From contig JALUAR010000107.1 in assembly GCA_027050975.1 (NCBI GenBank), positions 1 through 53,923 on the forward strand: a DNA stretch of 53,923 nucleotides. Reading direction: 5' to 3'. Made by a program: the position numbers and the translations under genes. The notes below the pieces were generated by a model. It was not told where the DNA came from. It saw nothing but the letters and a program-made list of their open reading frames with translations, and ran no database searches. Of this stretch, positions 1 to 53,923 are shown one piece after another. Source of the stretch: Thermodesulfovibrio sp. (lineage in GTDB: Bacteria; Nitrospirota; Thermodesulfovibrionia; Thermodesulfovibrionales; JdFR-85). Position 1 is the first letter of the stretch; each line of letters begins with the position of its first letter.

Positions 1-143
1 GTCTCAGACAGATCAAGACCATAATCTCACTTCTTTACGACATTAAGATGGAAAACAGGTTGTATGCTGCAGAGGCACTCGGTGAGATTGCACGGCCTGA
101 GCCCAGACTGATAGAACTATCAAAGGAGGCAGTCTATAAATAA
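1..143 (+). CDS. 3' end of a gene cut by the window edge; the tail resembles a HEAT/PBS-lyase-type repeat (…LYAAEALGEIARPEP…)
   Basis: Frame 3 is open from the window edge to TAA at 141-143. The AAEALGEI motif is typical of HEAT-like repeats. Only 46 codons are visible. Confidence 0.3.
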   Translation, partial: LRQIKTIISLLYDIKMENRLYAAEALGEIARPEPRLIELSKEAVYK

Positions 144-164
144 TCAGAGTTTTAGATAAACTTT

Positions 165-809
165 ATGAACGGACCTGTCCTGAAAGGAAGCTTTCAAATG
201 AAAGAATCTAAGAAAAATCTTGAGTTCTATAAAGAATTAAACATCTCTGAAGAGGATATTTACGAGGCAATGAAGGAGATTTCCGGGTACCTGGATATTA
301 CCCCGGAGGATTTCAAAGAAATCTATAAAAGGGCATTCTATCATGCAATCGAAAGACTTGCCACATCCTTTAAGGCCAAAGATGTAATGACAAAGAGGGT
401 GATTTCTGTTAGAAAAGGGACACCATTACAAGAGGTTGCAAAGGTCATGGCAGACAACAGAATATCAGGGGTCCCTGTAGTGGATGAAGAAAATAATGTA
501 GTCGGGGTCATATCTGAAAAGGACTTTCTAAGAAGAATGGGAGTTGATGACATGGGAACATTCATGGGTGTTGTAGCTGAATGCCTGAAAGGGAAAGGAT
601 GTGTGGCCGTATCTATACGCGCAAAGAAATCTGAGGATATAATGAGTGCTCCCCCAATCACAGTAACTGAAGATACAGCGGTTATTGAAATTGCCAGACT
701 CTTTGGGGAGAGAAATATTAATAGAGTACCTGTTATTGATGAGAAGGGACATCTGATTGGTATTGTCTCCCGTGGTGATATAGTGAGCATACCCCTCTTG
801 AATGTATAG
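165..809 (+). CDS. CBS domain pair protein
   Basis: Two CBS-like repeats (VMTKRVISV…ISGVPVVDEENNVVGVISEKD and IMSAPPITV…INRVPVIDEKGHLIGIVSRGD). An alternative ATG at 198 has a better AGGAAG SD. The gene ends 6 nt before the HPP gene. Confidence 0.8.
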   Translation: MNGPVLKGSFQMKESKKNLEFYKELNISEEDIYEAMKEISGYLDITPEDFKEIYKRAFYHAIERLATSFKAKDVMTKRVISVRKGTPLQEVAKVMADNRISGVPVVDEENNVVGVISEKDFLRRMGVDDMGTFMGVVAECLKGKGCVAVSIRAKKSEDIMSAPPITVTEDTAVIEIARLFGERNINRVPVIDEKGHLIGIVSRGDIVSIPLLNV

Positions 810-815
810 GTTATT

Positions 816-1358
816 ATGCTGAAAGAATATTTTAACAAAATGCGAGGCACAACAAAGAGCCCTCCAAGGGTCAGTATCTCCGAGGTCATATGGTCCTGGA
901 TAGGAGCTTTTTGGGGTATTTCAGCTGTAGCATATATCCATTACAATATCTTGAATGAAACTGATCTCGTGATGATAATAGGCTCATTCGGGGCGTCGGC
1001 TGTTCTGATTTATGGAGCGATCAAGAGCCCTCTTGCACAACCGAGAAATCTAATAGGTGGACATGTATTTTCAGCCGTTATCGGAGTGCTATCCTATCAG
1101 TTGTTAGGTTCAGAGCCATGGGTGGCTGCTGCAGTTGCAGTGGCAACTGCAATTGCTTTTATGCATGTAACAAAAACACTTCATCCCCCGGGTGGCGCAA
1201 CGGCATTAATAGCGGTGATTGGGAGTGAAAAGATTCATAATCTTGGTCTGCTTTATGCCATTATTCCAGCAGGCACAGGGGCTTTGATAATGCTCATCGT
1301 GGCCCTTCTTGTCAACAACATTCCAAAAACCAGAAGATATCCAGAGTTCTGGCTATAG
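816..1358 (+). CDS. HPP family integral membrane protein (family includes a cyanobacterial nitrite transporter)
   Basis: Polytopic hydrophobic protein with the signature LHPPGGATALIAV. Tightly linked to the CBS gene; HPP and CBS domains are often fused in other genomes. Confidence 0.85.
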   Translation: MLKEYFNKMRGTTKSPPRVSISEVIWSWIGAFWGISAVAYIHYNILNETDLVMIIGSFGASAVLIYGAIKSPLAQPRNLIGGHVFSAVIGVLSYQLLGSEPWVAAAVAVATAIAFMHVTKTLHPPGGATALIAVIGSEKIHNLGLLYAIIPAGTGALIMLIVALLVNNIPKTRRYPEFWL

Positions 1359-1360
1359 TC

Positions 1361-2281
1361 TTATTCCCACCTTTTTTCAGGCTGAAGAGCGGTATGCTTT
1401 TTCTGATCCCTTGCAAAATCAAATCTGAATAATCCCCTGCCCTTACCCAGCTCCCTTTCACAAGCGCTTATACATTCACCACAGTTTACGCAGTTAATGT
1501 CTCTCTTTACAGCCCTTGGTTTTACTCCCATGAAGCAGGCCCTTTCGCATTTTCTACAATCTGTGCAACGGGAAAACTCTTCCTTCTTAAACCTTACTTT
1601 TAAAGAAAAGGGGCTTATCCATCCGAAGAGCATCTGCATAAGCCCCGCAGCGCAGACATATTTACAGAAAACGTGCCTTACAAATAAGGACGTGGTTAAC
1701 ATATAAATAGTAACGCCTATGATTGCTGCCTTTACTCCAGTTGAGAGATTGCCTGTAGTGATCTGATGCCAGATGGTGCTGGGTGCAATGAAGTAGCCTG
1801 AGAGCGCAATTGCTACCACTGGTGGTATCACTGCAAAAAAGAGCATTCCAAATATAAGATATATCCACCTCCTGCTTTTATCCACTGAAGGATCATTATC
1901 CGCTTTTGCATACAGACTTCTTCGTCCTAGCACCTTTAATGTAAGGAAGTCCGCAAACTCAAAGAGTGCCCCTTCAGGGCATAGCCATCCACAGAAGAAT
2001 CTGCCGAAGAGAAATCCCATCAGAGGAAAGAAGGCAAGCACCGCAAGCCAGGGAAGTATGGCTTTAAGGAAGAATATAGCTGCGACATCTGTGGCAGTCT
2101 TAAGTGACTGCTCCATCACGATCTCCCTCGTTATCCCCAATGTCCATACTTTGCCAAAGAGAAAGAGTTCTTTAGTTGCGGAATCATAACGAAAGATATC
2201 AAATGCAGGCGCCAGCAGTATAAAGAGGGTGAAAGCGATCTGAGTCAATCTTCTCAAAATATGACGGTTTATTATGCTCAT
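1361..2281 (-). CDS. NapH/MauN/CcoG-type membrane-bound 4Fe-4S polyferredoxin
   Basis: Multiple TM helices, the FCGWLCPEGALFE motif, and two ferredoxin-type Cys clusters (CTDCRKCERAC and CVNCGECISAC). Confidence 0.75.
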   Translation of the reverse strand: MSIINRHILRRLTQIAFTLFILLAPAFDIFRYDSATKELFLFGKVWTLGITREIVMEQSLKTATDVAAIFFLKAILPWLAVLAFFPLMGFLFGRFFCGWLCPEGALFEFADFLTLKVLGRRSLYAKADNDPSVDKSRRWIYLIFGMLFFAVIPPVVAIALSGYFIAPSTIWHQITTGNLSTGVKAAIIGVTIYMLTTSLFVRHVFCKYVCAAGLMQMLFGWISPFSLKVRFKKEEFSRCTDCRKCERACFMGVKPRAVKRDINCVNCGECISACERELGKGRGLFRFDFARDQKKHTALQPEKRWE

Positions 2282-2320
2282 CCTATTTTTAGGTATATCA
2301 TATGCCGGTGTTGATACGAA

Positions 2321-2334
2321 ATGATTTAAATCAT
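2321..2334. promoter_or_regulatory. Perfect 14-bp palindrome ATGATTTAAATCAT (CRP/FNR-like half-sites TGAT-N4-ATCA) in the divergent NapH-like/FKBP promoter gap
   Basis: Read directly from the sequence. An identical 16-mer (ATGATTTAAATCATAA) recurs at 5288-5303 and a variant at 9086-9099, each time in a promoter gap of the cytochrome island. Confidence 0.4.
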
Positions 2335-2467
2335 AATGACAATTTTTTCTTGCTTTTTACGTACCGAGGGGTTAAAATAAATTAAATAGACTGGAGCCGC
2401 GTCAAGGAGTCTCCCTGCCTCCAAATCGGTCTTTCCAGCCAAAAAAAATCTTTGGGAGGAAAGTATT

Positions 2468-3010
2468 ATGAAGCTTGTCAGAATCAGTAGGGTGTTGGGC
2501 ATTTTAATCGTTTTAATGGCCCTCACTTTGTCAACGGATCTGTATGCAAAGTCAAAGGAAAAGAAGGGTAACCTCGTTGTCTCTACGGGGAAAGAGGTCT
2601 CTATCGAATACACGGTAAAGCTTGAAGACGGTACAACCGTGGATACCAGCGTAGGGAAAAAACCTCTCACATATATCCATGGCCATAAACAGCTTATTCC
2701 AGGGCTTGAGAAGGCACTGGAAGGTATGAAGGTTGGTGAAACAAAACATATTGTGGTGCCTCCCGAGGAGGGATACGGTCTAAGAGACAGTAAGGCCATA
2801 GTTGAGGTAACAAAAGATAAGGTGCCAAAGAATGCTCTCAAGGTTGGTACCCTGCTACAGGCACAGAACCCACATGGAGGGATTGTTTATGCAAGGGTTA
2901 CCCAGATTAAGGACAAAACAGTAGTGCTGGATTTAAATCATCCGCTTGCAGGGAAAACGCTATATTTTGATGTTAAAATTCTTGATGTGAAAGAGGTGCC
3001 CATAAAATAA
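2468..3010 (+). CDS. FKBP-type peptidyl-prolyl cis-trans isomerase with N-terminal signal peptide (exported)
   Basis: GGGAGGA SD. Signal-like N-terminus (ILIVLMALTLSTDLYA). FKBP motifs (VSIEYTVKLEDGTTVD, LIPGLEKALEGMKVGE, LNHPLAGKTLYFDVKILDV). Confidence 0.85.
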   Translation: MKLVRISRVLGILIVLMALTLSTDLYAKSKEKKGNLVVSTGKEVSIEYTVKLEDGTTVDTSVGKKPLTYIHGHKQLIPGLEKALEGMKVGETKHIVVPPEEGYGLRDSKAIVEVTKDKVPKNALKVGTLLQAQNPHGGIVYARVTQIKDKTVVLDLNHPLAGKTLYFDVKILDVKEVPIK

Positions 3011-3041
3011 TTCGGTTTAAAAACGTTTGTTTCTTGAAATG

Positions 3042-3071
3042 AAAAAAGGGAGGCATACAGCCTCCCTTTTT
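3042..3071. terminator. Bidirectional rho-independent terminator between the FKBP gene and norB
   Basis: AAAAAA-GGGAGGC-ATACA-GCCTCCC-TTTTT. A 7-bp GC-rich stem flanked by an A-tract and a T-tract. Confidence 0.7.
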
Positions 3072-3092
3072 GTTGTTTTGCAGTACACAGGC

Positions 3093-4481
3093 TCAGGCTA
3101 CTGTTTCGGTAGCAGTAGATGTCACCTCCACAGGCTCTTTACCAAGCTTGAAGAAGTCAATTACAAAGAGCCATGCACCGTAGAGGAATCCAACTCCAAA
3201 GATAGCCCTCAGTGCCCAGAACCAGAAGTTGTATGTTGCCTTTACTGTTACGTAGTCAAGACCGATAAGCCTCTCCATATAGGTCTGTACCATGCCAGCA
3301 CCTGTTAGAGTGAGTACAATAAATATCATTGATATTGTCATCCACCAGAAGGATCTGTATCCTCTCGATGTGTTGAACTCATTAACACCTCTTATTAATG
3401 GCAGTGTTATATAAATCATGGACATCACCAGAAGGACATAGGCACCGTAGAATGCCAGATGTCCGTGTGCAGTGGTTATCTGGGTGCCATGTGTCCATTT
3501 GTTAACCTGTGGAAGGGTATGGATAACACCCCATAATCCTGCTCCCACGAAGTTGAAAATAGCATGGCTTGTTGCATAAAACAGACCCAGCCTGTTTGTG
3601 ACAACACGATGTTTCCTTGTAGTTCTGAAGGCATCCCAGACCATTAGCAGGAGTGGAATAGGCTCAAGGGAGCTGAAAATGCCGCCAACCCACAGCCAGT
3701 ACTTTGGAGTGCCTATCCAGTAGTAATGATGTCCTGTGCCTAAAATTCCAGTAAACAGTACAAGCCCAACCTCTATATACATCCATCTTTCAAGTACATG
3801 ACGTTCTGCATTTGTAACCTTCATGAGCATAAATGCCAAGAGTGCGCCTGCAATCACCTCCCAGGCACCCTCGACCCACAGATGAATTACCCACCACCAC
3901 CAGAACTGGTCCTTAACCATACTCTTTGTATAGAACATCCCAGGCAGATACATAAGGGCAAGAAAGGTGAGTCCTCCGAGCAATGTACCCTGGATGCCTG
4001 TCCAGCGCTTACTTTTGTACATTGTCATAAAGTTATTAATCAGAAATAGGATCACTGAGAGGGCAATCAGCCAATCTGCCCAGCGTGGTGCCTCGATATA
4101 CTCTCTGCCCTCATTTAAAAGCAGTGTGCCTGCAACGAATTTGTTTGCCTGAGGATCAAATCCCATCCAGATGTAACCCAATACAACTGCTGTAACAGCT
4201 ACAACTGTGGCCCAGAACTGGAACTTCGCCAGGGGAATACTCCAGAGTTCACTCTGAGACTCTTCAGGTACAACATAATAGGTAGCTCCCATAAGTCCCA
4301 TCAGAAGCCATACAACAAGGGCATTTATATGCAGATCTCGTATTATGTTGAACTTCAGAGGGAAAAAGTCAGGCCATATGAATTGAAGTGCTGCGATAAT
4401 GCCCACAAGGACCTGTACAAGAAAGAGTAGCACCGCAAAGGTATAAAAGTTTTGTGCTATCTTTTGACTCTCGTATTTCAT
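3093..4481 (-). CDS. norB: Nitric oxide reductase large subunit NorB (cNOR-type haem-copper superfamily member)
   Basis: 462 aa, 12-TM-like. Carries the NOR-specific VIHLWVEGAWE (His plus Glu at the FeB site), the GTGHHYYWIG His pair, and HGHLAFYG haem ligands. GGGAGG SD. Confidence 0.9.
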   Translation of the reverse strand: MKYESQKIAQNFYTFAVLLFLVQVLVGIIAALQFIWPDFFPLKFNIIRDLHINALVVWLLMGLMGATYYVVPEESQSELWSIPLAKFQFWATVVAVTAVVLGYIWMGFDPQANKFVAGTLLLNEGREYIEAPRWADWLIALSVILFLINNFMTMYKSKRWTGIQGTLLGGLTFLALMYLPGMFYTKSMVKDQFWWWWVIHLWVEGAWEVIAGALLAFMLMKVTNAERHVLERWMYIEVGLVLFTGILGTGHHYYWIGTPKYWLWVGGIFSSLEPIPLLLMVWDAFRTTRKHRVVTNRLGLFYATSHAIFNFVGAGLWGVIHTLPQVNKWTHGTQITTAHGHLAFYGAYVLLVMSMIYITLPLIRGVNEFNTSRGYRSFWWMTISMIFIVLTLTGAGMVQTYMERLIGLDYVTVKATYNFWFWALRAIFGVGFLYGAWLFVIDFFKLGKEPVEVTSTATETVA

Positions 4482-4511
4482 AGTTATACTACCTCCCTAA
4501 GTGTATTTTAA

Positions 4512-5177
4512 TTATTTTAGTGTCAGCAGATAGTCCACTAACTGGTTGAGTTCCTCATCACTTATCTGCGGATAGGCTGGCATTGCTGAATCAGGAACAA
4601 GAGCCGACGGTTCTCTGAGATGACGTTTGTGCCATTCCGGGTCAGGTCTTCTGGATGCTACTTTTGTGAGATCCGGTCCAGAAGTGCCTCCAACACCGCT
4701 GATCATATGGCAAGATGAACATCCATACTTTTGATAGACTGTAACGCCAGGGGTCTGGGGCATTCTGAAGGTAGCAAGCACCGGCTTTGGCGGCCAGCCG
4801 TTGGTGTCAACCTTTGAGACCCAGTCAAGGAAGGCTACGAGCTTCTTCGCCTCATCTGGAGTGATGCCAAGTGCAGGCATTGCTGCAGTTGATTTGACCT
4901 TTTTGGGATTGACCAGGAACTTCTCAAGATAGCCTTCAGGTTTGTTTACTGTGACTTTTGTGAGATCAGGAGCAAAGTAAGAGCCGTTTCCAAGAATAGT
5001 GTGGCAACCGATACAGTCGTACTTGTGCCATAGTTTCTTGCCCTCGTCTACCTCCGCTGTTATCTCTGGTGCCCGCTTGTCCAGTCTCTTCATGGTGTCA
5101 AAAGTAAGAGCCACGAAGATGACGAAGAAGAAGAGGCTACCAAAGACAAAGAGGTTCCTCACACCTCGGTTACTCAT
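4512..5177 (-). CDS. norC: NorC-like membrane-anchored cytochrome c with an extra C-terminal class-I cytochrome c domain (two CXXCH)
   Basis: N-terminal TM anchor. NorC-like [24 protein letters not shown], plus a second domain [23 protein letters not shown]…AMPAY. GGGAGGTG SD. Lies 30 nt upstream of norB. Confidence 0.75.
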
Positions 5178-5287
5178 TAGAGCACCTCCCTTTGTCTGTT
5201 TATTTAGTACGTTTTCCAGCCAATGGCTGGTTGCAGATCATGCTCAAAGTCCTTACTTAAAAATATCATTTATCAATATCTTTTTCT

Positions 5288-5301
5288 ATGATTTAAATCA
5301 T
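5288..5301. promoter_or_regulatory. Second copy of the palindrome ATGATTTAAATCAT, in the divergent norC / MCP control region
   Basis: Identical to 2321-2334. It lies 111 nt upstream of the norC ATG and 76 nt upstream of the MCP ATG. A second inverted repeat CCAGCC-AAT-GGCTGG sits at 5216-5230. Confidence 0.4.
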
Positions 5302-5376
5302 AAGGGGCAGGCTGTTAAAGTTTTAGAAGCAACTGTCCGATACTATGTATTAAAAATACTCCTGGGAGGTAGTTTT

Positions 5377-7194
5377 ATGTTCCAATGGTTTTACAATCTT
5401 TCACTTAAAAGGAAATTCTATCTGATCTTCGGGGGAATCATCATTGCGACGATTATCGCTGTTATTACAGGACAGGTGGCGTTTGACAGGATCAAGGTGG
5501 GCGGAAGATTCTACAGAGGTATCGCACTGAAGAGGGACGCCATTGATGAGCTTGCACGGATTAGGATGAATGTGAATCTTATAAGAGGTCTTTTTTATTC
5601 CCAGCTTTACAGTTATGACGATACCGTCACTGAAAACATTCGTTCCATAATGGACAAAACCGACTCCCTTTATGAACGTCTTGAACAAAAGGCCGTGAAA
5701 CCTTCTGATAGTAATAATCTGTACTGCGGATCATGTCATGGTATGGACAGAGTCGAAGCTATATTTGCATCAATCAAGAAATCAAGGAGTTCATGGATTG
5801 ATTATAAAAAGCTGCTGATGGAAAGGGTTCTACCGGCAGTAGCAAAGGGACAGCTTGAAGCGAAAGAACAGATTGATGATATCCACTTGCTTATCTCAGG
5901 TGAATTAGAAGAGAACTTTTACAATATCATGGAACAGACATCTATGCCATTGAAGACTCTCAGAGATGTTTATCCACTCCTAGTAAATAAACTAAAAGAA
6001 GAATCGGAACTGTTAAAGAAAGGTTATCTTGTCGGAGGGAGCCTTACAGTAATATGCTTGATAGTTATTGCCCTTGTTTTGTCTAAGGTAATAATAAAGC
6101 CTGTTTCAGGTGTTTCACATGCATCACTTATGATGGCAGAGGGTAGGTTTGGGGATGTATCAGTGGATGTAAGAGGCAAGGACGAACTGGGACATATGGC
6201 TGAGGCATTCAGGCTAATGGGAAAAAAGTTGAAAGAGGTTGTAAGCAATATAAAGGAAGGTATATTGAACTTATCTTCCTCAGCAGAAGAGTTGTCTGCA
6301 ACAGCAGATTCACTAACTGTTACAACGGATGCACAATTAAGACAGGTGGAGCAGGTGGTAGCAGCAGCATCCGAGATGTCCCAGACCATTATGGATGTGG
6401 CTAAGAATGCATCCGAGGCTGCAGAGGCATCACAGGAGTCCACTGATATGGCCACAGGAGGAATGGAAGTGGCAGAGGAGGCTATGAAAGAGATAAACAG
6501 GATAGCAGATGTGGTTAACAGCGCCTCGGAAATCATAGAGACCCTTGGCAACAGTTCAAAAGAGATCGGAGAGATTTTGTCGGTTATCACAGATATTGCA
6601 GAGCAGACCAATCTGCTTGCCCTGAATGCAGCTATTGAGGCAGCACGGGCAGGAGAGCATGGACAGGGGTTTGCTGTTGTGGCAGATGAGGTGAGAAAGC
6701 TGGCAGAGAAGACTGCAAGATCAACGGAGGAGATTGCCGAAAAGATAAAGACTATTCAGAGAAAGGCAGAGCAGTCTGTTGACACCATGAGACAGAGCAG
6801 AGAGGAGGTTGAAAAGGGCATAAAATTCATGGAGATGGTAACCCAATCACTGGAATCAATTGTTACCGCATCTACAAGGGCAAACGAGATGGTTCAGCAT
6901 ATTGCAGCTGCTACAGAAGAACAGTCCACTGCCTCAGAGGAGATAGCCCAGAATATGAATGAGATATCCAGAGGTATAGAAGAGACTGTGAGTGCGTCCA
7001 AGCAGCTGAGAGAGGTCTCTCTTGAGCTCGCCTCCCTTTCAGAAAGGCTTAAAAGCCAGATCGATTGGTTCAGGATTGAAGAGACAGAAAGGAGCGAAAG
7101 AGAGTCATTTCATCAAAAAGGTGAAGCAAACTACGATACAGAAAATATCTTTACTCACTCCTATGATATTAAGATTTCAGGAAATGGAAGTTAA
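5377..7194 (+). CDS. Methyl-accepting chemotaxis protein with a helical periplasmic sensor domain carrying one CXXCH motif
   Basis: Start chosen at ATG 5377 (GGGAGG SD at 5364-5369, then TM helix [17 protein letters not shown]). The track ORF from 4999 overlaps norC antisense. Second TM, HAMP, and the conserved signalling hairpin [43 protein letters not shown] at 5725-5739. Confidence 0.9.
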
Positions 7195-7197
7195 ATA

Positions 7198-7230
7198 CAG
7201 GGAGGGGGCATGTTTCATGCCCCCTCCCTG
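7198..7230. terminator. Strong bidirectional hairpin terminator between the MCP gene and the octahaem cytochrome gene
   Basis: Perfect 15-bp inverted repeat CAGGGAGGGGGCATG-TTT-CATGCCCCCTCCCTG between convergent genes. Confidence 0.75.
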
Positions 7231-7243
7231 TATTGTGTAGAGT

Positions 7244-8482
7244 TTATTTTTCTGCTAACTTGAACTCCTTGCGAAGTTTCTCAGCCTCATCTTTGATCTT
7301 CTGTAGCGTCTCCTTCATTGGAGCCCAACCATACCAATGCATATAGTCAGCGTTCATGTGGAATGCTCCCTGGAAGGTACGCATTCTGTACTCAAGGAAC
7401 ATTACGTAAAGATCCTGTTCAATAGAGCTTTTTGCTTCGTAAAACTGCAAGAGATCAGGAGCCACTTTCCAATTGGCAGGCTTCTTGAGTATTCCATCTT
7501 TGTAGAGACCTTTGACTATTCTGATGGCCTCTGCCATCAACTTATCTGCTTCACGGATGATCTTGTCTCCTGCGTCCAGCTGTGCCTTTGCATATGAGGT
7601 GCTGTGGCACTTGGAGCAGATATTGATCATTTTTGTACGTTCCCTGTCGAACTCCTCTTTAGTGAGTCTGGCCACCTTACCAGCCTTCACCACCTCAAGC
7701 CTCTCCGTGGGATTTCCTGCATCATCGAGCACTCCAAGGGCCTGAAGTATTGTGACCCTGTCTTTCAGCCACTCCTGGTCATCTTCAGGTAGCCTGACAG
7801 CAAGGAAGCCCCACGAGGTCATTACATTGTGGTCACCGTCGGGCATGTGGCAGGTCTGGCATACAGGGGCTCTGTCACTGCCTTTGCCTTCAATCTGCCA
7901 GATAGTACCATGCTTTGAGGTGGACCACATCTCCCACTGGGGATGGTCGAATCCCATATGGCATGACTGACAGGCCCTTGGGTCACGTGCTTCCTCTTTT
8001 GAGAAGGTGTGCCTTGTATGACATGAATCGCAGGCACCACTACCATAGCGGTAGGCTCTGGCTTCTTCCTCAGACTTCAGACCGATTTTATGACAGCCTG
8101 AACAGCCCTTGTACCCTTCACCAACTATCATTGTTGGCTGATGCTGGAGCATTGGCATAGCCTTCATTGCAATCCAGCCAAGTGAGTGTTTTCCTGCCTT
8201 GTACTGCTCAACCTGCTTCGGATGACAACTGTTGCATGTCTCCGGAGTTGGCAGCTTGGCAAGTGATGCATCCTCAGCACCCTTGTTGTGCTCTGAACCA
8301 TGGCAGGTAGAACAGTCAAGCCCTATCTTGCCCATCTTACCAGAAAGGAACTGTTTGACTATTCCAGGTGTCTCCTTCTCATGACAGGAGATACACTGAC
8401 TCTTAGCCTCTACGTTGGTTCCGAACATCAAGAAAGCAGCACTTAACAGCAGTAACAGAAAAAGATACCTCCTCATTAGCAC
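7244..8482 (-). CDS. Exported octahaem c-type cytochrome, hydroxylamine-oxidoreductase (HAO / epsilon-Hao)-like
   Basis: Signal peptide and eight CXXCH motifs (CISCH, CSTCH, CNSCH, CSGCH, CDSCH, CQSCH, CQTCH, CSKCH). HAO/NrfA-like CQSCHMGFDHPQWEMWSTSKHG and a C-terminal helical region GAFHMNADYMHWYGW. The haem count is certain; the family call is from memory. Confidence 0.8.
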   Translation of the reverse strand: MLMRRYLFLLLLLSAAFLMFGTNVEAKSQCISCHEKETPGIVKQFLSGKMGKIGLDCSTCHGSEHNKGAEDASLAKLPTPETCNSCHPKQVEQYKAGKHSLGWIAMKAMPMLQHQPTMIVGEGYKGCSGCHKIGLKSEEEARAYRYGSGACDSCHTRHTFSKEEARDPRACQSCHMGFDHPQWEMWSTSKHGTIWQIEGKGSDRAPVCQTCHMPDGDHNVMTSWGFLAVRLPEDDQEWLKDRVTILQALGVLDDAGNPTERLEVVKAGKVARLTKEEFDRERTKMINICSKCHSTSYAKAQLDAGDKIIREADKLMAEAIRIVKGLYKDGILKKPANWKVAPDLLQFYEAKSSIEQDLYVMFLEYRMRTFQGAFHMNADYMHWYGWAPMKETLQKIKDEAEKLRKEFKLAEK

Positions 8483-8523
8483 ACCTCCTTTGAGATTTGA
8501 ATTTCTGGGAAAGAGTACAGAAA

Positions 8524-9045
8524 CTAGTTTGAACTGTGCTCAGAAATGTCTTGAAACCCCTTCAGGTAATCACCCCCTTCTGCCCCAATATTTACCTCCC
8601 CTGAAAAATCCGGCACATCCTTAATTATTCTCTTTATGTACATCCTCTCTGAGCGGTCCATCTCATTTAGTCTTCTCAGAGAGAAAAACAGGGTAATGGC
8701 AAGCCCCAGAAAGCCTGCTATCACCTCTGCCCCTTTCAATCCCATATACACAGCTAATACATATCCTGCTATGGTGCTGACAACTAGCATGCTTAAAGGA
8801 AGAATAAAGGCAAGAAAATAACCCTTTATATGTGTCTCCCTCTTCAGTCCAATAGTTACCACATCTCCGACCCTCGCATTTACGGAGTTTTCTACTTCAA
8901 GAAGCATGCCAGCTCCCCCGGGCCTGCAGAGTCCCAGTTTAGCCATGCCACAGCCCTTGCAGGAGGTCCCTTTTCCAAGGCGAACTCTTGCAATTCCGCC
9001 CTCGGTATGAATAACCGTACCCGTCTCTACAATGTTTGTCTTCAT
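8524..9045 (-). CDS. RseC/MucC-family (SoxR-reducing-system-type) membrane protein
   Basis: N-terminal GTVIHTEGGIARVRLGKGTSCKGCGMAKLGLC followed by two TM helices, the typical RseC architecture. Lies 41 nt upstream of the octahaem gene on the same strand. Confidence 0.7.
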   Translation of the reverse strand: MKTNIVETGTVIHTEGGIARVRLGKGTSCKGCGMAKLGLCRPGGAGMLLEVENSVNARVGDVVTIGLKRETHIKGYFLAFILPLSMLVVSTIAGYVLAVYMGLKGAEVIAGFLGLAITLFFSLRRLNEMDRSERMYIKRIIKDVPDFSGEVNIGAEGGDYLKGFQDISEHSSN

Positions 9046-9085
9046 AGCCTGTCAAAATACTAACAGGTAAGGGATTAATGATGTT

Positions 9086-9099
9086 ATGATTTATGTCAT
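9086..9099. promoter_or_regulatory. Variant of the palindromic box (ATGATTTATGTCAT) upstream of the rseC-like/octahaem operon
   Basis: Matches ATGATTTAAATCAT at 12 of 14 positions. Located 41-54 nt upstream of the rseC-like ATG. Confidence 0.3.
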
Positions 9100-9170
9100 A
9101 CTCCTGACACTGCTTTGAAAAGATGAGATTTGACAGGAGAGTGCCTGTTTAAATATAATTTCAGAAGAGT

Positions 9171-9245
9171 GGGCGATTAGCTCAGTGGGAGAGCGCTGCC
9201 TTCACACGGCAGAGGTCGGTGGTTCGAAACCACCATCGCCTACCA
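9171..9245 (+). tRNA. tRNA-Val (anticodon CAC), CCA encoded
   Basis: Cloverleaf readable by eye. Acceptor GGGCGAT/ATCGCCT, D-arm AGCTCAGTGGGAGAGC, anticodon stem CTGCC/GGCAG with loop TTCACAC, T-arm GGTGGTTCGAAACCACC, 3' ACCA. Confidence 0.9.
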
Positions 9246-9272
9246 TCCTTATATAAAAACACTCATCGTTTT

Positions 9273-9698
9273 CTATTCTTGACTCTCATTATAGCATAAA
9301 AGGGCCTTCCGGCTTTCGATAATCTCATTAAGCAGTGCCACCATCCGTCTGTAAAGTCTTGGAGACCTCTCAGGCATATATGTCAGAAGAGGCTCGCAGA
9401 AGAACCAAGTGCAACGGAAAGGCCTCTGCCATCTTGGCCTGATACATCCCTTACTGCCAAGAAACTCACACGAGCCCTCGGGATCACGTTCATGGGAGCC
9501 GTCAGAGATGCTCTTCTCTCCAAGTGAGACTAAAAAGGCGAGATCCTCGGGTTCATATAGTCCGTGCTTCTGCTTACAGCATACACTCTCACAGTCAGGA
9601 CAGACTGTGGATGTAAACTCCTCTATTATGGGGCTTATCTCATCATAGAGGTTCTTGATATGCTTTGCTAACATTGCCTTCTGGCTGTTTTTACTCAT
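9273..9698 (-). CDS. YkgJ-family (CxxCxxCC) zinc/iron-chelating cysteine-cluster protein
   Basis: CPDCESVCCKQKHG motif plus further conserved Cys residues. Start moved to the internal ATG at 9698 (MSKNSQ…); a TATAAT lies 7 nt upstream on the coding strand, so the mRNA may be leaderless. Confidence 0.6.
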   Translation of the reverse strand: MSKNSQKAMLAKHIKNLYDEISPIIEEFTSTVCPDCESVCCKQKHGLYEPEDLAFLVSLGEKSISDGSHERDPEGSCEFLGSKGCIRPRWQRPFRCTWFFCEPLLTYMPERSPRLYRRMVALLNEIIESRKALLCYNESQE

Positions 9699-9919
9699 AA
9701 TTTTTATTATACAAGTTGACAAGACCGATAAACCAATTTGACCAGGAAGTCGCCTGTTGCGAAATTCCGTAAGGGCTTTACAGGATTGTAGCAACTATGG
9801 TATTCTTTACGATACAGGAAACAGCGGTAGACAACTGTCTACAGGACCGAGGGGGCAGTGAACTGCAGGGAAAGGATGTAGATTTTAAGAAAATAATTAG
9901 ATGAAAGGAGTGATGAATC

Positions 9920-10189
9920 GTGGCATTAACAAAGGAGAGGAAACAGGAGATAATTAATGCCTTCAAAACCCATGAGAATGACACCGGATCCCCAGAGGTC
10001 CAGGTAGCAATCCTCACAGAGAGGATTAACTACCTAACGGAACATTTCAAGGTACACAAGAAGGACCATCATTCAAGAAGGGGACTTCTTAAGATGGTGG
10101 CACAGAGGAGGAAACTCCTTGATTATCTCAAGAGAACAGATGTAAACAGATACGAGAAGCTCATTGAGCGTCTGGGGATAAGAAAGTAA
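9920..10189 (+). CDS. rpsO: 30S ribosomal protein S15
   Basis: 89 aa, GTG start with AAGGAG SD. Canonical S15 sequence ([36 protein letters not shown]). Confidence 0.95.
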
Positions 10190-10218
10190 ATTAAAAGTTA
10201 TTTTAGAGGAGCAGAAAT

Positions 10219-12360
10219 ATGTCTGATATAGAAGCAGAACGGCAAAAGCTGAACATTGATCCCAAGAGTGTTGAGATCGAGATCAGGGGTGAGAAGTTAA
10301 GAATAGAGACAGGTGAACTTGCAAAACAGGCTGATGGTTCGGCTGTTGTTACTTACGGTGACACTGTAATACTTGCCACCGCAGTTGCAGAAAAGAGAGA
10401 GAGAGAAGACCTGGACTTCTTCCCACTCACAATTGACTACCAGGAAAAGGCATATGCGGCAGGGAAGATTCCGGGTGGGTTCTTCAAAAGAGAGGGAAAG
10501 CCTTCTGAAAAGGAGATCCTTGTATCCCGCCTTATTGACAGACCTGTAAGACCCCTTTTCCCCGATGGTTTTGCATCTGAGACTCAGGGTATAGTTTCGG
10601 TGCTCTCATTCGGCGAGGAAAATGTTTCTGATGTGTTGGGCATAATCGGCATGTCTACAGCCCTTATGATATCCGACATTCCCTTCAACGGCCCTGTATC
10701 TGCTGTAAGGGTTGGAATTCTTGACGGTGAGTTGATATATCTACCAAACCTGGATGAGGCTGAGAGGCTGGATCTGAATTTTGTTGTTGCCGGCACTGAT
10801 GAGGCGGTTGTAATGGTTGAAGGCGGAGCTAATGAGGTATCAGAGGATAAGGTGCTGGAGGCGATAGAGTTTGCCCACAAGGAGATAAAAAGGATCAATG
10901 AACTCCAGAGGAAACTGAGAGATCTCTGCGGAAAACCGAAGAGATCGGTGAAGGAAGTAGAAATAGACGAATCTCTAAAGACAGAGGTTTATAACTTTGT
11001 TATAGATAAAATGAAGGAAGCCATTAAGATCCCTACTAAACTGAAGAGACAGGAGGCCCTTGATCTGATTCTTGAAGAGGCAATTGAGCACTTTTGTACT
11101 GAAGAAGAGGATAGGTCCAGAACCATAGCCGGGATATTCCATGATATAGAGAAGGAACTGGTAAGGGGTATGATCCTGAATGAAGGAATCAGGGTGGATG
11201 GAAGGAAACCAGATGAGATTCGGCCAATATACTGCAAGGTCGGATTCTTACCAAGGGTCCATGGTTCCGGGCTCTTTGTCAGGGGTGAGACCCAGGCACT
11301 TGTGGCGGTAACACTTGGCTCTTCTGAGGATGAGCAGAAGATAGATGCCCTTGAGGGTGAATCCTTCAAATCCTTTATGCTCCATTACAATTTCCCTCCC
11401 TTCAGTGTGGGAGAGGTGAAACGCCTTGGCTCGCCTGGCAGAAGGGAGATAGGTCACGGAGCCCTTGCAGAGAGGGCATTAAAGCCCCTTATACCACCTA
11501 AGGAAAAGTTTCCTTATACAATCAGAGTTGTATCTGACATACTCGAGTCTAACGGTTCCTCCTCAATGGCTACGGTATGTGGTGCATCACTGGCCCTGAT
11601 GGATGCAGGAGTGCCACTTGAGGCTCCAGTGGCAGGTGTGGCAATGGGACTGATTGTTGAGGGAGACAAGGCCGTTATTCTCAGCGATATAATGGGGCTG
11701 GAGGACCATCTTGGTGACATGGACTTTAAGGTTACCGGAACAAGACGTGGCGTAACAGCCTTCCAGATGGATGTCAAGATTGCCGGTATTACAACGGATA
11801 TAATGAAGAAGGCCCTTGAGCAGGCTCGTCAGGGAAGGCTCTATATCCTTGACAGGATGAATGAGGTGATGCCTCTTCCACGGAAGAACCTTTCGCCTCA
11901 TGCTCCGAGGGTTTTTACCATGCAGATAAAGCCTGAGAAGATCAGGGATGTGATAGGAGTCGGTGGTAAGGTAATAAGGAGCATAATTGACCAGACAGGG
12001 GTAAAGATAGATATCAGTGATACTGGTGTGATCAATATAATATCCAATGATGAGGCATCTGCAAACAAGGCCAAGGAGATCATTGAGGGCATTGTTCGTG
12101 AGATAGAGGTTGGCCAGATTTACATGGGTAAGGTTAAACGTATTGTTGATTTTGGTGCCTTTGTTGAGGTGGCTCCTGGCACCGAGGGGCTGCTTCATAT
12201 CTCCCAGATATCTGACAAGAGGATAAATAAGGTCTCGGATGTATTAAAGGTTGGCGATGAGGTGCTTGTAAAGGTTATTGAGATAGATGATCTGGGAAGG
12301 CTCAAGCTGAGCAGAAAAGAGGCGATGAGATCATCAGAGAGCCAAAAACATAGAGGTTAA
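10219..12360 (+). CDS. pnp: Polyribonucleotide nucleotidyltransferase (PNPase)
   Basis: 713 aa. Two RNase PH domains plus KH (IRDVIGVGGKVIRSI) and S1 (GKVKRIVDFGAFVEV) domains. Classical rpsO-pnp arrangement. Confidence 0.97.
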   Translation: MSDIEAERQKLNIDPKSVEIEIRGEKLRIETGELAKQADGSAVVTYGDTVILATAVAEKREREDLDFFPLTIDYQEKAYAAGKIPGGFFKREGKPSEKEILVSRLIDRPVRPLFPDGFASETQGIVSVLSFGEENVSDVLGIIGMSTALMISDIPFNGPVSAVRVGILDGELIYLPNLDEAERLDLNFVVAGTDEAVVMVEGGANEVSEDKVLEAIEFAHKEIKRINELQRKLRDLCGKPKRSVKEVEIDESLKTEVYNFVIDKMKEAIKIPTKLKRQEALDLILEEAIEHFCTEEEDRSRTIAGIFHDIEKELVRGMILNEGIRVDGRKPDEIRPIYCKVGFLPRVHGSGLFVRGETQALVAVTLGSSEDEQKIDALEGESFKSFMLHYNFPPFSVGEVKRLGSPGRREIGHGALAERALKPLIPPKEKFPYTIRVVSDILESNGSSSMATVCGASLALMDAGVPLEAPVAGVAMGLIVEGDKAVILSDIMGLEDHLGDMDFKVTGTRRGVTAFQMDVKIAGITTDIMKKALEQARQGRLYILDRMNEVMPLPRKNLSPHAPRVFTMQIKPEKIRDVIGVGGKVIRSIIDQTGVKIDISDTGVINIISNDEASANKAKEIIEGIVREIEVGQIYMGKVKRIVDFGAFVEVAPGTEGLLHISQISDKRINKVSDVLKVGDEVLVKVIEIDDLGRLKLSRKEAMRSSESQKHRG

Positions 12361-12368
12361 GAAACTTC

Positions 12369-12394
12369 TGCCTGGAGGTTGTCTCTTCCAGGCA
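12369..12394 (+). terminator. Possible hairpin terminator after pnp
   Basis: TGCCTGGA-N10-TCCAGGCA, starting 9 nt after the pnp stop. There is no clean T-tract, so this is weak. Confidence 0.35.
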
Positions 12395-12518
12395 CAGCCT
12401 CTCTGCTATGTTTTGATTTAGATTCCTTAAATCCGCAGAATAATAAAAGGATACACGATTCATGATAGAGGATATATGCATCTCATGCATCCTTTAAGCT
12501 GCAATTTATAATTATCTT

Positions 12519-13745
12519 ATGTTTCAGAAAGAATACCTCAACAATAATATTCCCCTGGTAATGGAGCGTATCACAGGAGTACGCTCTATTACTTTAGGTA
12601 TCTGGGTAAAGGTGGGATCAAGGTTTGAGAATGCTCCTGAAAGTGGGCTTTCCCATTTCCTGGAGCATATGTTCTTTAAAGGGACGGAGAAACGGTCGCA
12701 GAAAGAGATAGCCTTTGAGATCGATTCTCTCGGCGGTGATCTTAATGCATTTACTTCAAAGGAGACAACAACATTTTACATAAAAGTCCTTGACGAGTAT
12801 CTTGACAGGGGAATGGAACTGTTGAGTGATATCTTCCTGAATTCGGTTTTTCCCGAGGAGGAGATTGAAAAGGAGAAAGGTGTTATACTTGAGGAGATTA
12901 GAATGTCCGAGGATACCCCGGATGATTATGTCCATGACCTCTTTAGCGAATATATATGGGGCGGAAGGGGATTGGGACAGAGAATTCTTGGTAGCTACGA
13001 AACTGTAAGGTCTTTTAAAAGAGAAAATCTTATCGAATACATACACAAACATTATCGAACTGACAATATAGTGGTATCATGCGCAGGCAATATTGATTAT
13101 AAGGCTGTACAGGATGGTCTTAATGAGACAATCGGAAGGCTTAACAGAGACTCTACTGCCCTGAGCTTTGAAAAACCTACCTTCCACTCCGGCGTAAGAG
13201 TGGTTCAGCGCGACCATGCCGAGGTGCATATCTGTATGGGGGTGGAAGGCGTGCCACAGAACAGTCCTGACAGGTACGCCATGCTCCTTCTGAATACCAT
13301 CATGGGCATGGGAGTAAGTTCAAGACTCTTTCAGGAGATTAGAGAGGAACGGGGTCTTGCCTACTCTGTATACTCCTTTGCCTCCTCATACATTGATACG
13401 GGAGTTTTCGGTGTCTATGTAGGGACATCACCTGAAAAATACCGAGAGGTTATCGAGCTTGTAAAGAAACAGTTTGACACCTTCAGGGATACGGTAACAG
13501 AAGAAGAACTGACCAGAGCAAAGAGGCAACTGCGGGGTAACATAATACTTGCCCTTGAGTCTACTTCAGGAAGGATGTCTAACATAGCCAGGCAGGAGAT
13601 ATACTATGGCAGATACTATAGCCCCTCGGAGATTATCAAGACAATAGATTCGGTGAGCCTTTCTGACATTAAGGCCCTTTCCGAGCGTCTTTTCACTGAC
13701 AGACCTACTGCCTTAACCATGCTTGGTCCGGTAAAGGAAGATTAG
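12519..13745 (+). CDS. M16-family (pitrilysin/insulinase-like) zinc peptidase
   Basis: HxxEH zinc motif (HFLEHMFFKG) and two M16 lobes. 408 aa, the usual partner downstream of pnp in many bacteria. Confidence 0.85.
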   Translation: MFQKEYLNNNIPLVMERITGVRSITLGIWVKVGSRFENAPESGLSHFLEHMFFKGTEKRSQKEIAFEIDSLGGDLNAFTSKETTTFYIKVLDEYLDRGMELLSDIFLNSVFPEEEIEKEKGVILEEIRMSEDTPDDYVHDLFSEYIWGGRGLGQRILGSYETVRSFKRENLIEYIHKHYRTDNIVVSCAGNIDYKAVQDGLNETIGRLNRDSTALSFEKPTFHSGVRVVQRDHAEVHICMGVEGVPQNSPDRYAMLLLNTIMGMGVSSRLFQEIREERGLAYSVYSFASSYIDTGVFGVYVGTSPEKYREVIELVKKQFDTFRDTVTEEELTRAKRQLRGNIILALESTSGRMSNIARQEIYYGRYYSPSEIIKTIDSVSLSDIKALSERLFTDRPTALTMLGPVKED

Positions 13746-13823
13746 AAAAGTGCGTTTATAGCATTTTTGAGTTTATTGTGTTACCCCATTAACTCTTTAA
13801 CGCATAATCGCAATAAACTCCTT

Positions 13824-16800
13824 CTAAGACTGCTCACACCAGTGTCTTGCATTCTGGAAGAGTCTGAGCCAGGGTGAGGCATTGAGGGTCTTCTTCCATT
13901 CCTCAGGCATCCATGCCCACTGCCATTTAAGGAATACCCTTTCGGGATGAGGCATCATTGCAAGGTGTCTTCCGTCCGGTGAGCATAAGGCAGTGATTCC
14001 TTCTGGAGAGCCGTTGGGGTTAAAGGGATAAACCTCTGTGGGTTCACCGTCGTCATCCACATACCTGAGCGGAGCCAATCCCTTTGAGATAATATCCCTC
14101 TTTATAGTTTCATCCGGGAAATAGACCCTTCCCTCTCCGTGAGCAATCCATACGCCAAGCACAGAGCCCTCCATACCTGCAAGCATGATGGAGGGGCTTT
14201 TCAGAATCTTTACTGTTGAGAATCTGGACTCAAACCGTCCTGACAGATTATTGATAAACCTCGGCTGTCTCCTGTCATCTATTCCACGCCATGGCACCCA
14301 TCCAAGCAGAGCCATCAGCTGACATCCATTGCATACGCCGAGGCTGAAGGTGTCTTCTCTTTGATAGAACTCGTCAAACTCTTCATACAGTGCCTTATGG
14401 AACCTGATACCTCCTGCCCAGCCCTTTGCCGAGCCAAGCACATCTGCATAACTGAAGCCACCCACAAAGGCAACTCCTTTAAACTCCCTGAGGGATACCC
14501 GATGTTTCATGAGGTCAGTCATTGTTATATCCCATACCTCAAATCCTGCCTGATAGAAGGCTGAAGCCATCTCGCGGTCACCATTGCTGCCTTCTTCGCG
14601 GATTATCGCAACCTTGGGCTTTGCCTTTCTCAGAAGAATCTCCTGAGGAGTATCCTCCGGAGTAAAGGAGAGGCTATAAGAGGGGCCTTTTCTCAGATAG
14701 TTGACCTCCCACTCCTGCTCCACACACTCGGGATTCGCCTGAAGTCTGTCAATGCGGTAGCTTGTCTCTTCCCAGAGCCTTCTGAGCCTGGGCATCTCCT
14801 CTTTAATCACACAAGAGTTATTCACTGTTATCTCTATAAGGTAATCCTCGGTGGTTGTGCCGATTAACTGGTATGGGACTTCCGAATCTTTAAGTATGTC
14901 AGTGATCCTCTTTTCCGCCTCAGGCAGATACTCAATCACAAGACCAAGTTCCTCGGCAAAGAGTACCCTGATAGGGTCAATGCCATCCTCATTTATATCT
15001 ATCTTTAGACCACAATTTCCACCAAAGGCCATCTCAAGCATTGTGGTAATAAGTCCTCCATCGCTTCGGTCATGGCCTGACAGGATAAGATCTTCTTCTA
15101 TCAGACTCTGTACAGCATTGAATGCCCTTTTCAGGACAGCAGGGTCATCCACATCAGGGGCCTCATTTCCCACCTGGTTGAATACCTGGGCTAGGGCTGT
15201 GCCACCGAGGCGGTATTTGCCAAGGCCGAGGTCTATGTAAAGGAGCCTGCTTTTGCCTGGAGCCTTTATATCAGGTGTAATCACCTTAGTGATGTCAGGA
15301 CAGGCAGCATAGGCTGAGATTACAAGAGTACCCGGTGATTTGACAACCTCGGTGCTTCCGTCAGAAGACTTCACAAGGGCGGCCATCGAGAGACTATCCT
15401 TTCCACCGTCAATAGCTATGCCGAGGGCTATCATTATATCCCTGAGTGCCAGAGCAGCCTCATAGAGCCTTACGCCTTCACCCGGCAGCTTTGGTGCCCA
15501 CATCCAGTTACCTGAGCATTTTATATCCTCAAGGGCTGTTACCTTTGCCCAGACGATATTTGTCATGGCCTCACCAACACTGAGCCTTGCCATTGCCCTG
15601 GAGTCTATCAGCCCCTTTATGGGCTGCTCACCAATTGATATGGCGGCTCCGGTTTTGCTGAAGTGGCTCTGGGCAACAACAGCCACATCTGACAGCGTAA
15701 GCTGTAGCGGGCCGGTGCATTGCTGCTGTACAATCAGCCCTGTAACACTACGGTCAACCTTGTTTGTAAGGAATCGCTTTGAGCCAACCGAAAGCAGCCT
15801 GAGTACCCTCTGTAGCGCCTCCTCCACTGTTAACTCCCGGGGAAGACTCAGTGGTGGCAATTCCCGTGGAATTCTCTCAAGATGAAATGTCTTCTGGGGC
15901 ATCTTGCCAAGGACCTTTGAGAGTTCGAGATTTACCGGAGTGGAGTCATCGATGGCATCATGAACAATTACATACCCATCACCTGTAATCTCGCCGATTA
16001 CGGAGAATGGCACTTTCTCCCTTTCACAAAGCGACTCAAAGACAGGGAGGCCTTCGGGCTTAAGAAGCAGGGCGTCGTTTTCCTGATACTCTGCCCCCCA
16101 TATTTCAAGAACCGAAAGTGTATGGTCTCCAAGGAGGATGTTTCGTATCTCGATCCTTGCTCCTGCAGGATATATAATCTCCTTCACCACATTGGAGTTT
16201 CCTCCTGCACCCTGGTCATGAATGCTTATAATGGGGTTGTCATCTCCCATTTCCACGCAGGCACGGATTACCCTGTTCAGTTTCTGCTCCATCTCGGCAT
16301 CACCGCGCTGCACTGCGCTGAAGTCCAGTTCCTCTACATTCTCTCCCTGGATCATGCTGGAAGCGGCTCCACCGCCAATGCCGATTCTGTAAGCGGGTCC
16401 TCCGACCTTTACAACAAGCATTCCCCTCTCTGGTTCATACTTCTCTATGTGTCTGTCATCAATCTGTCCCACTCCGCCAGTGAACATGATTGGCTTTATC
16501 CACTCATACCTCTCGCCATCAGGAAGTCTCAGGCCAAAGGAGCGGGTAAAGCCCTGAATCAGGGGCTCGCCGAACTTGTTTCCGTAATCTGAGGCACCAT
16601 TGCTGGCCTCTATCTCTATATCGAGAGGGGTTGCCAGATTTGCAGGATAAACAAAAGAGTCATCCTCCCACGGAAGGTTATAACCTGGGATTCTGAGATT
16701 GCCTACCGAGTAGGCAGCAGTACCTGCGATTACGAGGCTGCCTCTTCCCGTGGCATGGACATCGCGGATTCTGCCGCCGGTGCCTGTCTCTGCACCGGGA

Positions 16801-17762
16801 AAGGGTGCCACGCCTGTGGGGAAGTTGTGTGTTTCTGCTGTAAAAATTATGTGGTAATCGGTTTTCTCCATCTGGAAAGGAACGGGGGTGCCGGGTGATG
16901 ACGGAAGTATCGTATCAATTCTGTATCCCCTGATTGCACTGGAGTTGTCTTTAAAGGCGATAACACTGTTTTTGTTGCTATGTCTCAGAGGTTCCTTTAT
17001 GATATCCATAAGGGTTTCCGGAGCCTCTTTACCATCAATTATGAGCCTTCCCTTGAAGAACCAGTGTCGTGAATGCTCACTGTTTGACTGGCTGAGGTCA
17101 AAGCACTCCACATTTGTAGGATTACGGCCTATCTCATTTACAAAGAGGTTGTAATAGTAATCGATATCCCACTCATCAAGGCCGAGCCCCATCTCTCTGT
17201 TGATTCTTCTAAGGGCATCCTTGCCTTCCTCAATAAGGGGAATCGTAAAGACAGGCTCCGGCTTGATACCTGTCTCAAAGGTGGTGAGTCTTTCGGTGTA
17301 AAGACACTCTGTCATTCTATCATGAATAAAAGGGAGAATCCCTGATATCAACCTTTGTCTGTCCTGATCGGAGAAGGGGGTCTTCATTACTATCCTGTAG
17401 CGTCTTGAGTGCTCTATGCGGGAGATGCTGGTTAACCCGCTTGTATGACAGATTGAGACCGCATTCGTTGACCATGAAGTGGTGAAGTTGAGCCTTGGAC
17501 CGACCTCAATAATAAAGGATTTGGCATCCTCTCTTAAAAAGGAGTTCTCTGCAAGATTTTCAGGTTCAAAGGTTTCACCAAGGAGCCACCTGAGAATGGT
17601 CTGTTCATCCTGCGTGAGCTCCCTCTCTGTCTGGATGTAAAAGCAGAACTCCGTCTCTATAGCCTCTATTTCAGAGGATACCCCAACCTGGAGTGTGGAC
17701 AGAAGGTTTCTGGTTTTGCCTTCCGTAAGCGCCGGCCGTCTGTAAAGGTAGAGTAGTTTCAT
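13824..17762 (-). CDS. purL: Phosphoribosylformylglycinamidine (FGAM) synthase, single-chain large form
   Basis: About 1310 aa with AIR-synthase-like repeats and a C-terminal class-I glutamine amidotransferase (LGVCNGCQ, HGEG). Start set at ATG 17762 (MKLLYLYRRPALTEG, homologous to known N-termini); the track ORF begins 54 nt further upstream. Confidence 0.95.
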   Translation of the reverse strand: MKLLYLYRRPALTEGKTRNLLSTLQVGVSSEIEAIETEFCFYIQTERELTQDEQTILRWLLGETFEPENLAENSFLREDAKSFIIEVGPRLNFTTSWSTNAVSICHTSGLTSISRIEHSRRYRIVMKTPFSDQDRQRLISGILPFIHDRMTECLYTERLTTFETGIKPEPVFTIPLIEEGKDALRRINREMGLGLDEWDIDYYYNLFVNEIGRNPTNVECFDLSQSNSEHSRHWFFKGRLIIDGKEAPETLMDIIKEPLRHSNKNSVIAFKDNSSAIRGYRIDTILPSSPGTPVPFQMEKTDYHIIFTAETHNFPTGVAPFPGAETGTGGRIRDVHATGRGSLVIAGTAAYSVGNLRIPGYNLPWEDDSFVYPANLATPLDIEIEASNGASDYGNKFGEPLIQGFTRSFGLRLPDGERYEWIKPIMFTGGVGQIDDRHIEKYEPERGMLVVKVGGPAYRIGIGGGAASSMIQGENVEELDFSAVQRGDAEMEQKLNRVIRACVEMGDDNPIISIHDQGAGGNSNVVKEIIYPAGARIEIRNILLGDHTLSVLEIWGAEYQENDALLLKPEGLPVFESLCEREKVPFSVIGEITGDGYVIVHDAIDDSTPVNLELSKVLGKMPQKTFHLERIPRELPPLSLPRELTVEEALQRVLRLLSVGSKRFLTNKVDRSVTGLIVQQQCTGPLQLTLSDVAVVAQSHFSKTGAAISIGEQPIKGLIDSRAMARLSVGEAMTNIVWAKVTALEDIKCSGNWMWAPKLPGEGVRLYEAALALRDIMIALGIAIDGGKDSLSMAALVKSSDGSTEVVKSPGTLVISAYAACPDITKVITPDIKAPGKSRLLYIDLGLGKYRLGGTALAQVFNQVGNEAPDVDDPAVLKRAFNAVQSLIEEDLILSGHDRSDGGLITTMLEMAFGGNCGLKIDINEDGIDPIRVLFAEELGLVIEYLPEAEKRITDILKDSEVPYQLIGTTTEDYLIEITVNNSCVIKEEMPRLRRLWEETSYRIDRLQANPECVEQEWEVNYLRKGPSYSLSFTPEDTPQEILLRKAKPKVAIIREEGSNGDREMASAFYQAGFEVWDITMTDLMKHRVSLREFKGVAFVGGFSYADVLGSAKGWAGGIRFHKALYEEFDEFYQREDTFSLGVCNGCQLMALLGWVPWRGIDDRRQPRFINNLSGRFESRFSTVKILKSPSIMLAGMEGSVLGVWIAHGEGRVYFPDETIKRDIISKGLAPLRYVDDDGEPTEVYPFNPNGSPEGITALCSPDGRHLAMMPHPERVFLKWQWAWMPEEWKKTLNASPWLRLFQNARHWCEQS

Positions 17763-17894
17763 GACAGGAGATATTTTAACAGTTATCCCGGATAAAGATA
17801 AAGGTGGATTATTCAATATCGTTACCGCTGGATCTGGGGAACTTTAGATATTTAATCACCCTTTGTTAGTAGCAGCCCTGTCAGGGCTATTCAG

Positions 17895-19124
17895 TCATAG
17901 AGGCAGGGATATCACAAAGGAGGTGCCTGTTTTGTCTGATTCAAAGTTTACGGTTCCACCCAGGAGGGTTATATTCTTATGTACAACGGAGAGACCGAGT
18001 CCGGTACCGGTCTCTTTTGTGGTATAAAAGGGCATGAAGATCTTCTCTCTTGCACCATCGGGTATTCCCACACCTGTATCCTTTATCTGTATTTTCAGCG
18101 TGTCCGTTGTATCGTAACAGGATACCGTAACTGAGAGGGTTCCGCCCTGAGGCATCGCCTCTATGGCATTCAGGACGAGATTTGTAAGGGCCTGCTTGAG
18201 CAGAACCTCGTCAGAGTTGATAATACATTGCTCGGATAAAAAGCTCAGTTTTATATCGGATCTGTTCTGTAACAGTTGGGACAGAATGGAGTCTATTAGT
18301 TCCTTTAAATCTATCTCCGTGATATTGGGCTCTATGGGTCTGGCAAAGGAAAGGAAATCCTGAATAATTCGGTCCATCAGACGGACCTCTTTCATAATCG
18401 CCTCGATCTCGGGCAGGCCGTTAGCCTTTTTCGAGAGCATCTTTGCATATCCTGAGATGACAGCCATTGGGTTACGCAGTTCATGGGCTATTCCGAGGGA
18501 GACCTCTCCAAGTGAGGAGAGCCACTCTCTGAGCCTTATCTGTTTCTCCAGGGTTTTTAGTTCCGTAAGATCGGTGAAAACAAGAACAAAACCGATAGGT
18601 TCTTTCATCCTGTTATAGAGTACGGAGAGAGTGAGCCCGAGGTAAAGGTCCTGCCCTGCGTGATTTTTATACTGATATTCTGCTCTTTGCACAGGTTTTC
18701 TTTCCTCAAGCAAAGCCTTCAGAGGAGGATTAAAGACCTCTTTGTATGATTTGCCAATCATCTCCTCAGGAGAGATCTTAAGGAGTTCTGCTGCAGCTGA
18801 ATTTACCTTTGTAATCCTCAGGTCATTATCAAAACTAACCACTCCGCTGGGTACACTTTGAATAATGTTTTCGCTGTAGCTCTCAACATCCTCAGCACGC
18901 TCTTCTGCTCTTTTCTTAAGAGCTTCCAGTTCACGTTCCTTCTCCTTTAATTTTGACAATAGTTCCTGAAAGGTTTCAGCCATGAAGGCTATCTGGGATT
19001 TCTGCTCCTGTACCTTGTTTTCCTTTTTCTTGAGATATTTGAAAAGTAAGTAAAGAGAAAGGGTGAGAAGGATGGGTAAAAGGAATAACAGAGGTGTCAG
19101 TATATTGATGTTCGGGGTATTCAT
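17895..19124 (-). CDS. Membrane-anchored PAS sensor histidine kinase (NtrB/AtoS-like)
   Basis: N-terminal TM, coiled coil, PAS, H-box (IAHELRNPMAVISGY), and N/G boxes (LNAIEAM, DTGVGI, GTGLGLS). No cognate regulator lies adjacent. Confidence 0.85.
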   Translation of the reverse strand: MNTPNINILTPLLFLLPILLTLSLYLLFKYLKKKENKVQEQKSQIAFMAETFQELLSKLKEKERELEALKKRAEERAEDVESYSENIIQSVPSGVVSFDNDLRITKVNSAAAELLKISPEEMIGKSYKEVFNPPLKALLEERKPVQRAEYQYKNHAGQDLYLGLTLSVLYNRMKEPIGFVLVFTDLTELKTLEKQIRLREWLSSLGEVSLGIAHELRNPMAVISGYAKMLSKKANGLPEIEAIMKEVRLMDRIIQDFLSFARPIEPNITEIDLKELIDSILSQLLQNRSDIKLSFLSEQCIINSDEVLLKQALTNLVLNAIEAMPQGGTLSVTVSCYDTTDTLKIQIKDTGVGIPDGAREKIFMPFYTTKETGTGLGLSVVHKNITLLGGTVNFESDKTGTSFVISLPL

Positions 19125-19182
19125 CGGTCTTTTATTTCTGAAAATAAGAAGTCAGCCAGAGTATTAAGCCTGTTCCTTTATG

Positions 19183-19659
19183 CTATTTTCTTTTAAATTC
19201 ACCACTTTTGCCACCGCGTTTCTCAAGCAGCATCACATCAGTTATGGTCATCTCTCTGTCCACTGCTTTGCACATATCATATATTGTCAGGGCTGCAACA
19301 GCAGCGGCAGTCAGTGCCTCCATTTCCACACCTGTCTGACCTATTGTCTTTACCCTACTTGTTATCTCAATCGCATTATCGTCCTCATTAAAAGTAAAAT
19401 CCACACTAATGGAGGTTATGCTAAGGGGGTGACAGAGCGGAATAAGCTCGGATGTTTTTTTCGCAGCCATTATCCCGGCAATTCTTGCAATCTGAAGCAC
19501 CTCTCCTTTGGCAATCTGCTGTTTTTTTATAAGTTCGAGGGTTTCGAGTTTCATAATAACGCGGCCGCATGCCACTGCCTCACGCTCAGTAGGTGGCTTT
19601 GCTGATACATCCACCATTTTTGCCTTACCATGTTCATCTATATGTGTAAGTTTCGCCAT
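19183..19659 (-). CDS. moaC: Cyclic pyranopterin monophosphate synthase accessory protein MoaC
   Basis: [19 protein letters not shown]… with canonical MoaC motifs ([18 protein letters not shown]). Start set at the internal ATG 19659, giving about 158 aa. Confidence 0.92.
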
Positions 19660-19729
19660 GTAGGTATTATAACCTAAAAAAGTGAATTTTGGGTTTTCAT
19701 TTTGGTCTGTTTTAGGATAGTATAATTTT

Positions 19730-20269
19730 ATGAGTTTCATTTCGAAGCACCTTAAAGTATTTTTGATAGTAGTTCTGATTGTAGTATCCCAGGCTGTTTT
19801 TGTGCATGCCGAAGATACAGCGGATCAGGTAAGGCTAATCGACAGGGTGGTGGCCTTTATTGATGATACGGCAATCACATTGGTGGACTATCAGAAGTAC
19901 TATCAGGTGGCTAAGAAGTTTCATCCCGGGCTCTCTCCGGAGGAGGCAATCAATACCTTAATTAACAGAATGCTTCTTATCAGAGAGGCCAGGAGATTAA
20001 GGCTTAAAGGCGAAACCGAGGATGAAATTATAAATCACTATATAGATATCAGAATAAGGGCATTTGTAAGGGTTTCGGAGGCTGAGGTAAGGGGTTTTTA
20101 CGAAAAGAACAGGGAAAGATTTGGTAGCGCCAAACTGCAGGAGCTTTATGCCCAGATAGACACTCTACTCAGAGAGAAGAAGGTCAACAGTATGCTTAAG
20201 CGTCATTTAAAAGAGTTGAAACGAGGCTCTTATATAAAGGTGAACTATATACCAAGGTCCGGGCTTTAA
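19730..20269 (+). CDS. Exported SurA-N-terminal-domain-like chaperone protein (no PPIase domain)
   Basis: Signal peptide ([10 protein letters not shown]), then a helical region resembling the SurA N-domain ([18 protein letters not shown]…[10 protein letters not shown]). Confidence 0.5.
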
Positions 20270-20291
20270 AACCATTCCGTTGCTTAGTCGA

Positions 20292-20750
20292 TCATTTAAG
20301 ATCCTTAATTAGTGCATATTCGTCACATTCTGGAAACTTCGGACACTTAAGACAGTCTCCCCATATCTTGTGGGGAAGTGTGGATTTGTCCACATCCTTA
20401 AAGCCCATCTTTCTGAAAAATTCTGGAGTGTATGTGAGGACAAAAACTCTTTTAACGCCAAGTCGACGGGCATCGACAATACATTTCTTAACGAGCTTGC
20501 TGCCAATACCCATATGCTGGTACGAGGAGTTAACTGCCAGAGACCTGATCTCGGCAAGATCCTCCCAGAGTATATGGAGGGCACAGACTCCCACGATCTT
20601 TCCGTCTGTTTCGCAGATAAAATGGTCACGAAGTGACTCGTAGATCTCATTAAGTGAACGCGGAAGCATCAGGTCCCTTTTGGCATGACTGTTAATCAGC
20701 TTATGGATACGGTGGACATCCTTTATAGTTGCCTTTCTGATCTTTATCAT
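20292..20750 (-). CDS. GNAT-family N-acetyltransferase (ArgA C-terminal-domain-like)
   Basis: Acetyl-CoA binding motif (RSLAVNSSYQHMGIGSKLVKKC). 152 aa. Confidence 0.8.
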   Translation of the reverse strand: MIKIRKATIKDVHRIHKLINSHAKRDLMLPRSLNEIYESLRDHFICETDGKIVGVCALHILWEDLAEIRSLAVNSSYQHMGIGSKLVKKCIVDARRLGVKRVFVLTYTPEFFRKMGFKDVDKSTLPHKIWGDCLKCPKFPECDEYALIKDLK

Positions 20751-20756
20751 GTTCTA

Positions 20757-21347
20757 TTAGTCCTTTCCCCATCTTCGGTACAAGTGATTCTCTATGCCTG
20801 CCTGATCGAGTATTTTGCCCACGATAAAGTCCATCAGTTCCTCGATACTTTCCGGCTTATGATAAAAGCCGAACATGGGAGGAACTATCTTTACACCTAT
20901 TCTTGACAGTTTAAGCATATTCTCAAGATGAATCGGGCTGAGTGGGGTCTCCCGTGGTGAGAGTATCAACCTTCTGCCCTCTTTTATAACCACATCTGCA
21001 GCTCTTTCAATCAGGCTGCTGGCATAACCGTTGGCTATGGAGGCAAGGGTTTTCATGCTGCAAGGTACCACAAACATCCCTTCGGTCCTGAAGGATCCGC
21101 TTGCCACAGGTGCCCAGAGATTATCTTCGTCATAGATATGTAAAGCATCGCCACTGTAGTTAAGATAGTTCTTAAGGTTATCCTCTCTGTTTATAGACAA
21201 ATCCAGCCCTGTCTCCTCTTTTATTATAGGGATGGAGATGCCGGAGAATATCAGATGGACCTCTGATGTTTTAAGTAGTTCCTTCAAAAGCTGAAGTCCC
21301 AGAGTAACACCTGTTGTGCCTGTGATGGCAAGAATATATCTCTTCAT
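20757..21347 (-). CDS. ubiX: UbiX-family flavin prenyltransferase
   Basis: ILAITGTTGVTLGLQLLKEL… with PCSMKTLASIANGYASSLIERAADV, typical of UbiX/Pad1. Confidence 0.9.
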   Translation of the reverse strand: MKRYILAITGTTGVTLGLQLLKELLKTSEVHLIFSGISIPIIKEETGLDLSINREDNLKNYLNYSGDALHIYDEDNLWAPVASGSFRTEGMFVVPCSMKTLASIANGYASSLIERAADVVIKEGRRLILSPRETPLSPIHLENMLKLSRIGVKIVPPMFGFYHKPESIEELMDFIVGKILDQAGIENHLYRRWGKD

Positions 21348-22258
21348 TAATTAGACTCCTTCTTTATAACCCTGTGTCCGCCGAACTGAGCCCTGAGGGC
21401 AGCAAGTATTCTGTCCGAGAAAGGGTCTGTCTGTCGGGAGCGAAACCGTCTGAACAGACTAATGGCAATGCTTTCTGCTGGCACATCAAGCTCGATAGCC
21501 TCCTGAAGGGTCCATCTTCCTTCTCCAGAGTCTTCGACATAGCCACCGATTCCTTCGAGACGGGGGTCTTCCCTGAAGGCCCTCTCCAGAAGCTCTAAAA
21601 GCCATGACCTTATGACGCTTCCGTGGTTCCACAGGTGTGCAAGACTGGCAAAGTCCAGTTCCTTTGAGTAGGGAGAGGAGTTGAGAACCTCGAATCCCTC
21701 GGCATAAGCCTGCATCATGGCATACTCAATACCGTTGTGTATCATCTTTACGTAATGTCCGGCACCGGTGCTACCACAGTAAAGATAACCCTCTTCAGGG
21801 GCAAGGCTCTTAAGAATCGGCTCTATTGTTTTGAAATCCTCATAATCTCCACCAACCATCAGACAGTATCCTTCCTTAAGTCCCCATATTCCGCCGCTTA
21901 CGCCTACATCAACAAATCTAATACCTTTTTTTCTTAACCTTTCTGCCCTGGGAAGATCATCCCTGTAGTGGGTGTTTCCGCCGTCTATCACGATGTCGCC
22001 TTCATCAAGAAGCTCCTTAAGGATATCTATGTGCTCGTCGATAACCCTGCCGGCAGGAAGCATTAACCAGACCACCCTGGGACGAGAGAGTCTGTCCACA
22101 AGCTCTTTGATACTGAAAGCCCCTTCCGCCCCTTCCTTTATAAGGGTCTCTGTCTTTTGAGAGGTTCTGTTATAGGCAACCACACGGTGTCCTTCTCTGA
22201 GAAGCCTCCGCGCCATATTCATTCCCATTCTGCCAAGCCCGATCATGCCTATCTGCAT
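21347..22258 (-). CDS. gnd: Short-form decarboxylating 6-phosphogluconate dehydrogenase-like protein
   Basis: Rossmann N-terminus (MIGLGRMGMNMARRL) and a 6PGDH C-domain (GAGHYVKMIHNGIEYAMMQAYAEG). 303 aa. Its stop overlaps the ubiX start by 1 nt. Confidence 0.8.
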   Translation of the reverse strand: MQIGMIGLGRMGMNMARRLLREGHRVVAYNRTSQKTETLIKEGAEGAFSIKELVDRLSRPRVVWLMLPAGRVIDEHIDILKELLDEGDIVIDGGNTHYRDDLPRAERLRKKGIRFVDVGVSGGIWGLKEGYCLMVGGDYEDFKTIEPILKSLAPEEGYLYCGSTGAGHYVKMIHNGIEYAMMQAYAEGFEVLNSSPYSKELDFASLAHLWNHGSVIRSWLLELLERAFREDPRLEGIGGYVEDSGEGRWTLQEAIELDVPAESIAISLFRRFRSRQTDPFSDRILAALRAQFGGHRVIKKESN

Positions 22259-22417
22259 CAGTTCCTCCTGAGAGATTTTCTGTTCCTTCTGAGACCGTCA
22301 GAGTTCCAGCAAAAAGCTATCTTCTATTATAACCCAGATTCAGTGGTAACGAAAAATCGACAATCTCCTATGAATCTTATCACTGAATCAGGTATAACTG
22401 AACAGGTTTGTTTGAGA

Positions 22418-22975
22418 CTATCCCCATTGTTCATTAAAAACCAGTTCTGACAGAGGCTTCCTATCCGGTCCCTCCTTTTTCTCCGAAAGGGGATATCCTA
22501 TAGGAAATATTCCCACAACCCGAATCTCCGCAGGGATATTGAGTAGGGATTTGACCTTCTCCTCATCAAAAACTCCCACAAAGACAGTGCCGAGGCCAAG
22601 GGCATGGGTTGTAAGCATCAGGTTTTGTGCGGCAATGCCTGCGTCAGTCATATAATAAGGCTGATCCCAGAGATTACCTGACTGTTTCGGATCAGCACAA
22701 AGAACCACTACAACAGGGGCTTCTGCGATCCCCTTTTTTGCCGGATTGGCCTTATACCCTAAGGGAGCAAAGAAGGACTCCACGTAAGAGAGATCACTTA
22801 AACGCTGCCTTGTCTCCCTGTTGCGGACAACAACAAACCTCCAACACTGGAGATTTGCCCATGACGGTGCCCATCGTACAGACTCCAGTATCTGCTGGAG
22901 CTTCTCCTCCTCCACATCCCTTTCCTGGAATCTCCTTATACTCCTTCTGGTTCTGATTGCCTCGAATAGATCCAT
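22418..22975 (-). CDS. Nitroreductase-family flavoprotein
   Basis: [11 protein letters not shown]… and [14 protein letters not shown], typical of the nitroreductase fold. Confidence 0.8.
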
Positions 22976-22988
22976 AATTTCCTCCTTT

Positions 22989-23687
22989 TTAATAGAATAT
23001 TTTGAATAACAAAAATGTTACCGTAGAACCCATTAATGCTCCAAGGAAGACCTCCCAAGCGCTATGGACCCTTACGGCCACACGGCTCTGGGCTATAATT
23101 AATGCTGCAATCATGGTCAGGATGGAGATAATGTAGTTTTCGCTTATATATGTGGCTGATACCCAAATTGAGAAGGCAAGGGCTGCATGACCACTGGGAA
23201 GACCTCCCCTCAGGGGATGTCCTTTCCCAAAGCGCGATTTTGTTATAATCACCAGGATAAGTACGATTACAAGGGCAACTATGGCTATGTCTTCAGGTGT
23301 GTGCTTGGCGATGCTAAAGCCTTTATGGAATGCATTTTCTATATATGGAATCAGGATTATATATCCTATCACGACTGCTCCAAAGGCGGTAATTAATACC
23401 CCTCCTGCTGCAATATCCTTGATAATTCGAGCTTTTTCACTCTTGTGGGGAGATACCATATCCACAATAGTCTCTATGGCTGAGTTAAGCATCTCTGCCA
23501 GGATAACCAAAACAGCAATAATACAGATTAATATAAACTCATTCCGTGTAATTCCGAGGAGAAAACTGGAGACAATTACTGTCGAGGCTGCATAAAGATG
23601 GTATCTCACATGCCTCTGTGTTTTTGCGGCATAAAGGATCCCTTCTATGGCGTTATTTGCAGCATCAACCCATTTTCTTAAGGGCAT
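22989..23687 (-). CDS. dgkA: Fusion of DgkA-type lipid (diacylglycerol/undecaprenol) kinase with a PAP2 lipid phosphatase domain
   Basis: N-terminal half is DgkA ([17 protein letters not shown]…[10 protein letters not shown]). C-terminal half has PAP2 motifs (PSGHAALAF and [13 protein letters not shown]). Confidence 0.75.
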
Positions 23688-24144
23688 TAATAAGTTCCTT
23701 CTCCTTTTTTCTCATCTTTTCTGCCTGATATCTGTTTTTCTCATGATCGTAACCTAACAGATGTAACAGTCCGTGGATGAGAACGGGAAGGAGTTCGTCT
23801 CCGAGGTCATGACCAGCCTCCCTGGCTCGCCTGTCAAGTAGATGTAAATTAATAACGATATCACCTAATGGTATATATTCGTTCGGCATTAATTTGGCTG
23901 CATGCCTCTGTGCTGTAAGGAACTCTTTCTCTGAATCATACATGGGAAAGGAGAGGACATCTGTAGGCATGTCAATGGACCTGTACTGCCTGTTTAATTC
24001 CTGTATCTGTTTGTCGTTTACAAAGAGTATGCTCAGTTCCGCCCTGTCTAAGCCGAGAAGCTTACCCAGTCTTTCCAGGACCTGTAAAAGGTGTGCCTTG
24101 TCGAACCTTACCTTTCGTTGAAGATTTCTTATAACTGTCTCCAT
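23665..24144 (-). CDS. ybeY: rRNA maturation endoribonuclease YbeY
   Basis: Zinc motif HGLLHLLGYDH. Start set at ATG 24144 (METVIRNL…). Confidence 0.9.
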   Translation of the reverse strand: METVIRNLQRKVRFDKAHLLQVLERLGKLLGLDRAELSILFVNDKQIQELNRQYRSIDMPTDVLSFPMYDSEKEFLTAQRHAAKLMPNEYIPLGDIVINLHLLDRRAREAGHDLGDELLPVLIHGLLHLLGYDHEKNRYQAEKMRKKEKELINALKKMG

Positions 24145-25657
24145 GTGACCTCTTTTCGTAAATATCAATCTTGTCTCGTCTCTTCTTGGTTGATTTTTCC
24201 TCGAAGTCAAAACCAGGGTAGTCTATCCTCTTGTGAAGGATACCAGTCAGAATATAAGTGAACTTTTTCTTTATCGTTGAGATATCCCTGAGTGTAAGTT
24301 CACACTCTTCAAGCTGGCCGTCCAGGAATATATGATTGACTATTCTGTCAACAAGTGATTCAATTCTTGCCGGAGTGGGATCCTTCAATACCCTTGATGC
24401 CGCCTCTACGGCATCGGCAAGCATTACCAGAGCTGCCACACGGCTTTGCGGTTTTGGACCATGATAACGGTAGTCCTCCTCATGGGGCTCTCCGTTTCCA
24501 GCATCCTTTGCCTTTTCATAGAAATAGGTCATCAGCCTGGTTCCGTGATGCTGCTGGAGAATCTCAATGACAGGTTCTGGAAGCCCGTATTCCCGGGCTA
24601 TCTCCACACCGTCTTTCACATGAGATGCCAGTATAATGCTGCTCATATGAGGTGTTATCTTCTCATGTCTGCTCACGGCACCTGTCTGGTTCTCCACAAA
24701 ATACTCGGGCATCTTCATCTTACCTATATCATGATAATATGCACTTACCCTTGCAAGAAGAGGATTAACTCCGATATCCTCTGCAACCGCCTCTACCAGT
24801 GTGCCCACGATTATACTGTGATGATATGTGCCGGGTGCCGTAATCATAAGGTTTTTCATAAGCGGATGGTTCAGATCCAGAAGCTCAAGGAGAGTGATGT
24901 CCGTTGTAACCTTAAAGAGAGTCTCGATAGCGGGTAAGACGAGAGATACCACTCCGGAGACCACAATTCCCGAAGTGATTGCATAGAGATAGGCTGTGGA
25001 TGCATAACTGCCAGTAAAACGGTCTGTAAACATCAGTATTCCCGTAAGGGTTATAACGTTTACTCCGCTTACATAAAGACCGGCTCTCAGTATATCGGAC
25101 CTCTTTTTGCAACGTATAACCCCAAAGGCACCCACAAGGCTTCCAATAAAGGCGTATATGGGATAAAGAGGGGTGTCTGCCCATAATCCTGTGAGAAGGC
25201 TGATGGTAAAGGAAAAGATAATCGCTGTATGAAAGTCAAAAATAAGTGTTACCAGTATAGCACCTGCAGCAATAGGCATTCCATAGATTGCCGTGCCCAG
25301 GGGGAGCGTGCCCACACCGATTGTGAACTTCTGGAAAAAGTATTCAAAGACCCTGCCTGCACTGACGGTAAAGAGAACAAGAACACCCAACAGAAGGAGC
25401 ATCCTGTAATTTTTGATATAGTCCGGTTTGTATCTCAGGATGTCACGATAGAATACGAGAAAGAGAAGCCCTGCAATCAGGAATCCTCCAGTGAGATACT
25501 GAAGGGTTATCTTCTCAGCTACGATAACGGATGTAAGAAGACCGAACAGGAGAATAAGAAGGATTTTGTTCCATATGATTTTGTTAACTCCTGTAGCAGG
25601 CTCTCTGTTAATCTTTTCTGTCTTCTCTTTCCTCTTTCCGTTTCTCTTCTCTCTCAT
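24062..25657 (-). CDS. 7-TM receptor with HD/HDIG phosphohydrolase domain (PgpH/YqfF-like)
   Basis: Seven TM helices, then an HD domain (HHSIIVGTLVEAVA…YYHDIGK…QHHG). The start is uncertain (ATG 25657 or 25699). Its 3' end overlaps ybeY by 83 nt. Confidence 0.8.
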   Translation of the reverse strand: MREKRNGKRKEKTEKINREPATGVNKIIWNKILLILLFGLLTSVIVAEKITLQYLTGGFLIAGLLFLVFYRDILRYKPDYIKNYRMLLLLGVLVLFTVSAGRVFEYFFQKFTIGVGTLPLGTAIYGMPIAAGAILVTLIFDFHTAIIFSFTISLLTGLWADTPLYPIYAFIGSLVGAFGVIRCKKRSDILRAGLYVSGVNVITLTGILMFTDRFTGSYASTAYLYAITSGIVVSGVVSLVLPAIETLFKVTTDITLLELLDLNHPLMKNLMITAPGTYHHSIIVGTLVEAVAEDIGVNPLLARVSAYYHDIGKMKMPEYFVENQTGAVSRHEKITPHMSSIILASHVKDGVEIAREYGLPEPVIEILQQHHGTRLMTYFYEKAKDAGNGEPHEEDYRYHGPKPQSRVAALVMLADAVEAASRVLKDPTPARIESLVDRIVNHIFLDGQLEECELTLRDISTIKKKFTYILTGILHKRIDYPGFDFEEKSTKKRRDKIDIYEKRSHGDSYKKSSTKGKVRQGTPFTGPGKTG

Positions 25658-26594
25658 ATGCCTTGATAATCTCCTGTACGAGTCTGTGACGTACAACATC
25701 TCTCTCTGTGAAGTAGATGAATTTGATACCCTCGATTTTCGCGAGAATCCGTTCTGCCTCGATCAGACCGGATGTCTTGCCCTGGGGAAGGTCTACCTGC
25801 GTTATGTCGCCTGTGATAACGGTTTTTGAATTAAAGCCAAGTCTTGTAAGGTACATCTTCATCTGCTCGGTGGTGGTATTCTGGGCCTCATCCAGGATGA
25901 TGAAGGCATCATTAAGGGTTCTTCCCCTCATGTATGCAAGAGGCGCTATCTCTATAATGCCCTTTTCAATCAGCCGGGTAGCCTTTTCAAAATCCATCAT
26001 GTCGTAAAGGGCATCATATAGAGGTCGGAGATAGGGATGGACCTTTTCGTATATGTCACCGGGAAGATAACCCAGTCTTTCTCCTGCCTCAACTGCCGGA
26101 CGGGCAAGAACGATGCGGCTTACCTCTTTTTTTATCAGGGCATTTATAGCCATGGCCATTGCGAGATAGGTCTTTCCGGTACCAGCCGGGCCGATGCCGA
26201 AAACAATATCATATTTCCTGATTGCCTCGATGTATTTGCGCTGGGTCTCTGTTTTCGGGATTATAAAACGCTTCTTTGATGAGACAGGGATGTTGTTCAG
26301 AAAGAGTTCCTTTAAAGAGGTCTCCTCTCCCTTTGAGATCGATAATACAGCAAACCGTATATCATCAGGCTTAAGGACATAACCCTTTTTGTTAATCTCT
26401 TTAATCTCTTCAACAAGCCTCTCTGCACGATGAGCTGCCTCTTCAGGGCCTTTGATGAAGAGCTTGTTCCCTCGGGTGCTGATTATAACGCCAAGTTCTC
26501 GCTCTATGAGCTTTAGACTTTTGTCCAGACCTGAATAGAAAAAATCAGCCGCATTATCTGTATTTATATCCTTTTCCAGAATAATCTCTCCCAT
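25608..26594 (-). CDS. phoH: PhoH-family ATPase
   Basis: Walker A GPAGTGKTYLAMA and DEAQN, with an N-terminal KH-like domain. Conserved phoH-pgpH-ybeY-dgkA order. Confidence 0.9.
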   Translation of the reverse strand: MGEIILEKDINTDNAADFFYSGLDKSLKLIERELGVIISTRGNKLFIKGPEEAAHRAERLVEEIKEINKKGYVLKPDDIRFAVLSISKGEETSLKELFLNNIPVSSKKRFIIPKTETQRKYIEAIRKYDIVFGIGPAGTGKTYLAMAMAINALIKKEVSRIVLARPAVEAGERLGYLPGDIYEKVHPYLRPLYDALYDMMDFEKATRLIEKGIIEIAPLAYMRGRTLNDAFIILDEAQNTTTEQMKMYLTRLGFNSKTVITGDITQVDLPQGKTSGLIEAERILAKIEGIKFIYFTERDVVRHRLVQEIIKAYEREEKRKEEREDRKD

Positions 26595-27233
26595 TTATCC
26601 ACCTGTTTTTACAATCAGAGAGTTAAGCCTCTCCAACTTTTTCAGTCTTATAGCTGTCAGTTTTGCCTGATCCTTACTTTGAAACCTTCCAACTCTGACC
26701 TTATATAATATTTTACTCCTTCCGCCCTTAATAATGCTCACTGAGTACCCTTTTTTCTGGAGCCTGGTTTTTAACTTTTCAGCCTCATTTTTGTCCCTGA
26801 ATGCTCCAACCTGAATGGTGTAGTATACTGTCTTTGTGACAGCTTTGGAGTTCTTTGTCTTTGAAGGCATCTTTTTGGTTCTCTCCATCTTTTTGTTCGT
26901 GACCTCTATAGCCGGTTTGACTGTTTTTCTATCAACCGTCTCCTTCCTCTCAGGAGGTGTCACCTGAAGAGGCTCTTCGGTCAGACCGCCTCCTTGTGTC
27001 TTGCTAATTTGTTCAGGCTCTGACTCTTCATTTCCGAGTTCAGGTGAAGGACTAAGCTTCTCTGATACTACAAGCTCATCGGGTGTATCATCTGGTGAAG
27101 TGCCGGAGAGGTTTTTTCCGGTAAAGTACCCGAGGATAAAGCTTGCCGAGCTTACCAGTACAATAATGACTATAAGGATGGCCTTGCCTGAAAGAAACTC
27201 CGAAGGTACCTTATGGTAGTACCGTGATCTCAT
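26595..27233 (-). CDS. SPOR-domain (septal peptidoglycan-binding) membrane protein
   Basis: N-terminal TM, a low-complexity linker, and a C-terminal SPOR domain (YTIQVGAFRDKNEAEKLKTRLQKKGYSVSI…YKVRVGRFQSKDQA). Confidence 0.75.
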   Translation of the reverse strand: MRSRYYHKVPSEFLSGKAILIVIIVLVSSASFILGYFTGKNLSGTSPDDTPDELVVSEKLSPSPELGNEESEPEQISKTQGGGLTEEPLQVTPPERKETVDRKTVKPAIEVTNKKMERTKKMPSKTKNSKAVTKTVYYTIQVGAFRDKNEAEKLKTRLQKKGYSVSIIKGGRSKILYKVRVGRFQSKDQAKLTAIRLKKLERLNSLIVKTGG

Positions 27234-28234
27234 AAGATAAGCATAGCATCACCATAGGAGAAAAATCTATAACCATTCCTTATAGCCTCATTATAGGCGT
27301 TCAGGAGCATCTTTTTTCCCACAAGGGCTGAAACCAGCATAAGAGGGGTTGATCTGGGAAGGTGAAAGTTGGTAATCATCCCGTCTATTGCCTTGAATTC
27401 GTATCCTGGGTAGATAAAGAGGTCCGTATAACCTCTTATGGAACCGTTTTTCCCGCTTCCGTGATAATGTCCGCTTATTACGGCCTCCAGAGTTCTTGTA
27501 ACTGTAGTTCCAACGGCTATTACCCTTTTGCCCTCTCTCTTTGTGTCGGACACGAGTTGAAGTAGTTCTGCTGAAACTTCAAACTCTTCGGCATCCATGG
27601 TATGCTCTTGTACAATCTCCGTTTTTATCGGTTTAAAGGTGCCTATTCCGACATGGAGCGTTACCGTCCCTATCTTAACACCCTTTGCATTGAGTTGATG
27701 AAGCAAATCCTCTGTAAAATGAAGACCTGCAGTGGGTGCGGCTATTGAGCCTTCCTTTTCGGCATAAACGGTCTGATACCACTGTCTATCCTTATCAGTA
27801 GGATCGCGCTTTATATACGGTGGCAAAGGCATCAAGCCGTAACGCTGAATATAATCGCTGATGTCCGGGCTGGCAAACCTTGCTATCCTTCCTTCGATTA
27901 TCTCTGCCTCCATACCACCCTCAAAAAAGACCTTTCCGGAATATCTGCCTCTTGAAAGAATCTCATAGCTGTCTTCCGATACCCTTTTGACAAGGAGGAT
28001 CTCTAACCTGCCGCCTGTGGGTTTTCTGCCTCGCAGCCTTGCAGGAATGACTTTAGAATTGTTCAGAATAAGAAGGTCTCCCTCCTGGAGGTAATATGTA
28101 ATCTCTCTGAACCTTCTATGCTCTATGGAGCCGTCTCTTTTGAGAACGAGAAGTCTGCTGAGGTCCCTTCTCTCAGAAGGGGTCCGTGCGATCATCTCTT
28201 CGGGTAAATCAAAATCAAAATCTTTTACAAGCAT
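27230..28234 (-). CDS. queA: tRNA preQ1(34) S-adenosylmethionine ribosyltransferase-isomerase
   Basis: MLVKDFDFDLPEEMIA… and the canonical QueA sequence throughout. The track ORF starts 27 nt earlier; ATG 28234 matches known N-termini and has an AAAGGA SD. Confidence 0.93.
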   Translation of the reverse strand: MLVKDFDFDLPEEMIARTPSERRDLSRLLVLKRDGSIEHRRFREITYYLQEGDLLILNNSKVIPARLRGRKPTGGRLEILLVKRVSEDSYEILSRGRYSGKVFFEGGMEAEIIEGRIARFASPDISDYIQRYGLMPLPPYIKRDPTDKDRQWYQTVYAEKEGSIAAPTAGLHFTEDLLHQLNAKGVKIGTVTLHVGIGTFKPIKTEIVQEHTMDAEEFEVSAELLQLVSDTKREGKRVIAVGTTVTRTLEAVISGHYHGSGKNGSIRGYTDLFIYPGYEFKAIDGMITNFHLPRSTPLMLVSALVGKKMLLNAYNEAIRNGYRFFSYGDAMLIL

Positions 28235-28296
28235 AACAGTCCTTTTGGTTTGCAAGGGCATCCTTGGTAGATATCATAAAATGTGATAACCAGTCA

Positions 28297-28521
28297 TTAT
28301 CTCCTGCCAATCAGCCATAGTATTAATGACAGGATTATGCTCAGCAAGAGGCTTGTGGCAAGAGGAAAATAGAAGGTAAAGTTCTTTCTCTGTATGATGA
28401 TATCTCCGGGAAGCCGTCCAAAAAACGGAATCTTGCCAACAAGTAACAGAAGCCCTCCCAGGAGGATAATCATTACCCCTACTATTATTAAAAACTTGCC
28501 TATATGTCCGAAGGGGTCCAT
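28297..28521 (-). CDS. DUF2905-family small membrane protein
   Basis: 74 aa, two TM helices, and the conserved GRLPGDIIIQRKNFTFYFP motif. Confidence 0.7.
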   Translation of the reverse strand: MDPFGHIGKFLIIVGVMIILLGGLLLLVGKIPFFGRLPGDIIIQRKNFTFYFPLATSLLLSIILSLILWLIGRR

Positions 28522-28526
28522 GCCTC

Positions 28527-29066
28527 TTACCTTTTTTTCCTTCCTATATATCTCTCCATTTCGGAATAGATGCAGCCACAGTATTTCTGTCTGTAAAGGC
28601 CGAGTTCTCTTGAAATCTTAACACCCTCCTTCCACCCCACTCTAAAGTCCTCCGCAAGAAACTCGATATCGTACTTCTGCTCCAATTCCTTACCCTTTTC
28701 TATAATTTTATCAAATTTCTGATAGGGGCTTACAAGAAGGCTTGTGGTAAAGGCATCCATACCCTCCTGTTTGGCTGCACGGGCAGCCTCTTCAAGCCTC
28801 ACCCCGTAGCAGTACTCACATCTGCTGTCTTCATTGTTAACCACTGCACGGATAAACTCCTTTAAACCGTAAACATCATTGTATATGATATCAAGCTTCC
28901 AGAGTTCCTGTAACTGCTGCAGGGCTTCGAGCCTCATCCTGTATTCAGTGTAGGGATGTATGTTAGGATTGAACCAGAGGCCATGAAGCTCTATCCCCCT
29001 GTCTTTAAGGCTTTTTATAGGATAGAGAGCGCAGTTTGCACAACATATATGCATGAGAAGTCTCAT
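28527..29066 (-). CDS. queH: Epoxyqueuosine reductase QueH (DUF208)
   Basis: HICCANCALYP…CEYCY…YCGCIY Cys pattern of QueH. GGAGG SD. Confidence 0.85.
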   Translation of the reverse strand: MRLLMHICCANCALYPIKSLKDRGIELHGLWFNPNIHPYTEYRMRLEALQQLQELWKLDIIYNDVYGLKEFIRAVVNNEDSRCEYCYGVRLEEAARAAKQEGMDAFTTSLLVSPYQKFDKIIEKGKELEQKYDIEFLAEDFRVGWKEGVKISRELGLYRQKYCGCIYSEMERYIGRKKR

Positions 29067-29104
29067 TGAAAATGAATCCTCCTGTTAATATTCGGTAGTT
29101 TATT

Positions 29105-29132
29105 ATTATACCAGAGTTTCGGATAAGACAAG
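29105..29132 (-). promoter_or_regulatory. Candidate sigma-70 promoter for the queH operon (extended -10 TGGTATAAT, -35-like TTGTCT)
   Basis: On the minus strand: TTGTCT-N15-TATAAT preceded by TG. The -10 element lies 39 nt upstream of the queH ATG. The spacer is short, so this is tentative. Confidence 0.3.
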
Positions 29133-29151
29133 AAGTTTGTAAATGTATTTG

Positions 29152-32100
29152 TTACACTGCGGCAGAGGTGCCTCCATTGAGGGCATCCCTTATTTTAAAG
29201 GCGAGTTCTTTTATATTGAAGGGTTTTTCTATAATACCTTTAATTCGGTATTTCAGATCTTTCTGGATGAGGTGTTTGCCATAGCCAGTGAGGAGTATGA
29301 AGGGTATATTAGGTTTGATTTGTATCATACTCATGTACAGGTCCGTACCCTTCATTTCAGGCATTATCTGGTCAGAGATTACCAGATCAAAACCCTCTGG
29401 GTCTGACTCAAAAATCTCCAAAGCCTCTTTTCCGGAAGATGCCGTTATTACAGAGTATCCGAGAGCCATGAGTATTGACCGGCCTGTCTCCCGGATGATC
29501 TTCTCATCATCCACGATGAGAATCTTTTCTGTTCCTCTGGGAAGGGTTTGATCAATTATTATATCCTCGGACATAATATGACAGATGTCTGCCACAGGTA
29601 GATATATCTCAAAGGTGCTTCCCTTGCCTGGAGAAGATACCAGGTCAATAAAACCTCCGTGGGCATCCACTACAGAGTAGACAACACTTAAGCCAAGGCC
29701 GGAACCCTTGCCCTCGGGTTTGGTGGTAAAGAAGGGATCAAAGATCTTATGCTGAATATCCTTCTGAATGCCCACGCCCGTATCACTTACTTTAAGAACG
29801 GCATATTCGGATGCTTCCTTGCCGGAGGATGACAGGGCATCGGCGGATTGTATCCTTTTTGTCTCTATGGTGAGGGTCCCTCCATCTGGCATGGCATCTC
29901 TGGCATTTACGCATAGATTCATGATTACCTGGGTTACCTGAGCCCTGTCTATATTGACATAGAGAGGCTCTTCCGCTTTTTTAAATACTACAGCTATATC
30001 CTCACCAATGATTCTCTTAATTAATTTCATAGACTCTTCAACAACCGCATTGAGATCCTGGACCCGTCTGTCCATGGGGGCCTTCTTGCCGAATATAAGA
30101 AGCTGTCGTGTAAATTCCTTTGCCCTGTCTGCTGCGCACTTTATTGTCTCAAGGTGTCCTTTTATCGAACTATCTTTGGTTTTAAGTATTGCAAGTTCGG
30201 TATGTCCTACAATAGCGGTAAGGATATTGTTAAAGTCGTGAGCTATTCCGCCCGAAAGGTTTCCAATGGACTCCATCTTTTGTGCCTGAAGCAGTTGCTG
30301 ATGGAGTCGATCCTTCTCCTTTTCCATCTCTTTCAGAAATGTGATATCCTTGATGCTGTGGATAATTCCAGAAATCTCGCCATTTTCTCCGCGGATAAGA
30401 GATGTAGTGTAGATTAAATGCGTACCTCTGTCTTCATCAAAGATCTCCTTTATGGATGGCTTTCCGGTAACAACTGTTTCATAATGGGGACATTTCCCCG
30501 TAGAGTGTTTATCAAATTGGATGACTTCATGACATTTTTTTCCTAACACATCAACTGAGTTACCGATGAATTTATAGAATGCCCTGTTTGCCTTGATAAT
30601 CGAAAATGTGCGATCCGTAATGAAGAGGGGATCGGAGAAGGACTTAAACGTCTCTTCCCAGTATCGCTGCTCTGTGATAACTTTTTCAAAGAGAAGGGCC
30701 TTCTCTATTGCTATCTCCGCAAAGTTTGAGAAGATATTGAAGAAATGTATGTCATCAAGATTCGGAAGATACTCCTGTTGCCAGAATGCAATAAGCAGAC
30801 CGAGTTTTTTTCCCTTTTTTGTAAAGAGATATCTTGTGTATACGGATTTGACATTGAGTCTCGAAGCAATCTCATGCAAGGGTTTCCATCTGTCGCTTTT
30901 AAAGATGTTGAGACTACAAAAAGTGTTATCCTTCATATTAAATTCCGAATCCAGTCTTTCGAGATGTAGAACCAGGTTCTTGTATATTGTCTTATCCACA
31001 CCCCTTATGGATGCGGGATAGAGTGTGTTGAAATCCTGATTGTAGAGAAAGATGCCGGATACATCAGGCTTCAGTATCCTTGTTAAGGCATCTGTTATCA
31101 CCTCCAGGACCTCTCTCTTTTCATCTGACTTGGAAAGAACCCTGACAATCTCTGTAAGAGCGGTTAAACGTTCGGTATGTTCCTCCAGTTCCTTGAACTG
31201 AAGTATTCGATTGAATGAGGTATTTATTGTATCTGTGAGGATACTGAAAAAATCTTCTTCAGACTTCCTGAAAGCCTTTTGCTTTATATAGGCAATATTA
31301 TAGACTCCGACCACCATATCATCCCTTTTCAGAGGTATAGAGACAATTGTCTCGTAGCCAGCCTCTTTGATAATTGGTTTGAGCCTGTTATTGGGAAACT
31401 CATCGATTGTCTCAGCAATATAAGTTTTTCCTGACTGAATGGCAAAGGCTGCGACACATTCATCAAGCCCTATCTCGCTAAGATAATCTTCAAGTTTTTC
31501 ATTTTTCGGAAGTCCGCTCTGCCTGAGAAGTCTTTTGTTCTTACGATCGATTAAATAGACATTACAACCGTCAGCATTTAGGGAATCCATACCGAGATTA
31601 ACAAGGCTCTGGAAAAAGTCTTCCATTCTGTTTATTGACTGGAGTTTTTCAGCATAAGTGCCAAGAATCTTCTTCTGTTCATTAAGCTTATAATGTTCCG
31701 TGATATCCATTCCCATTAAGATTGCGTAGGGGATCTCATCACCAACATAAAATGGTATGTACTGAACAAGAATATATTTAAGACCTTTTTCGGATATATG
31801 AGAATTGATGATATGGTGTCTCTTCCCTTGAAAGGCAATTAAAAGACCGCATTCTCTTGGTTTTTCGGAGTCTTCGGAGTGGCAGGGCACTTCAAGTCCG
31901 TGAAATACCCTATAACATTCCTTCCCTATGACTTCGGGTTCGGTCTTTCCCATATATTCCAGGGAATTCTTATTCGCATATTGTATTTTATAGTTACGAT
32001 CAACTACAACAACCATATTCGTCATGTTATCAAGAAGGTTTTTCAGATACAATCTTGATTCAGCCAGTTCCTTCTGAATCCTGGTAATCTCTTCTGCCAT

Positions 32101-32622
32101 TATGTTTAATGAATCAGCGATCTCGCCTATCTCATCAGAGCCATTATCAACTATCGGATCCCATCCCTGTCCTCTGAACATTGCAAGCCTGTTTTTGATA
32201 TTTTTTAACCGCCGTACAATAAAGAAATGAATATATCCACCTCCGAAAAAGAGAAAGACTCCAAGGAGGCTTAAATACCCTATTAAGAGTCCCTTCCTGT
32301 GGATTTTTCCGATCTCTTTGACAGGCAGTGATGTAAGGGATATGGTTACGAAGCCGAGGGTTTTTACCTCTCTTGAGTGACATTCCAAACATTCCGGTCT
32401 GTTTTTAAGACTAACAGTTAAGGCAGAAGGGTTCGTCTTTTTGGGTGTCCGGTGACATGAAGAACAGGGGGGCAGGGAGAAAAAGGGTAAAGAGGTATTT
32501 TCCTTATTCAGGCTGTACCAGAGCCGTCCGGAGTTGTCATAAATCTGCAGATCTTTAAGCCATCCAGCCCTCTGAAGCCTTAAAAGGTCGCTCTTGAGGG
32601 ATTGAAGATCATTGGAAAGCAT
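29152..32622 (-). CDS. Large hybrid sensor histidine kinase: CXXCH-containing periplasmic domain, TM, HAMP, PAS, GAF, PAS, HisKA, HATPase, C-terminal receiver
   Basis: CSSCH (32452-32466) and CLECH (32377-32391). TM helix LLIGYLSLLGVFLFFGG, HAMP, H-box (GIAHDFNNIL), G-boxes (DTGVGI, GSGLGLS), and a receiver (ILIVDDE…LVISDQIMPEMKG…KPF). Coordinates run from the first ATG; the true start is probably upstream (see findings). Confidence 0.88.
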   Translation of the reverse strand: MLSNDLQSLKSDLLRLQRAGWLKDLQIYDNSGRLWYSLNKENTSLPFFSLPPCSSCHRTPKKTNPSALTVSLKNRPECLECHSREVKTLGFVTISLTSLPVKEIGKIHRKGLLIGYLSLLGVFLFFGGGYIHFFIVRRLKNIKNRLAMFRGQGWDPIVDNGSDEIGEIADSLNIMAEEITRIQKELAESRLYLKNLLDNMTNMVVVVDRNYKIQYANKNSLEYMGKTEPEVIGKECYRVFHGLEVPCHSEDSEKPRECGLLIAFQGKRHHIINSHISEKGLKYILVQYIPFYVGDEIPYAILMGMDITEHYKLNEQKKILGTYAEKLQSINRMEDFFQSLVNLGMDSLNADGCNVYLIDRKNKRLLRQSGLPKNEKLEDYLSEIGLDECVAAFAIQSGKTYIAETIDEFPNNRLKPIIKEAGYETIVSIPLKRDDMVVGVYNIAYIKQKAFRKSEEDFFSILTDTINTSFNRILQFKELEEHTERLTALTEIVRVLSKSDEKREVLEVITDALTRILKPDVSGIFLYNQDFNTLYPASIRGVDKTIYKNLVLHLERLDSEFNMKDNTFCSLNIFKSDRWKPLHEIASRLNVKSVYTRYLFTKKGKKLGLLIAFWQQEYLPNLDDIHFFNIFSNFAEIAIEKALLFEKVITEQRYWEETFKSFSDPLFITDRTFSIIKANRAFYKFIGNSVDVLGKKCHEVIQFDKHSTGKCPHYETVVTGKPSIKEIFDEDRGTHLIYTTSLIRGENGEISGIIHSIKDITFLKEMEKEKDRLHQQLLQAQKMESIGNLSGGIAHDFNNILTAIVGHTELAILKTKDSSIKGHLETIKCAADRAKEFTRQLLIFGKKAPMDRRVQDLNAVVEESMKLIKRIIGEDIAVVFKKAEEPLYVNIDRAQVTQVIMNLCVNARDAMPDGGTLTIETKRIQSADALSSSGKEASEYAVLKVSDTGVGIQKDIQHKIFDPFFTTKPEGKGSGLGLSVVYSVVDAHGGFIDLVSSPGKGSTFEIYLPVADICHIMSEDIIIDQTLPRGTEKILIVDDEKIIRETGRSILMALGYSVITASSGKEALEIFESDPEGFDLVISDQIMPEMKGTDLYMSMIQIKPNIPFILLTGYGKHLIQKDLKYRIKGIIEKPFNIKELAFKIRDALNGGTSAAV

Positions 32623-32835
32623 TTTTTCTCTGATGGTTTCGGTGAGAAAGTTTACATGGCTTATAGTCTCTATATGAAGGGTTTTTTCTATAATATCTCT
32701 ATGTTTGGTGTTTTCATAAAAAATGGCAATAGTAAGAACAACAGCACTTAATAGAAGTGCAAGAAAGGATAACCTTCCATTTAGTCCTTTAAATGGAATG
32801 CCGCGGTACCTCCACTGAAAAATCTGAAAGGAGCT

Positions 32836-33045
32836 TTACTCCTTTGCAGACTTTGCTTTGTTTGCATACTGGTAAAAATCACACTTCAGGCAGGTGTCTA
32901 TTTTTTTTGCAAATGTGCCCTGTACCTCTCCTCCGCACATTGTGCCTGCAACCAACCAGCAGATCTTTCCGGATCGCTTTGTGTATGCAGGACAGTCACC
33001 GGTTTTGTCCCTTCCGCATTTTTTAAACTCCCAGCAGTTCATCAT
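32836..33045 (-). CDS. Small Cys-rich 'two-CW' domain protein (putative metal-binding)
   Basis: 69 aa. MMNCWEFKKCGR…DCPAY…ICWLVAGTMCGG…CLKCDFY has two CW motifs and eight Cys. Strong AAGGAGGTGG SD. I recall RefSeq labelling this fold 'two-CW domain'. Confidence 0.7.
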   Translation of the reverse strand: MMNCWEFKKCGRDKTGDCPAYTKRSGKICWLVAGTMCGGEVQGTFAKKIDTCLKCDFYQYANKAKSAKE

Positions 33046-33086
33046 CTCTCGCCACCTCCTTGATATTTTATCAACAGGTCAGATGA

Positions 33087-33101
33087 GCAAATTGTGTGCC
33101 A
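33087..33101 (-). promoter_or_regulatory. Sigma-54 (-24/-12) promoter driving the two-CW gene and probably the kinase
   Basis: The minus strand reads CTGGCAC-ACAAT-TTGCT, against the consensus YTGGCACGR-N3-TTGCW. The -12 element lies 42 nt upstream of the two-CW ATG. Confidence 0.6.
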
Positions 33102-33326
33102 GCTTTGTTTGAAGAGATAAGAACAGAACAGGTTCCCGAGGCTATAGGAAAATATCCTGATTTATCAATATATTATCTGAAAAGAGTCCTGGCCTGTGAT
33201 GGAAAAGTTCGATGTCAAAAAATATAACTTCTCTGACAAAATTTGACGGCATAAAAAGGTCATTCTATAAATTTGACAACACTCTTTGACTCTTTAAGGA
33301 AACAGAGGGTTTTAGGAGAGGCGTTT

Positions 33327-34250
33327 TTAGGTAATAGGGCTTCTGTAGTGGCTTTCCTCGGGATGTATTTCGTTAATAAGTGAGGTGTCAAAGATGAGTT
33401 CCTCCTGTATCTCTTGCTCTATGTATCCGAGTGTCCTGAGTCTGTCTGCCAGTTGCATACTACATCGGATGTAACCCTCGGTGAGTTTGCTACAGTAATG
33501 GGGAGAGATTCTGATGGTATTAATCACAAACTCCCTATTTACAACCCCCATCATGCGTGCTATATCGGATGAGAGTTCTTCCACCTTAGTCCTCAGCATC
33601 TCCGATGCCTTCTCATGAATTATCAGGAACTCTCTCACTAGCTCTTTCTGGTTTGAAAGGAGGTCTCTTCTGACAAGAATTCCGTAACTGGGATTGTCAG
33701 GCCAGAGTAACTCGGGCGGATATACTATTTTGCCATTTCCGTAATATCTTACAGCCTCTGCAAGGGCAGGTGTTCCAACCACGGCATCCACTTCACCTTT
33801 CATGAATGCCTCGAGTACTTCATCAGCCCAGGGCAGATTTCGGACTTTCGTTGATAAGCCGCAACTATGTATAGCATCTGTAAGAATGAGGTCATGTATG
33901 GAGCCCTTCCCTGGGACACCGATGCACCTGAATTGTGATAGTATCTCTTTCAGGTTGTCAGATTCTGGATAGCCTTTAGCCCCTTTGGCTGCAGCAATAA
34001 CGGTTCCTTCAATATGTCCTCCCGCTATGCAGACAATATCGACACCCCTGGATATTCCGATAATTGCGGGAGGGAGCCCGATGTAGGCCATATCAATCTC
34101 TCCTTTTTCGAAGGCATTGACAATAGCAGGGCCGGTGCCAAAAAGATTCCACTGAACTTCGCAGAGAACCCCCTCAAGGAGTTCAGGCCTTGCCATCATT
34201 ACGATGGATGTATGATACAGTGTGGAGAGATGTCCTATGCGTAACTTCAT
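33327..34250 (-). CDS. Cytoplasmic periplasmic-binding-protein-fold (NMT1/SsuA/MqnA-like) substrate-binding domain protein
   Basis: KLRIGHLSTLYHT…EIDMAYIGLPPAI pattern of type-II PBP fold proteins, with no signal peptide. Starts 3 nt after ubiB. Confidence 0.55.
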   Translation of the reverse strand: MKLRIGHLSTLYHTSIVMMARPELLEGVLCEVQWNLFGTGPAIVNAFEKGEIDMAYIGLPPAIIGISRGVDIVCIAGGHIEGTVIAAAKGAKGYPESDNLKEILSQFRCIGVPGKGSIHDLILTDAIHSCGLSTKVRNLPWADEVLEAFMKGEVDAVVGTPALAEAVRYYGNGKIVYPPELLWPDNPSYGILVRRDLLSNQKELVREFLIIHEKASEMLRTKVEELSSDIARMMGVVNREFVINTIRISPHYCSKLTEGYIRCSMQLADRLRTLGYIEQEIQEELIFDTSLINEIHPEESHYRSPIT

Positions 34251-34253
34251 TTC

Positions 34254-35954
34254 TTACAGTCGTCCTGACCTTATGATAGAGATAAGAAGCCAGAAACCCA
34301 GAACAAATGCCATAATGAAACCTGTGAGTCCCAGAAAGGGGATATCAAAAACCTTACCTCCTGCTCCAGAAAGCGTCAGGATTGAGGAACTCAGTATAAT
34401 GGCAGCCACCACTATACTGAAGGCCAGACGGTTTGTGGAACGGTCAATGTCTCGTATGAGCTTGTCAAGACCTATAGGGGTCATCTTTACATGGAGTTCA
34501 TCCTTTAGTGCCTTCCTCAGGAGTATTCGTAACTGTCGGGGGGTAGTGGTTGTGAAATTGGATATCTCCACAAGTTCCTTCTGGATACGTTCGTATACTC
34601 TTTGGGGATGATACCTGCTCCTTATTAACTTGGATGCATAGGGTTCGGCAATACTGATAAAGTTGAAGTTCGGGTCAAGTTCTCTGCCAATACTGTCAAG
34701 AATTAGCATACATTTATTAAGCAGTAGCAGATCAGACGGTATCTTCAATTTGTGTTTTATTGCTATGTGGAGCAGAGTATCCAGATACTGGGCTATGTTT
34801 ATCTCGGAAATTGTCATATCATACATGGGAATCAGAAAATCTTTTATGTCGTTTTTGAACTCCCTTCTGAATGTTTCTATGTCAACCTCTTCAGTGACAA
34901 GGCCGAGATTTATGTATTGATCCACAAGGGCATCGAAATCCTTTTTCACAAGAGCTATTAAAGCAGAGGCAATGCTTTCCATGATATCAGGTGTTAGCCA
35001 GCCAACAATTCCGAAATCAAGCAGGCCGATTCTTCCATCTGGCATCACAAATATATTTCCAGGATGCGGGTCTGCATGGAAAAAGCCGTCTTCAAGAAAC
35101 ATCTTGAAGTATGCATCAATCCCTACACGGGCAAGTTCAGCCCTGTCCAACCCCATTTTATCTATAGCCTCTATATTGTCAATCCTTACACCCTCAATCC
35201 GCTCCATTACAATCATTCTTTTTGAAACCAGTTCCGGATACAGTCTGGGGATATGAATATTGGGATTGTTTTGGAAGTTTCTCCTGAAACGGCACATGTT
35301 CTTTGCCTCTTCGGTGAAATCCAGTTCTTTTGTTATCGTACGAGAGAACTCTTCCACAATTCCTTTAGGATTAAAAAACTCTGTCTCGGGCATGTACCTG
35401 ACCATCAGAGAGGTAATGGTTCTGAGAATGGATATGTCTGTCTCAATTAGCTCCGGGATCCCGGGTCTCTGTATTTTAATTACCACGGGAGAGCCATCCG
35501 TTAGTGTGGCAAAATGGACCTGTGCAATGGAGGCGGCAGCTATTGGTTTTTCATCTATACTTTCGAAGATCTCGGCAGGATCAACACCCATGTCCTCCCT
35601 GATAATCCTGATTACATCCTCAAAAGGAAAGGGTGGTACCTCATCCTGGAGTTTCTTGAATTCATCGGCATAGGGTTTTGTGATAAGATCAGGTCTTGAT
35701 GCAAGCAATTGGGCAAGTTTGATAAAGGAAGGTCCCAACTCACCAAAGGCCAATCTCAACCTTTCGGGAATGGAATGAGCCATTACCGGTGGGATGCCGA
35801 GGATCTTAACTCTCTTCCTGAAAGGAAGAACCCGGTGAAGATTGAGCTGCTCTATAAACTGGCCAAAACCATGCTTGATAAAGACATTTACAATATGTCT
35901 GACCCTGTTAAGATTTTTATAAACCCTTTTGAGCCTGAGGACCTCAAGTAGCAT
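34254..35954 (-). CDS. ubiB: UbiB/ABC1/AarF-family atypical kinase (quinone biosynthesis-associated)
   Basis: ABC1 domain motifs (AAASIAQVHFA, HADPHPGNIFV, LLDFGIVG) and C-terminal TM helices. Confidence 0.9.
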   Translation of the reverse strand: MLLEVLRLKRVYKNLNRVRHIVNVFIKHGFGQFIEQLNLHRVLPFRKRVKILGIPPVMAHSIPERLRLAFGELGPSFIKLAQLLASRPDLITKPYADEFKKLQDEVPPFPFEDVIRIIREDMGVDPAEIFESIDEKPIAAASIAQVHFATLTDGSPVVIKIQRPGIPELIETDISILRTITSLMVRYMPETEFFNPKGIVEEFSRTITKELDFTEEAKNMCRFRRNFQNNPNIHIPRLYPELVSKRMIVMERIEGVRIDNIEAIDKMGLDRAELARVGIDAYFKMFLEDGFFHADPHPGNIFVMPDGRIGLLDFGIVGWLTPDIMESIASALIALVKKDFDALVDQYINLGLVTEEVDIETFRREFKNDIKDFLIPMYDMTISEINIAQYLDTLLHIAIKHKLKIPSDLLLLNKCMLILDSIGRELDPNFNFISIAEPYASKLIRSRYHPQRVYERIQKELVEISNFTTTTPRQLRILLRKALKDELHVKMTPIGLDKLIRDIDRSTNRLAFSIVVAAIILSSSILTLSGAGGKVFDIPFLGLTGFIMAFVLGFWLLISIIRSGRL

Positions 35955-35998
35955 CTGTTTAATATCCCGTTATAGTTCCTGACGGAGAAGGAGGCTTA

Positions 35999-36337
35999 TC
36001 ATGCTTTTGGGCCTTCTCCAGTTTTTTCCTTTGAGATGGCTTCCTCGATTTTTTTTACTCTTGTGGATAGGGCCTTCAGCTTTTTGTCGAGAGCCTCTAT
36101 GTCCTCTTTGGTGGGAAGATTCATCTTTTCAAGTGTCCTGGCAACCACATCCGAGAGGGTTTTTGTGATATCCTCAGAGCCTTTCTCAGCCTTCTCTGCC
36201 CACTCCTTAACAAGTTTTGCACCCTGGGATTCGCTTAATTCCCCCTTCTTTACCAGCTCATCAACGAACTCCTTTACCTTTTCCTGGGCACCGAAGCCGG
36301 CAAGCATGGCATTTCTGATGATTTCAAATATTGTCAT
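35999..36337 (-). CDS. Phasin-like / PHA-granule-associated-protein-like small helical protein
   Basis: 112 aa, all-helical (NAMLAGFGAQEKVKEFVDELVKKGELS…). AAAGGAGGG SD. Directly upstream of ubiB. Confidence 0.55.
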   Translation of the reverse strand: MTIFEIIRNAMLAGFGAQEKVKEFVDELVKKGELSESQGAKLVKEWAEKAEKGSEDITKTLSDVVARTLEKMNLPTKEDIEALDKKLKALSTRVKKIEEAISKEKTGEGPKA

Positions 36338-36583
36338 ACAACAACCCTCCTTTCTTAATTTTAGTTTGGGTTGTCAAACAACCCGGTTCGTTATTCCTTG
36401 GACAGGTGAATTCGATAGCCTGGTGAATCTTCAAGGAAGATGAAGCCTTTATTTAAATTATACCAGAAAACAGAGGAAATATTGCATTAATTACACCGAT
36501 TCCCAGCTCGCTCAAATTCCATATGTATCATCTGACCGATAAGTCAACAGACCATTCTGGATCGAAATAAAAAGGGTCAGCCA

Positions 36584-37672
36584 CTACTTACGGTTGATTA
36601 CCATGTAGAAGAACCTTGCCCAATGGCCTGTCTTTTTGTTGAAAGCAGTAATTCCGATACGATTGATCTCTCTTCTGAGTGCGGGTAGCCCTTCAACTGT
36701 GAGTTCCCCTGTTTTGGGATTTACAGTGGGTTTAAGCCAGCCCAGTTCGGACAGATAAATTCCAGGATTTTTGTAATTTCCTATATTTTCCACAACCGCC
36801 ACGATCCTTGCTGGCGGATTTCTGTAAAGGATACCGTAAGGAGGTTCTGTTCTTTTAACAGGAAGGGGCTCTGTCTCAAGAAACTCTTTGAATTTCTTCA
36901 TCGTTGCCCATGAGCCAACGAGGGGATATCTCGGTATCAGAAAGGGCTCTGTGAACTGTCCTGCGGGAGCAGGGTCCTGTGTGAAGGCCATCATGTAGCC
37001 GCGTCTGACTAGAATGTCATGAAACTCCTTGTTGTACTCTCCGTAAGGATATGAATAAAGAACAGGGGCAGTGCCTGTGAGTTTTTTAAATCTGTCTTCG
37101 CTCTTTTTCAGGTCATCCTCAATCCATTTTACATACTCCTTTTTGGAGACGGACCTGCTCCATCGTGCGAATCTTGCATGGGCGTAAGAGTGGTTACCAA
37201 AAGATACCTTCGTGTATCTGGCCATCTCTTCTATCTGCTGTTTTGTCATATAATCCGGATACCTTCCCACTGCTTCCATGTAAAGGAAGACAGTAAAAGG
37301 GTATCCAAACTCCTTCAGTATAGGAAATGCCTCTGTGAAAACGGTTCTGTATCCGTCATCAATGGTTATCAAGACCGCCTTTTGAGGAATCGGGCCTTCT
37401 TTATTGAGAAATTTAATAAGTTCTTCAGGCGATATTACATTGTAGTCATTGTCTTTCAGATACTGCAGTTGTGCCCGAAAAAGGTCCGTATCAATAGAGG
37501 TGGAGGGACTTTTGGGATCGTTAAATTTATGATACAGCAAGATGGTTACATAACCGCTATGAGGATTTTTTTCAGCAAACACCACCGAATTGTTACATAT
37601 CGTGAAAACAACGAAAACAAAAAAAGATAATACCAACAACAGCGATACGGATATGTTTGATCTGGAAGGCAT
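36584..37672 (-). CDS. Exported polysaccharide deacetylase (NodB/CE4 domain) protein
   Basis: ITIDDGYRT and SFGNHSYAH motifs. Start set at ATG 37672, which yields a signal peptide (MPSRSNISVSLLLVLSFFVF…). The track ORF starts 66 nt earlier and would overlap the upstream gene. Confidence 0.8.
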   Translation of the reverse strand: MPSRSNISVSLLLVLSFFVFVVFTICNNSVVFAEKNPHSGYVTILLYHKFNDPKSPSTSIDTDLFRAQLQYLKDNDYNVISPEELIKFLNKEGPIPQKAVLITIDDGYRTVFTEAFPILKEFGYPFTVFLYMEAVGRYPDYMTKQQIEEMARYTKVSFGNHSYAHARFARWSRSVSKKEYVKWIEDDLKKSEDRFKKLTGTAPVLYSYPYGEYNKEFHDILVRRGYMMAFTQDPAPAGQFTEPFLIPRYPLVGSWATMKKFKEFLETEPLPVKRTEPPYGILYRNPPARIVAVVENIGNYKNPGIYLSELGWLKPTVNPKTGELTVEGLPALRREINRIGITAFNKKTGHWARFFYMVINRK

Positions 37673-37691
37673 CTTATCGAAAGTCACTTTG

Positions 37692-38516
37692 TTATCTGAG
37701 ATAGTTTGGATCCAATCGGCATTGATCGTATCTGTCAAGTCTGTTTTTCTGAATCACCTGTGTAAGACGGTCAACATATTCGGTGCCCAGTACAGAATAC
37801 CTGTGGAGATAGTTCACAAGTGTAATGGACTCCGACTGTTTGCTTCTCATATGCCTGAAATCTTTGTATGCCCAACCAACATTGATGTTGTAAAGGTATC
37901 CTCTCACTGCATCAAGTGTGCTACTGTAGCGGGCAAGGCGAGCTTTGGAATTGATAGCTCTGATTCCTTTTTTTGAACCGAAGGTCCAGATGCCGAAAAT
38001 GTTGTTTCCCTCAACAAAGAATCTCGAGCTTCCCCATCCGCTCTCAAGCACAGCCTGTGCAAGTATTATGCTGGGAGGATGGATATTAAGCCTTGTGAGA
38101 AGCTCTTCCAGATTATCTGTTCTATACTTTCTGAATATGCCCTTTATGAAGGTCATCTCAGACTCTGTTAAGGTAATGCCCCTCTTCATTCGTTTTATAA
38201 GCCGAACAAATCTGTCTCTTTCGTTCTTAATCTCCTGCTCGGCGATTAGTATGGAAGGTAGAACAATTCTTATAAATGCAGCCTTTCTTTTTCGTGGCGG
38301 GAGGTCTTTTAGAGATATTACCTTTCTGTACACAATCGGTTTTACCGCATTACAGTCAAACTCCTCTGAGAAAAGCTCGTCAATGCTTTCCAGGTCTCTA
38401 TAGATAACACTAATCCTTTCAGGTTCAGCCCCCTTGTAAAGGGTCTGCCTGCCCGAGAAGAAAAGCGTGGAAGATACCGTTAATAAGACTATCAGATATA
38501 GTAATTTACGAATCAT
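37692..38516 (-). CDS. Bax-like N-acetylglucosaminidase-domain (FlgJ C-terminal type) protein
   Basis: Signal/TM N-terminus and the glucosaminidase motif ILAQAVLESGWGSSRF…GNNIFGI. Confidence 0.75.
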   Translation of the reverse strand: MIRKLLYLIVLLTVSSTLFFSGRQTLYKGAEPERISVIYRDLESIDELFSEEFDCNAVKPIVYRKVISLKDLPPRKRKAAFIRIVLPSILIAEQEIKNERDRFVRLIKRMKRGITLTESEMTFIKGIFRKYRTDNLEELLTRLNIHPPSIILAQAVLESGWGSSRFFVEGNNIFGIWTFGSKKGIRAINSKARLARYSSTLDAVRGYLYNINVGWAYKDFRHMRSKQSESITLVNYLHRYSVLGTEYVDRLTQVIQKNRLDRYDQCRLDPNYLR

Positions 38517-38599
38517 CGTTTCTTAAATAATTATTATAACATAACAGGAGTTGATTTTATTGACATTTCAAATACTTTTTGAATAATGTATTAGTTATC

Positions 38600-39793
38600 A
38601 TGTTCAGGCTAAGGTTTCTTACGGCAGGAGAATCGCACGGGAAGGCCCTTGTTGGTATTTTAGAGGGTATTCCGGCCAATCTTTCTCTTTCATCCGAGTA
38701 TATCAACCGCCAGCTTCAGAGGCGGCAGAAGGGTTACGGCCGTGGCGGAAGGATGAAGATAGAGAAAGACAGTGTGGAGATACTTGCAGGTGTAAGGTGG
38801 GGGCTGACTATTGGTTCTCCTATTGCCCTTTATGTACAAAACCGTGACTGGGCAAACTGGCAGAAGGGGATGTCCGTTGAAGAAGCGGACAAGGGCTCAA
38901 TTGATCCTGTTACAAGACCGAGACCAGGACATGCCGATCTGCCGGGAATCATAAAGTACAACCAGAGGGATATCAGGAACATACTTGAACGCTCATCAGC
39001 CCGGGAGACGACCATGAGGGTAGCCCTCGGGGCTATTGCTAGAAGATTTCTTGAGGAGTTTGGCATTGAGGTAGGCAGCTTTGTCACATCGGTTGGAGAT
39101 GTGGAGTATGGGGTGGATACCTCTTTGCTGAAGGATAAAGATCTGAAGACAATGGCCTTAAAGGCTGAGGATTCTGAACTGCGCTGTCCTGACCCTGAGA
39201 TTACAGCAGCCATGAAAGAGAGGATCGACAGGGCAAAGGAGGAGGGTTATTCCCTTGGTGGCAGATTCGTTGTCTTTGCCACAGGTCTTCCTGTAGGGCT
39301 GGGCAGTCATATCCAATATGACCGGAGACTTGATGCAAGGCTGGCTCAGGCACTTATGAGTATACAGGCAATTAAGGCTGTAGAGATAGGAGACGGGGTG
39401 AGGCTTTCGGAACTGCCTGGTTCTGAGGTAATGGATGAGATACTCCCTCCTGTTGACGGTACTGATTTAAGCAGTGTTCGGAGACCGACAAACCACGGGG
39501 GAGGGATTGAGGGTGGAATGACGAACTCCATGCCAGTGATTGTCAGGGTGACAATGAAACCCATTCCAACACAACGAAGACCGTTAAGGTCAATCGATAT
39601 AACAACAGCCGAGGCAGTGGAGGCTGCCTATGAGAGGTCTGATGTTTGTGCAGTAGCAGCAGCGGCAGTAATTGGTGAGGCTATGCTGGCATTGGTGCTG
39701 GCAGATGCCTTTTTGGAGAAGTTTGGCGGAGACAGTATGGAGGAGACAAAAAGAAATTACGAAATGTATCGAAAACTTTCTGAAAAGGGGTAG
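38600..39793 (+). CDS. aroC: Chorismate synthase
   Basis: FRLRFLTAGESHGKAL… and RPGHADL, canonical AroC. ATG 38600 is preferred over the TTG at 38579. Confidence 0.95.
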   Translation: MFRLRFLTAGESHGKALVGILEGIPANLSLSSEYINRQLQRRQKGYGRGGRMKIEKDSVEILAGVRWGLTIGSPIALYVQNRDWANWQKGMSVEEADKGSIDPVTRPRPGHADLPGIIKYNQRDIRNILERSSARETTMRVALGAIARRFLEEFGIEVGSFVTSVGDVEYGVDTSLLKDKDLKTMALKAEDSELRCPDPEITAAMKERIDRAKEEGYSLGGRFVVFATGLPVGLGSHIQYDRRLDARLAQALMSIQAIKAVEIGDGVRLSELPGSEVMDEILPPVDGTDLSSVRRPTNHGGGIEGGMTNSMPVIVRVTMKPIPTQRRPLRSIDITTAEAVEAAYERSDVCAVAAAAVIGEAMLALVLADAFLEKFGGDSMEETKRNYEMYRKLSEKG

Positions 39794-39806
39794 GTAGGAG
39801 CGTTGT

Positions 39807-40322
39807 ATGATAAGCAAAAAAAATATTGTTCTTACAGGGTTTATGGGCACAGGAAAAACAGCTGTTGGCAGAGAGCTTGCCAGGATGCTGGGTATGGGTT
39901 TTGTAGAGCTTGACGAGGAGATTGAGCGTGCCGAGGGAATGAAGATAAAAGATATATTTAGCCGCTTTGGTGAGCCCTACTTCAGGGATAAAGAGACAGA
40001 GATGGTTAAAAGGTTTGCAGCCCAGGAAGGGGTTGTGATCTCAACAGGCGGTGGAGTTGTCCTCCGGCAGGAGAACATGGATGCCCTGAGAGAGAAGGGG
40101 ATAATAGTCTGTCTCTGGGCAAGTCCAGAGACCATTCTTCAGAGAACCAGCACATCAGATGACAGGCCTCTGTTGAATGTGGATGACCCATTGAAAAAGA
40201 TCAAAGAGTTACTTGAATACAGAAGGCCCTTCTATGAGAAGGCTGATATAATGATTGATACAGAGGGAAAGTCACCCCATGAGATTGCAAAGGAGATAGT
40301 TCAGAAGATAAGGGGAGGGTAA
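39807..40322 (+). CDS. aroK: Shikimate kinase
   Basis: Walker A GFMGTGKTAVG and shikimate-binding motifs (ISTGGGVV). Confidence 0.92.
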   Translation: MISKKNIVLTGFMGTGKTAVGRELARMLGMGFVELDEEIERAEGMKIKDIFSRFGEPYFRDKETEMVKRFAAQEGVVISTGGGVVLRQENMDALREKGIIVCLWASPETILQRTSTSDDRPLLNVDDPLKKIKELLEYRRPFYEKADIMIDTEGKSPHEIAKEIVQKIRGG

Positions 40323-40323
40323 T

Positions 40324-41820
40324 ATGAAGAGAGAACAATGGAAGAGTCAGTTGGGATTTCTCTTAGCAGCCGTAGGCTCTGCAATAGGCCTGGGCAACAT
40401 ATGGAGATTCAGCTATATGGCCTATTCCTACGGCGGAGGCGCATTTCTCATACCCTATCTTGTTGCACTTCTCACGGCGGGCATACCCCTTCTAATATTG
40501 GAGTTCGGGATTGGTCATGAAAGGATAGGTTCTGCCCCTCTTGCGTACGCCAAGATAAAGAAGAACTGGGAATGGCTCGGGTGGTGGGCGGTTACCTTCG
40601 TTATGTTCGGTATAGTGCTTTATTATGTTGTAATTATTGCCTGGTGTCTCAACTTCTTTGTCCTGTCTTTTAACCTGAGTTGGGGTGACGATCCGAACTC
40701 GTTCTTCTTTAAGCAGTTTCTCTCTCTCAGCAAGAGTCCCTCCGAAATAGGTGAAATTCGAACCCCCATACTCTTTGCCCTTATAGTCATCTGGTTTATA
40801 AACTGGGCCATTGTCTACAGGGGAGTGCAGAGGGGAATCGAGCTTGCCAATAAAATCTTCATGCCCCTTCTTTTTGTTCTTACAGCCGTTCTTGTGTTCT
40901 GGTCTTTGAGTCTTGACGGTGCAGCAGAGGGACTCAAGGCATACCTTACGCCTGACTTTTCAAAGATCGCAGACCCCAAGGTCTGGATAGATGCGTATAG
41001 CCAGATATTCTTTACCCTGAGTCTCGGTTTCGGCATCATGATTGCCTATGCAAGCTACCTGCCGGAGAAGTCAGACATAACAAAGAATTCCGTTTTTACC
41101 GCCTTCATAAACAGCGGATATTCCCTCTTTGCTGGTTTGGCGGTGTTCTCTGTGCTCGGATTCATGGCAAAGTCAGAGGGTAAGGCAATATCCGATGTTG
41201 TGTCCCAGAGTATCGGCCTTGCCTTTGTGGCCTATCCGAAGGCTGTGAGTATGATGCCTGCAGGCAATATCTTCGGTGCCATATTCTTTCTCTGTCTTGT
41301 CGTGGCAGGGATATCATCTTCTGTCTCAATAATAGAGGCATTTAGTTCGGCAATAATAGACAAATTCGGTGTCCGGAGAAAACCCTTTATTACCATGATA
41401 TCCGTGATAGGATTTCTTGGCTCGATTATATTCACAACACAGGCAGGACTTCTTTGGCTCGATATAGTGGATCACTTCCTCACCCATTACGGACTGGTTG
41501 TGGTGGGTATAGCTGAATGCATATTGGTAGGATGGTTTTTCAGGCTGGATGTACTTAGAAGGCATATAAACAGAATATCTAACATCAAGCTTGGACTGTG
41601 GTGGGATATTCTTATAAAGTACTTTGTTCCCCTTGTGCTCGGTATTATTCTGGTAGGGGACCTCTACAATGAACTTAAAAAGCCCTATGGGGGATATACG
41701 TGGACCTCTCTGATCCTTATAGGTAGAGATTGGATTCTATTTACCCTTATTGTTGCCTTTGTTCTTGCCTCGCGGCCCTGGAAGACGGAGCATATAAAGA
41801 AAGGCGGAAGGAGTTCGTGA
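40324..41820 (+). CDS. Neurotransmitter:sodium symporter (NSS/SNF) family transporter
   Basis: Signature GSAIGLGNIWRFSY. About 12 TM helices, 498 aa. Starts 1 nt after the aroK stop. Confidence 0.9.
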   Translation: MKREQWKSQLGFLLAAVGSAIGLGNIWRFSYMAYSYGGGAFLIPYLVALLTAGIPLLILEFGIGHERIGSAPLAYAKIKKNWEWLGWWAVTFVMFGIVLYYVVIIAWCLNFFVLSFNLSWGDDPNSFFFKQFLSLSKSPSEIGEIRTPILFALIVIWFINWAIVYRGVQRGIELANKIFMPLLFVLTAVLVFWSLSLDGAAEGLKAYLTPDFSKIADPKVWIDAYSQIFFTLSLGFGIMIAYASYLPEKSDITKNSVFTAFINSGYSLFAGLAVFSVLGFMAKSEGKAISDVVSQSIGLAFVAYPKAVSMMPAGNIFGAIFFLCLVVAGISSSVSIIEAFSSAIIDKFGVRRKPFITMISVIGFLGSIIFTTQAGLLWLDIVDHFLTHYGLVVVGIAECILVGWFFRLDVLRRHINRISNIKLGLWWDILIKYFVPLVLGIILVGDLYNELKKPYGGYTWTSLILIGRDWILFTLIVAFVLASRPWKTEHIKKGGRSS

Positions 41821-41851
41821 TTTATCAGTCTATCAGTACAGTTTATCCCAA

Positions 41852-41885
41852 ATCCAGCGATTGTTCGTTATCGTTACTGCTGGAT
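41852..41885 (+). terminator. Possible hairpin terminator after the NSS transporter gene
   Basis: ATCCAGC-N20-GCTGGAT followed by a T-rich stretch (CTGTGTTTATTT). The loop is long, so confidence is moderate. Confidence 0.35.
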
Positions 41886-42032
41886 CTGTGTTTATTTAGT
41901 ATAAAACGGAGGGTAAAGTTCTCACTGTAGGGACAGTTTATTGTTCACCTGTTATGCTATCTACAGCAGTGACAGAATGCGCGGTTCTGCTGTCTTGCCA
42001 ACTATACCATCTAAATGTTAAACTTTTTCGAT

Positions 42033-42368
42033 ATGCAGAAAAGGATTCTTGTTGTTGATGACGAGCCACTAATTCTGAAGTCAATAGAAAAGGCCCTTTC
42101 AAAGATAGGGTATGAGGTCCGGACTGCGGAAAACAGGGAGGAGTTTTTAAAAGAGTTGGAATCCGGAAGATTCTCCCTCCTTATATTCGACCTGCATATG
42201 CCTGACATCACAAGGGATGAGATAGTTGAGACATCAAAAAAGTACAATCCCGAGATAAAATTCATGGTAGTAAGCGGGTCCGAGGAGTCAGCGGGCTTTC
42301 ATTTTATACGAAAGCCCTTCAGAATCGATGACCTGAGGCAGAGCGTAAGAGATTTACTGAATGATTGA
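42033..42368 (+). CDS. Stand-alone receiver-domain response regulator (CheY-like)
   Basis: RILVVDDEP…LLIFDLHMPD…MVVSGS…IRKPF; all phospho-acceptor pocket residues are present. Its stop overlaps the next gene's ATG (8-nt overlap). Confidence 0.85.
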   Translation: MQKRILVVDDEPLILKSIEKALSKIGYEVRTAENREEFLKELESGRFSLLIFDLHMPDITRDEIVETSKKYNPEIKFMVVSGSEESAGFHFIRKPFRIDDLRQSVRDLLND

Positions 42369-44433
42369 TATTCGCTACATTGACAACAATATCTTTCATT
42401 TCATAAACAGTACCCTATCAAATCCCTTATTTGATGTTGTAATGCCTTTTGTAACCAACAATCCAGGCCTGCTTCTTCTTCCTGTTCTGGTCCTGTTTAT
42501 GGTTAAAGATAGAAGAATAGGATTGTATGCAATTGTCGTCTCCCTCTTTGCCCTTGCCACTTCGGACGCCATGGCCAACAGTCTAAAGCATATCATCCAG
42601 AGACCGAGACCTTTTATGGTTCTTCAGGATGTTATCACCCTTGTGGGCAGAGGTAAGTCATTTTCAATGCCTTCTGCCCATGCAGCAAATATCACCTCTG
42701 TGGTAACCGTTTTTATTTACTTGATCGGAAGGCTCGGGCGTACAAAGCTGGGAAAGGCTGCCATTGTTTATCTGTTAGCTGTCGCCGTTACAGTCTCCTT
42801 TTCGAGGATCTATGTAGGGGTGCACTATCCCACAGATGTTTTTGCGGGAATGCTTCTCGGACTTTTCTCTGGAGTTGCTATGATAACCATAGCAGGCTGG
42901 ACAGGCAGTGCATTCAGACAAAAGAGGTATGGGAGGTTGCTCTTTCTGCTCCTCGTCATTTTGAGTCTTTTCAGGCTTTATTACATACAGACAGGCCCCC
43001 TTGATCTAAGTCCTGACGAGGCACAGTACTGGGACTGGTCCAGAAGGCTGGATCTGAGCTATTACTCCAAAGGCCCTGCCATAGCCTATCTCATAAAGGC
43101 AGGCACCCTACTGTTGGGTGACACTGAACTTGGTGTGAGACTACCTGCGGTTGTTTTGAGCCTTTTAAGCAGCATCGTGCTGTTTTATCTTACAAGGTCC
43201 ATACTTAACAGGCATTCGGAGCCGGGCTCTCGCATGCCTGATACAGCAGCGTTTGTGGTGGCGTCATTGCTACAGATTATTCCTATTTTTGCTACCTATG
43301 GTGTTGTAATGACAATAGATTCACCCTTTATCTTCTTCTGGGCACTTTCGCTCTATCTTTTCTGGCATTGTCAGAAGGATTGGCCTCTGAGACAGTCCGG
43401 TCTTTTCGTATGGATACTTTTAGGAATAGCTGTTGGCTGTGGAGTGCTAACCAAGTATACAATGGCATTCTTCTATCTCTCTGCCTTTCTGTATCTCCTT
43501 ACTGACCGGGAAAGGAGGGGCATTCTTCTTGGTCCCGGTCCATGGATGGCCCTGTTTGTGAGCCTTATTGTTTCCTCACCAATTATCATCTGGAATGCAG
43601 AGCATAACTGGGTAACCTTTTTGCACACCGCAGGACAGGCCCATCTTCAGGATGGCCTCAGGCTCAGGCCGGACAGATTTATTGAATTTATCCTATCTCA
43701 GCTGGGAGTAATTACCCCTGTGATAATGGTGTTTATGATTGTTGCACTGATGAAATTTCGTAAGGGTGAGGCTGACAGAAGATTTCTGTTCTGGTTTGCT
43801 GCCCCCACTGTCCTGTTCTTCCTGCTGAAGAGTCTCCAGGGTAAGGTTCAGGCCAACTGGGCCCTGCCGGGATATATTTCAGCAGTAGTGGCCATGGGGA
43901 TTTATGTTGTTCAAAGGTGGCCTTATTACAGAAAGTTGATAAAGCTTATCTTCATAGCTGGTACTGTTATGGCCTTCTTGGTTACGGCCGTTGCCCATTA
44001 TCCGGGGATTTTGAAGCTTCCTCCCAAGCAGGATCCCTCATCAAGACTCAGGGGCTGGGAGCCTCTGGGTGAAGAGGTAAGCAGGCTCATGAGGAAGATG
44101 GACAAGCCACTCTTTATATTTTCCAACAGGTATCAGGTGACTGCAGAACTGGCATTTTATGTGGAGGGCCAACCGGTAACCTATTGTGTGAATCTTGGCA
44201 GGAGGATGAATCAATACGATCTCTGGCCGGGGTTTCACTCCTTTAAGGGATACAATGCCATTTTCGTAAGATGGGGAGACAAAAAATTTCCTGACGAGCT
44301 GAAGAGCCGTTTTGACAGATATGAAAAGAGGCTCCTGACGGTGAAAGAAAACGGAAGGGTTTTAAGAAAGTATTCCATATTTCTCTGTTATAACTTTAAG
44401 GGAATGCAGAGACGGCTGCCTGATAGATACTGA
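42361..44433 (+). CDS. Fusion protein: N-terminal PAP2 lipid phosphatase plus C-terminal ArnT/PMT-like family-39 glycosyltransferase
   Basis: PAP2 motifs KHIIQRPRP, PSAHAAN, SRIYVGVHYPTDV. Then GT39/ArnT-type PDEAQYWDWSRR and more than 10 TM helices. 690 aa. Confidence 0.85.
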   Translation: MIDIRYIDNNIFHFINSTLSNPLFDVVMPFVTNNPGLLLLPVLVLFMVKDRRIGLYAIVVSLFALATSDAMANSLKHIIQRPRPFMVLQDVITLVGRGKSFSMPSAHAANITSVVTVFIYLIGRLGRTKLGKAAIVYLLAVAVTVSFSRIYVGVHYPTDVFAGMLLGLFSGVAMITIAGWTGSAFRQKRYGRLLFLLLVILSLFRLYYIQTGPLDLSPDEAQYWDWSRRLDLSYYSKGPAIAYLIKAGTLLLGDTELGVRLPAVVLSLLSSIVLFYLTRSILNRHSEPGSRMPDTAAFVVASLLQIIPIFATYGVVMTIDSPFIFFWALSLYLFWHCQKDWPLRQSGLFVWILLGIAVGCGVLTKYTMAFFYLSAFLYLLTDRERRGILLGPGPWMALFVSLIVSSPIIIWNAEHNWVTFLHTAGQAHLQDGLRLRPDRFIEFILSQLGVITPVIMVFMIVALMKFRKGEADRRFLFWFAAPTVLFFLLKSLQGKVQANWALPGYISAVVAMGIYVVQRWPYYRKLIKLIFIAGTVMAFLVTAVAHYPGILKLPPKQDPSSRLRGWEPLGEEVSRLMRKMDKPLFIFSNRYQVTAELAFYVEGQPVTYCVNLGRRMNQYDLWPGFHSFKGYNAIFVRWGDKKFPDELKSRFDRYEKRLLTVKENGRVLRKYSIFLCYNFKGMQRRLPDRY

Positions 44434-44447
44434 TAAGGTTCTATCCG

Positions 44448-44972
44448 CTAATATTCGATTCCCTCCCTGGCTGATAATCCCTCCTTGTGGGGATGCTTTA
44501 TTGCTTTCATATATGTTACGTAATCTGCTCTTGCTATCATCTCCTCTGTTGCTCCCCGTCCTGTCAGCACCAACTCTGTCTCCTCCGGAAATCTGTCAAT
44601 GAATTCAAGTGCATACTCCTCAGGAAGTATTTTACTCCTGACAAGGTTGTTGAATTCATCAATAATAATCATGTCATACCTGTTTGCAACAGAAAGGATC
44701 TCATTAAGTCTTTTGATTGCCATCTCCCGCATCTGTTTTACATCTATATCAGGATAAAAGAGAGGAGACTTAATCTCTTTGAAGATCCGGACATCAACGG
44801 ATAATTCTTTCAGCAACGCTGTCTCTCCGCCATTGTGCTCTGATTTCATAAACTGGGCGAAGAGCACCTTTAACTGTCTGCTTTTTGCCCTCACGGCAAG
44901 CCCCACAGCTGCCGTTGTTTTGCCTTTACCTTCGCCTGTATATACGTGGATGAATCTTTTCATCTGCTCCAT
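44448..44972 (-). CDS. cobO: Cob(I)yrinic acid a,c-diamide adenosyltransferase (CobO/BtuR type)
   Basis: HVYTGEGKGKTTAAVGLAVRA P-loop, IIDEF, and C-terminal HPHKEGLSAREGIEY. Confidence 0.9.
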   Translation of the reverse strand: MEQMKRFIHVYTGEGKGKTTAAVGLAVRAKSRQLKVLFAQFMKSEHNGGETALLKELSVDVRIFKEIKSPLFYPDIDVKQMREMAIKRLNEILSVANRYDMIIIDEFNNLVRSKILPEEYALEFIDRFPEETELVLTGRGATEEMIARADYVTYMKAIKHPHKEGLSAREGIEY

Positions 44973-45209
44973 TGCTTAAACATTTTACCTGAATGCCTCG
45001 ACTCCAGACTAATTAATCATACCAGAATTACCCATGTTCTTCAAAGACAAACCAGTAGAGTATCAAAATTGTACTTTGTAGTGGGAATTTTTAGTATCCC
45101 GTTGTGTTGTACAGTTCTTCACAATACAATGAATGCTCAAAAATAAAAAGTTGTTGTATAATGAACCAATAAAATTAATAATTAATATCCGACAGGGAGG
45201 TTTTTGTTT

Positions 45210-45953
45210 ATGGCAGATGTGATTGAGTATAAAATTCACGGCAATGACATGCAGGTTGTGGAGATAATACTTGATCCGGGAGAGGCTGTGAGAGCAGAAG
45301 CAGGAGCTATGATGTTTATGGAAGATGGCATAGAGATGCAAACATCAACAGGCGGAGGACTTCTTAAGGGTTTGAAGAGGATGGTAACCGGAGAGAGCTT
45401 CTTTATAACCTCCTTCCAGAACAGCGGAAGCGGTAAGAAGAGCGTGGCCTTTGGAGCCCCTTATCCTGGAAAGATTATTCCAATTGATCTCAGCAGGGAA
45501 GGTGGCACATTTTTGTGTCAGAAGGATGCCTTTCTTTGTGCTGCCCAGGGCATTGAGATAGAGGTTGCCTTTACAAAAAGATTCGGAGCCGGCCTGTTCG
45601 GTGGCGAGGGATTTATTCTGCAGAAGTTAGTAGGAGATGGGCTTGCCTTCGTCCATGCTGGTGGAGCAATCATTGAAAGGGAACTTTCTGAAGGAGAAAC
45701 ACTAAAGGTAGATACAGGATGTCTGGTTGCCTTAGCGCCTACTGTGGATTATGACATTCAGTTCGTCGGAGGCTTCAAAAATGCCCTCTTCGGAGGAGAG
45801 GGGCTCTTTCTTGCCAGGCTGACCGGTCCGGGAAAGGTATTTCTTCAGGGATTACCGTTTTCCAGGCTTGCTGACAGGATTGCTGCTGCAGCCGGCACTG
45901 ACAGAGGCGAAGAAAGAGGAGGCCTGGTAGGCCGCATAATAGGTGGCGATTAA
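45210..45953 (+). CDS. TIGR00266 / AIM24 (DUF124) family protein
   Basis: ADVIEYKIHGNDMQVVEIILDPGE…GESFFIT…GEGFILQKL…GEGLFLARLTGPGKVFLQ. GGGAGG SD 9 nt before ATG 45210. Confidence 0.8.
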   Translation: MADVIEYKIHGNDMQVVEIILDPGEAVRAEAGAMMFMEDGIEMQTSTGGGLLKGLKRMVTGESFFITSFQNSGSGKKSVAFGAPYPGKIIPIDLSREGGTFLCQKDAFLCAAQGIEIEVAFTKRFGAGLFGGEGFILQKLVGDGLAFVHAGGAIIERELSEGETLKVDTGCLVALAPTVDYDIQFVGGFKNALFGGEGLFLARLTGPGKVFLQGLPFSRLADRIAAAAGTDRGEERGGLVGRIIGGD

Positions 45954-46159
45954 TCCAGAACAGGATACAGTAAAAAATGTGGAGGATATTCAATCGATAA
46001 CGTACAATATTTTTCGCATATTTATGAGTTATGGTGACCTCGAATCTGGAAAGATAGTCTATTGGAAAAAACAGCTGAGGTCACCAGAGAAGTGTGCGAA
46101 GAATTCTTACTGTATCTTTATGATATAAAGTTGGTTTAGTCACGAATTGCCACGCTCTT

Positions 46160-46672
46160 TCACGGTTGCTCGCTTTCCTTCTGTTTGATTAACTGTCTGA
46201 TCTTATTGAGTGTATCCTGATAAGCAGCATTTTCAGGATTCATTTTGACGGCTTTCTCTGCCAGTGCCTCTGCCTCTGAAAGCCTCTTTCCAAGCGTATA
46301 ATACAACCATGCAAGATTATTAAGAAGGGCCGGGTTTTCCGGAATCCTTCTCAATGCCTTTCTGTAGTTAGACTCGGCACAGTTATAATCTCCCATCTTA
46401 AAACAGGCATTACCCATATAAAAGTACCCTATGGGAAGCTCTTTCGAGGCGATTCTGTACTCTCTCAATGCCTCCTTGTATTTTTCTTTTTTCTCGTAAA
46501 CAACGCCCAGGTTGATATGTTCTTCAGGAGTAAGGGGATCTTCATATACCACTATTTTGGGCATGGAGCAGGACAGCAGAAATACGGAGATGACCACCAG
46601 GGCGATTCTCTTAAGGTAAAAGAAGCATTCCCCAATAATCGGTTCTTTTCCATATACTGATGAGTTTTTCAT
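46160..46672 (-). CDS. TPR-repeat lipoprotein
   Basis: Lipobox LLSC preceded by KRIALVVISVF, then about three TPR units (LGVVYEKKEKYKEALREY, MGNACFKMGDYNCAESNY, LAWLYYTLGKRLSEAEAL). The start is uncertain because the nearest ATG (46672) gives an unusually long n-region. Confidence 0.6.
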   Translation of the reverse strand: MKNSSVYGKEPIIGECFFYLKRIALVVISVFLLSCSMPKIVVYEDPLTPEEHINLGVVYEKKEKYKEALREYRIASKELPIGYFYMGNACFKMGDYNCAESNYRKALRRIPENPALLNNLAWLYYTLGKRLSEAEALAEKAVKMNPENAAYQDTLNKIRQLIKQKESEQP

Positions 46673-47162
46673 AAGAAAAGAAGGCACCCTTTTCGGTTTC
46701 CGAATGTGCGTAAATACCGTTTTTATCATATCCGATAACAACCATGAAATGGTTTTTCTGTATGAAGCCCACACCAAGATCAACCATAATTATAACAGGA
46801 TGTCCTGCATGAATGTGTCTTATCAGTTCTTGTATACCGCTACTTAGAAGTGTAGTTTTAAAGCCCTGCTTTTTGGCATACAGGTAGAGATCAATGCTCA
46901 GGGTGCCGCGGTGCTTGTAGGAAAAGATCTCACTGGCTATCTCTTCGGGAGTGATATCTTTTCCCCAGTAATTAACCACCGCAGCCAACGAAGCCGGACC
47001 ACACTGGTATCTTGACTGGGCAAAAAAGGGAACATCCAGTATCCTTTTATCTGATACGTGAGGAAGGGAGACAGGGTATGGACTGTCCCCCTTCTGCAAA
47101 CCGGTACATGCAGAAAGTATGATGAGTATGAATAAAAGTAAGAACCTATTGATCAACGACAA
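46611..47162 (-). CDS. C39-like (papain-fold) cysteine peptidase lipoprotein, PA2778-type
   Basis: Lipobox ILSACTG. Catalytic Q/C (QSRYQCGPASLAAVVNYWG) and His (NHFMVVIGYD). Resembles what RefSeq calls the PA2778-family peptidase domain (recalled, not searched). Confidence 0.7.
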   Translation of the reverse strand: MSLINRFLLLFILIILSACTGLQKGDSPYPVSLPHVSDKRILDVPFFAQSRYQCGPASLAAVVNYWGKDITPEEIASEIFSYKHRGTLSIDLYLYAKKQGFKTTLLSSGIQELIRHIHAGHPVIIMVDLGVGFIQKNHFMVVIGYDKNGIYAHSETEKGAFFSYEKLISIWKRTDYWGMLLLP

Positions 47163-47538
47163 TTATCCTGTGCCCCGTAAGCTGCAGTAGCAGCACAACA
47201 AGTATTGCTATTACAAGGAGGGTGACGATTACTCCAAGCCCGCTGTCACCTGCGACCCTTACCTGGTCCACTGACATGGCAAACTGGTGAAGCTCCTCGT
47301 CACTGAGGGAGTTGAGTCTCTGTTTGATCTCTTCGGGCTGATATCCGAGGGCCTTTAATCTGCCCGTTACCACCTCGGATTCTAAAAATCTCTGCAGCTT
47401 CTGCATATCAACCTGACGCTGGGAGATATTAATCAGTTCGGAATCGACCATAGAGGCATCCAGTCCTGAAACAGCTGATATAAATGCCATTGTGAAAACC
47501 AGATAGCAGGCAATCTGTTTGAAAAAGGGAATTCTCAC
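47146..47538 (-). CDS. PA2779-like small protein: signal peptide, helical region, C-terminal TM anchor
   Basis: 130 aa. LQRFLESEVVTGRLKALGYQPEEIKQRLNSLSDEEL, then AGDSGLGVIVTLLVIAILVVLLL. Overlaps gspD by 4 nt and the peptidase gene by 17 nt. Confidence 0.5.
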   Translation of the reverse strand: MRIPFFKQIACYLVFTMAFISAVSGLDASMVDSELINISQRQVDMQKLQRFLESEVVTGRLKALGYQPEEIKQRLNSLSDEELHQFAMSVDQVRVAGDSGLGVIVTLLVIAILVVLLLQLTGHRIIVVDQ

Positions 47539-49469
47539 GGCTCCTTCACCTCCTTTCCTGAATCAAACTTTTGGTTCCTCTGTATCTGTTCCTTAATCAC
47601 CTTTACCCTGTCCTGGAATTGTTTCGTTATCATGTCAGCCTCCTCCTCTCCTGAGATCACATATGGAGTAACCATAAGCAGGAGTTCTGTCTTTGAGTTT
47701 GTATCTGTTGTGGTACTGAATAGACCACCTATGATGGGGATATCACTTAAAATGGGTATCCCCGTTCTGCTTCTGCTCTTTTTGTTTGAGATAAGGCCTC
47801 CTATGATCAGGGTATGCCCTGACTGGACGATCGCCGTTGTCTGAGCCGTACGCTTGATGAACTTGGGGAAATCCTGGCCTGCAACCTTTTCAGAGCCTCC
47901 CGGGCTACTGAACTCCTGTTTTATTTTAAGGGTTACCTTGTTCTTTTCGCTTATGTGGGGAGTTACATTCAGTATTATTCCTGCTGTTCTGTACTGGATC
48001 TGTCCCGTTGAGACAAGTGTTGTTGCACCGGTGCCAGTGGCTGGCTGCTGGGTAAGCCCTGTTGCTATGGGGATATCATCACCTATTTCGATGGATGCCT
48101 CTTTGTTGTCAACAGCCAGTATGTGAGGGCTTGCCAGCACATTAAGATGACCTTTGGATGCAGCAAGTGACAGCAGGGTGGTGAACTTGTTAGGGTCCAA
48201 TATGTTGACGAAGGCACCTGATGATACGATCGGTGAGAAGGTAAACTCCGTTATCTGGCCTGAATCGTTTACACCGCTCAGGTAATTGCCGGGAGAATTT
48301 GTGAATCCACCCACACCTTTTACATTTCCGGAAGAGCCTTTCAAAAGCCACTCGATTCCGTATCTTGTGGTGGAGTCCAGGGTTACCTCTGCTATGAGAA
48401 CCTCAATGAGTACCTGTTTTGGGGGGATGTCAAGTTTTTTGAGTGTCTCAAGAATTGCGAGATAGTCTCCTGGACTGGCTTTGATAATAATTGCATTTAT
48501 ATCGTCATAGGCTGTTATGCTGATCTCTCCTCTGACCTCACCGGGAAGGCCGCCCACAATAGTTGGGGTAGGAGTGACAGGCTGTTTTGTTCTTCTTGTT
48601 GTTGGCAATGGTCTTCGCACCGTAGGTTGTCTCTTCTTTGCCCTGTCTTTGACATAGATGTTTTTAAGAATCTCAGCCAGCTTTTTTGCCTCTCCGTTTT
48701 CAACATAGTAGACGAAGGTCTTTATGTTTTCGCGATCTGAAGGTGGTATGTCAATGGCCTTCAGAATCTTCATAATCTTCACCAGAGCAAGGGGGCGTGC
48801 AGTTATAATGATAAGGTTGGTGGGTTCGTAAACAATGATGTCAGAGCCTCTTGGCATGAGACCTCTAAGGATATTTGCGGCGTCAGATGCCTTAACGTAA
48901 GAGAGAGGGACAATCTGGGTGATAAATGACGAATCTACCACCATCTCAACCTCTTTTCCGCTCTGCACCTCCAGATTCTGCTGCTTTGCCATGTTTATGG
49001 GAACAATCCTGTACAGCGGACCATCCTTTATAGCAGTAAGTCCGTTCAGTTCAAGGATGCTCTGGAATATTCTGAAGAGGTCCTTAAGCGGAAACTTTCG
49101 GTACGTCTGAATTGTTACCTTGCCCGAGATGCCGGGTGAAATGACGTAATTGATTCCCAGGAGTTCGCTTATTGTTGATATTACTGTCTCTATGTCCGCT
49201 CCGTCGAAGTTAAGAACAATGTATCTCTGGTCTGCATCGTTTTCAACGCGGATCGGCTCTTTGGGTTTGGCGAGCGTTTCCACGCGCTTTGGCCTTTCAA
49301 CCACCTCCTTATTAATCTCGGGAAGAACGATTTTTTCCTCCTCCGCCTTTTTTTCAGGAGGAGGCACAGTCTCTAGCTGAGGTCTAACCTCTTTGGTTGA
49401 GGTGCACGATATGAGGAAAAACAGGAAAAGAACAGAAAACAGAGCAGTGATTCTTTTCGGTATCTTCAT
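47535..49469 (-). CDS. gspD: Type II secretion system secretin GspD (lipoprotein-type signal peptide)
   Basis: Lipobox FFLISCTS, N0-N3 domains, and a secretin C-domain (VLASPHILAVDNKEASIEIGDDIP, TGIPILSDIPIIGGLF). Confidence 0.9.
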   Translation of the reverse strand: MKIPKRITALFSVLFLFFLISCTSTKEVRPQLETVPPPEKKAEEEKIVLPEINKEVVERPKRVETLAKPKEPIRVENDADQRYIVLNFDGADIETVISTISELLGINYVISPGISGKVTIQTYRKFPLKDLFRIFQSILELNGLTAIKDGPLYRIVPINMAKQQNLEVQSGKEVEMVVDSSFITQIVPLSYVKASDAANILRGLMPRGSDIIVYEPTNLIIITARPLALVKIMKILKAIDIPPSDRENIKTFVYYVENGEAKKLAEILKNIYVKDRAKKRQPTVRRPLPTTRRTKQPVTPTPTIVGGLPGEVRGEISITAYDDINAIIIKASPGDYLAILETLKKLDIPPKQVLIEVLIAEVTLDSTTRYGIEWLLKGSSGNVKGVGGFTNSPGNYLSGVNDSGQITEFTFSPIVSSGAFVNILDPNKFTTLLSLAASKGHLNVLASPHILAVDNKEASIEIGDDIPIATGLTQQPATGTGATTLVSTGQIQYRTAGIILNVTPHISEKNKVTLKIKQEFSSPGGSEKVAGQDFPKFIKRTAQTTAIVQSGHTLIIGGLISNKKSRSRTGIPILSDIPIIGGLFSTTTDTNSKTELLLMVTPYVISGEEEADMITKQFQDRVKVIKEQIQRNQKFDSGKEVKEP

Positions 49470-49482
49470 GACTTACCTCTTT

Positions 49483-49971
49483 TTATTCTGTATTTTTCAT
49501 GTTTTTTAGAGTTAGGACGAACTCCTCATCTTTCCATCTTATTTTAACTGTCCGATCGTTGATTTCTATAATCTCGGAGTCATCGATTCTTTCACCAACT
49601 CTAAGGCCCACAGGCTTTTCACCCTCTCTTTTAATGTATGCGATATATTCATTGTACTGGTTTAGTACCACTCCGATAAGTTTCAGATTAGGCCTAATCG
49701 GTGAATCCTCTGTCTCTTCCGATGTTTCACTTTCTTGTACTGGAGAAAAACTTCTGTCAGGACTGAAAATGTTCTTTTCAAGTATTTCCATATCCCAGGT
49801 TATCTTATCTGCCGCCGCCTTATCATTTGTACTGATAACTTTCTGTATCTTTTCCTTTGGAGAATTCAGGGGCTTTGTTTCCTGATATTTTATTACATTC
49901 TGATAAAAATTTATAAGAGATAATATGAAAACAACGAATATGCCTACAGATATAACAGCACGGACGATCAT
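49483..49971 (-). CDS. GspC/PilP-like inner-membrane T2SS component
   Basis: N-terminal TM, NIFSPDR motif, acidic linker, and a C-terminal beta (HR-like) domain (LKLIGVVLNQYNEYIAYIKREGE…VGERI). Assignment rests on position and architecture. Confidence 0.5.
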   Translation of the reverse strand: MIVRAVISVGIFVVFILSLINFYQNVIKYQETKPLNSPKEKIQKVISTNDKAAADKITWDMEILEKNIFSPDRSFSPVQESETSEETEDSPIRPNLKLIGVVLNQYNEYIAYIKREGEKPVGLRVGERIDDSEIIEINDRTVKIRWKDEEFVLTLKNMKNTE

Positions 49972-50510
49972 TTCTCACTCCTCTTTTTCATATATCCGAC
50001 AAAGCTTCCCCTTAGTCTGAGGTTGTAAGGATTCCTGATGTTTATAACTCTGACATTTATTGATTCAATAGTCAGGATATAGGGAGCGTTGACAACATTT
50101 TTCAGGAACTCTGTAATCTCTTTTATGTTTCCTGTGACAGTGATCTGTACGGGCAGCCCCACATAATAGCTGTAATCTATCTTATCCAGAGGTCTCATTG
50201 ATGTTACCTGCAGGGATGACTCGTCGGCATATTTCCTGATTATCTCCTGAATAGATACAAGAGCTATCGACTCGCTTCTTGCCGAGATCAGCCCCTTCTG
50301 TATCTCTGACAGGCGTTGCTCTGTGCTGGAAAGTTCCTTTTTGATCTCTTCGGTTCTTTTTGTCAAGGCAATGTATTTCTGGAGTTTTCTTGTCTTAATG
50401 AACAACTCTTCCTTTATTTCAGGCTGTTTTTGCTGGAGAGGCTGTAAATAAAAAAACTCCAGAGCCACCAATATCAGAAATGCTATGAGTATTGTTATCC
50501 TTCTTTCCAT
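49968..50510 (-). CDS. GspM/PilO-like T2SS inner-membrane platform protein
   Basis: Single N-terminal TM, coiled coil, and a ferredoxin-like C-domain. Has 4-nt and 16-nt overlaps with its neighbours. Confidence 0.55.
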   Translation of the reverse strand: MERRITILIAFLILVALEFFYLQPLQQKQPEIKEELFIKTRKLQKYIALTKRTEEIKKELSSTEQRLSEIQKGLISARSESIALVSIQEIIRKYADESSLQVTSMRPLDKIDYSYYVGLPVQITVTGNIKEITEFLKNVVNAPYILTIESINVRVINIRNPYNLRLRGSFVGYMKKRSEK

Positions 50511-51763
50511 CCCTCAATCTCCATTCTTAGCACAAATCTCTCCTTACCCTGTCTGGAAATAACCGGTGAGGTGAACCTTACATTTTTAAACAGATCAGAT
50601 GCCTCCAGCCTTTTGATAATGTCAACAGCACGTTCGGAAAAGCCTGCTATCTCAATGCTTCCTGCTTTGTACTTAAACATAGTGACCCATGTATGCTCAG
50701 GCAATATCCTGGTCAGTTCCTCCAGTGCCTTTATTGCAAGTAGTCCCTGATGGCGTATGGATGTGATCTCGTTTAATTCGCGTTCGAGTGCGTCCAGTTT
50801 TTTGCTCATTTCAAGAACATCCGATGCCTGAGACTCGATTGTTGATATTTGATGTTCTATCTTTTTTAATGCAGTTTGACTGCGATAGTAAGGTATCACA
50901 ATCGAAAGGGAGTGGAGAATGAGACTAAAGAGAGCCAGAGCCCCAAGGGCATAGATAAAACGCAATTGGCTCTGCTGCTTTGATCTGGGCATAAAATTGA
51001 GTTTTAGGGGACCTCTCTCTCTTAGGGAAGTGAGTAAAACCGAGTAAGGATCAACTGAAATCTCCTCTCTGATATCGATATCGAGCCCTGCTGAAGGAGA
51101 GCCTGAGAAGTAAACAGGCAGGGGTTCGGTAGAAAGGGATTTCAGGGCAGCCTGTACAAGGTTGCTGTTTTTTGTATGCCTGAACTCTGCTGCCTTTCCG
51201 TCTTTGATATATGCTATATTGAAATGTCCCTCCTCTTCCTGGATAAAAACAGCATCCTTCTGTTTTTTGATAAGACCTTGCTGAAGGATTGTATTAATCG
51301 TTTCGATGAAATAAGACTTTATTGCTGTTGTTGTGATTCCGAACTCTTCCAGTACCGCAACATACTGTTCTGTCTCTTTTTTTAGAATAGACATTGCCAC
51401 AACCTCGGTCTCTTTCAAATCCCGCCTTTTTATATAGAATGTGATATTATAGTCATCCACAGGCAAAGGAAGGCTTTTTTCAAGCTCAAAGGGTAATGCC
51501 TGCTCTATCTCTCTACGCTTTTTTAGCGGAAGCTTTAATGTGGTGGTTGTTATATAACGGAACGGAAGCAGAAGTACGGCCTTCTGAGGCCTGTAGGTCT
51601 TCAGTATCTCAGAAAGGTCATCCCTCAGACGTGATATAAGTATTTCTCTGTCTGGAACGGTTATCTCGTCATAGAGCTTAATTATCCTTCTGGAAAAACC
51701 ATCCTTGACAATGCAGAGTTGATATGCTTTATGTTTTATTCTCAGAGCTATTGTAACTGACAT
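50495..51763 (-). CDS. GspL-like (PilM-actin-like N-domain plus TM plus PilN-like C-domain) T2SS protein
   Basis: About 420 aa. Cytoplasmic domain, central TM (FIYALGALALFSLILHSL), periplasmic coiled coil and C-domain. Start set at ATG 51763. Confidence 0.6.
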   Translation of the reverse strand: MSVTIALRIKHKAYQLCIVKDGFSRRIIKLYDEITVPDREILISRLRDDLSEILKTYRPQKAVLLLPFRYITTTTLKLPLKKRREIEQALPFELEKSLPLPVDDYNITFYIKRRDLKETEVVAMSILKKETEQYVAVLEEFGITTTAIKSYFIETINTILQQGLIKKQKDAVFIQEEEGHFNIAYIKDGKAAEFRHTKNSNLVQAALKSLSTEPLPVYFSGSPSAGLDIDIREEISVDPYSVLLTSLRERGPLKLNFMPRSKQQSQLRFIYALGALALFSLILHSLSIVIPYYRSQTALKKIEHQISTIESQASDVLEMSKKLDALERELNEITSIRHQGLLAIKALEELTRILPEHTWVTMFKYKAGSIEIAGFSERAVDIIKRLEASDLFKNVRFTSPVISRQGKERFVLRMEIEGWKEG

Positions 51764-52688
51764 CCTCTCTCCAGTAAAGCGTTTCTGTCTCAAAGCCTTT
51801 AAGAGCAAGTCTTCTTTTTATAACAGTATCTATATTATACGAAATTGTGCTTCCCGATGGTCTGCCTTCGATTTTGATTCTGAAGTAGGTGGTTGCTGTC
51901 TTTGAAAATCCCAGTCTTGTGAACTGGGGAGGAATCATCCTGTAGCCTCCTATGGTTACGGTTCTTTGACTCATGACCGTTTCGATATCCAGATCGGAAA
52001 GCCCCAGAATGCTCATTATCTCTTTGTTTGATGTATTTATATTGAGTCCTCCGCTACCAAAGGTTGTAAATACCGTTTTAAGGCCGGGCTTGCCACCCTT
52101 CCCATAGAGTATATCGCTGCTAAAACCTTTGATCAGGAGCAGTTCATCAATTGAGTCCAATCTTCCGTTTTTTGTGCTATACCCGAGGCTTGTGTAGTAT
52201 TCATCCTCTGCTCCGTTAAGTCGATGAAGATCATCTGGATCAAGCCAATCCTTAAGGGAGTCAACCAACTCGTCTTCGGTTTCAGGTTCTATCCCGATGT
52301 TATGCAAGACCCTTCTAAGCAGTGCCTCGTTAATACGATTTATATTTAGCCTTCCCTCTTCGTCCTGTACCTTAATATTTATGACACCATCATCCGAGAC
52401 GATCCGCTCGGGTATAGGGGCTGATTCCTTGTCAAGGTAAAAATGTCCTTCCTCATCTATAAAATCCACAGCCGGGTCTTTATCTGTCTGAATGAGTCGA
52501 AGTATTTCATGGTAGCCGGTCATTGCGAGATAATATGCCTGTGTTTCCTCCTTGAAGTTTCTTGTCATTGCCCTGGAAAGCCTGCTTGAAAGATTAAAGC
52601 TCATTGCAACGATTGTGAGGAAGACCAGTACCCATATGGTCATTATAAGGGCATAACCACCTCTGTTGGCTTGAAGGTGCTTACCCAT
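51729..52688 (-). CDS. gspK: T2SS minor pseudopilin GspK
   Basis: Prepilin-like N-terminus (RGGYALIMTIWVLVFLTIVAMSF) and a helix-hairpin-helix region (IDELLLIKGFSSDILYG), typical of GspK. Confidence 0.8.
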   Translation of the reverse strand: MGKHLQANRGGYALIMTIWVLVFLTIVAMSFNLSSRLSRAMTRNFKEETQAYYLAMTGYHEILRLIQTDKDPAVDFIDEEGHFYLDKESAPIPERIVSDDGVINIKVQDEEGRLNINRINEALLRRVLHNIGIEPETEDELVDSLKDWLDPDDLHRLNGAEDEYYTSLGYSTKNGRLDSIDELLLIKGFSSDILYGKGGKPGLKTVFTTFGSGGLNINTSNKEIMSILGLSDLDIETVMSQRTVTIGGYRMIPPQFTRLGFSKTATTYFRIKIEGRPSGSTISYNIDTVIKRRLALKGFETETLYWREDVSYNSSENKT

Positions 52689-52689
52689 A

Positions 52690-53923
52690 TTAAAGCTCTA
52701 CCTGGGTTACCCTCAGAACTTCATCTATAGTGGTTATCCCCTTTCTGACCTTCGCGAGCCCATCCTCACGGAGCGTTCTCATACCAAGTTCTATAGCCTT
52801 TTCTCTCAGTTGCCTGACAGTGGCCTTTTCCATAATCATCTCTCTTATCTCATCGTTAATAATCAGTAGCTCAAAAATGGCTATCCTCCCTCTGTAGCCT
52901 GTTCCCGCACAGTTGTTACAGCCTTTGCCTTTGAAAAGCATCTTCGGAAGATTAAACTCAGATGTTATATCATCTCCGGGAAAATACTCCTCTTTACAAT
53001 CCGGGCATATACGCCTGACGAGACGCTGGGCCATAACGCTTATAAGAGTTGATGAGACGAGATAGTTCTCAACGCCCATGTCGATCAGTCTTGTAATTGC
53101 TCCGGGAGCATCGTTTGTGTGGAGTGTACTGAAAAGCAGATGGCCTGTAAGGGCGGCATGAATTGCTATACCTGCTGTCTCCAGATCTCTGATTTCACCC
53201 ACCATAATAATATCCGGGTCCTGTCTGACGATATGCCTCAGGCCGTTGGCAAAGGTGAGACCTATTTTGGGTCTGACATTTATCTGATTGATTCCCTTCA
53301 TAATATACTCTACAGGTTCCTCAATGGTAATTATCTTTTTATCAGGAGAGTTGATTCTATCAAGTGATGCATAGAGTGTTGTGCTCTTACCGCTTCCCGT
53401 GGGTCCTGTTATAAGAATCATGCCGTAGGGCTTATGAATGAGTTCTATATACTGGTTCAGGAGATAGGAGTCAAAGCCGAGTTCTTCAAGACCAATAAAG
53501 GTTGAGCCCCTGTCAAGTATTCGCATAACCAGGCTCTCGCCATGAACGGTTGGAATAGTCGAGACCCTGATGTCAATCTCTTTATTTCCATATTTCCCTT
53601 CGATTCTACCATCCTGGGGCAGTCTTCTTTCGGCGATATTCATTGATGCAAGGAGTTTGATCCTGGAGACAACAGCAGGTGCCATCCGTACAGGGATAAC
53701 CTCCTTTTCGTACAAAACACCGTCGATTCTGTAACGGACCCTGAGAAGATCCTCCTCAGGCTCAATATGTATGTCACTTGCACGATCCCTTACAGCATTT
53801 TCTATGATGAGGTTTACCAGCTGAACAATACCCTTTTCATGAGCAAGGTCCTTGAGGTGATCCACCTCCTTTGATGTTTCTGTTATGCCGATGTCTTCCT
53901 GCACATCATCAAGGACCCGTTTC
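52690..53923 (-). CDS. gspE: T2SS/T4P-type secretion ATPase GspE, with its N-terminus cut by the window edge
   Basis: Walker A GPTGSGKSTT, Asp/His boxes, Walker B (IIMVGEIRD), and the tetracysteine motif CPDC…CNNC. The frame stays open to position 53923. Confidence 0.92.
   Translation of the reverse strand, partial: KRVLDDVQEDIGITETSKEVDHLKDLAHEKGIVQLVNLIIENAVRDRASDIHIEPEEDLLRVRYRIDGVLYEKEVIPVRMAPAVVSRIKLLASMNIAERRLPQDGRIEGKYGNKEIDIRVSTIPTVHGESLVMRILDRGSTFIGLEELGFDSYLLNQYIELIHKPYGMILITGPTGSGKSTTLYASLDRINSPDKKIITIEEPVEYIMKGINQINVRPKIGLTFANGLRHIVRQDPDIIMVGEIRDLETAGIAIHAALTGHLLFSTLHTNDAPGAITRLIDMGVENYLVSSTLISVMAQRLVRRICPDCKEEYFPGDDITSEFNLPKMLFKGKGCNNCAGTGYRGRIAIFELLIINDEIREMIMEKATVRQLREKAIELGMRTLREDGLAKVRKGITTIDEVLRVTQVEL

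What the first reader, a model, noticed from the sequence alone, without database searches (positions are those of the whole stretch)
165..9100. Compact nitrogen-oxide / periplasmic cytochrome island with an unusual gene combination
Nine kb hold the following genes:
- CBS + HPP (the HPP family includes a nitrite transporter).
- A NapH/CcoG-like membrane polyferredoxin.
- An exported FKBP-type PPIase.
- norB plus a dihaem norC.
- A haem-motif MCP.
- An RseC-like protein and an octahaem HAO-like cytochrome.

The window has no nirS/nirK, nrfA (CXXCK), nos or amo genes. One inferred route is nitrite import or export (HPP), an HAO-type enzyme interconverting nitrite, hydroxylamine and NO, and cNOR removing NO. 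Electrons would be fed from the quinol pool through the NapH-like protein.

That would be a denitrification or detoxification route that bypasses canonical nitrite reductases. Reverse-HAO nitrite reduction has been shown in a few Epsilonproteobacteria, but as far as I know it has not been described with this gene complement.
Basis: inference. Interest (0 to 1): 0.62.

Follow-up and report, generated by a model that had tools for sequence, protein, structure and literature searches.

The report
Co-regulated nitrite and nitric-oxide reduction gene cluster
A hydrothermal-vent Nitrospirota bacterium keeps an eight-haem enzyme of the hydroxylamine-oxidoreductase family, a nitric-oxide reductase and their helper genes side by side behind one shared DNA control site; related bacteria show the same pattern, so this is a real but not unprecedented nitrite/NO-handling unit.

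Summary
The octahaem protein belongs to the HAO family: eight invariant CXXCH motifs, a conserved Asp-His pair, and only HAO-family matches in the PDB. At the position of the cross-linking Tyr it has Trp, like the nitrite-reducing Kuenenia HAOr.

The main new result is a 16-bp palindrome, tATGATttaaATCATa (FNR-like spacing). It lies in three island promoter regions: norC/MCP, NapH-like/FKBP and upstream of RseC-octahaem. A matrix trained only on norC upstream regions of 16 other genomes scores these three sites 20-28 bits; the next window hit scores 9.5. In relatives the site precedes homologues of norC, the octahaem gene, the NapH-like gene and CBS-HPP. The genes therefore probably form one regulon.

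The combination is not unique. The two loci with the closest NorB carry nap-hao-norCB-NapH-like, and others carry norC-norB-octahaem or CBS-HPP-norCB-NapH-like. The NapH-like gene travels with cNOR and lies between norQ and norD in one betaproteobacterium, so an accessory role fits better than quinol-electron entry. The "bypass of canonical nitrite reductases" is not shown: 54 kb is not a genome, and NrfA-family genes adjoin the octahaem gene in some relatives. I rate it a new variant of a known kind, of moderate interest.

The parts
165..809 (+). CBS-pair protein, 6 bp upstream of HPP; probably a regulatory partner of the HPP channel
   Evidence: PF00571 twice, E = 3e-35. CBS+HPP pairs recur next to norCB in L085, L098, L101 and L106, and near the octahaem gene in L009 and L013.
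816..1358 (+). HPP-family membrane protein, a candidate nitrite channel
   Evidence: PF04982 full length, E = 2e-62. Family members transport nitrite (Maeda 2014, cited in PMC7438415). Homologues lie near norCB in seven loci.
1361..2281 (-). NapH/CcoG-like membrane polyferredoxin with two CX3CP motifs and two 4Fe-4S motifs; probably a cNOR accessory factor
   Evidence: Fer4_5 and Fer4_18. NapH 69.6 bits against a cut-off of 213; CcoG 69.1 against 317. Found near norB, mostly just downstream, in 13 of 25 Nitrospirota-clade loci and in 32 of 80 NorB loci overall. Lies between norQ and norD in L149.
2321..2334 (.). Operator copy 1 (ATGATTTAAATCAT), centred 46 nt upstream of the NapH-like start and 140 nt upstream of the FKBP start
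   Evidence: Exact 14-mer. Scores 22.9 bits with a matrix trained on other genomes. The same site lies 47-79 nt before NapH-like homologues in L006, L081, L086, L087 and L095.
2468..3010 (+). SlyD-like FKBP peptidyl-prolyl isomerase with a signal-peptide-like N-terminus; a local passenger, not a conserved member
   Evidence: PF00254 and PRK10737. No homologue in any of the 160 related loci L001-L160.
3043..3071 (.). Terminator-like hairpin between the convergent FKBP and norB genes
   Evidence: 12-bp stem flanked by A and T runs.
3093..4481 (-). norB, catalytic subunit of a cytochrome-c-dependent NO reductase (cNOR)
   Evidence: E = 3e-112 to 3o0r_B. The His ligands and the cNOR glutamates (HLWVEGAWE, GHHYYW, SLEP, AHGH, GREYIE) are conserved in the printed alignment.
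4512..5177 (-). norC with a fused second cytochrome c domain (dihaem NorC)
   Evidence: Residues 6-131 match NorC 3o0r_C, E = 2e-27. Residues 140-221 match class-I cytochrome c, FixO and the caa3 subunit II cytochrome domain. The full-length form is present in 45 of 78 NorC homologues beside NorB.
5288..5301 (.). Operator copy 2 (ATGATTTAAATCAT), centred 117 nt upstream of norC and 83 nt upstream of the MCP
   Evidence: Exact 14-mer. At 27.8 bits it is the best hit in the window. A site lies 66-130 nt before norC in most of the Nitrospirota-clade loci.
5377..7194 (+). Methyl-accepting chemotaxis protein whose ~190-aa periplasmic domain carries one CXXCH; possibly a haem-based redox or NO sensor
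   Evidence: HAMP and MCPsignal domains. Start checked. The sensor domain has no Pfam or PDB match. Not conserved beside nor in relatives.
7244..8482 (-). Periplasmic octahaem cytochrome c of the HAO family, without the cross-link Tyr (reductive type)
   Evidence: Eight invariant CXXCH motifs and an invariant CHMGFDHPQWEMW. PF13447. PDB hits are 6h5l, 4n4j, 6t5e, 1fgj, 4qo5 and 6hif only. Trp383 sits where the oxidative HAOs have Tyr.
8524..9045 (-). RseC/MucC-family small membrane protein with an N-terminal Cys motif, 41 bp upstream of the octahaem gene on the same strand
   Evidence: PF04246, E = 4e-20. The RseC-octahaem pair is conserved in L001, L022, L161 and L162.
9086..9099 (.). Operator copy 3 (ATGATTTATGTCAT), centred 47 nt upstream of the RseC start
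   Evidence: Two mismatches to the 14-mer; 19.8 bits. The site is in the same place before RseC in L001, L022, L161 and L162, and before the octahaem gene in at least 12 other Nitrospirota loci.
9171..9245 (+). tRNA-Val(CAC), the right-hand boundary of the cluster
   Evidence: ARAGORN and Rfam. No repeat of its 3' end elsewhere in the window.

Best explanation
The region is a compact copy of a nitrite/NO-responsive regulon of Thermodesulfovibrionia-type Nitrospirota.

A transcription factor, most likely of the CRP/FNR family and not encoded in the window, binds the palindrome tATGATttaaATCATa. It controls three transcription units here: RseC-octahaem, norC-norB and the NapH-like gene. The divergent MCP and FKBP genes may also be controlled.

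The proposed roles are as follows.
- The octahaem protein is a periplasmic HAO-family reductase without the cross-link Tyr. It reduces nitrite, and also NO and hydroxylamine.
- NO that it releases, or that comes from outside, is reduced to N2O by a cNOR whose NorC carries its own fused donor cytochrome c.
- The NapH/CcoG-like polyferredoxin serves the cNOR, in maturation or upkeep. It is not a quinol dehydrogenase for the octahaem enzyme.
- CBS-HPP moves nitrite across the membrane.

Shown here: the gene identities, the shared conserved operator, and the recurrent linkage in other genomes. Inferred: the regulator family, the substrates and products, and the role of the NapH-like protein. Whether the main end product is N2O or ammonium, and whether the unit conserves energy or detoxifies, is open.
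For: Gene identities.

Operator:
- Two exact 14-mers and one copy with two mismatches lie in the three promoter regions of the island. A fourth two-mismatch copy lies inside the FKBP gene at 2928. All four matches fall inside the island, against 0.43 expected in the whole window.
- A matrix trained only on norC upstream regions of 16 other genomes scores the three promoter sites 27.8, 22.9 and 19.8 bits. The next window hit scores 9.5, and 20 shuffles gave a mean maximum of 9.8 and a top of 17.6.
- In 2.39 Mb of related loci plus the window there are 61 sites of at least 16 bits, and none in one shuffle of the loci. The automatic count puts 47 of them within 350 nt upstream of homologues of norC, the octahaem gene, RseC, the NapH-like gene or CBS/HPP. 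About seven more belong there but were missed because of ORF calling.
- The sites before the octahaem gene and RseC were not in the training set.
- CRP/FNR genes adjoin the octahaem gene (L004, L019) and the nor genes (L087). The TGAT-N4-ATCA core matches the FNR/DNR spacing, not the NsrR spacing (PMC1274295).

Linkage in other genomes:
- L081 and L082 (NorB 94% and 91% identical) carry a 502-aa HAO-family gene directly upstream of norC and norB. Pfam on L081 shows napA, napG, napH, this gene, norC, norB and the NapH-like gene in a row.
- norC-norB-octahaem in a row in L007, L010, L110 and L113.
- CBS-HPP-norC-norB-NapH-like on one strand in L098.

Octahaem enzyme: the best PDB match is the nitrite-reducing HAOr Kustc0458 (PMC8042395). 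Both have Trp at +8 from the conserved His, where the oxidative enzymes have Tyr.

Expression: in a sediment metatranscriptome, contigs mostly 95-99% identical to L010 (a few 90-95%) cover norC, norB and the octahaem gene, and almost nothing downstream. norBC are among the most transcribed genes of the related Ca. Nitrobium versatile (PMC8906906).
Against: - There is no expression or biochemical data for this organism; only DNA runs hold the window.
- In most of the 80 octahaem loci the gene stands alone, with no nor gene within 10 kb. The linkage is therefore facultative.
- The CBS-HPP pair of this window has no operator in the 164 bp visible upstream and may belong to an operon that starts outside the window.
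- The regulator is not identified.
- The operator lies so close to the RseC and NapH-like start codons (centres about 47 nt away) that activation and repression cannot be told apart.
- Two invariant tyrosines (Tyr380, Tyr384) flank the Trp, so absence of a cross-link rests on gap placement in a loop.
- The AlphaFold model was poor (pLDDT 61).
Confidence: 0.55

Rival explanations
1. HPP imports nitrite. The octahaem enzyme is the sole, NO-forming dissimilatory nitrite reductase and replaces NirS/NirK. cNOR completes a respiratory nitrite-to-N2O pathway, and the NapH-like protein is the quinol dehydrogenase that feeds electrons.
For: The best PDB match, HAOr, forms NO from nitrite (PMC8042395). 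L081, whose NorB is 94% identical, carries nap-hao-nor with no nirS or nirK in 13 kb. None of the families recurring in 25 Nitrospirota-clade nor loci looked like nirS or nirK; only some cluster representatives were Pfam-scanned. norC-norB-octahaem rows occur in four loci.
Against: The window is a small part of a genome, so the absence of nir or nrf genes is not informative. NrfA-family genes lie directly beside the octahaem gene in L004 and L022. The NapH-like protein lacks a NapG partner, is far below the NapH cut-off and tracks norB and norQ/norD rather than the octahaem gene. Nitrite reduction by a periplasmic enzyme needs no import. The epsilonproteobacterial Hao enzymes reduce nitrite and hydroxylamine in vitro (PMC8042395), and nitrite reduction by the tested HAOr gave about 0.6 ammonium per nitrite with methyl viologen as donor.
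Confidence: 0.2
2. A defence or NO-respiration unit for NO made by other organisms. cNOR is the core enzyme. The octahaem enzyme works in parallel and scavenges NO, hydroxylamine and nitrite to ammonium, producing no NO. HPP exports nitrite, and the haem MCP steers the cell along NO or redox gradients.
For: The octahaem family is very large and mostly stands alone in strict anaerobes of many phyla: more than 7000 clusters and at least 553 matching stretches in the genome collection. HAOr reduces NO and NH2OH faster than nitrite (PMC8042395). Other genes behind the operator are typical of nitrosative-stress regulons: a c552-family gene, DUF1858 and an NrfH-like gene (PMC1274295). Ca. Nitrobium versatile is inferred to live on NO made by others.
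Against: The nap-hao-nor and norC-norB-octahaem rows suggest an internal flux from nitrate or nitrite. cNOR is generally held to be typical of denitrifiers (as stated in PMC8756737).
Confidence: 0.25
3. An oxidative HAO. One of the invariant tyrosines (Tyr384 or Tyr380) forms a haem cross-link, and the enzyme oxidises hydroxylamine to NO, which cNOR then removes.
For: Tyr380 and Tyr384 are invariant in 67 family members and lie within 1-3 residues of the position aligned to NeHAO Tyr467.
Against: At +8 from the conserved His, NeHAO has its cross-link Tyr467, and 6t5e has a Tyr that I take, by numbering offset only, to be its cross-link residue. The family has an invariant Trp there, as the cross-link-free HAOr does. 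The alignment to HAOr is ungapped. No amo or other hydroxylamine source is in the window, and the hosts are anaerobes.
Confidence: 0.05
4. Chance neighbourhood: unrelated periplasmic redox genes that happen to lie together.
For: The neighbourhood of the octahaem gene is not conserved in most genomes. The FKBP and the MCP are not found beside the homologous genes in the related loci.
Against: A shared operator with phylogenetic footprints across dozens of genomes. Recurrent rows of the same gene families in several lineages.
Confidence: 0.05

Closest known systems
Kuenenia stuttgartiensis HAOr (Kustc0458/0457; PDB 6h5l)
   Same: HAO-family octahaem fold and the best PDB match by sequence and by Foldseek. 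The Asp-His pair is conserved. Trp stands in place of the cross-link Tyr, and the C-terminal alignment is ungapped. HAOr reduces nitrite to NO, and NO and NH2OH to ammonium (PMC8042395).
   Different: Only about 23% identity. This protein is about 100 residues shorter (412 aa). No dihaem partner gene like Kustc0457 is present; the partner gene here is RseC-like. It is not in an anammox organism. Two invariant Tyr flank the Trp.
Epsilonproteobacterial Hao / reverse-HURM pathway, and the nap-hao clusters of Deferribacter
   Same: Tyr-less HAO proteins proposed or shown to reduce nitrite in organisms without NrfA. A nap-hao row, as in L081 and L082 (PMC3701875, PMC6896113).
   Different: Those pathways end in ammonium, with Hcp as partner. 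Here the partner is a cNOR, and no hcp or nap gene is in the window. In L081 and L082 a different HAO paralogue (502 aa, 28% identical) occupies the nap-hao-nor position.
cNOR of Pseudomonas aeruginosa (NorBC; PDB 3o0r)
   Same: NorB aligns end to end with all metal ligands and the cNOR glutamates. The NorC core, with its membrane anchor, CXXCH and Met ligand, is conserved.
   Different: NorC carries an extra C-terminal cytochrome c domain, a fused electron donor comparable to caa3 oxidase subunit II. No norQ, norD or norE gene is present; a NapH/CcoG-like gene is there instead.
CcoG (cupric reductase for cbb3 oxidase assembly) and NapH
   Same: Same core: membrane helices with two CX3CP motifs plus two cytoplasmic 4Fe-4S motifs (Fer4_5 and Fer4_18). 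Like CcoG, it is encoded beside a haem-copper-superfamily enzyme.
   Different: Scores far below both family cut-offs. It lacks the C-terminal domain of CcoG (306 aa) and the NapG partner of NapH. Its function has not been tested.
CRP/FNR-family N-oxide regulons (DNR, NnrR, HcpR; Rodionov et al. 2005, PMC1274295)
   Same: A palindrome with TGAT-N4-ATCA spacing before nor, nitrite-reductase and cytochrome genes. CRP/FNR genes lie next to target genes in some genomes.
   Different: The half-site is ATGAT rather than TTGAT or TTGAC. I found no description of this regulon for Nitrospirota. The regulon includes an HAO-family gene, a NapH-like gene and CBS-HPP.

Membership tests
HAO family (octahaem hydroxylamine-oxidoreductase-like cytochromes) | Eight CXXCH haem c motifs in the family's order | tested here: met
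   Eight CXXCH at C30, C57, C83, C127, C151, C171, C208 and C289, invariant in 33 and in 67 homologues. No CXXCK.
HAO family (octahaem hydroxylamine-oxidoreductase-like cytochromes) | Sequence and fold similarity to HAO-family structures rather than Otr, MccA, NrfA or ONR | tested here: met
   PF13447, E = 6e-29. PDB hits at E = 1e-19 to 7e-27 are HAO, HDH, HAO-like and IhOCC only. Foldseek's only significant hits are 6h5l, 4n4n and 4qo5, although the model is poor.
HAO family (octahaem hydroxylamine-oxidoreductase-like cytochromes) | Catalytic Asp-His pair following a haem motif (CHxGxDH) | tested here: met
   CQSCHMGFDHPQW aligns with HMGPDH and HMGIDH of 6h5l, 4n4j and 6t5e. It is invariant in the family.
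Oxidative HAO subgroup (P460 enzymes) | Tyr that cross-links to the catalytic haem of the neighbouring subunit (NeHAO Tyr467) | tested here: not met
   phmmer places Tyr467 opposite His382. Counting +8 from the conserved His (Tyr in NeHAO and in 6t5e) gives an invariant Trp383, as in the cross-link-free Kustc0458. Caveat: Tyr380 and Tyr384 are invariant and the segment is a loop.
Oxidative HAO subgroup (P460 enzymes) | Trimeric assembly and a P460 spectrum | not testable with these tools
   This needs purified protein.
cNOR (cytochrome-c-dependent NO reductase) | NorB with His ligands for haem b, haem b3 and FeB, and the conserved glutamates | tested here: met
   The end-to-end alignment to 3o0r_B (E = 3e-112) shows HLWVEGAWE, GHHYYW, SSLEP, AHGHLAFYG and GREYIE conserved.
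cNOR (cytochrome-c-dependent NO reductase) | Membrane-anchored NorC with one haem c, encoded upstream of norB | tested here: met
   Residues 6-131 match 3o0r_C, E = 2e-27. The gene ends 30 bp before norB. A second haem domain is added.
cNOR (cytochrome-c-dependent NO reductase) | NorQ/NorD maturation genes nearby (usual in Proteobacteria, not defining) | tested here: not met
   No AAA_5/CbbQ_C or VWA gene is in the window. None appears among the families recurring in the 25 Nitrospirota-clade loci.
NapH (quinol dehydrogenase of NapGH) | Score above the NapH family cut-off and an adjacent napG | tested here: not met
   TIGR02163 69.6 bits against 213. PRK09477 63 bits against 234. No NapG-like gene in the window.
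CcoG | Score above the CcoG cut-off, including its C-terminal domain | tested here: not met
   TIGR02745 69.1 bits against 316.7. Only profile positions 53-190 of 435 are matched in the best stretch.
HPP family (nitrite transport shown for cyanobacterial and plastid members) | Full-length TM_HPP domain | tested here: met
   PF04982, positions 1-157 of 157, E = 2e-62. The transported substrate was not tested.
CRP/FNR-type operator | Inverted repeat with TGAT-N4-ATCA spacing upstream of target genes, and a cognate CRP/FNR gene | tested here: inconclusive
   The spacing and core match. CRP/FNR genes lie next to targets in L004, L019 and L087, but none is in the window. Binding was not tested.

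The most novel reading that the evidence does not exclude
The ~410-aa Tyr-less HAO clade has more than 7000 sequence clusters and is present in several hundred species genomes of many phyla (at least 553 matching stretches). It could be a third kind of dissimilatory NO-forming nitrite reductase: the missing Nir of anaerobes that carry a cNOR but no NirS or NirK. It would work together with a fused-donor cNOR under one NO/nitrite-responsive CRP/FNR-type regulator, and these organisms would then be unrecognised sources of N2O.
Probability: 0.22. Interest if true: 0.75.

Novelty: new variant of a known kind. Interest (0 to 1): 0.5.

Why it matters
Tyr-less HAO genes are among the most abundant nitrogen-cycle genes in anoxic habitats (PMC8940962). 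Only a few have been characterised biochemically: four epsilonproteobacterial enzymes and one anammox enzyme (PMC8042395). The shared operator gives this very widespread 410-aa clade a concrete, testable context: it is co-regulated with a nitric-oxide reductase. If the enzyme makes NO from nitrite, many genomes scored as "nor only" would in fact encode nitrite-to-N2O reduction, which would change gene-based N2O budgets. Two by-products are also testable: a cNOR form with a fused donor cytochrome, found in 45 of 78 homologues examined, and a NapH/CcoG-like gene that follows cNOR from Nitrospirota to Betaproteobacteria and may be an unrecognised maturation factor.

Tried and rejected
- Looking up the source contig by exact protein (octahaem, NorB) found nothing on record.
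- RNA evidence for the window itself does not exist. Only one hydrothermal-vent DNA run holds it. Three hot-spring metatranscriptomes gave no reads on L010.
- The AlphaFold2 model of the octahaem protein is poor (pLDDT 61; the haem core is below 50). It could not settle the geometry at the Tyr position, and only the ranking of Foldseek hits was used.
- The idea of a mobile island inserted at tRNA-Val was rejected. There is no repeat of the tRNA 3' end, no integrase, and no shift in GC content.
- The NsrR (Rrf2) motif was considered for the palindrome and rejected because the spacing differs.
- A conserved partner gene for the octahaem enzyme across all phyla was sought and not found. No neighbouring family occurs in more than 7 of 80 loci.
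- The periplasmic domain of the MCP has no PDB or Pfam match.
- Literature searches for a dihaem NorC and for a NapH/CcoG-like gene in nor operons found only a passing remark on Nitrospirae NorC-like cytochrome fusions (PMC8756737).
- The paper on the Kustc0458 structure is not in the library, so the residue structurally equivalent to Tyr467 could not be looked up.

Full report
**Observation.**
- CBS pair, 165-809 +.
- HPP, 816-1358 +.
- NapH/CcoG-like membrane polyferredoxin, 1361-2281 -.
- SlyD-like FKBP with a signal-peptide-like N-terminus, 2468-3010 +.
- norB, 3093-4481 -.
- norC with two haem motifs, 4512-5177 -.
- MCP with one CXXCH in its periplasmic part. The real start is 5377; the end is 7194 +.
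- Octahaem cytochrome, 7244-8482 -.
- RseC-like gene, 8524-9045 -.

tRNA-Val at 9171-9245 closes the region on the right. On the left an ORF runs off the window and ends at 141. The rest of the window holds housekeeping, sensor-kinase and secretion/pilus genes, with no nirS, nirK, nrfA, nos or amo. The source is a hydrothermal-vent metagenome. The closest relatives of the proteins are Nitrospirota / Thermodesulfovibrionales MAGs.

**The octahaem protein.**
- It has eight CXXCH motifs, all invariant in its family, and matches PF13447.
- In the PDB it hits only HAO-family chains at E = 1e-19 to 7e-27. These are Kustc0458 (6h5l), Kustc1061 (4n4j), the Brocadia HAO-like protein (6t5e), Nitrosomonas HAO (1fgj, 4fas), IhOCC (4qo5) and HDH (6hif). 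There is no Otr, MccA, NrfA or ONR hit.
- The Asp-His pair in CHMGFDHPQW is invariant.
- For the cross-link Tyr, phmmer puts Nitrosomonas Tyr467 opposite His382. Counting from the conserved His, NeHAO has Tyr at +8, and so does 6t5e. I take the 6t5e Tyr to be its cross-link residue from a numbering offset only; I did not verify it. This family and the cross-link-free HAOr both have Trp at +8.
- By alignment, then, this is a reductive-type HAO. The caveat is that Tyr380 and Tyr384 are invariant and the segment is a loop.
- The family is very large: 7191 clusters at E <= 1e-5 and at least 553 matching stretches in the genome collection. It is 58-87% identical across Nitrospirota, Geobacterales, WOR-3, Burkholderiales, Chloroflexota and some archaea.
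- It has no universally conserved neighbour.

**The NO reductase.**
- NorB aligns end to end with P. aeruginosa NorB, with all ligands and the cNOR glutamates conserved.
- NorC residues 6-131 are a normal NorC. Residues ~140-221 are an added class-I cytochrome c domain.
- The full-length dihaem form is present in 45 of 78 NorC homologues next to NorB. That includes every Nitrospirota-clade locus where norC was detected and a Deltaproteobacteria/Deferrimicrobia group.
- It looks like a fused electron donor, as in caa3 oxidases. The literature I could search mentions it only in passing (PMC8756737).

**The NapH-like gene.**
- It scores 69 bits on both the NapH and CcoG models, far below their cut-offs, and has no NapG partner.
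- It lies near norB, mostly just downstream, in 13 of 25 Nitrospirota-clade loci. A homologue is present in 32 of 80 NorB loci overall.
- In Noviherbaspirillum denitrificans a 33% identical homologue lies between norQ and norD.
- I therefore read it as a cNOR accessory factor, by analogy with CcoG and cbb3 oxidase. This is an inference. I do not read it as the quinol dehydrogenase that feeds the octahaem enzyme.

**The shared operator.**
- The 14-mer ATGATTTAAATCAT occurs exactly at 2321-2334, between the divergent NapH-like and FKBP genes, and at 5288-5301, between the divergent norC and MCP genes.
- A copy with two mismatches lies at 9086-9099, centred 47 nt before RseC-octahaem. A fourth copy with two mismatches lies inside the FKBP gene at 2928. 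Against these four matches, 0.43 are expected in the whole window.
- A position matrix built only from norC upstream regions of 16 other genomes has the consensus tATGATttaaATCATa. It scores the three promoter sites 27.8, 22.9 and 19.8 bits. The next window hit scores 9.5, and 20 shuffles gave at most 17.6.
- Over 2.39 Mb of fetched loci plus the window there are 61 sites of at least 16 bits, and none in one shuffle of the loci.
- The automatic count puts 47 of them within 350 nt upstream of homologues of norC (19 loci), the octahaem gene (12 loci), RseC-octahaem (5, counting the window), the NapH-like gene (7, counting the window) or CBS/HPP. About seven more belong to these classes but were missed because of ORF calling.
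- Other targets are a c552/NrfA-family gene and DUF1858 in L004, and an NrfH-like gene in L013.
- The TGAT-N4-ATCA core and spacing match the FNR/DNR type and not the NsrR motif (PMC1274295).
- CRP/FNR genes adjoin targets in L004, L019 and L087, but none is in the window.
The CBS-HPP pair of this window shows no site in its 164 visible upstream bases and may belong to an operon that starts outside the window. In L013, L085 and L098 the pair does carry the site.

**How unusual is the combination?** It is not unique.
- L081 and L082 (NorB 94% and 91% identical) carry a 502-aa HAO-family paralogue directly upstream of norC and norB. Pfam on L081 shows a sensor kinase, a response regulator, napA, napG, napH, this paralogue, norC, norB and the NapH-like gene in a row, with an RseC-like gene at the locus edge.
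- L007, L010, L110 and L113 carry norC-norB-octahaem in a row.
- L098 carries CBS-HPP-norC-norB-NapH-like on one strand.
- L161 (octahaem 85% identical) keeps only the RseC-octahaem pair, among housekeeping genes.
- The window is therefore a compact assembly of modules that are scattered or differently combined in relatives.
- The FKBP has no homologue in any of the 160 related loci L001-L160, and no close MCP homologue lies beside the homologous genes in them.
- Nothing indicates a mobile island.

**Expression.** No RNA data exist for this organism. In a sediment metatranscriptome, contigs mostly 95-99% identical to L010 (a few 90-95%) cover norC, norB and the octahaem gene at word depths of 28-144, with almost nothing downstream. 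This is weak evidence: it comes from a different organism, and contig depth is a poor measure. Published metatranscriptomes place norBC among the most transcribed genes of the related Ca. Nitrobium versatile (PMC8906906).

**Mechanism.**
- I commit to a nitrite/NO-responsive regulon for periplasmic N-oxide reduction.
- The Tyr-less HAO-type enzyme reduces nitrite, NO and hydroxylamine.
- NO that is released, or that comes from outside, is reduced to N2O by the fused-donor cNOR.
- The NapH-like protein serves the cNOR, and CBS-HPP moves nitrite across the membrane.
- Confidence is 0.55.
- For NO: the closest solved relative, HAOr, forms NO (PMC8042395), and the nap-hao-nor rows fit that.
- For ammonium or scavenging: NrfA-family genes sit next to the octahaem gene in L004 and L022, and the gene stands alone in many strict anaerobes.

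**Comparison with what is known, and verdict.**
- Tyr-less HAO reductases are established (epsilonproteobacterial Hao, HAOr). Hao-based nitrite reduction has been proposed well beyond the Epsilonproteobacteria (PMC3701875, PMC6896113, PMC8940962).
- CRP/FNR-type N-oxide regulons are classic (PMC1274295).
- New here, as far as my searches went:
  - the specific operator that ties this widespread 410-aa HAO clade to cNOR in Nitrospirota;
  - the breadth of the dihaem NorC form;
  - the linkage of cNOR with a NapH/CcoG-like gene.
- I rate the finding a new variant of a known kind, with interest 0.5.

Noticed in passing
window 4512-5177; L081-L129: NorC with a fused C-terminal cytochrome c domain is the rule in the Nitrospirota clade and in a Deltaproteobacteria/Deferrimicrobia clade (45 of 78 NorC homologues examined). 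Proteobacterial NorC matches only residues 6-131.
   Followed up: partly
L149 12300-16385; also L128, L130, L133, L136, L138, L140-L144, L150, L153, L156, L158-L160: In Noviherbaspirillum denitrificans a NapH/CcoG-like membrane polyferredoxin lies between norQ and norD. The other listed proteobacterial nor loci carry a ~30% identical homologue 1 to 5.4 kb (mostly 2.6 to 3.6 kb) downstream of the norB start. I found no description of this in the searched literature.
   Followed up: partly
window 8367-8381 (octahaem residues 375-389, FHMNADYMHWYGWAPM): Tyr380, Trp383 and Tyr384 are invariant in 67 family members, in the loop that carries the cross-link Tyr in oxidative HAOs. The role of the two tyrosines is unexplained.
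   Followed up: partly
L086 6015-6935; also L089, L090, L101, L102, L107, and a matching family (representative L006 9402-10403) in six octahaem loci: A ~306-aa protein with an N-terminal CXXCH, a CopD-like membrane part and a cytochrome b5-like domain recurs near norCB and near the octahaem gene. A 104-aa cupin also recurs near norCB (six loci).
   Followed up: partly
L004 5740-11221: The row is: CRP/FNR regulator, a 137-aa COX1-fragment-like membrane protein, a 156-aa ORF, DUF1858, a 543-aa c552/NrfA-family cytochrome, and the octahaem gene. Four operator sites lie in this stretch, which makes it a fuller version of the regulon.
   Followed up: partly
L081 350-9084 and L082: A sensor kinase with a Tll0287-like (haem-binding PAS-like) domain and a response regulator precede napA-napG-napH and a 502-aa HAO paralogue directly upstream of norC.
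   Followed up: partly
window 5377-5990: The ~190-aa periplasmic domain of the MCP is predicted helical, carries a single CGSCH, and has no Pfam or PDB match. It could be an undescribed haem c sensor domain.
   Followed up: partly
window 1-141: An ORF runs off the left edge (…AAEALGEIARPEPRLIELSKEAVYK*, HEAT-repeat-like) and ends 23 bp before the CBS gene. CBS-HPP may therefore be the tail of a longer operon.
   Followed up: no
window 9273-9794 (-): A 173-aa Cys-rich ORF just beyond tRNA-Val has no Pfam or NCBIfam match.
   Followed up: no
window 9130-9159: A perfect sigma-70 consensus (TTGACA-18-TATAAT) lies directly upstream of tRNA-Val.
   Followed up: no
window 2928-2941: A fourth, two-mismatch copy of the 14-mer lies inside the FKBP coding region. 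It is probably chance, since it is not among the 15 best hits of the extended matrix (all above 1.7 bits).
   Followed up: partly
window 47535-53904: A type II secretion / type IV pilus gene row (secretin, PilO, PilN, T2SS-K-like, T2SSE ATPase). It is ordinary.
   Followed up: no

Follow-up and report, generated by a model that had tools for sequence, protein, structure and literature searches.

Only two genes of Escherichia coli, infC and pcnB, are confirmed to start with AUU, and AUU and CUG belong to a set of four near-cognate codons that reached 1-2% of AUG when measured in this species, with GUA and GUU outside the measured near-cognate class (bioRxiv 10.1101/063800). A second reporter study found AUU to be 6-8x below AUG and GUG, and similar to UUG (PMC3592434). 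Both infC and pcnB are functional genes with an AUU start behind a normal Shine-Dalgarno (SD) sequence, their weak start leads to low expression, and gene finders limited to ATG, GTG and TTG miss such genes. In infC, the AUU is also the sensor of the IF3 autoregulatory loop. On the side of sensory domains, GSU0582 and GSU0935 of Geobacter sulfurreducens (3B47 and 3B42) are chemoreceptors (MCP) with a CXXCH-bearing periplasmic sensor between two transmembrane (TM) helices.

The hybrid histidine kinase gene in the stretch of DNA analyzed here (53,923 nucleotides from Thermodesulfovibrio sp., an uncultured member of the Nitrospirota; hereafter the window) resembles infC and pcnB in that it would be, judging from sequence comparison, a functional gene with an AUU start behind a normal SD, missed by gene finders of the above kind; by analogy, its expression may also be low. 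Nothing suggests an autoregulatory loop like that of infC, and the start of the kinase family varies over the clade (GTG, ATT and probably CTG), unlike the conserved AUU of the infC/pcnB type. The start looks like a rare but already known kind of non-standard start, which reveals no new mechanism. We consider it likely that the kinase is a 1215-aa protein begun at AUU 32799-32797, with a signal-anchor helix (TM1) and a periplasmic CXXCH domain, and that the small two-CW protein encoded 36 nt upstream is a separate cytoplasmic protein.

As stated in the preliminary description, the two-CW and kinase ORFs lie in one frame and are split by a single TAA; the coordinates were recomputed and all hold (Table 1). 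Between this TAA and the kinase ATG there are 71 sense codons (32835-32623) in the same frame as both ORFs, and a recount agrees that they contain no stop and not a single ATG, GTG, TTG or CTG. Near-cognate codons are limited to ATT (five), ATA (three) and ATC (one), and the first ATG in the kinase frame after the two-CW stop is the one at 32622-32620. Based on the base composition of the stretch, 71 stop-free codons would be expected by chance with a probability of ~0.007, and 71 sense codons lacking all four start codons with a probability of ~0.02. The kinase annotation would be 59 residues too short, because the first membrane helix sits behind the ATT and not behind the ATG.

Table 1. Features of the two-CW/kinase locus (positions in the window; residues counted from the ATT)
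Feature	Position	Strand	Details
Sigma-54-type -24/-12 promoter-like element	33087..33101	(-)	TGGCACacaatTTGC; 41 nt upstream of the two-CW ATG
GGAGG Shine-Dalgarno of the two-CW gene	33055..33059	(-)	9 nt before ATG 33045
Two-CW small protein gene	33045-32836	(-)	69 aa; TAA stop at 32838-32836
12-bp hairpin, terminator- or attenuator-like (terminator scan)	32823..32850	(-)	Two-CW stop codon in the loop; followed by UUUUU (32822-32818)
GGAGG Shine-Dalgarno of the kinase	32809..32813	(-)	9 nt before the ATT; aligns with the GGAGG of orthologous spacers
ATT, proposed true initiation codon of the kinase	32797..32799	(-)	Aligns with the GTG starts of orthologues
Revised hybrid histidine kinase gene	29152..32799	(-)	1215 codons + stop, if begun at the ATT
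Kinase domain order			TM1, CXXCH sensor domain, TM2, HAMP, PAS, GAF, PAS, HisKA, HATPase_c, REC
TM1	32716..32772	(-)	Residues 10-28, LSFLALLLSAVVLTIAIFY; K4 and R9 before the helix; hydropathy 2.5
ATG chosen by automatic annotation	32620..32622	(-)	Met60 of the proposed protein; opens the 1156-aa ORF
First CXXCH	32452..32466	(-)	C112-H116, CSSCH; absent from L011
Second CXXCH	32377..32391	(-)	C137-H141, CLECH; C137, C140 and H141 invariant in all orthologues
TM2	32212..32292	(-)	Residues 170-196 (Kyte-Doolittle); followed by HAMP

The clean TM helix that had been described for the 71 codons was recovered by Kyte-Doolittle analysis as TM1, and the alignment shows it to be conserved in all orthologues. 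It is part of the protein only if translation begins at or near the ATT. When the N-terminal 217 aa were used as query in an exhaustive search without a profile, 18 matches were obtained; the aligned region begins at residues 11-17 in the query and at residues 3-28 in the matches, placing TM1 at the extreme N-terminus of this sensor family. Attachment of c-type haem is a periplasmic process. The argument that export of the CXXCH domain to the periplasm requires a TM helix in front of it is sound, as homologues carry the helix at their extreme N-terminus, and a protein begun at ATG 32622 would keep both CXXCH motifs in the cytoplasm. As no SD was found upstream of this ATG either (the preceding sequence is CCGAAACCATCAGAGAAAAA), it is a poor start. 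In the proposed protein, the N-terminus M/I-PFKGLNGR would be followed by the 19-residue helix acting as signal anchor, and TM1 would put the two-CXXCH domain into the periplasm, between TM1 and TM2.

Pfam models identified HAMP, PAS, GAF, PAS, HisKA, HATPase_c and REC in the kinase, with HAMP at 20.9 bits (below the 25-bit cutoff). With HisKA, HATPase_c and REC, a HAMP that follows TM2 and a TM helix on either side of the sensor domain, the protein is a hybrid sensor histidine kinase. The Paired_CXXCH_1 match was weak (E 0.0079, 16.3 bits, below the 20.6-bit cutoff). An AF2 model of low confidence (pLDDT 62, 5-sequence alignment), used for topology only, has one long helix over residues 4-61, then a beta-sheet and TM2, with WalK as best fold match. 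This predicted topology is in line with GSU0582 and GSU0935, with which the kinase would share the arrangement of a CXXCH-bearing periplasmic sensor between two TM helices. The similarity is marginal: the domain profile matched 3B47, the periplasmic haem-c PAS sensor of GSU0582, with E 0.0034 and 3B42 with E 0.9, and Foldseek with the pLDDT 62 model matched 3B42 with E 0.04. Unlike these chemoreceptors, the protein carries two CXXCH motifs, of which only the second is invariant, and its output is through a HAMP-PAS-GAF-PAS hybrid histidine kinase. Its sensor domain probably binds haem.

Comparison with nine orthologous loci from Nitrospirota/Thermodesulfovibrionia MAGs argues for initiation at the ATT, one of the possibilities raised in the preliminary description. 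At both the DNA and the protein level, the ATT aligns with the GTG start of the kinases in L003, L005, L016 and L011, which is preceded in all four by GGAGG + 8-9 nt; the ATT with its SD occupies the position that is homologous to the GTG and SD of these orthologues. The L003 kinase, for example, has a GTG start after GGAGG + 9 nt, and its N-terminus VFLKSLTTRLVLVAALLSILVLTVVFFYDYRKH matches IPFKGLNGRLSFLALLLSAVVLTIAIFYENTKH residue for residue; L005, L016/L019 and L011 have the same start arrangement. The preliminary description asked whether relatives have ATG where the window has ATT. A canonical start is present at this position in these four, as GTG; the sister clade described below has GTA or GTT. 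Gene calls that use the homologous start give orthologues of 1207-1208 aa.

Residues 2-59, from the ATT to the annotated Met, have 19-38% identity and 50-66% similarity to five orthologues (33-38% identity in 4/5), and the periplasmic domain (residues 60-200) has 27-38% identity to orthologues. The 58 residues are therefore as conserved as the domain after them. The 12 codons between the TAA and the ATT (SSFQIFQWRYRG) correspond to the non-coding SD spacer of the orthologues and lack protein-level conservation. Protein-level conservation of the 71 codons, which had been suggested as a check, thus holds for the 58 codons from the ATT and fails for the 12 before it. The Met at 32622, the annotated start, is not conserved in the alignment of orthologues.

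The real start of the orthologues could also be a TTG or CTG at +2 (or +1) instead of the GTG at 0. The window codon at +2 is TTT, and a start of the orthologues at +2 or +1 would leave the window without any homologous start. Relatives closer than 53% identity were not found by full-length search in the collections used. Scanning metagenomes with alignment A1 did not extend the set of lineages (L033 is the L003 contig, L034 resembles L012, and L035 is a partial match). A word-indexed search with the N-terminal 271 aa returned no matches, not even the query itself, which we took as a limit of the tool; the kinase family was recovered by the exhaustive representative search and the full-length search.

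Taken alone, the SD is a weak argument. A perfect GGAGG with a 9-nt spacer precedes the ATT as had been reported, the spacing is equal to that of the two-CW ATG, and ATT 32799-32797 is the only near-cognate codon in the 71-codon stretch with an SD at functional distance. As GGAGG is common in the window (168 occurrences on both strands), we rejected the motif as independent statistical support: from its frequency, the chance that any of the nine near-cognate codons has a GGAGG 4-11 nt upstream is estimated at ~11%, and a second GGAGG + 7 nt + ATT is present inside the kinase gene at 32244. In the proposed scheme, the GGAGG 9 nt upstream would recruit the ribosome, fMet-tRNA would initiate on the near-cognate AUU, and the weak start codon would hold the sensor at a low copy number. 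In the predicted MFE structure, the GGAGG is base-paired to the AUUCC around the start, and initiation would be reduced further by this pairing. Use of the AUU as the actual start is what we infer from the orthologue comparison.

The two-CW ORF matches NF045718 (two_CW_domain) with 73.3 bits (cutoff 35) over model positions 1-79 of 80. No paper with the phrase "two-CW domain" turned up in a full-text search, and the function of the family is not described. The gene lies directly upstream of the kinase in L003, L005, L016, L011, L012 and L037. Fusion of the two-CW domain to the kinase, for which the orthologues were to be inspected, was not seen: every two-CW-bearing orthologue measured has two separate genes with a spacer of 35-39 nt. 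The frames differ in L005, L016 and L012, and in L003 and L011 the genes are in one frame with a second in-frame TGA between them. Close homologues of the two-CW protein are stand-alone proteins of 38-105 aa in 44/44 cases, with 0/44 fused to anything. These comparisons show two-CW to be a separate small partner gene of the kinase family and not a domain of the kinase.

These data also bear on readthrough or recoding of the TAA to give a two-CW-TM-sensor-kinase fusion protein, which had been put forward because the window has one frame across a single TAA, with no further stop. The hairpin around the stop codon would fit such a polyprotein as well. However, a common frame is found in 1 of 3 cases by chance and is not conserved, the 12 spacer codons hold an SD rather than a conserved protein segment, the sister clade has the kinase without two-CW, and the homologues, as listed, are never fused. 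We therefore regard readthrough as very improbable. With AUU initiation as the preferred explanation, the frame shared across the single TAA would be a coincidence.

The window kinase is sister to a clade of four lineages (L020, L021, L036 and L023), which share 56-73% identity among themselves and 45-50% with the window kinase. No two-CW gene was found in this clade. At the position of the ATT, its members have GTA or GTT (GTA/GTT CCC CTG), and in L036 and L023 an in-frame stop lies two codons upstream, so that no ATG, GTG or TTG is available before TM1. All five ORFs (window and four sisters) are intact over the 540 codons checked. GUA and GUU were rejected as start codons of the sister clade because they have two mismatches to the initiator anticodon and are outside the near-cognate class; the best candidate is probably the CUG at +2, which is preceded by GAGGT + 6 nt. 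Since the sister lineages have stayed intact through 27-44% mutual divergence, the state without a canonical start is long-lived and tolerated, and recent damage appears unlikely as the origin of the missing start.

The same observations speak against a crippled gene that has lost its canonical start and makes either no protein or only the 1156-aa form from Met 32622. This form would lack TM1, its CXXCH domain would not be exportable, and the gene would be a young pseudogene or encode a neofunctionalised cytoplasmic kinase. ATG 32622 is the first canonical start and the one picked by gene callers, AUU is a poor start codon, and with the nearest relative at 53% identity there is no close relative to show conservation of the ATT itself. 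A shorter transcript could in principle arise from a weak sigma-70-like match at 32717-32690, which we rejected as an internal promoter because the number of such matches (2) is what chance predicts (1.9). Against such a loss, the ORF is intact over 1215 codons, the 58 codons before the Met are still conserved at the level of the family and encode a clean TM helix, and the stop-free run of 71 codons would be rare by chance. Considering also the four intact sister lineages without a canonical start and the missing SD of ATG 32622, we judge a crippled gene to be unlikely.

At the opposite end, near-cognate initiation could be an evolved, clade-wide expression device for the sensor rather than a tolerated defect, the GUG of a haem-type redox sensor kinase having been replaced throughout a Nitrospirota lineage, by AUU in this genome or by CUG in the four sister lineages. 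We put this forward only as a tentative and somewhat doubtful extension. If it were true, the kinase would be synthesized at a few per cent and could respond to several inputs, namely IF3 or ribosome status, SD/start pairing and, in this genome, two-CW translation via the hairpin that holds its stop codon.

An error in sequencing or assembly, or else a point mutation of very recent origin, could in principle have made the TAA (splitting a former fusion, as the preliminary description considered) or the ATT (from ATG or GTG). A single base change separates ATG from ATT, and one population was sampled. Two other assemblies (ENA ERZ23495399 scaffold_1731 and the Logan assembly of SRR10312489) are 100% identical to the window over 12.2 kb and 5.4 kb, although they may share the same reads and do not represent independent sequencing. 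Three identical assemblies made with different software exclude an assembler error. As the orthologues have two separate genes and the non-canonical state is an old one, as seen from the sister clade, a splitting event is not supported, and error or recent mutation in general is highly improbable.

Translation might also start elsewhere upstream of TM1, by termination-reinitiation or scanning at, for example, ATT 32823-32821 (codon 5 after the TAA), or SD-directed at another near-cognate codon. In E. coli, ribosomes have been shown to reinitiate after termination, less so as the distance grows (PMC3592434). Only 12 nt separate the two-CW stop from ATT 32823 and 36 nt separate it from ATT 32799, and the AAAGGAG at the end of two-CW is SD-like. 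However, AAAGGAG is 15 nt from ATT 32823, too far for a normal SD, and the region is a non-coding spacer in orthologues. Coupling to two-CW is not the general solution either, because the sister clade has neither two-CW nor a canonical start. Such a start is quite unlikely in our view. The least credible route begins at the out-of-frame ATG 32781-32779 (AAAGGActaaATG), which has a weak AAGGA 4 nt before it and a frame open for 10 codons before a TAA, and would enter the kinase frame by a -1 frameshift in CCTTTC. This ATG is present in no orthologue, CCTTTC does not fit the canonical X XXY YYZ pattern of slippery sites, and the two positive charges before TM1 would be missing from the product, which conflicts with the positive-inside rule. 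We rejected this frameshift for its lack of conservation and of a slippery site.

The 54-kb window contains a single perfect match to the sigma-54-type pattern, the element upstream of two-CW (TGGCAC-N5-TTGC at 33101-33087), against 0.10 expected. Similar elements (TGGCAY-N5-YTGY) are found upstream of the kinase unit, with or without two-CW, in L011, L012, L020, L021, L023 and L036, and NtrC-type regulators adjoin the unit in L003, L005, L016, L011, L012 and L023. No NtrC-type regulator was found among the ten window ORFs scanned. Two-CW and kinase are probably on one transcript, driven by a putative sigma-54-type promoter.

The spacers of L003, L005, L016 and L011 (35-39 nt) are predicted to fold, directly behind the two-CW stop, into a CCUCC(C)/(G)GGAGG hairpin of 7-10 bp. 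In this they are similar to SD-occluding coupled operons, in which a terminating ribosome would open the hairpin. The window differs, as its anti-SD CUCC pairs with the AAAGGAG at the two-CW 3' end to form the terminator-like hairpin, which is not conserved in the orthologues; these have the anti-SD:SD hairpin in their spacer instead. The sister clade departs from coupled small-protein/kinase operons altogether, as it has no two-CW. The 60-nt segment with the window hairpin folds at -20.1 kcal/mol (z = -3.0), and its sequence suggests a terminator or attenuator role. A terminator-like hairpin between two-CW and kinase counts against a start at the ATT.

The deposited 1156-aa model drops TM1, so that a periplasmic, probably haem-binding sensor looks like a cytoplasmic domain with one TM helix, and would mislead any topology or function prediction. 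Together, the five deeply diverged lineages (window and sister clade) would provide a comparative case for AUU and CUG initiation outside model organisms. Relatives have mis-called starts as well, at a GTG inside TM1 in P0030/L036, at a downstream ATG in P0027/L016 and at an upstream GTG in P0029/L021. The closest two-CW homologues, P0098 and P0099 (84-86% identity), adjoin molybdopterin oxidoreductase genes and not kinases.

The junction between the two-CW ORF and the downstream hybrid histidine kinase is as the preliminary description reported it: the two genes share one frame, separated by a single TAA, and the 71 codons that follow (32835-32623) contain neither a stop nor any ATG, GTG, TTG or CTG. 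Based on local composition, the probability of 71 open codons is about 0.007, and that of all four start codons being absent about 0.02. Near-cognate codons in this stretch are limited to ATT (five), ATA (three) and ATC (one), and one ATT follows a GGAGG at a spacing of nine bases. The stretch translates as SSFQIFQWRYRG-IPFKGLNGRLSFLALLLSAVVLTIAIFYENTKHRD..., and hydropathy confirms a transmembrane helix in it (TM1, residues 10-28 numbered from this ATT), with a second one at residues 170-196 (TM2). An ENA scaffold and a Logan assembly of SRR10312489 match the window with 100% identity over the junction region, ruling out an assembler artefact, although both may stem from the same reads.

Coordinates of features in the window and at related loci (L numbers, loci in relatives)
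Feature	Location	Strand	Remarks
Two-CW ORF	33045 to 32836	minus	69 aa, TAA at 32838-32836
Kinase ORF, 1156 aa	32622 (first ATG) to 29152 (end)	minus	
ATT candidate start	32799-32797	minus	GGAGG at 32813-32809, then nine bases
Sigma-54-type -24/-12 element TGGCACacaatTTGC	33101-33087	minus	41 nt upstream of two-CW ATG
Predicted 12-bp hairpin	32818-32850	minus	includes trailing UUUUU; two-CW TAA in loop
Multi-haem cytochrome c (Multi-haem_cyto, Paired_CXXCH_1)	7244-8482	minus	
COX1-family oxidase subunit	3093-4481	minus	
Predicted anti-SD:SD hairpin, two-CW/kinase spacer	L003:6250-6275, L005:5237-5262, L016:2193-2214, L011:2968-2987		
Positions homologous to window 32799	L020:3001, L021:3001, L023:1528, L036:1236		
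Separate TM1 and CXXCH sensor ORF	L037:1745-2520		GCA_964542175.1, CAZITN010000011.1
Two-CW genes also without kinase	L008:3971-5201, L010:5001-5207		

Proteins clustering with two-CW at 90% identity led to other contigs, and these to kinase orthologues. A word-indexed search with a 271-aa N-terminal query gave no matches and missed even the identical database protein P0001, which the full-length query recovered; the latter returned no relative above 53% identity over the full length, and hence none close enough for testing conservation of the ATT. A scan of GTDB genomes located the family in Nitrospirota/Thermodesulfovibrionia MAGs. The two-CW genes of L003, L005, L016-L019 and L011 encode 70-79 aa and are separated by a spacer of 36-39 nt from downstream genes for kinases of about 1180-1208 aa. 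The arrangement recurs in L012, there with 64 aa for two-CW, a 35-nt spacer and a shorter kinase of 770 aa.

The orthologous kinases start with GTG, preceded by GGAGG and 8-9 nt, in L003, L005 and L016/L019; L011 reads GTG-TTT-TTG at this position, and L012 starts with an ATG 17 codons further upstream. The window ATT aligns with the GTG both in DNA (GGAGGTaccgcggcATT CCA TTT AAA versus GGAGGTgacgaggtGTG TTC TTG AAA) and in protein (IPFKGLNGRL... versus VFLKSLTTRL...). Protein-level conservation, considered earlier for all 71 codons, holds from the ATT onwards: over the 58 residues up to the annotated methionine, identity to five orthologues is 19-38% (33-38% for four of the five), comparable to the 27-38% of the following periplasmic domain. 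Upstream of the ATT, the 12 codons after the TAA correspond to spacer that is non-coding in the orthologues. When the N-terminal 217 residues were searched exhaustively against 1.8 billion representative proteins, 18 matches came back, most of whose alignments begin at query residues 11-17 and within hit residues 3-28, at the extreme N-terminus of the hits; TM1 is therefore generally the first element of sensors of this family. The comparison thus supports the proposed ATT initiation well, and we consider AUU 32799 the probable start of the kinase. As GGAGG occurs 168 times on both strands of the window, and recurs with an in-frame near-cognate codon inside genes (including the kinase itself, at 32244), the Shine-Dalgarno sequence alone is weak evidence, and the argument is carried by homology.

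The same orthologues bear on the two other explanations offered for the junction, stop-codon readthrough into a polyprotein and a recent nonsense mutation or error splitting a fused gene. Two-CW and kinase are separate genes in all of them, in different frames in L005, L016 and L012; L003 and L011 share the frame, with a second in-frame TGA within the spacer. Close two-CW homologues are stand-alone proteins in 44 of 44 cases (38-105 aa), and four kinase orthologues lack any two-CW gene. The joint frame is not conserved. Readthrough, ancestral fusion and a nonsense split are therefore all unsupported, the two alternative explanations are rejected, and the common frame is a one-in-three coincidence.

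In a neighbor-joining tree of the first 540 residues, the window kinase is sister to those of L020, L021, L036 and L023, which are 56-73% identical among themselves and 45-50% to the window; L036 also shares its synteny (NMT1_2, kinase, QueH, DUF2905), with two-CW missing. The codon homologous to the ATT, contemplated earlier as a possible ATG in relatives, is GTA in L020, L021 and L036 (GTA CCC CTG) and GTT in L023 (GTT CCC CTG), downstream of ...GGAGGTGA...CGAGGT. In L036 and L023 there is an in-frame stop two codons upstream, and the first canonical start falls inside TM1, where the gene call of P0030 begins. L020 and L021 do contain a GTG in frame, five codons before this position, but it is a poor candidate because AAGGAG abuts it with zero spacer. 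The most plausible start in this clade would be the CUG at +2, which follows GAGGU at a distance of six bases. The GTG clade has TTG at +2 (or +1) in its place; if TTG/CTG is the true family start, the window, with TTT at +2, would have moved its start two codons, to the ATT.

The main rival to AUU initiation is a crippled or truncated kinase, which we regard as improbable. Over the 540 codons checked, the ORFs of all four sister loci and the window are intact, so the absence of ATG, GTG and TTG before TM1 is a state that this monophyletic group has tolerated for a long time and not a fresh lesion in a single genome. In E. coli, AUU and CUG are among four near-cognate codons initiating at 1-2% of AUG, with GUA and GUU outside this set, and infC and pcnB are confirmed AUU-start genes (bioRxiv 10.1101/063800); in a second reporter study, AUU was 6-8-fold weaker than AUG and GUG, and similar to UUG (PMC3592434). 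Near-cognate initiation is a known phenomenon, mis-annotated by pipelines accepting only ATG, GTG and TTG, and the window kinase would be a further case of it; gene callers gave three different wrong N-termini in the family (P0029, P0030, P0027). The added point is that the trait is common to a five-lineage clade of sensor kinases.

We propose that the sigma-54-type element probably drives both genes. It matches the consensus perfectly and occurs once in the window (0.10 expected), and similar elements lie upstream of the orthologous units in six loci. An NtrC-type regulator is adjacent in L003, L005, L016, L011, L012 and L023, and none is adjacent in the window, where ten ORFs were scanned. 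Two-CW would be translated from ATG 33045 (GGAGG and 9 nt) to its TAA, and the kinase separately from the AUU (GGAGG and 9 nt), as a protein of 1215 residues. K4 and R9 would then be cytoplasmic, TM1 would anchor the chain, residues ∼30-168 would be periplasmic, with CSSCH (112-116) and an invariant CLECH (137-141), and TM2 would lead through HAMP to the cytoplasmic PAS-GAF-PAS-kinase-receiver part. The weak AUU start would keep the sensor scarce.

RNA folding would reduce kinase expression further. The 60 nt around the junction have a predicted fold of -20.1 kcal/mol (z = -3.0) with two hairpins. One, of 12 bp and followed by UUUUU, resembles an intrinsic terminator or attenuator. Because the five final codons of two-CW make up its 5' arm, ribosomes translating that gene would block it; the orthologues lack this hairpin. 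In the other, GGAGG is paired with AUUCC at the start. GTG-clade spacers fold into a 7-10 bp CCUCC(C)/(G)GGAGG anti-SD:SD hairpin (arms CCUCCUGA...UCAGGAGG in L011, CCUCCC...GGGAGG in the others), with loops and stem extensions varying by lineage and a second GAGGU free just before the start.

The 33045-32836 product clearly belongs to the two-CW domain proteins (NF045718, 73.3 bits versus a cutoff of 35). The kinase comprises HAMP, PAS, GAF, PAS, HisKA, HATPase_c and REC domains, with matches below threshold for HAMP (20.9 bits, cutoff 25) and for Paired_CXXCH (E 0.0079, 16.3 bits, cutoff 20.6). The sensor-domain profile matches the haem-c PAS sensor GSU0582 (3B47; E 0.0034), and a low-confidence AF2 model (pLDDT 62), in which a long N-terminal helix precedes a beta-sheet and TM2, finds its best fold matches in WalK, GSU0935 and other PDC/PAS sensors. 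The window also encodes a multi-haem cytochrome c and a COX1-family subunit, so the machinery for periplasmic c-type cytochromes, which the sensor CXXCH motifs would need, is present in the organism.

L037 encodes the sensor part, TM1 and CXXCH, in an ORF of its own; this was called at 137 aa, although its true start is probably an ATG that would give MKGLHQVRGIGGRL. The ORF and that of TM2-HAMP-kinase overlap by GTGA; either the sensor is split naturally or there is a frameshift. A full-text literature search did not find the term "two-CW domain" in any paper. Two-CW genes at least 80% identical to that of the window also occur without a kinase (L008, L009, L010, L038, L039), after NMT1_2, before rpsF-ssb-rpsR, or beside molybdopterin oxidoreductase/Fe-S/FAD genes; these small genes form a mobile family in Nitrospirota, for which no function has been described.
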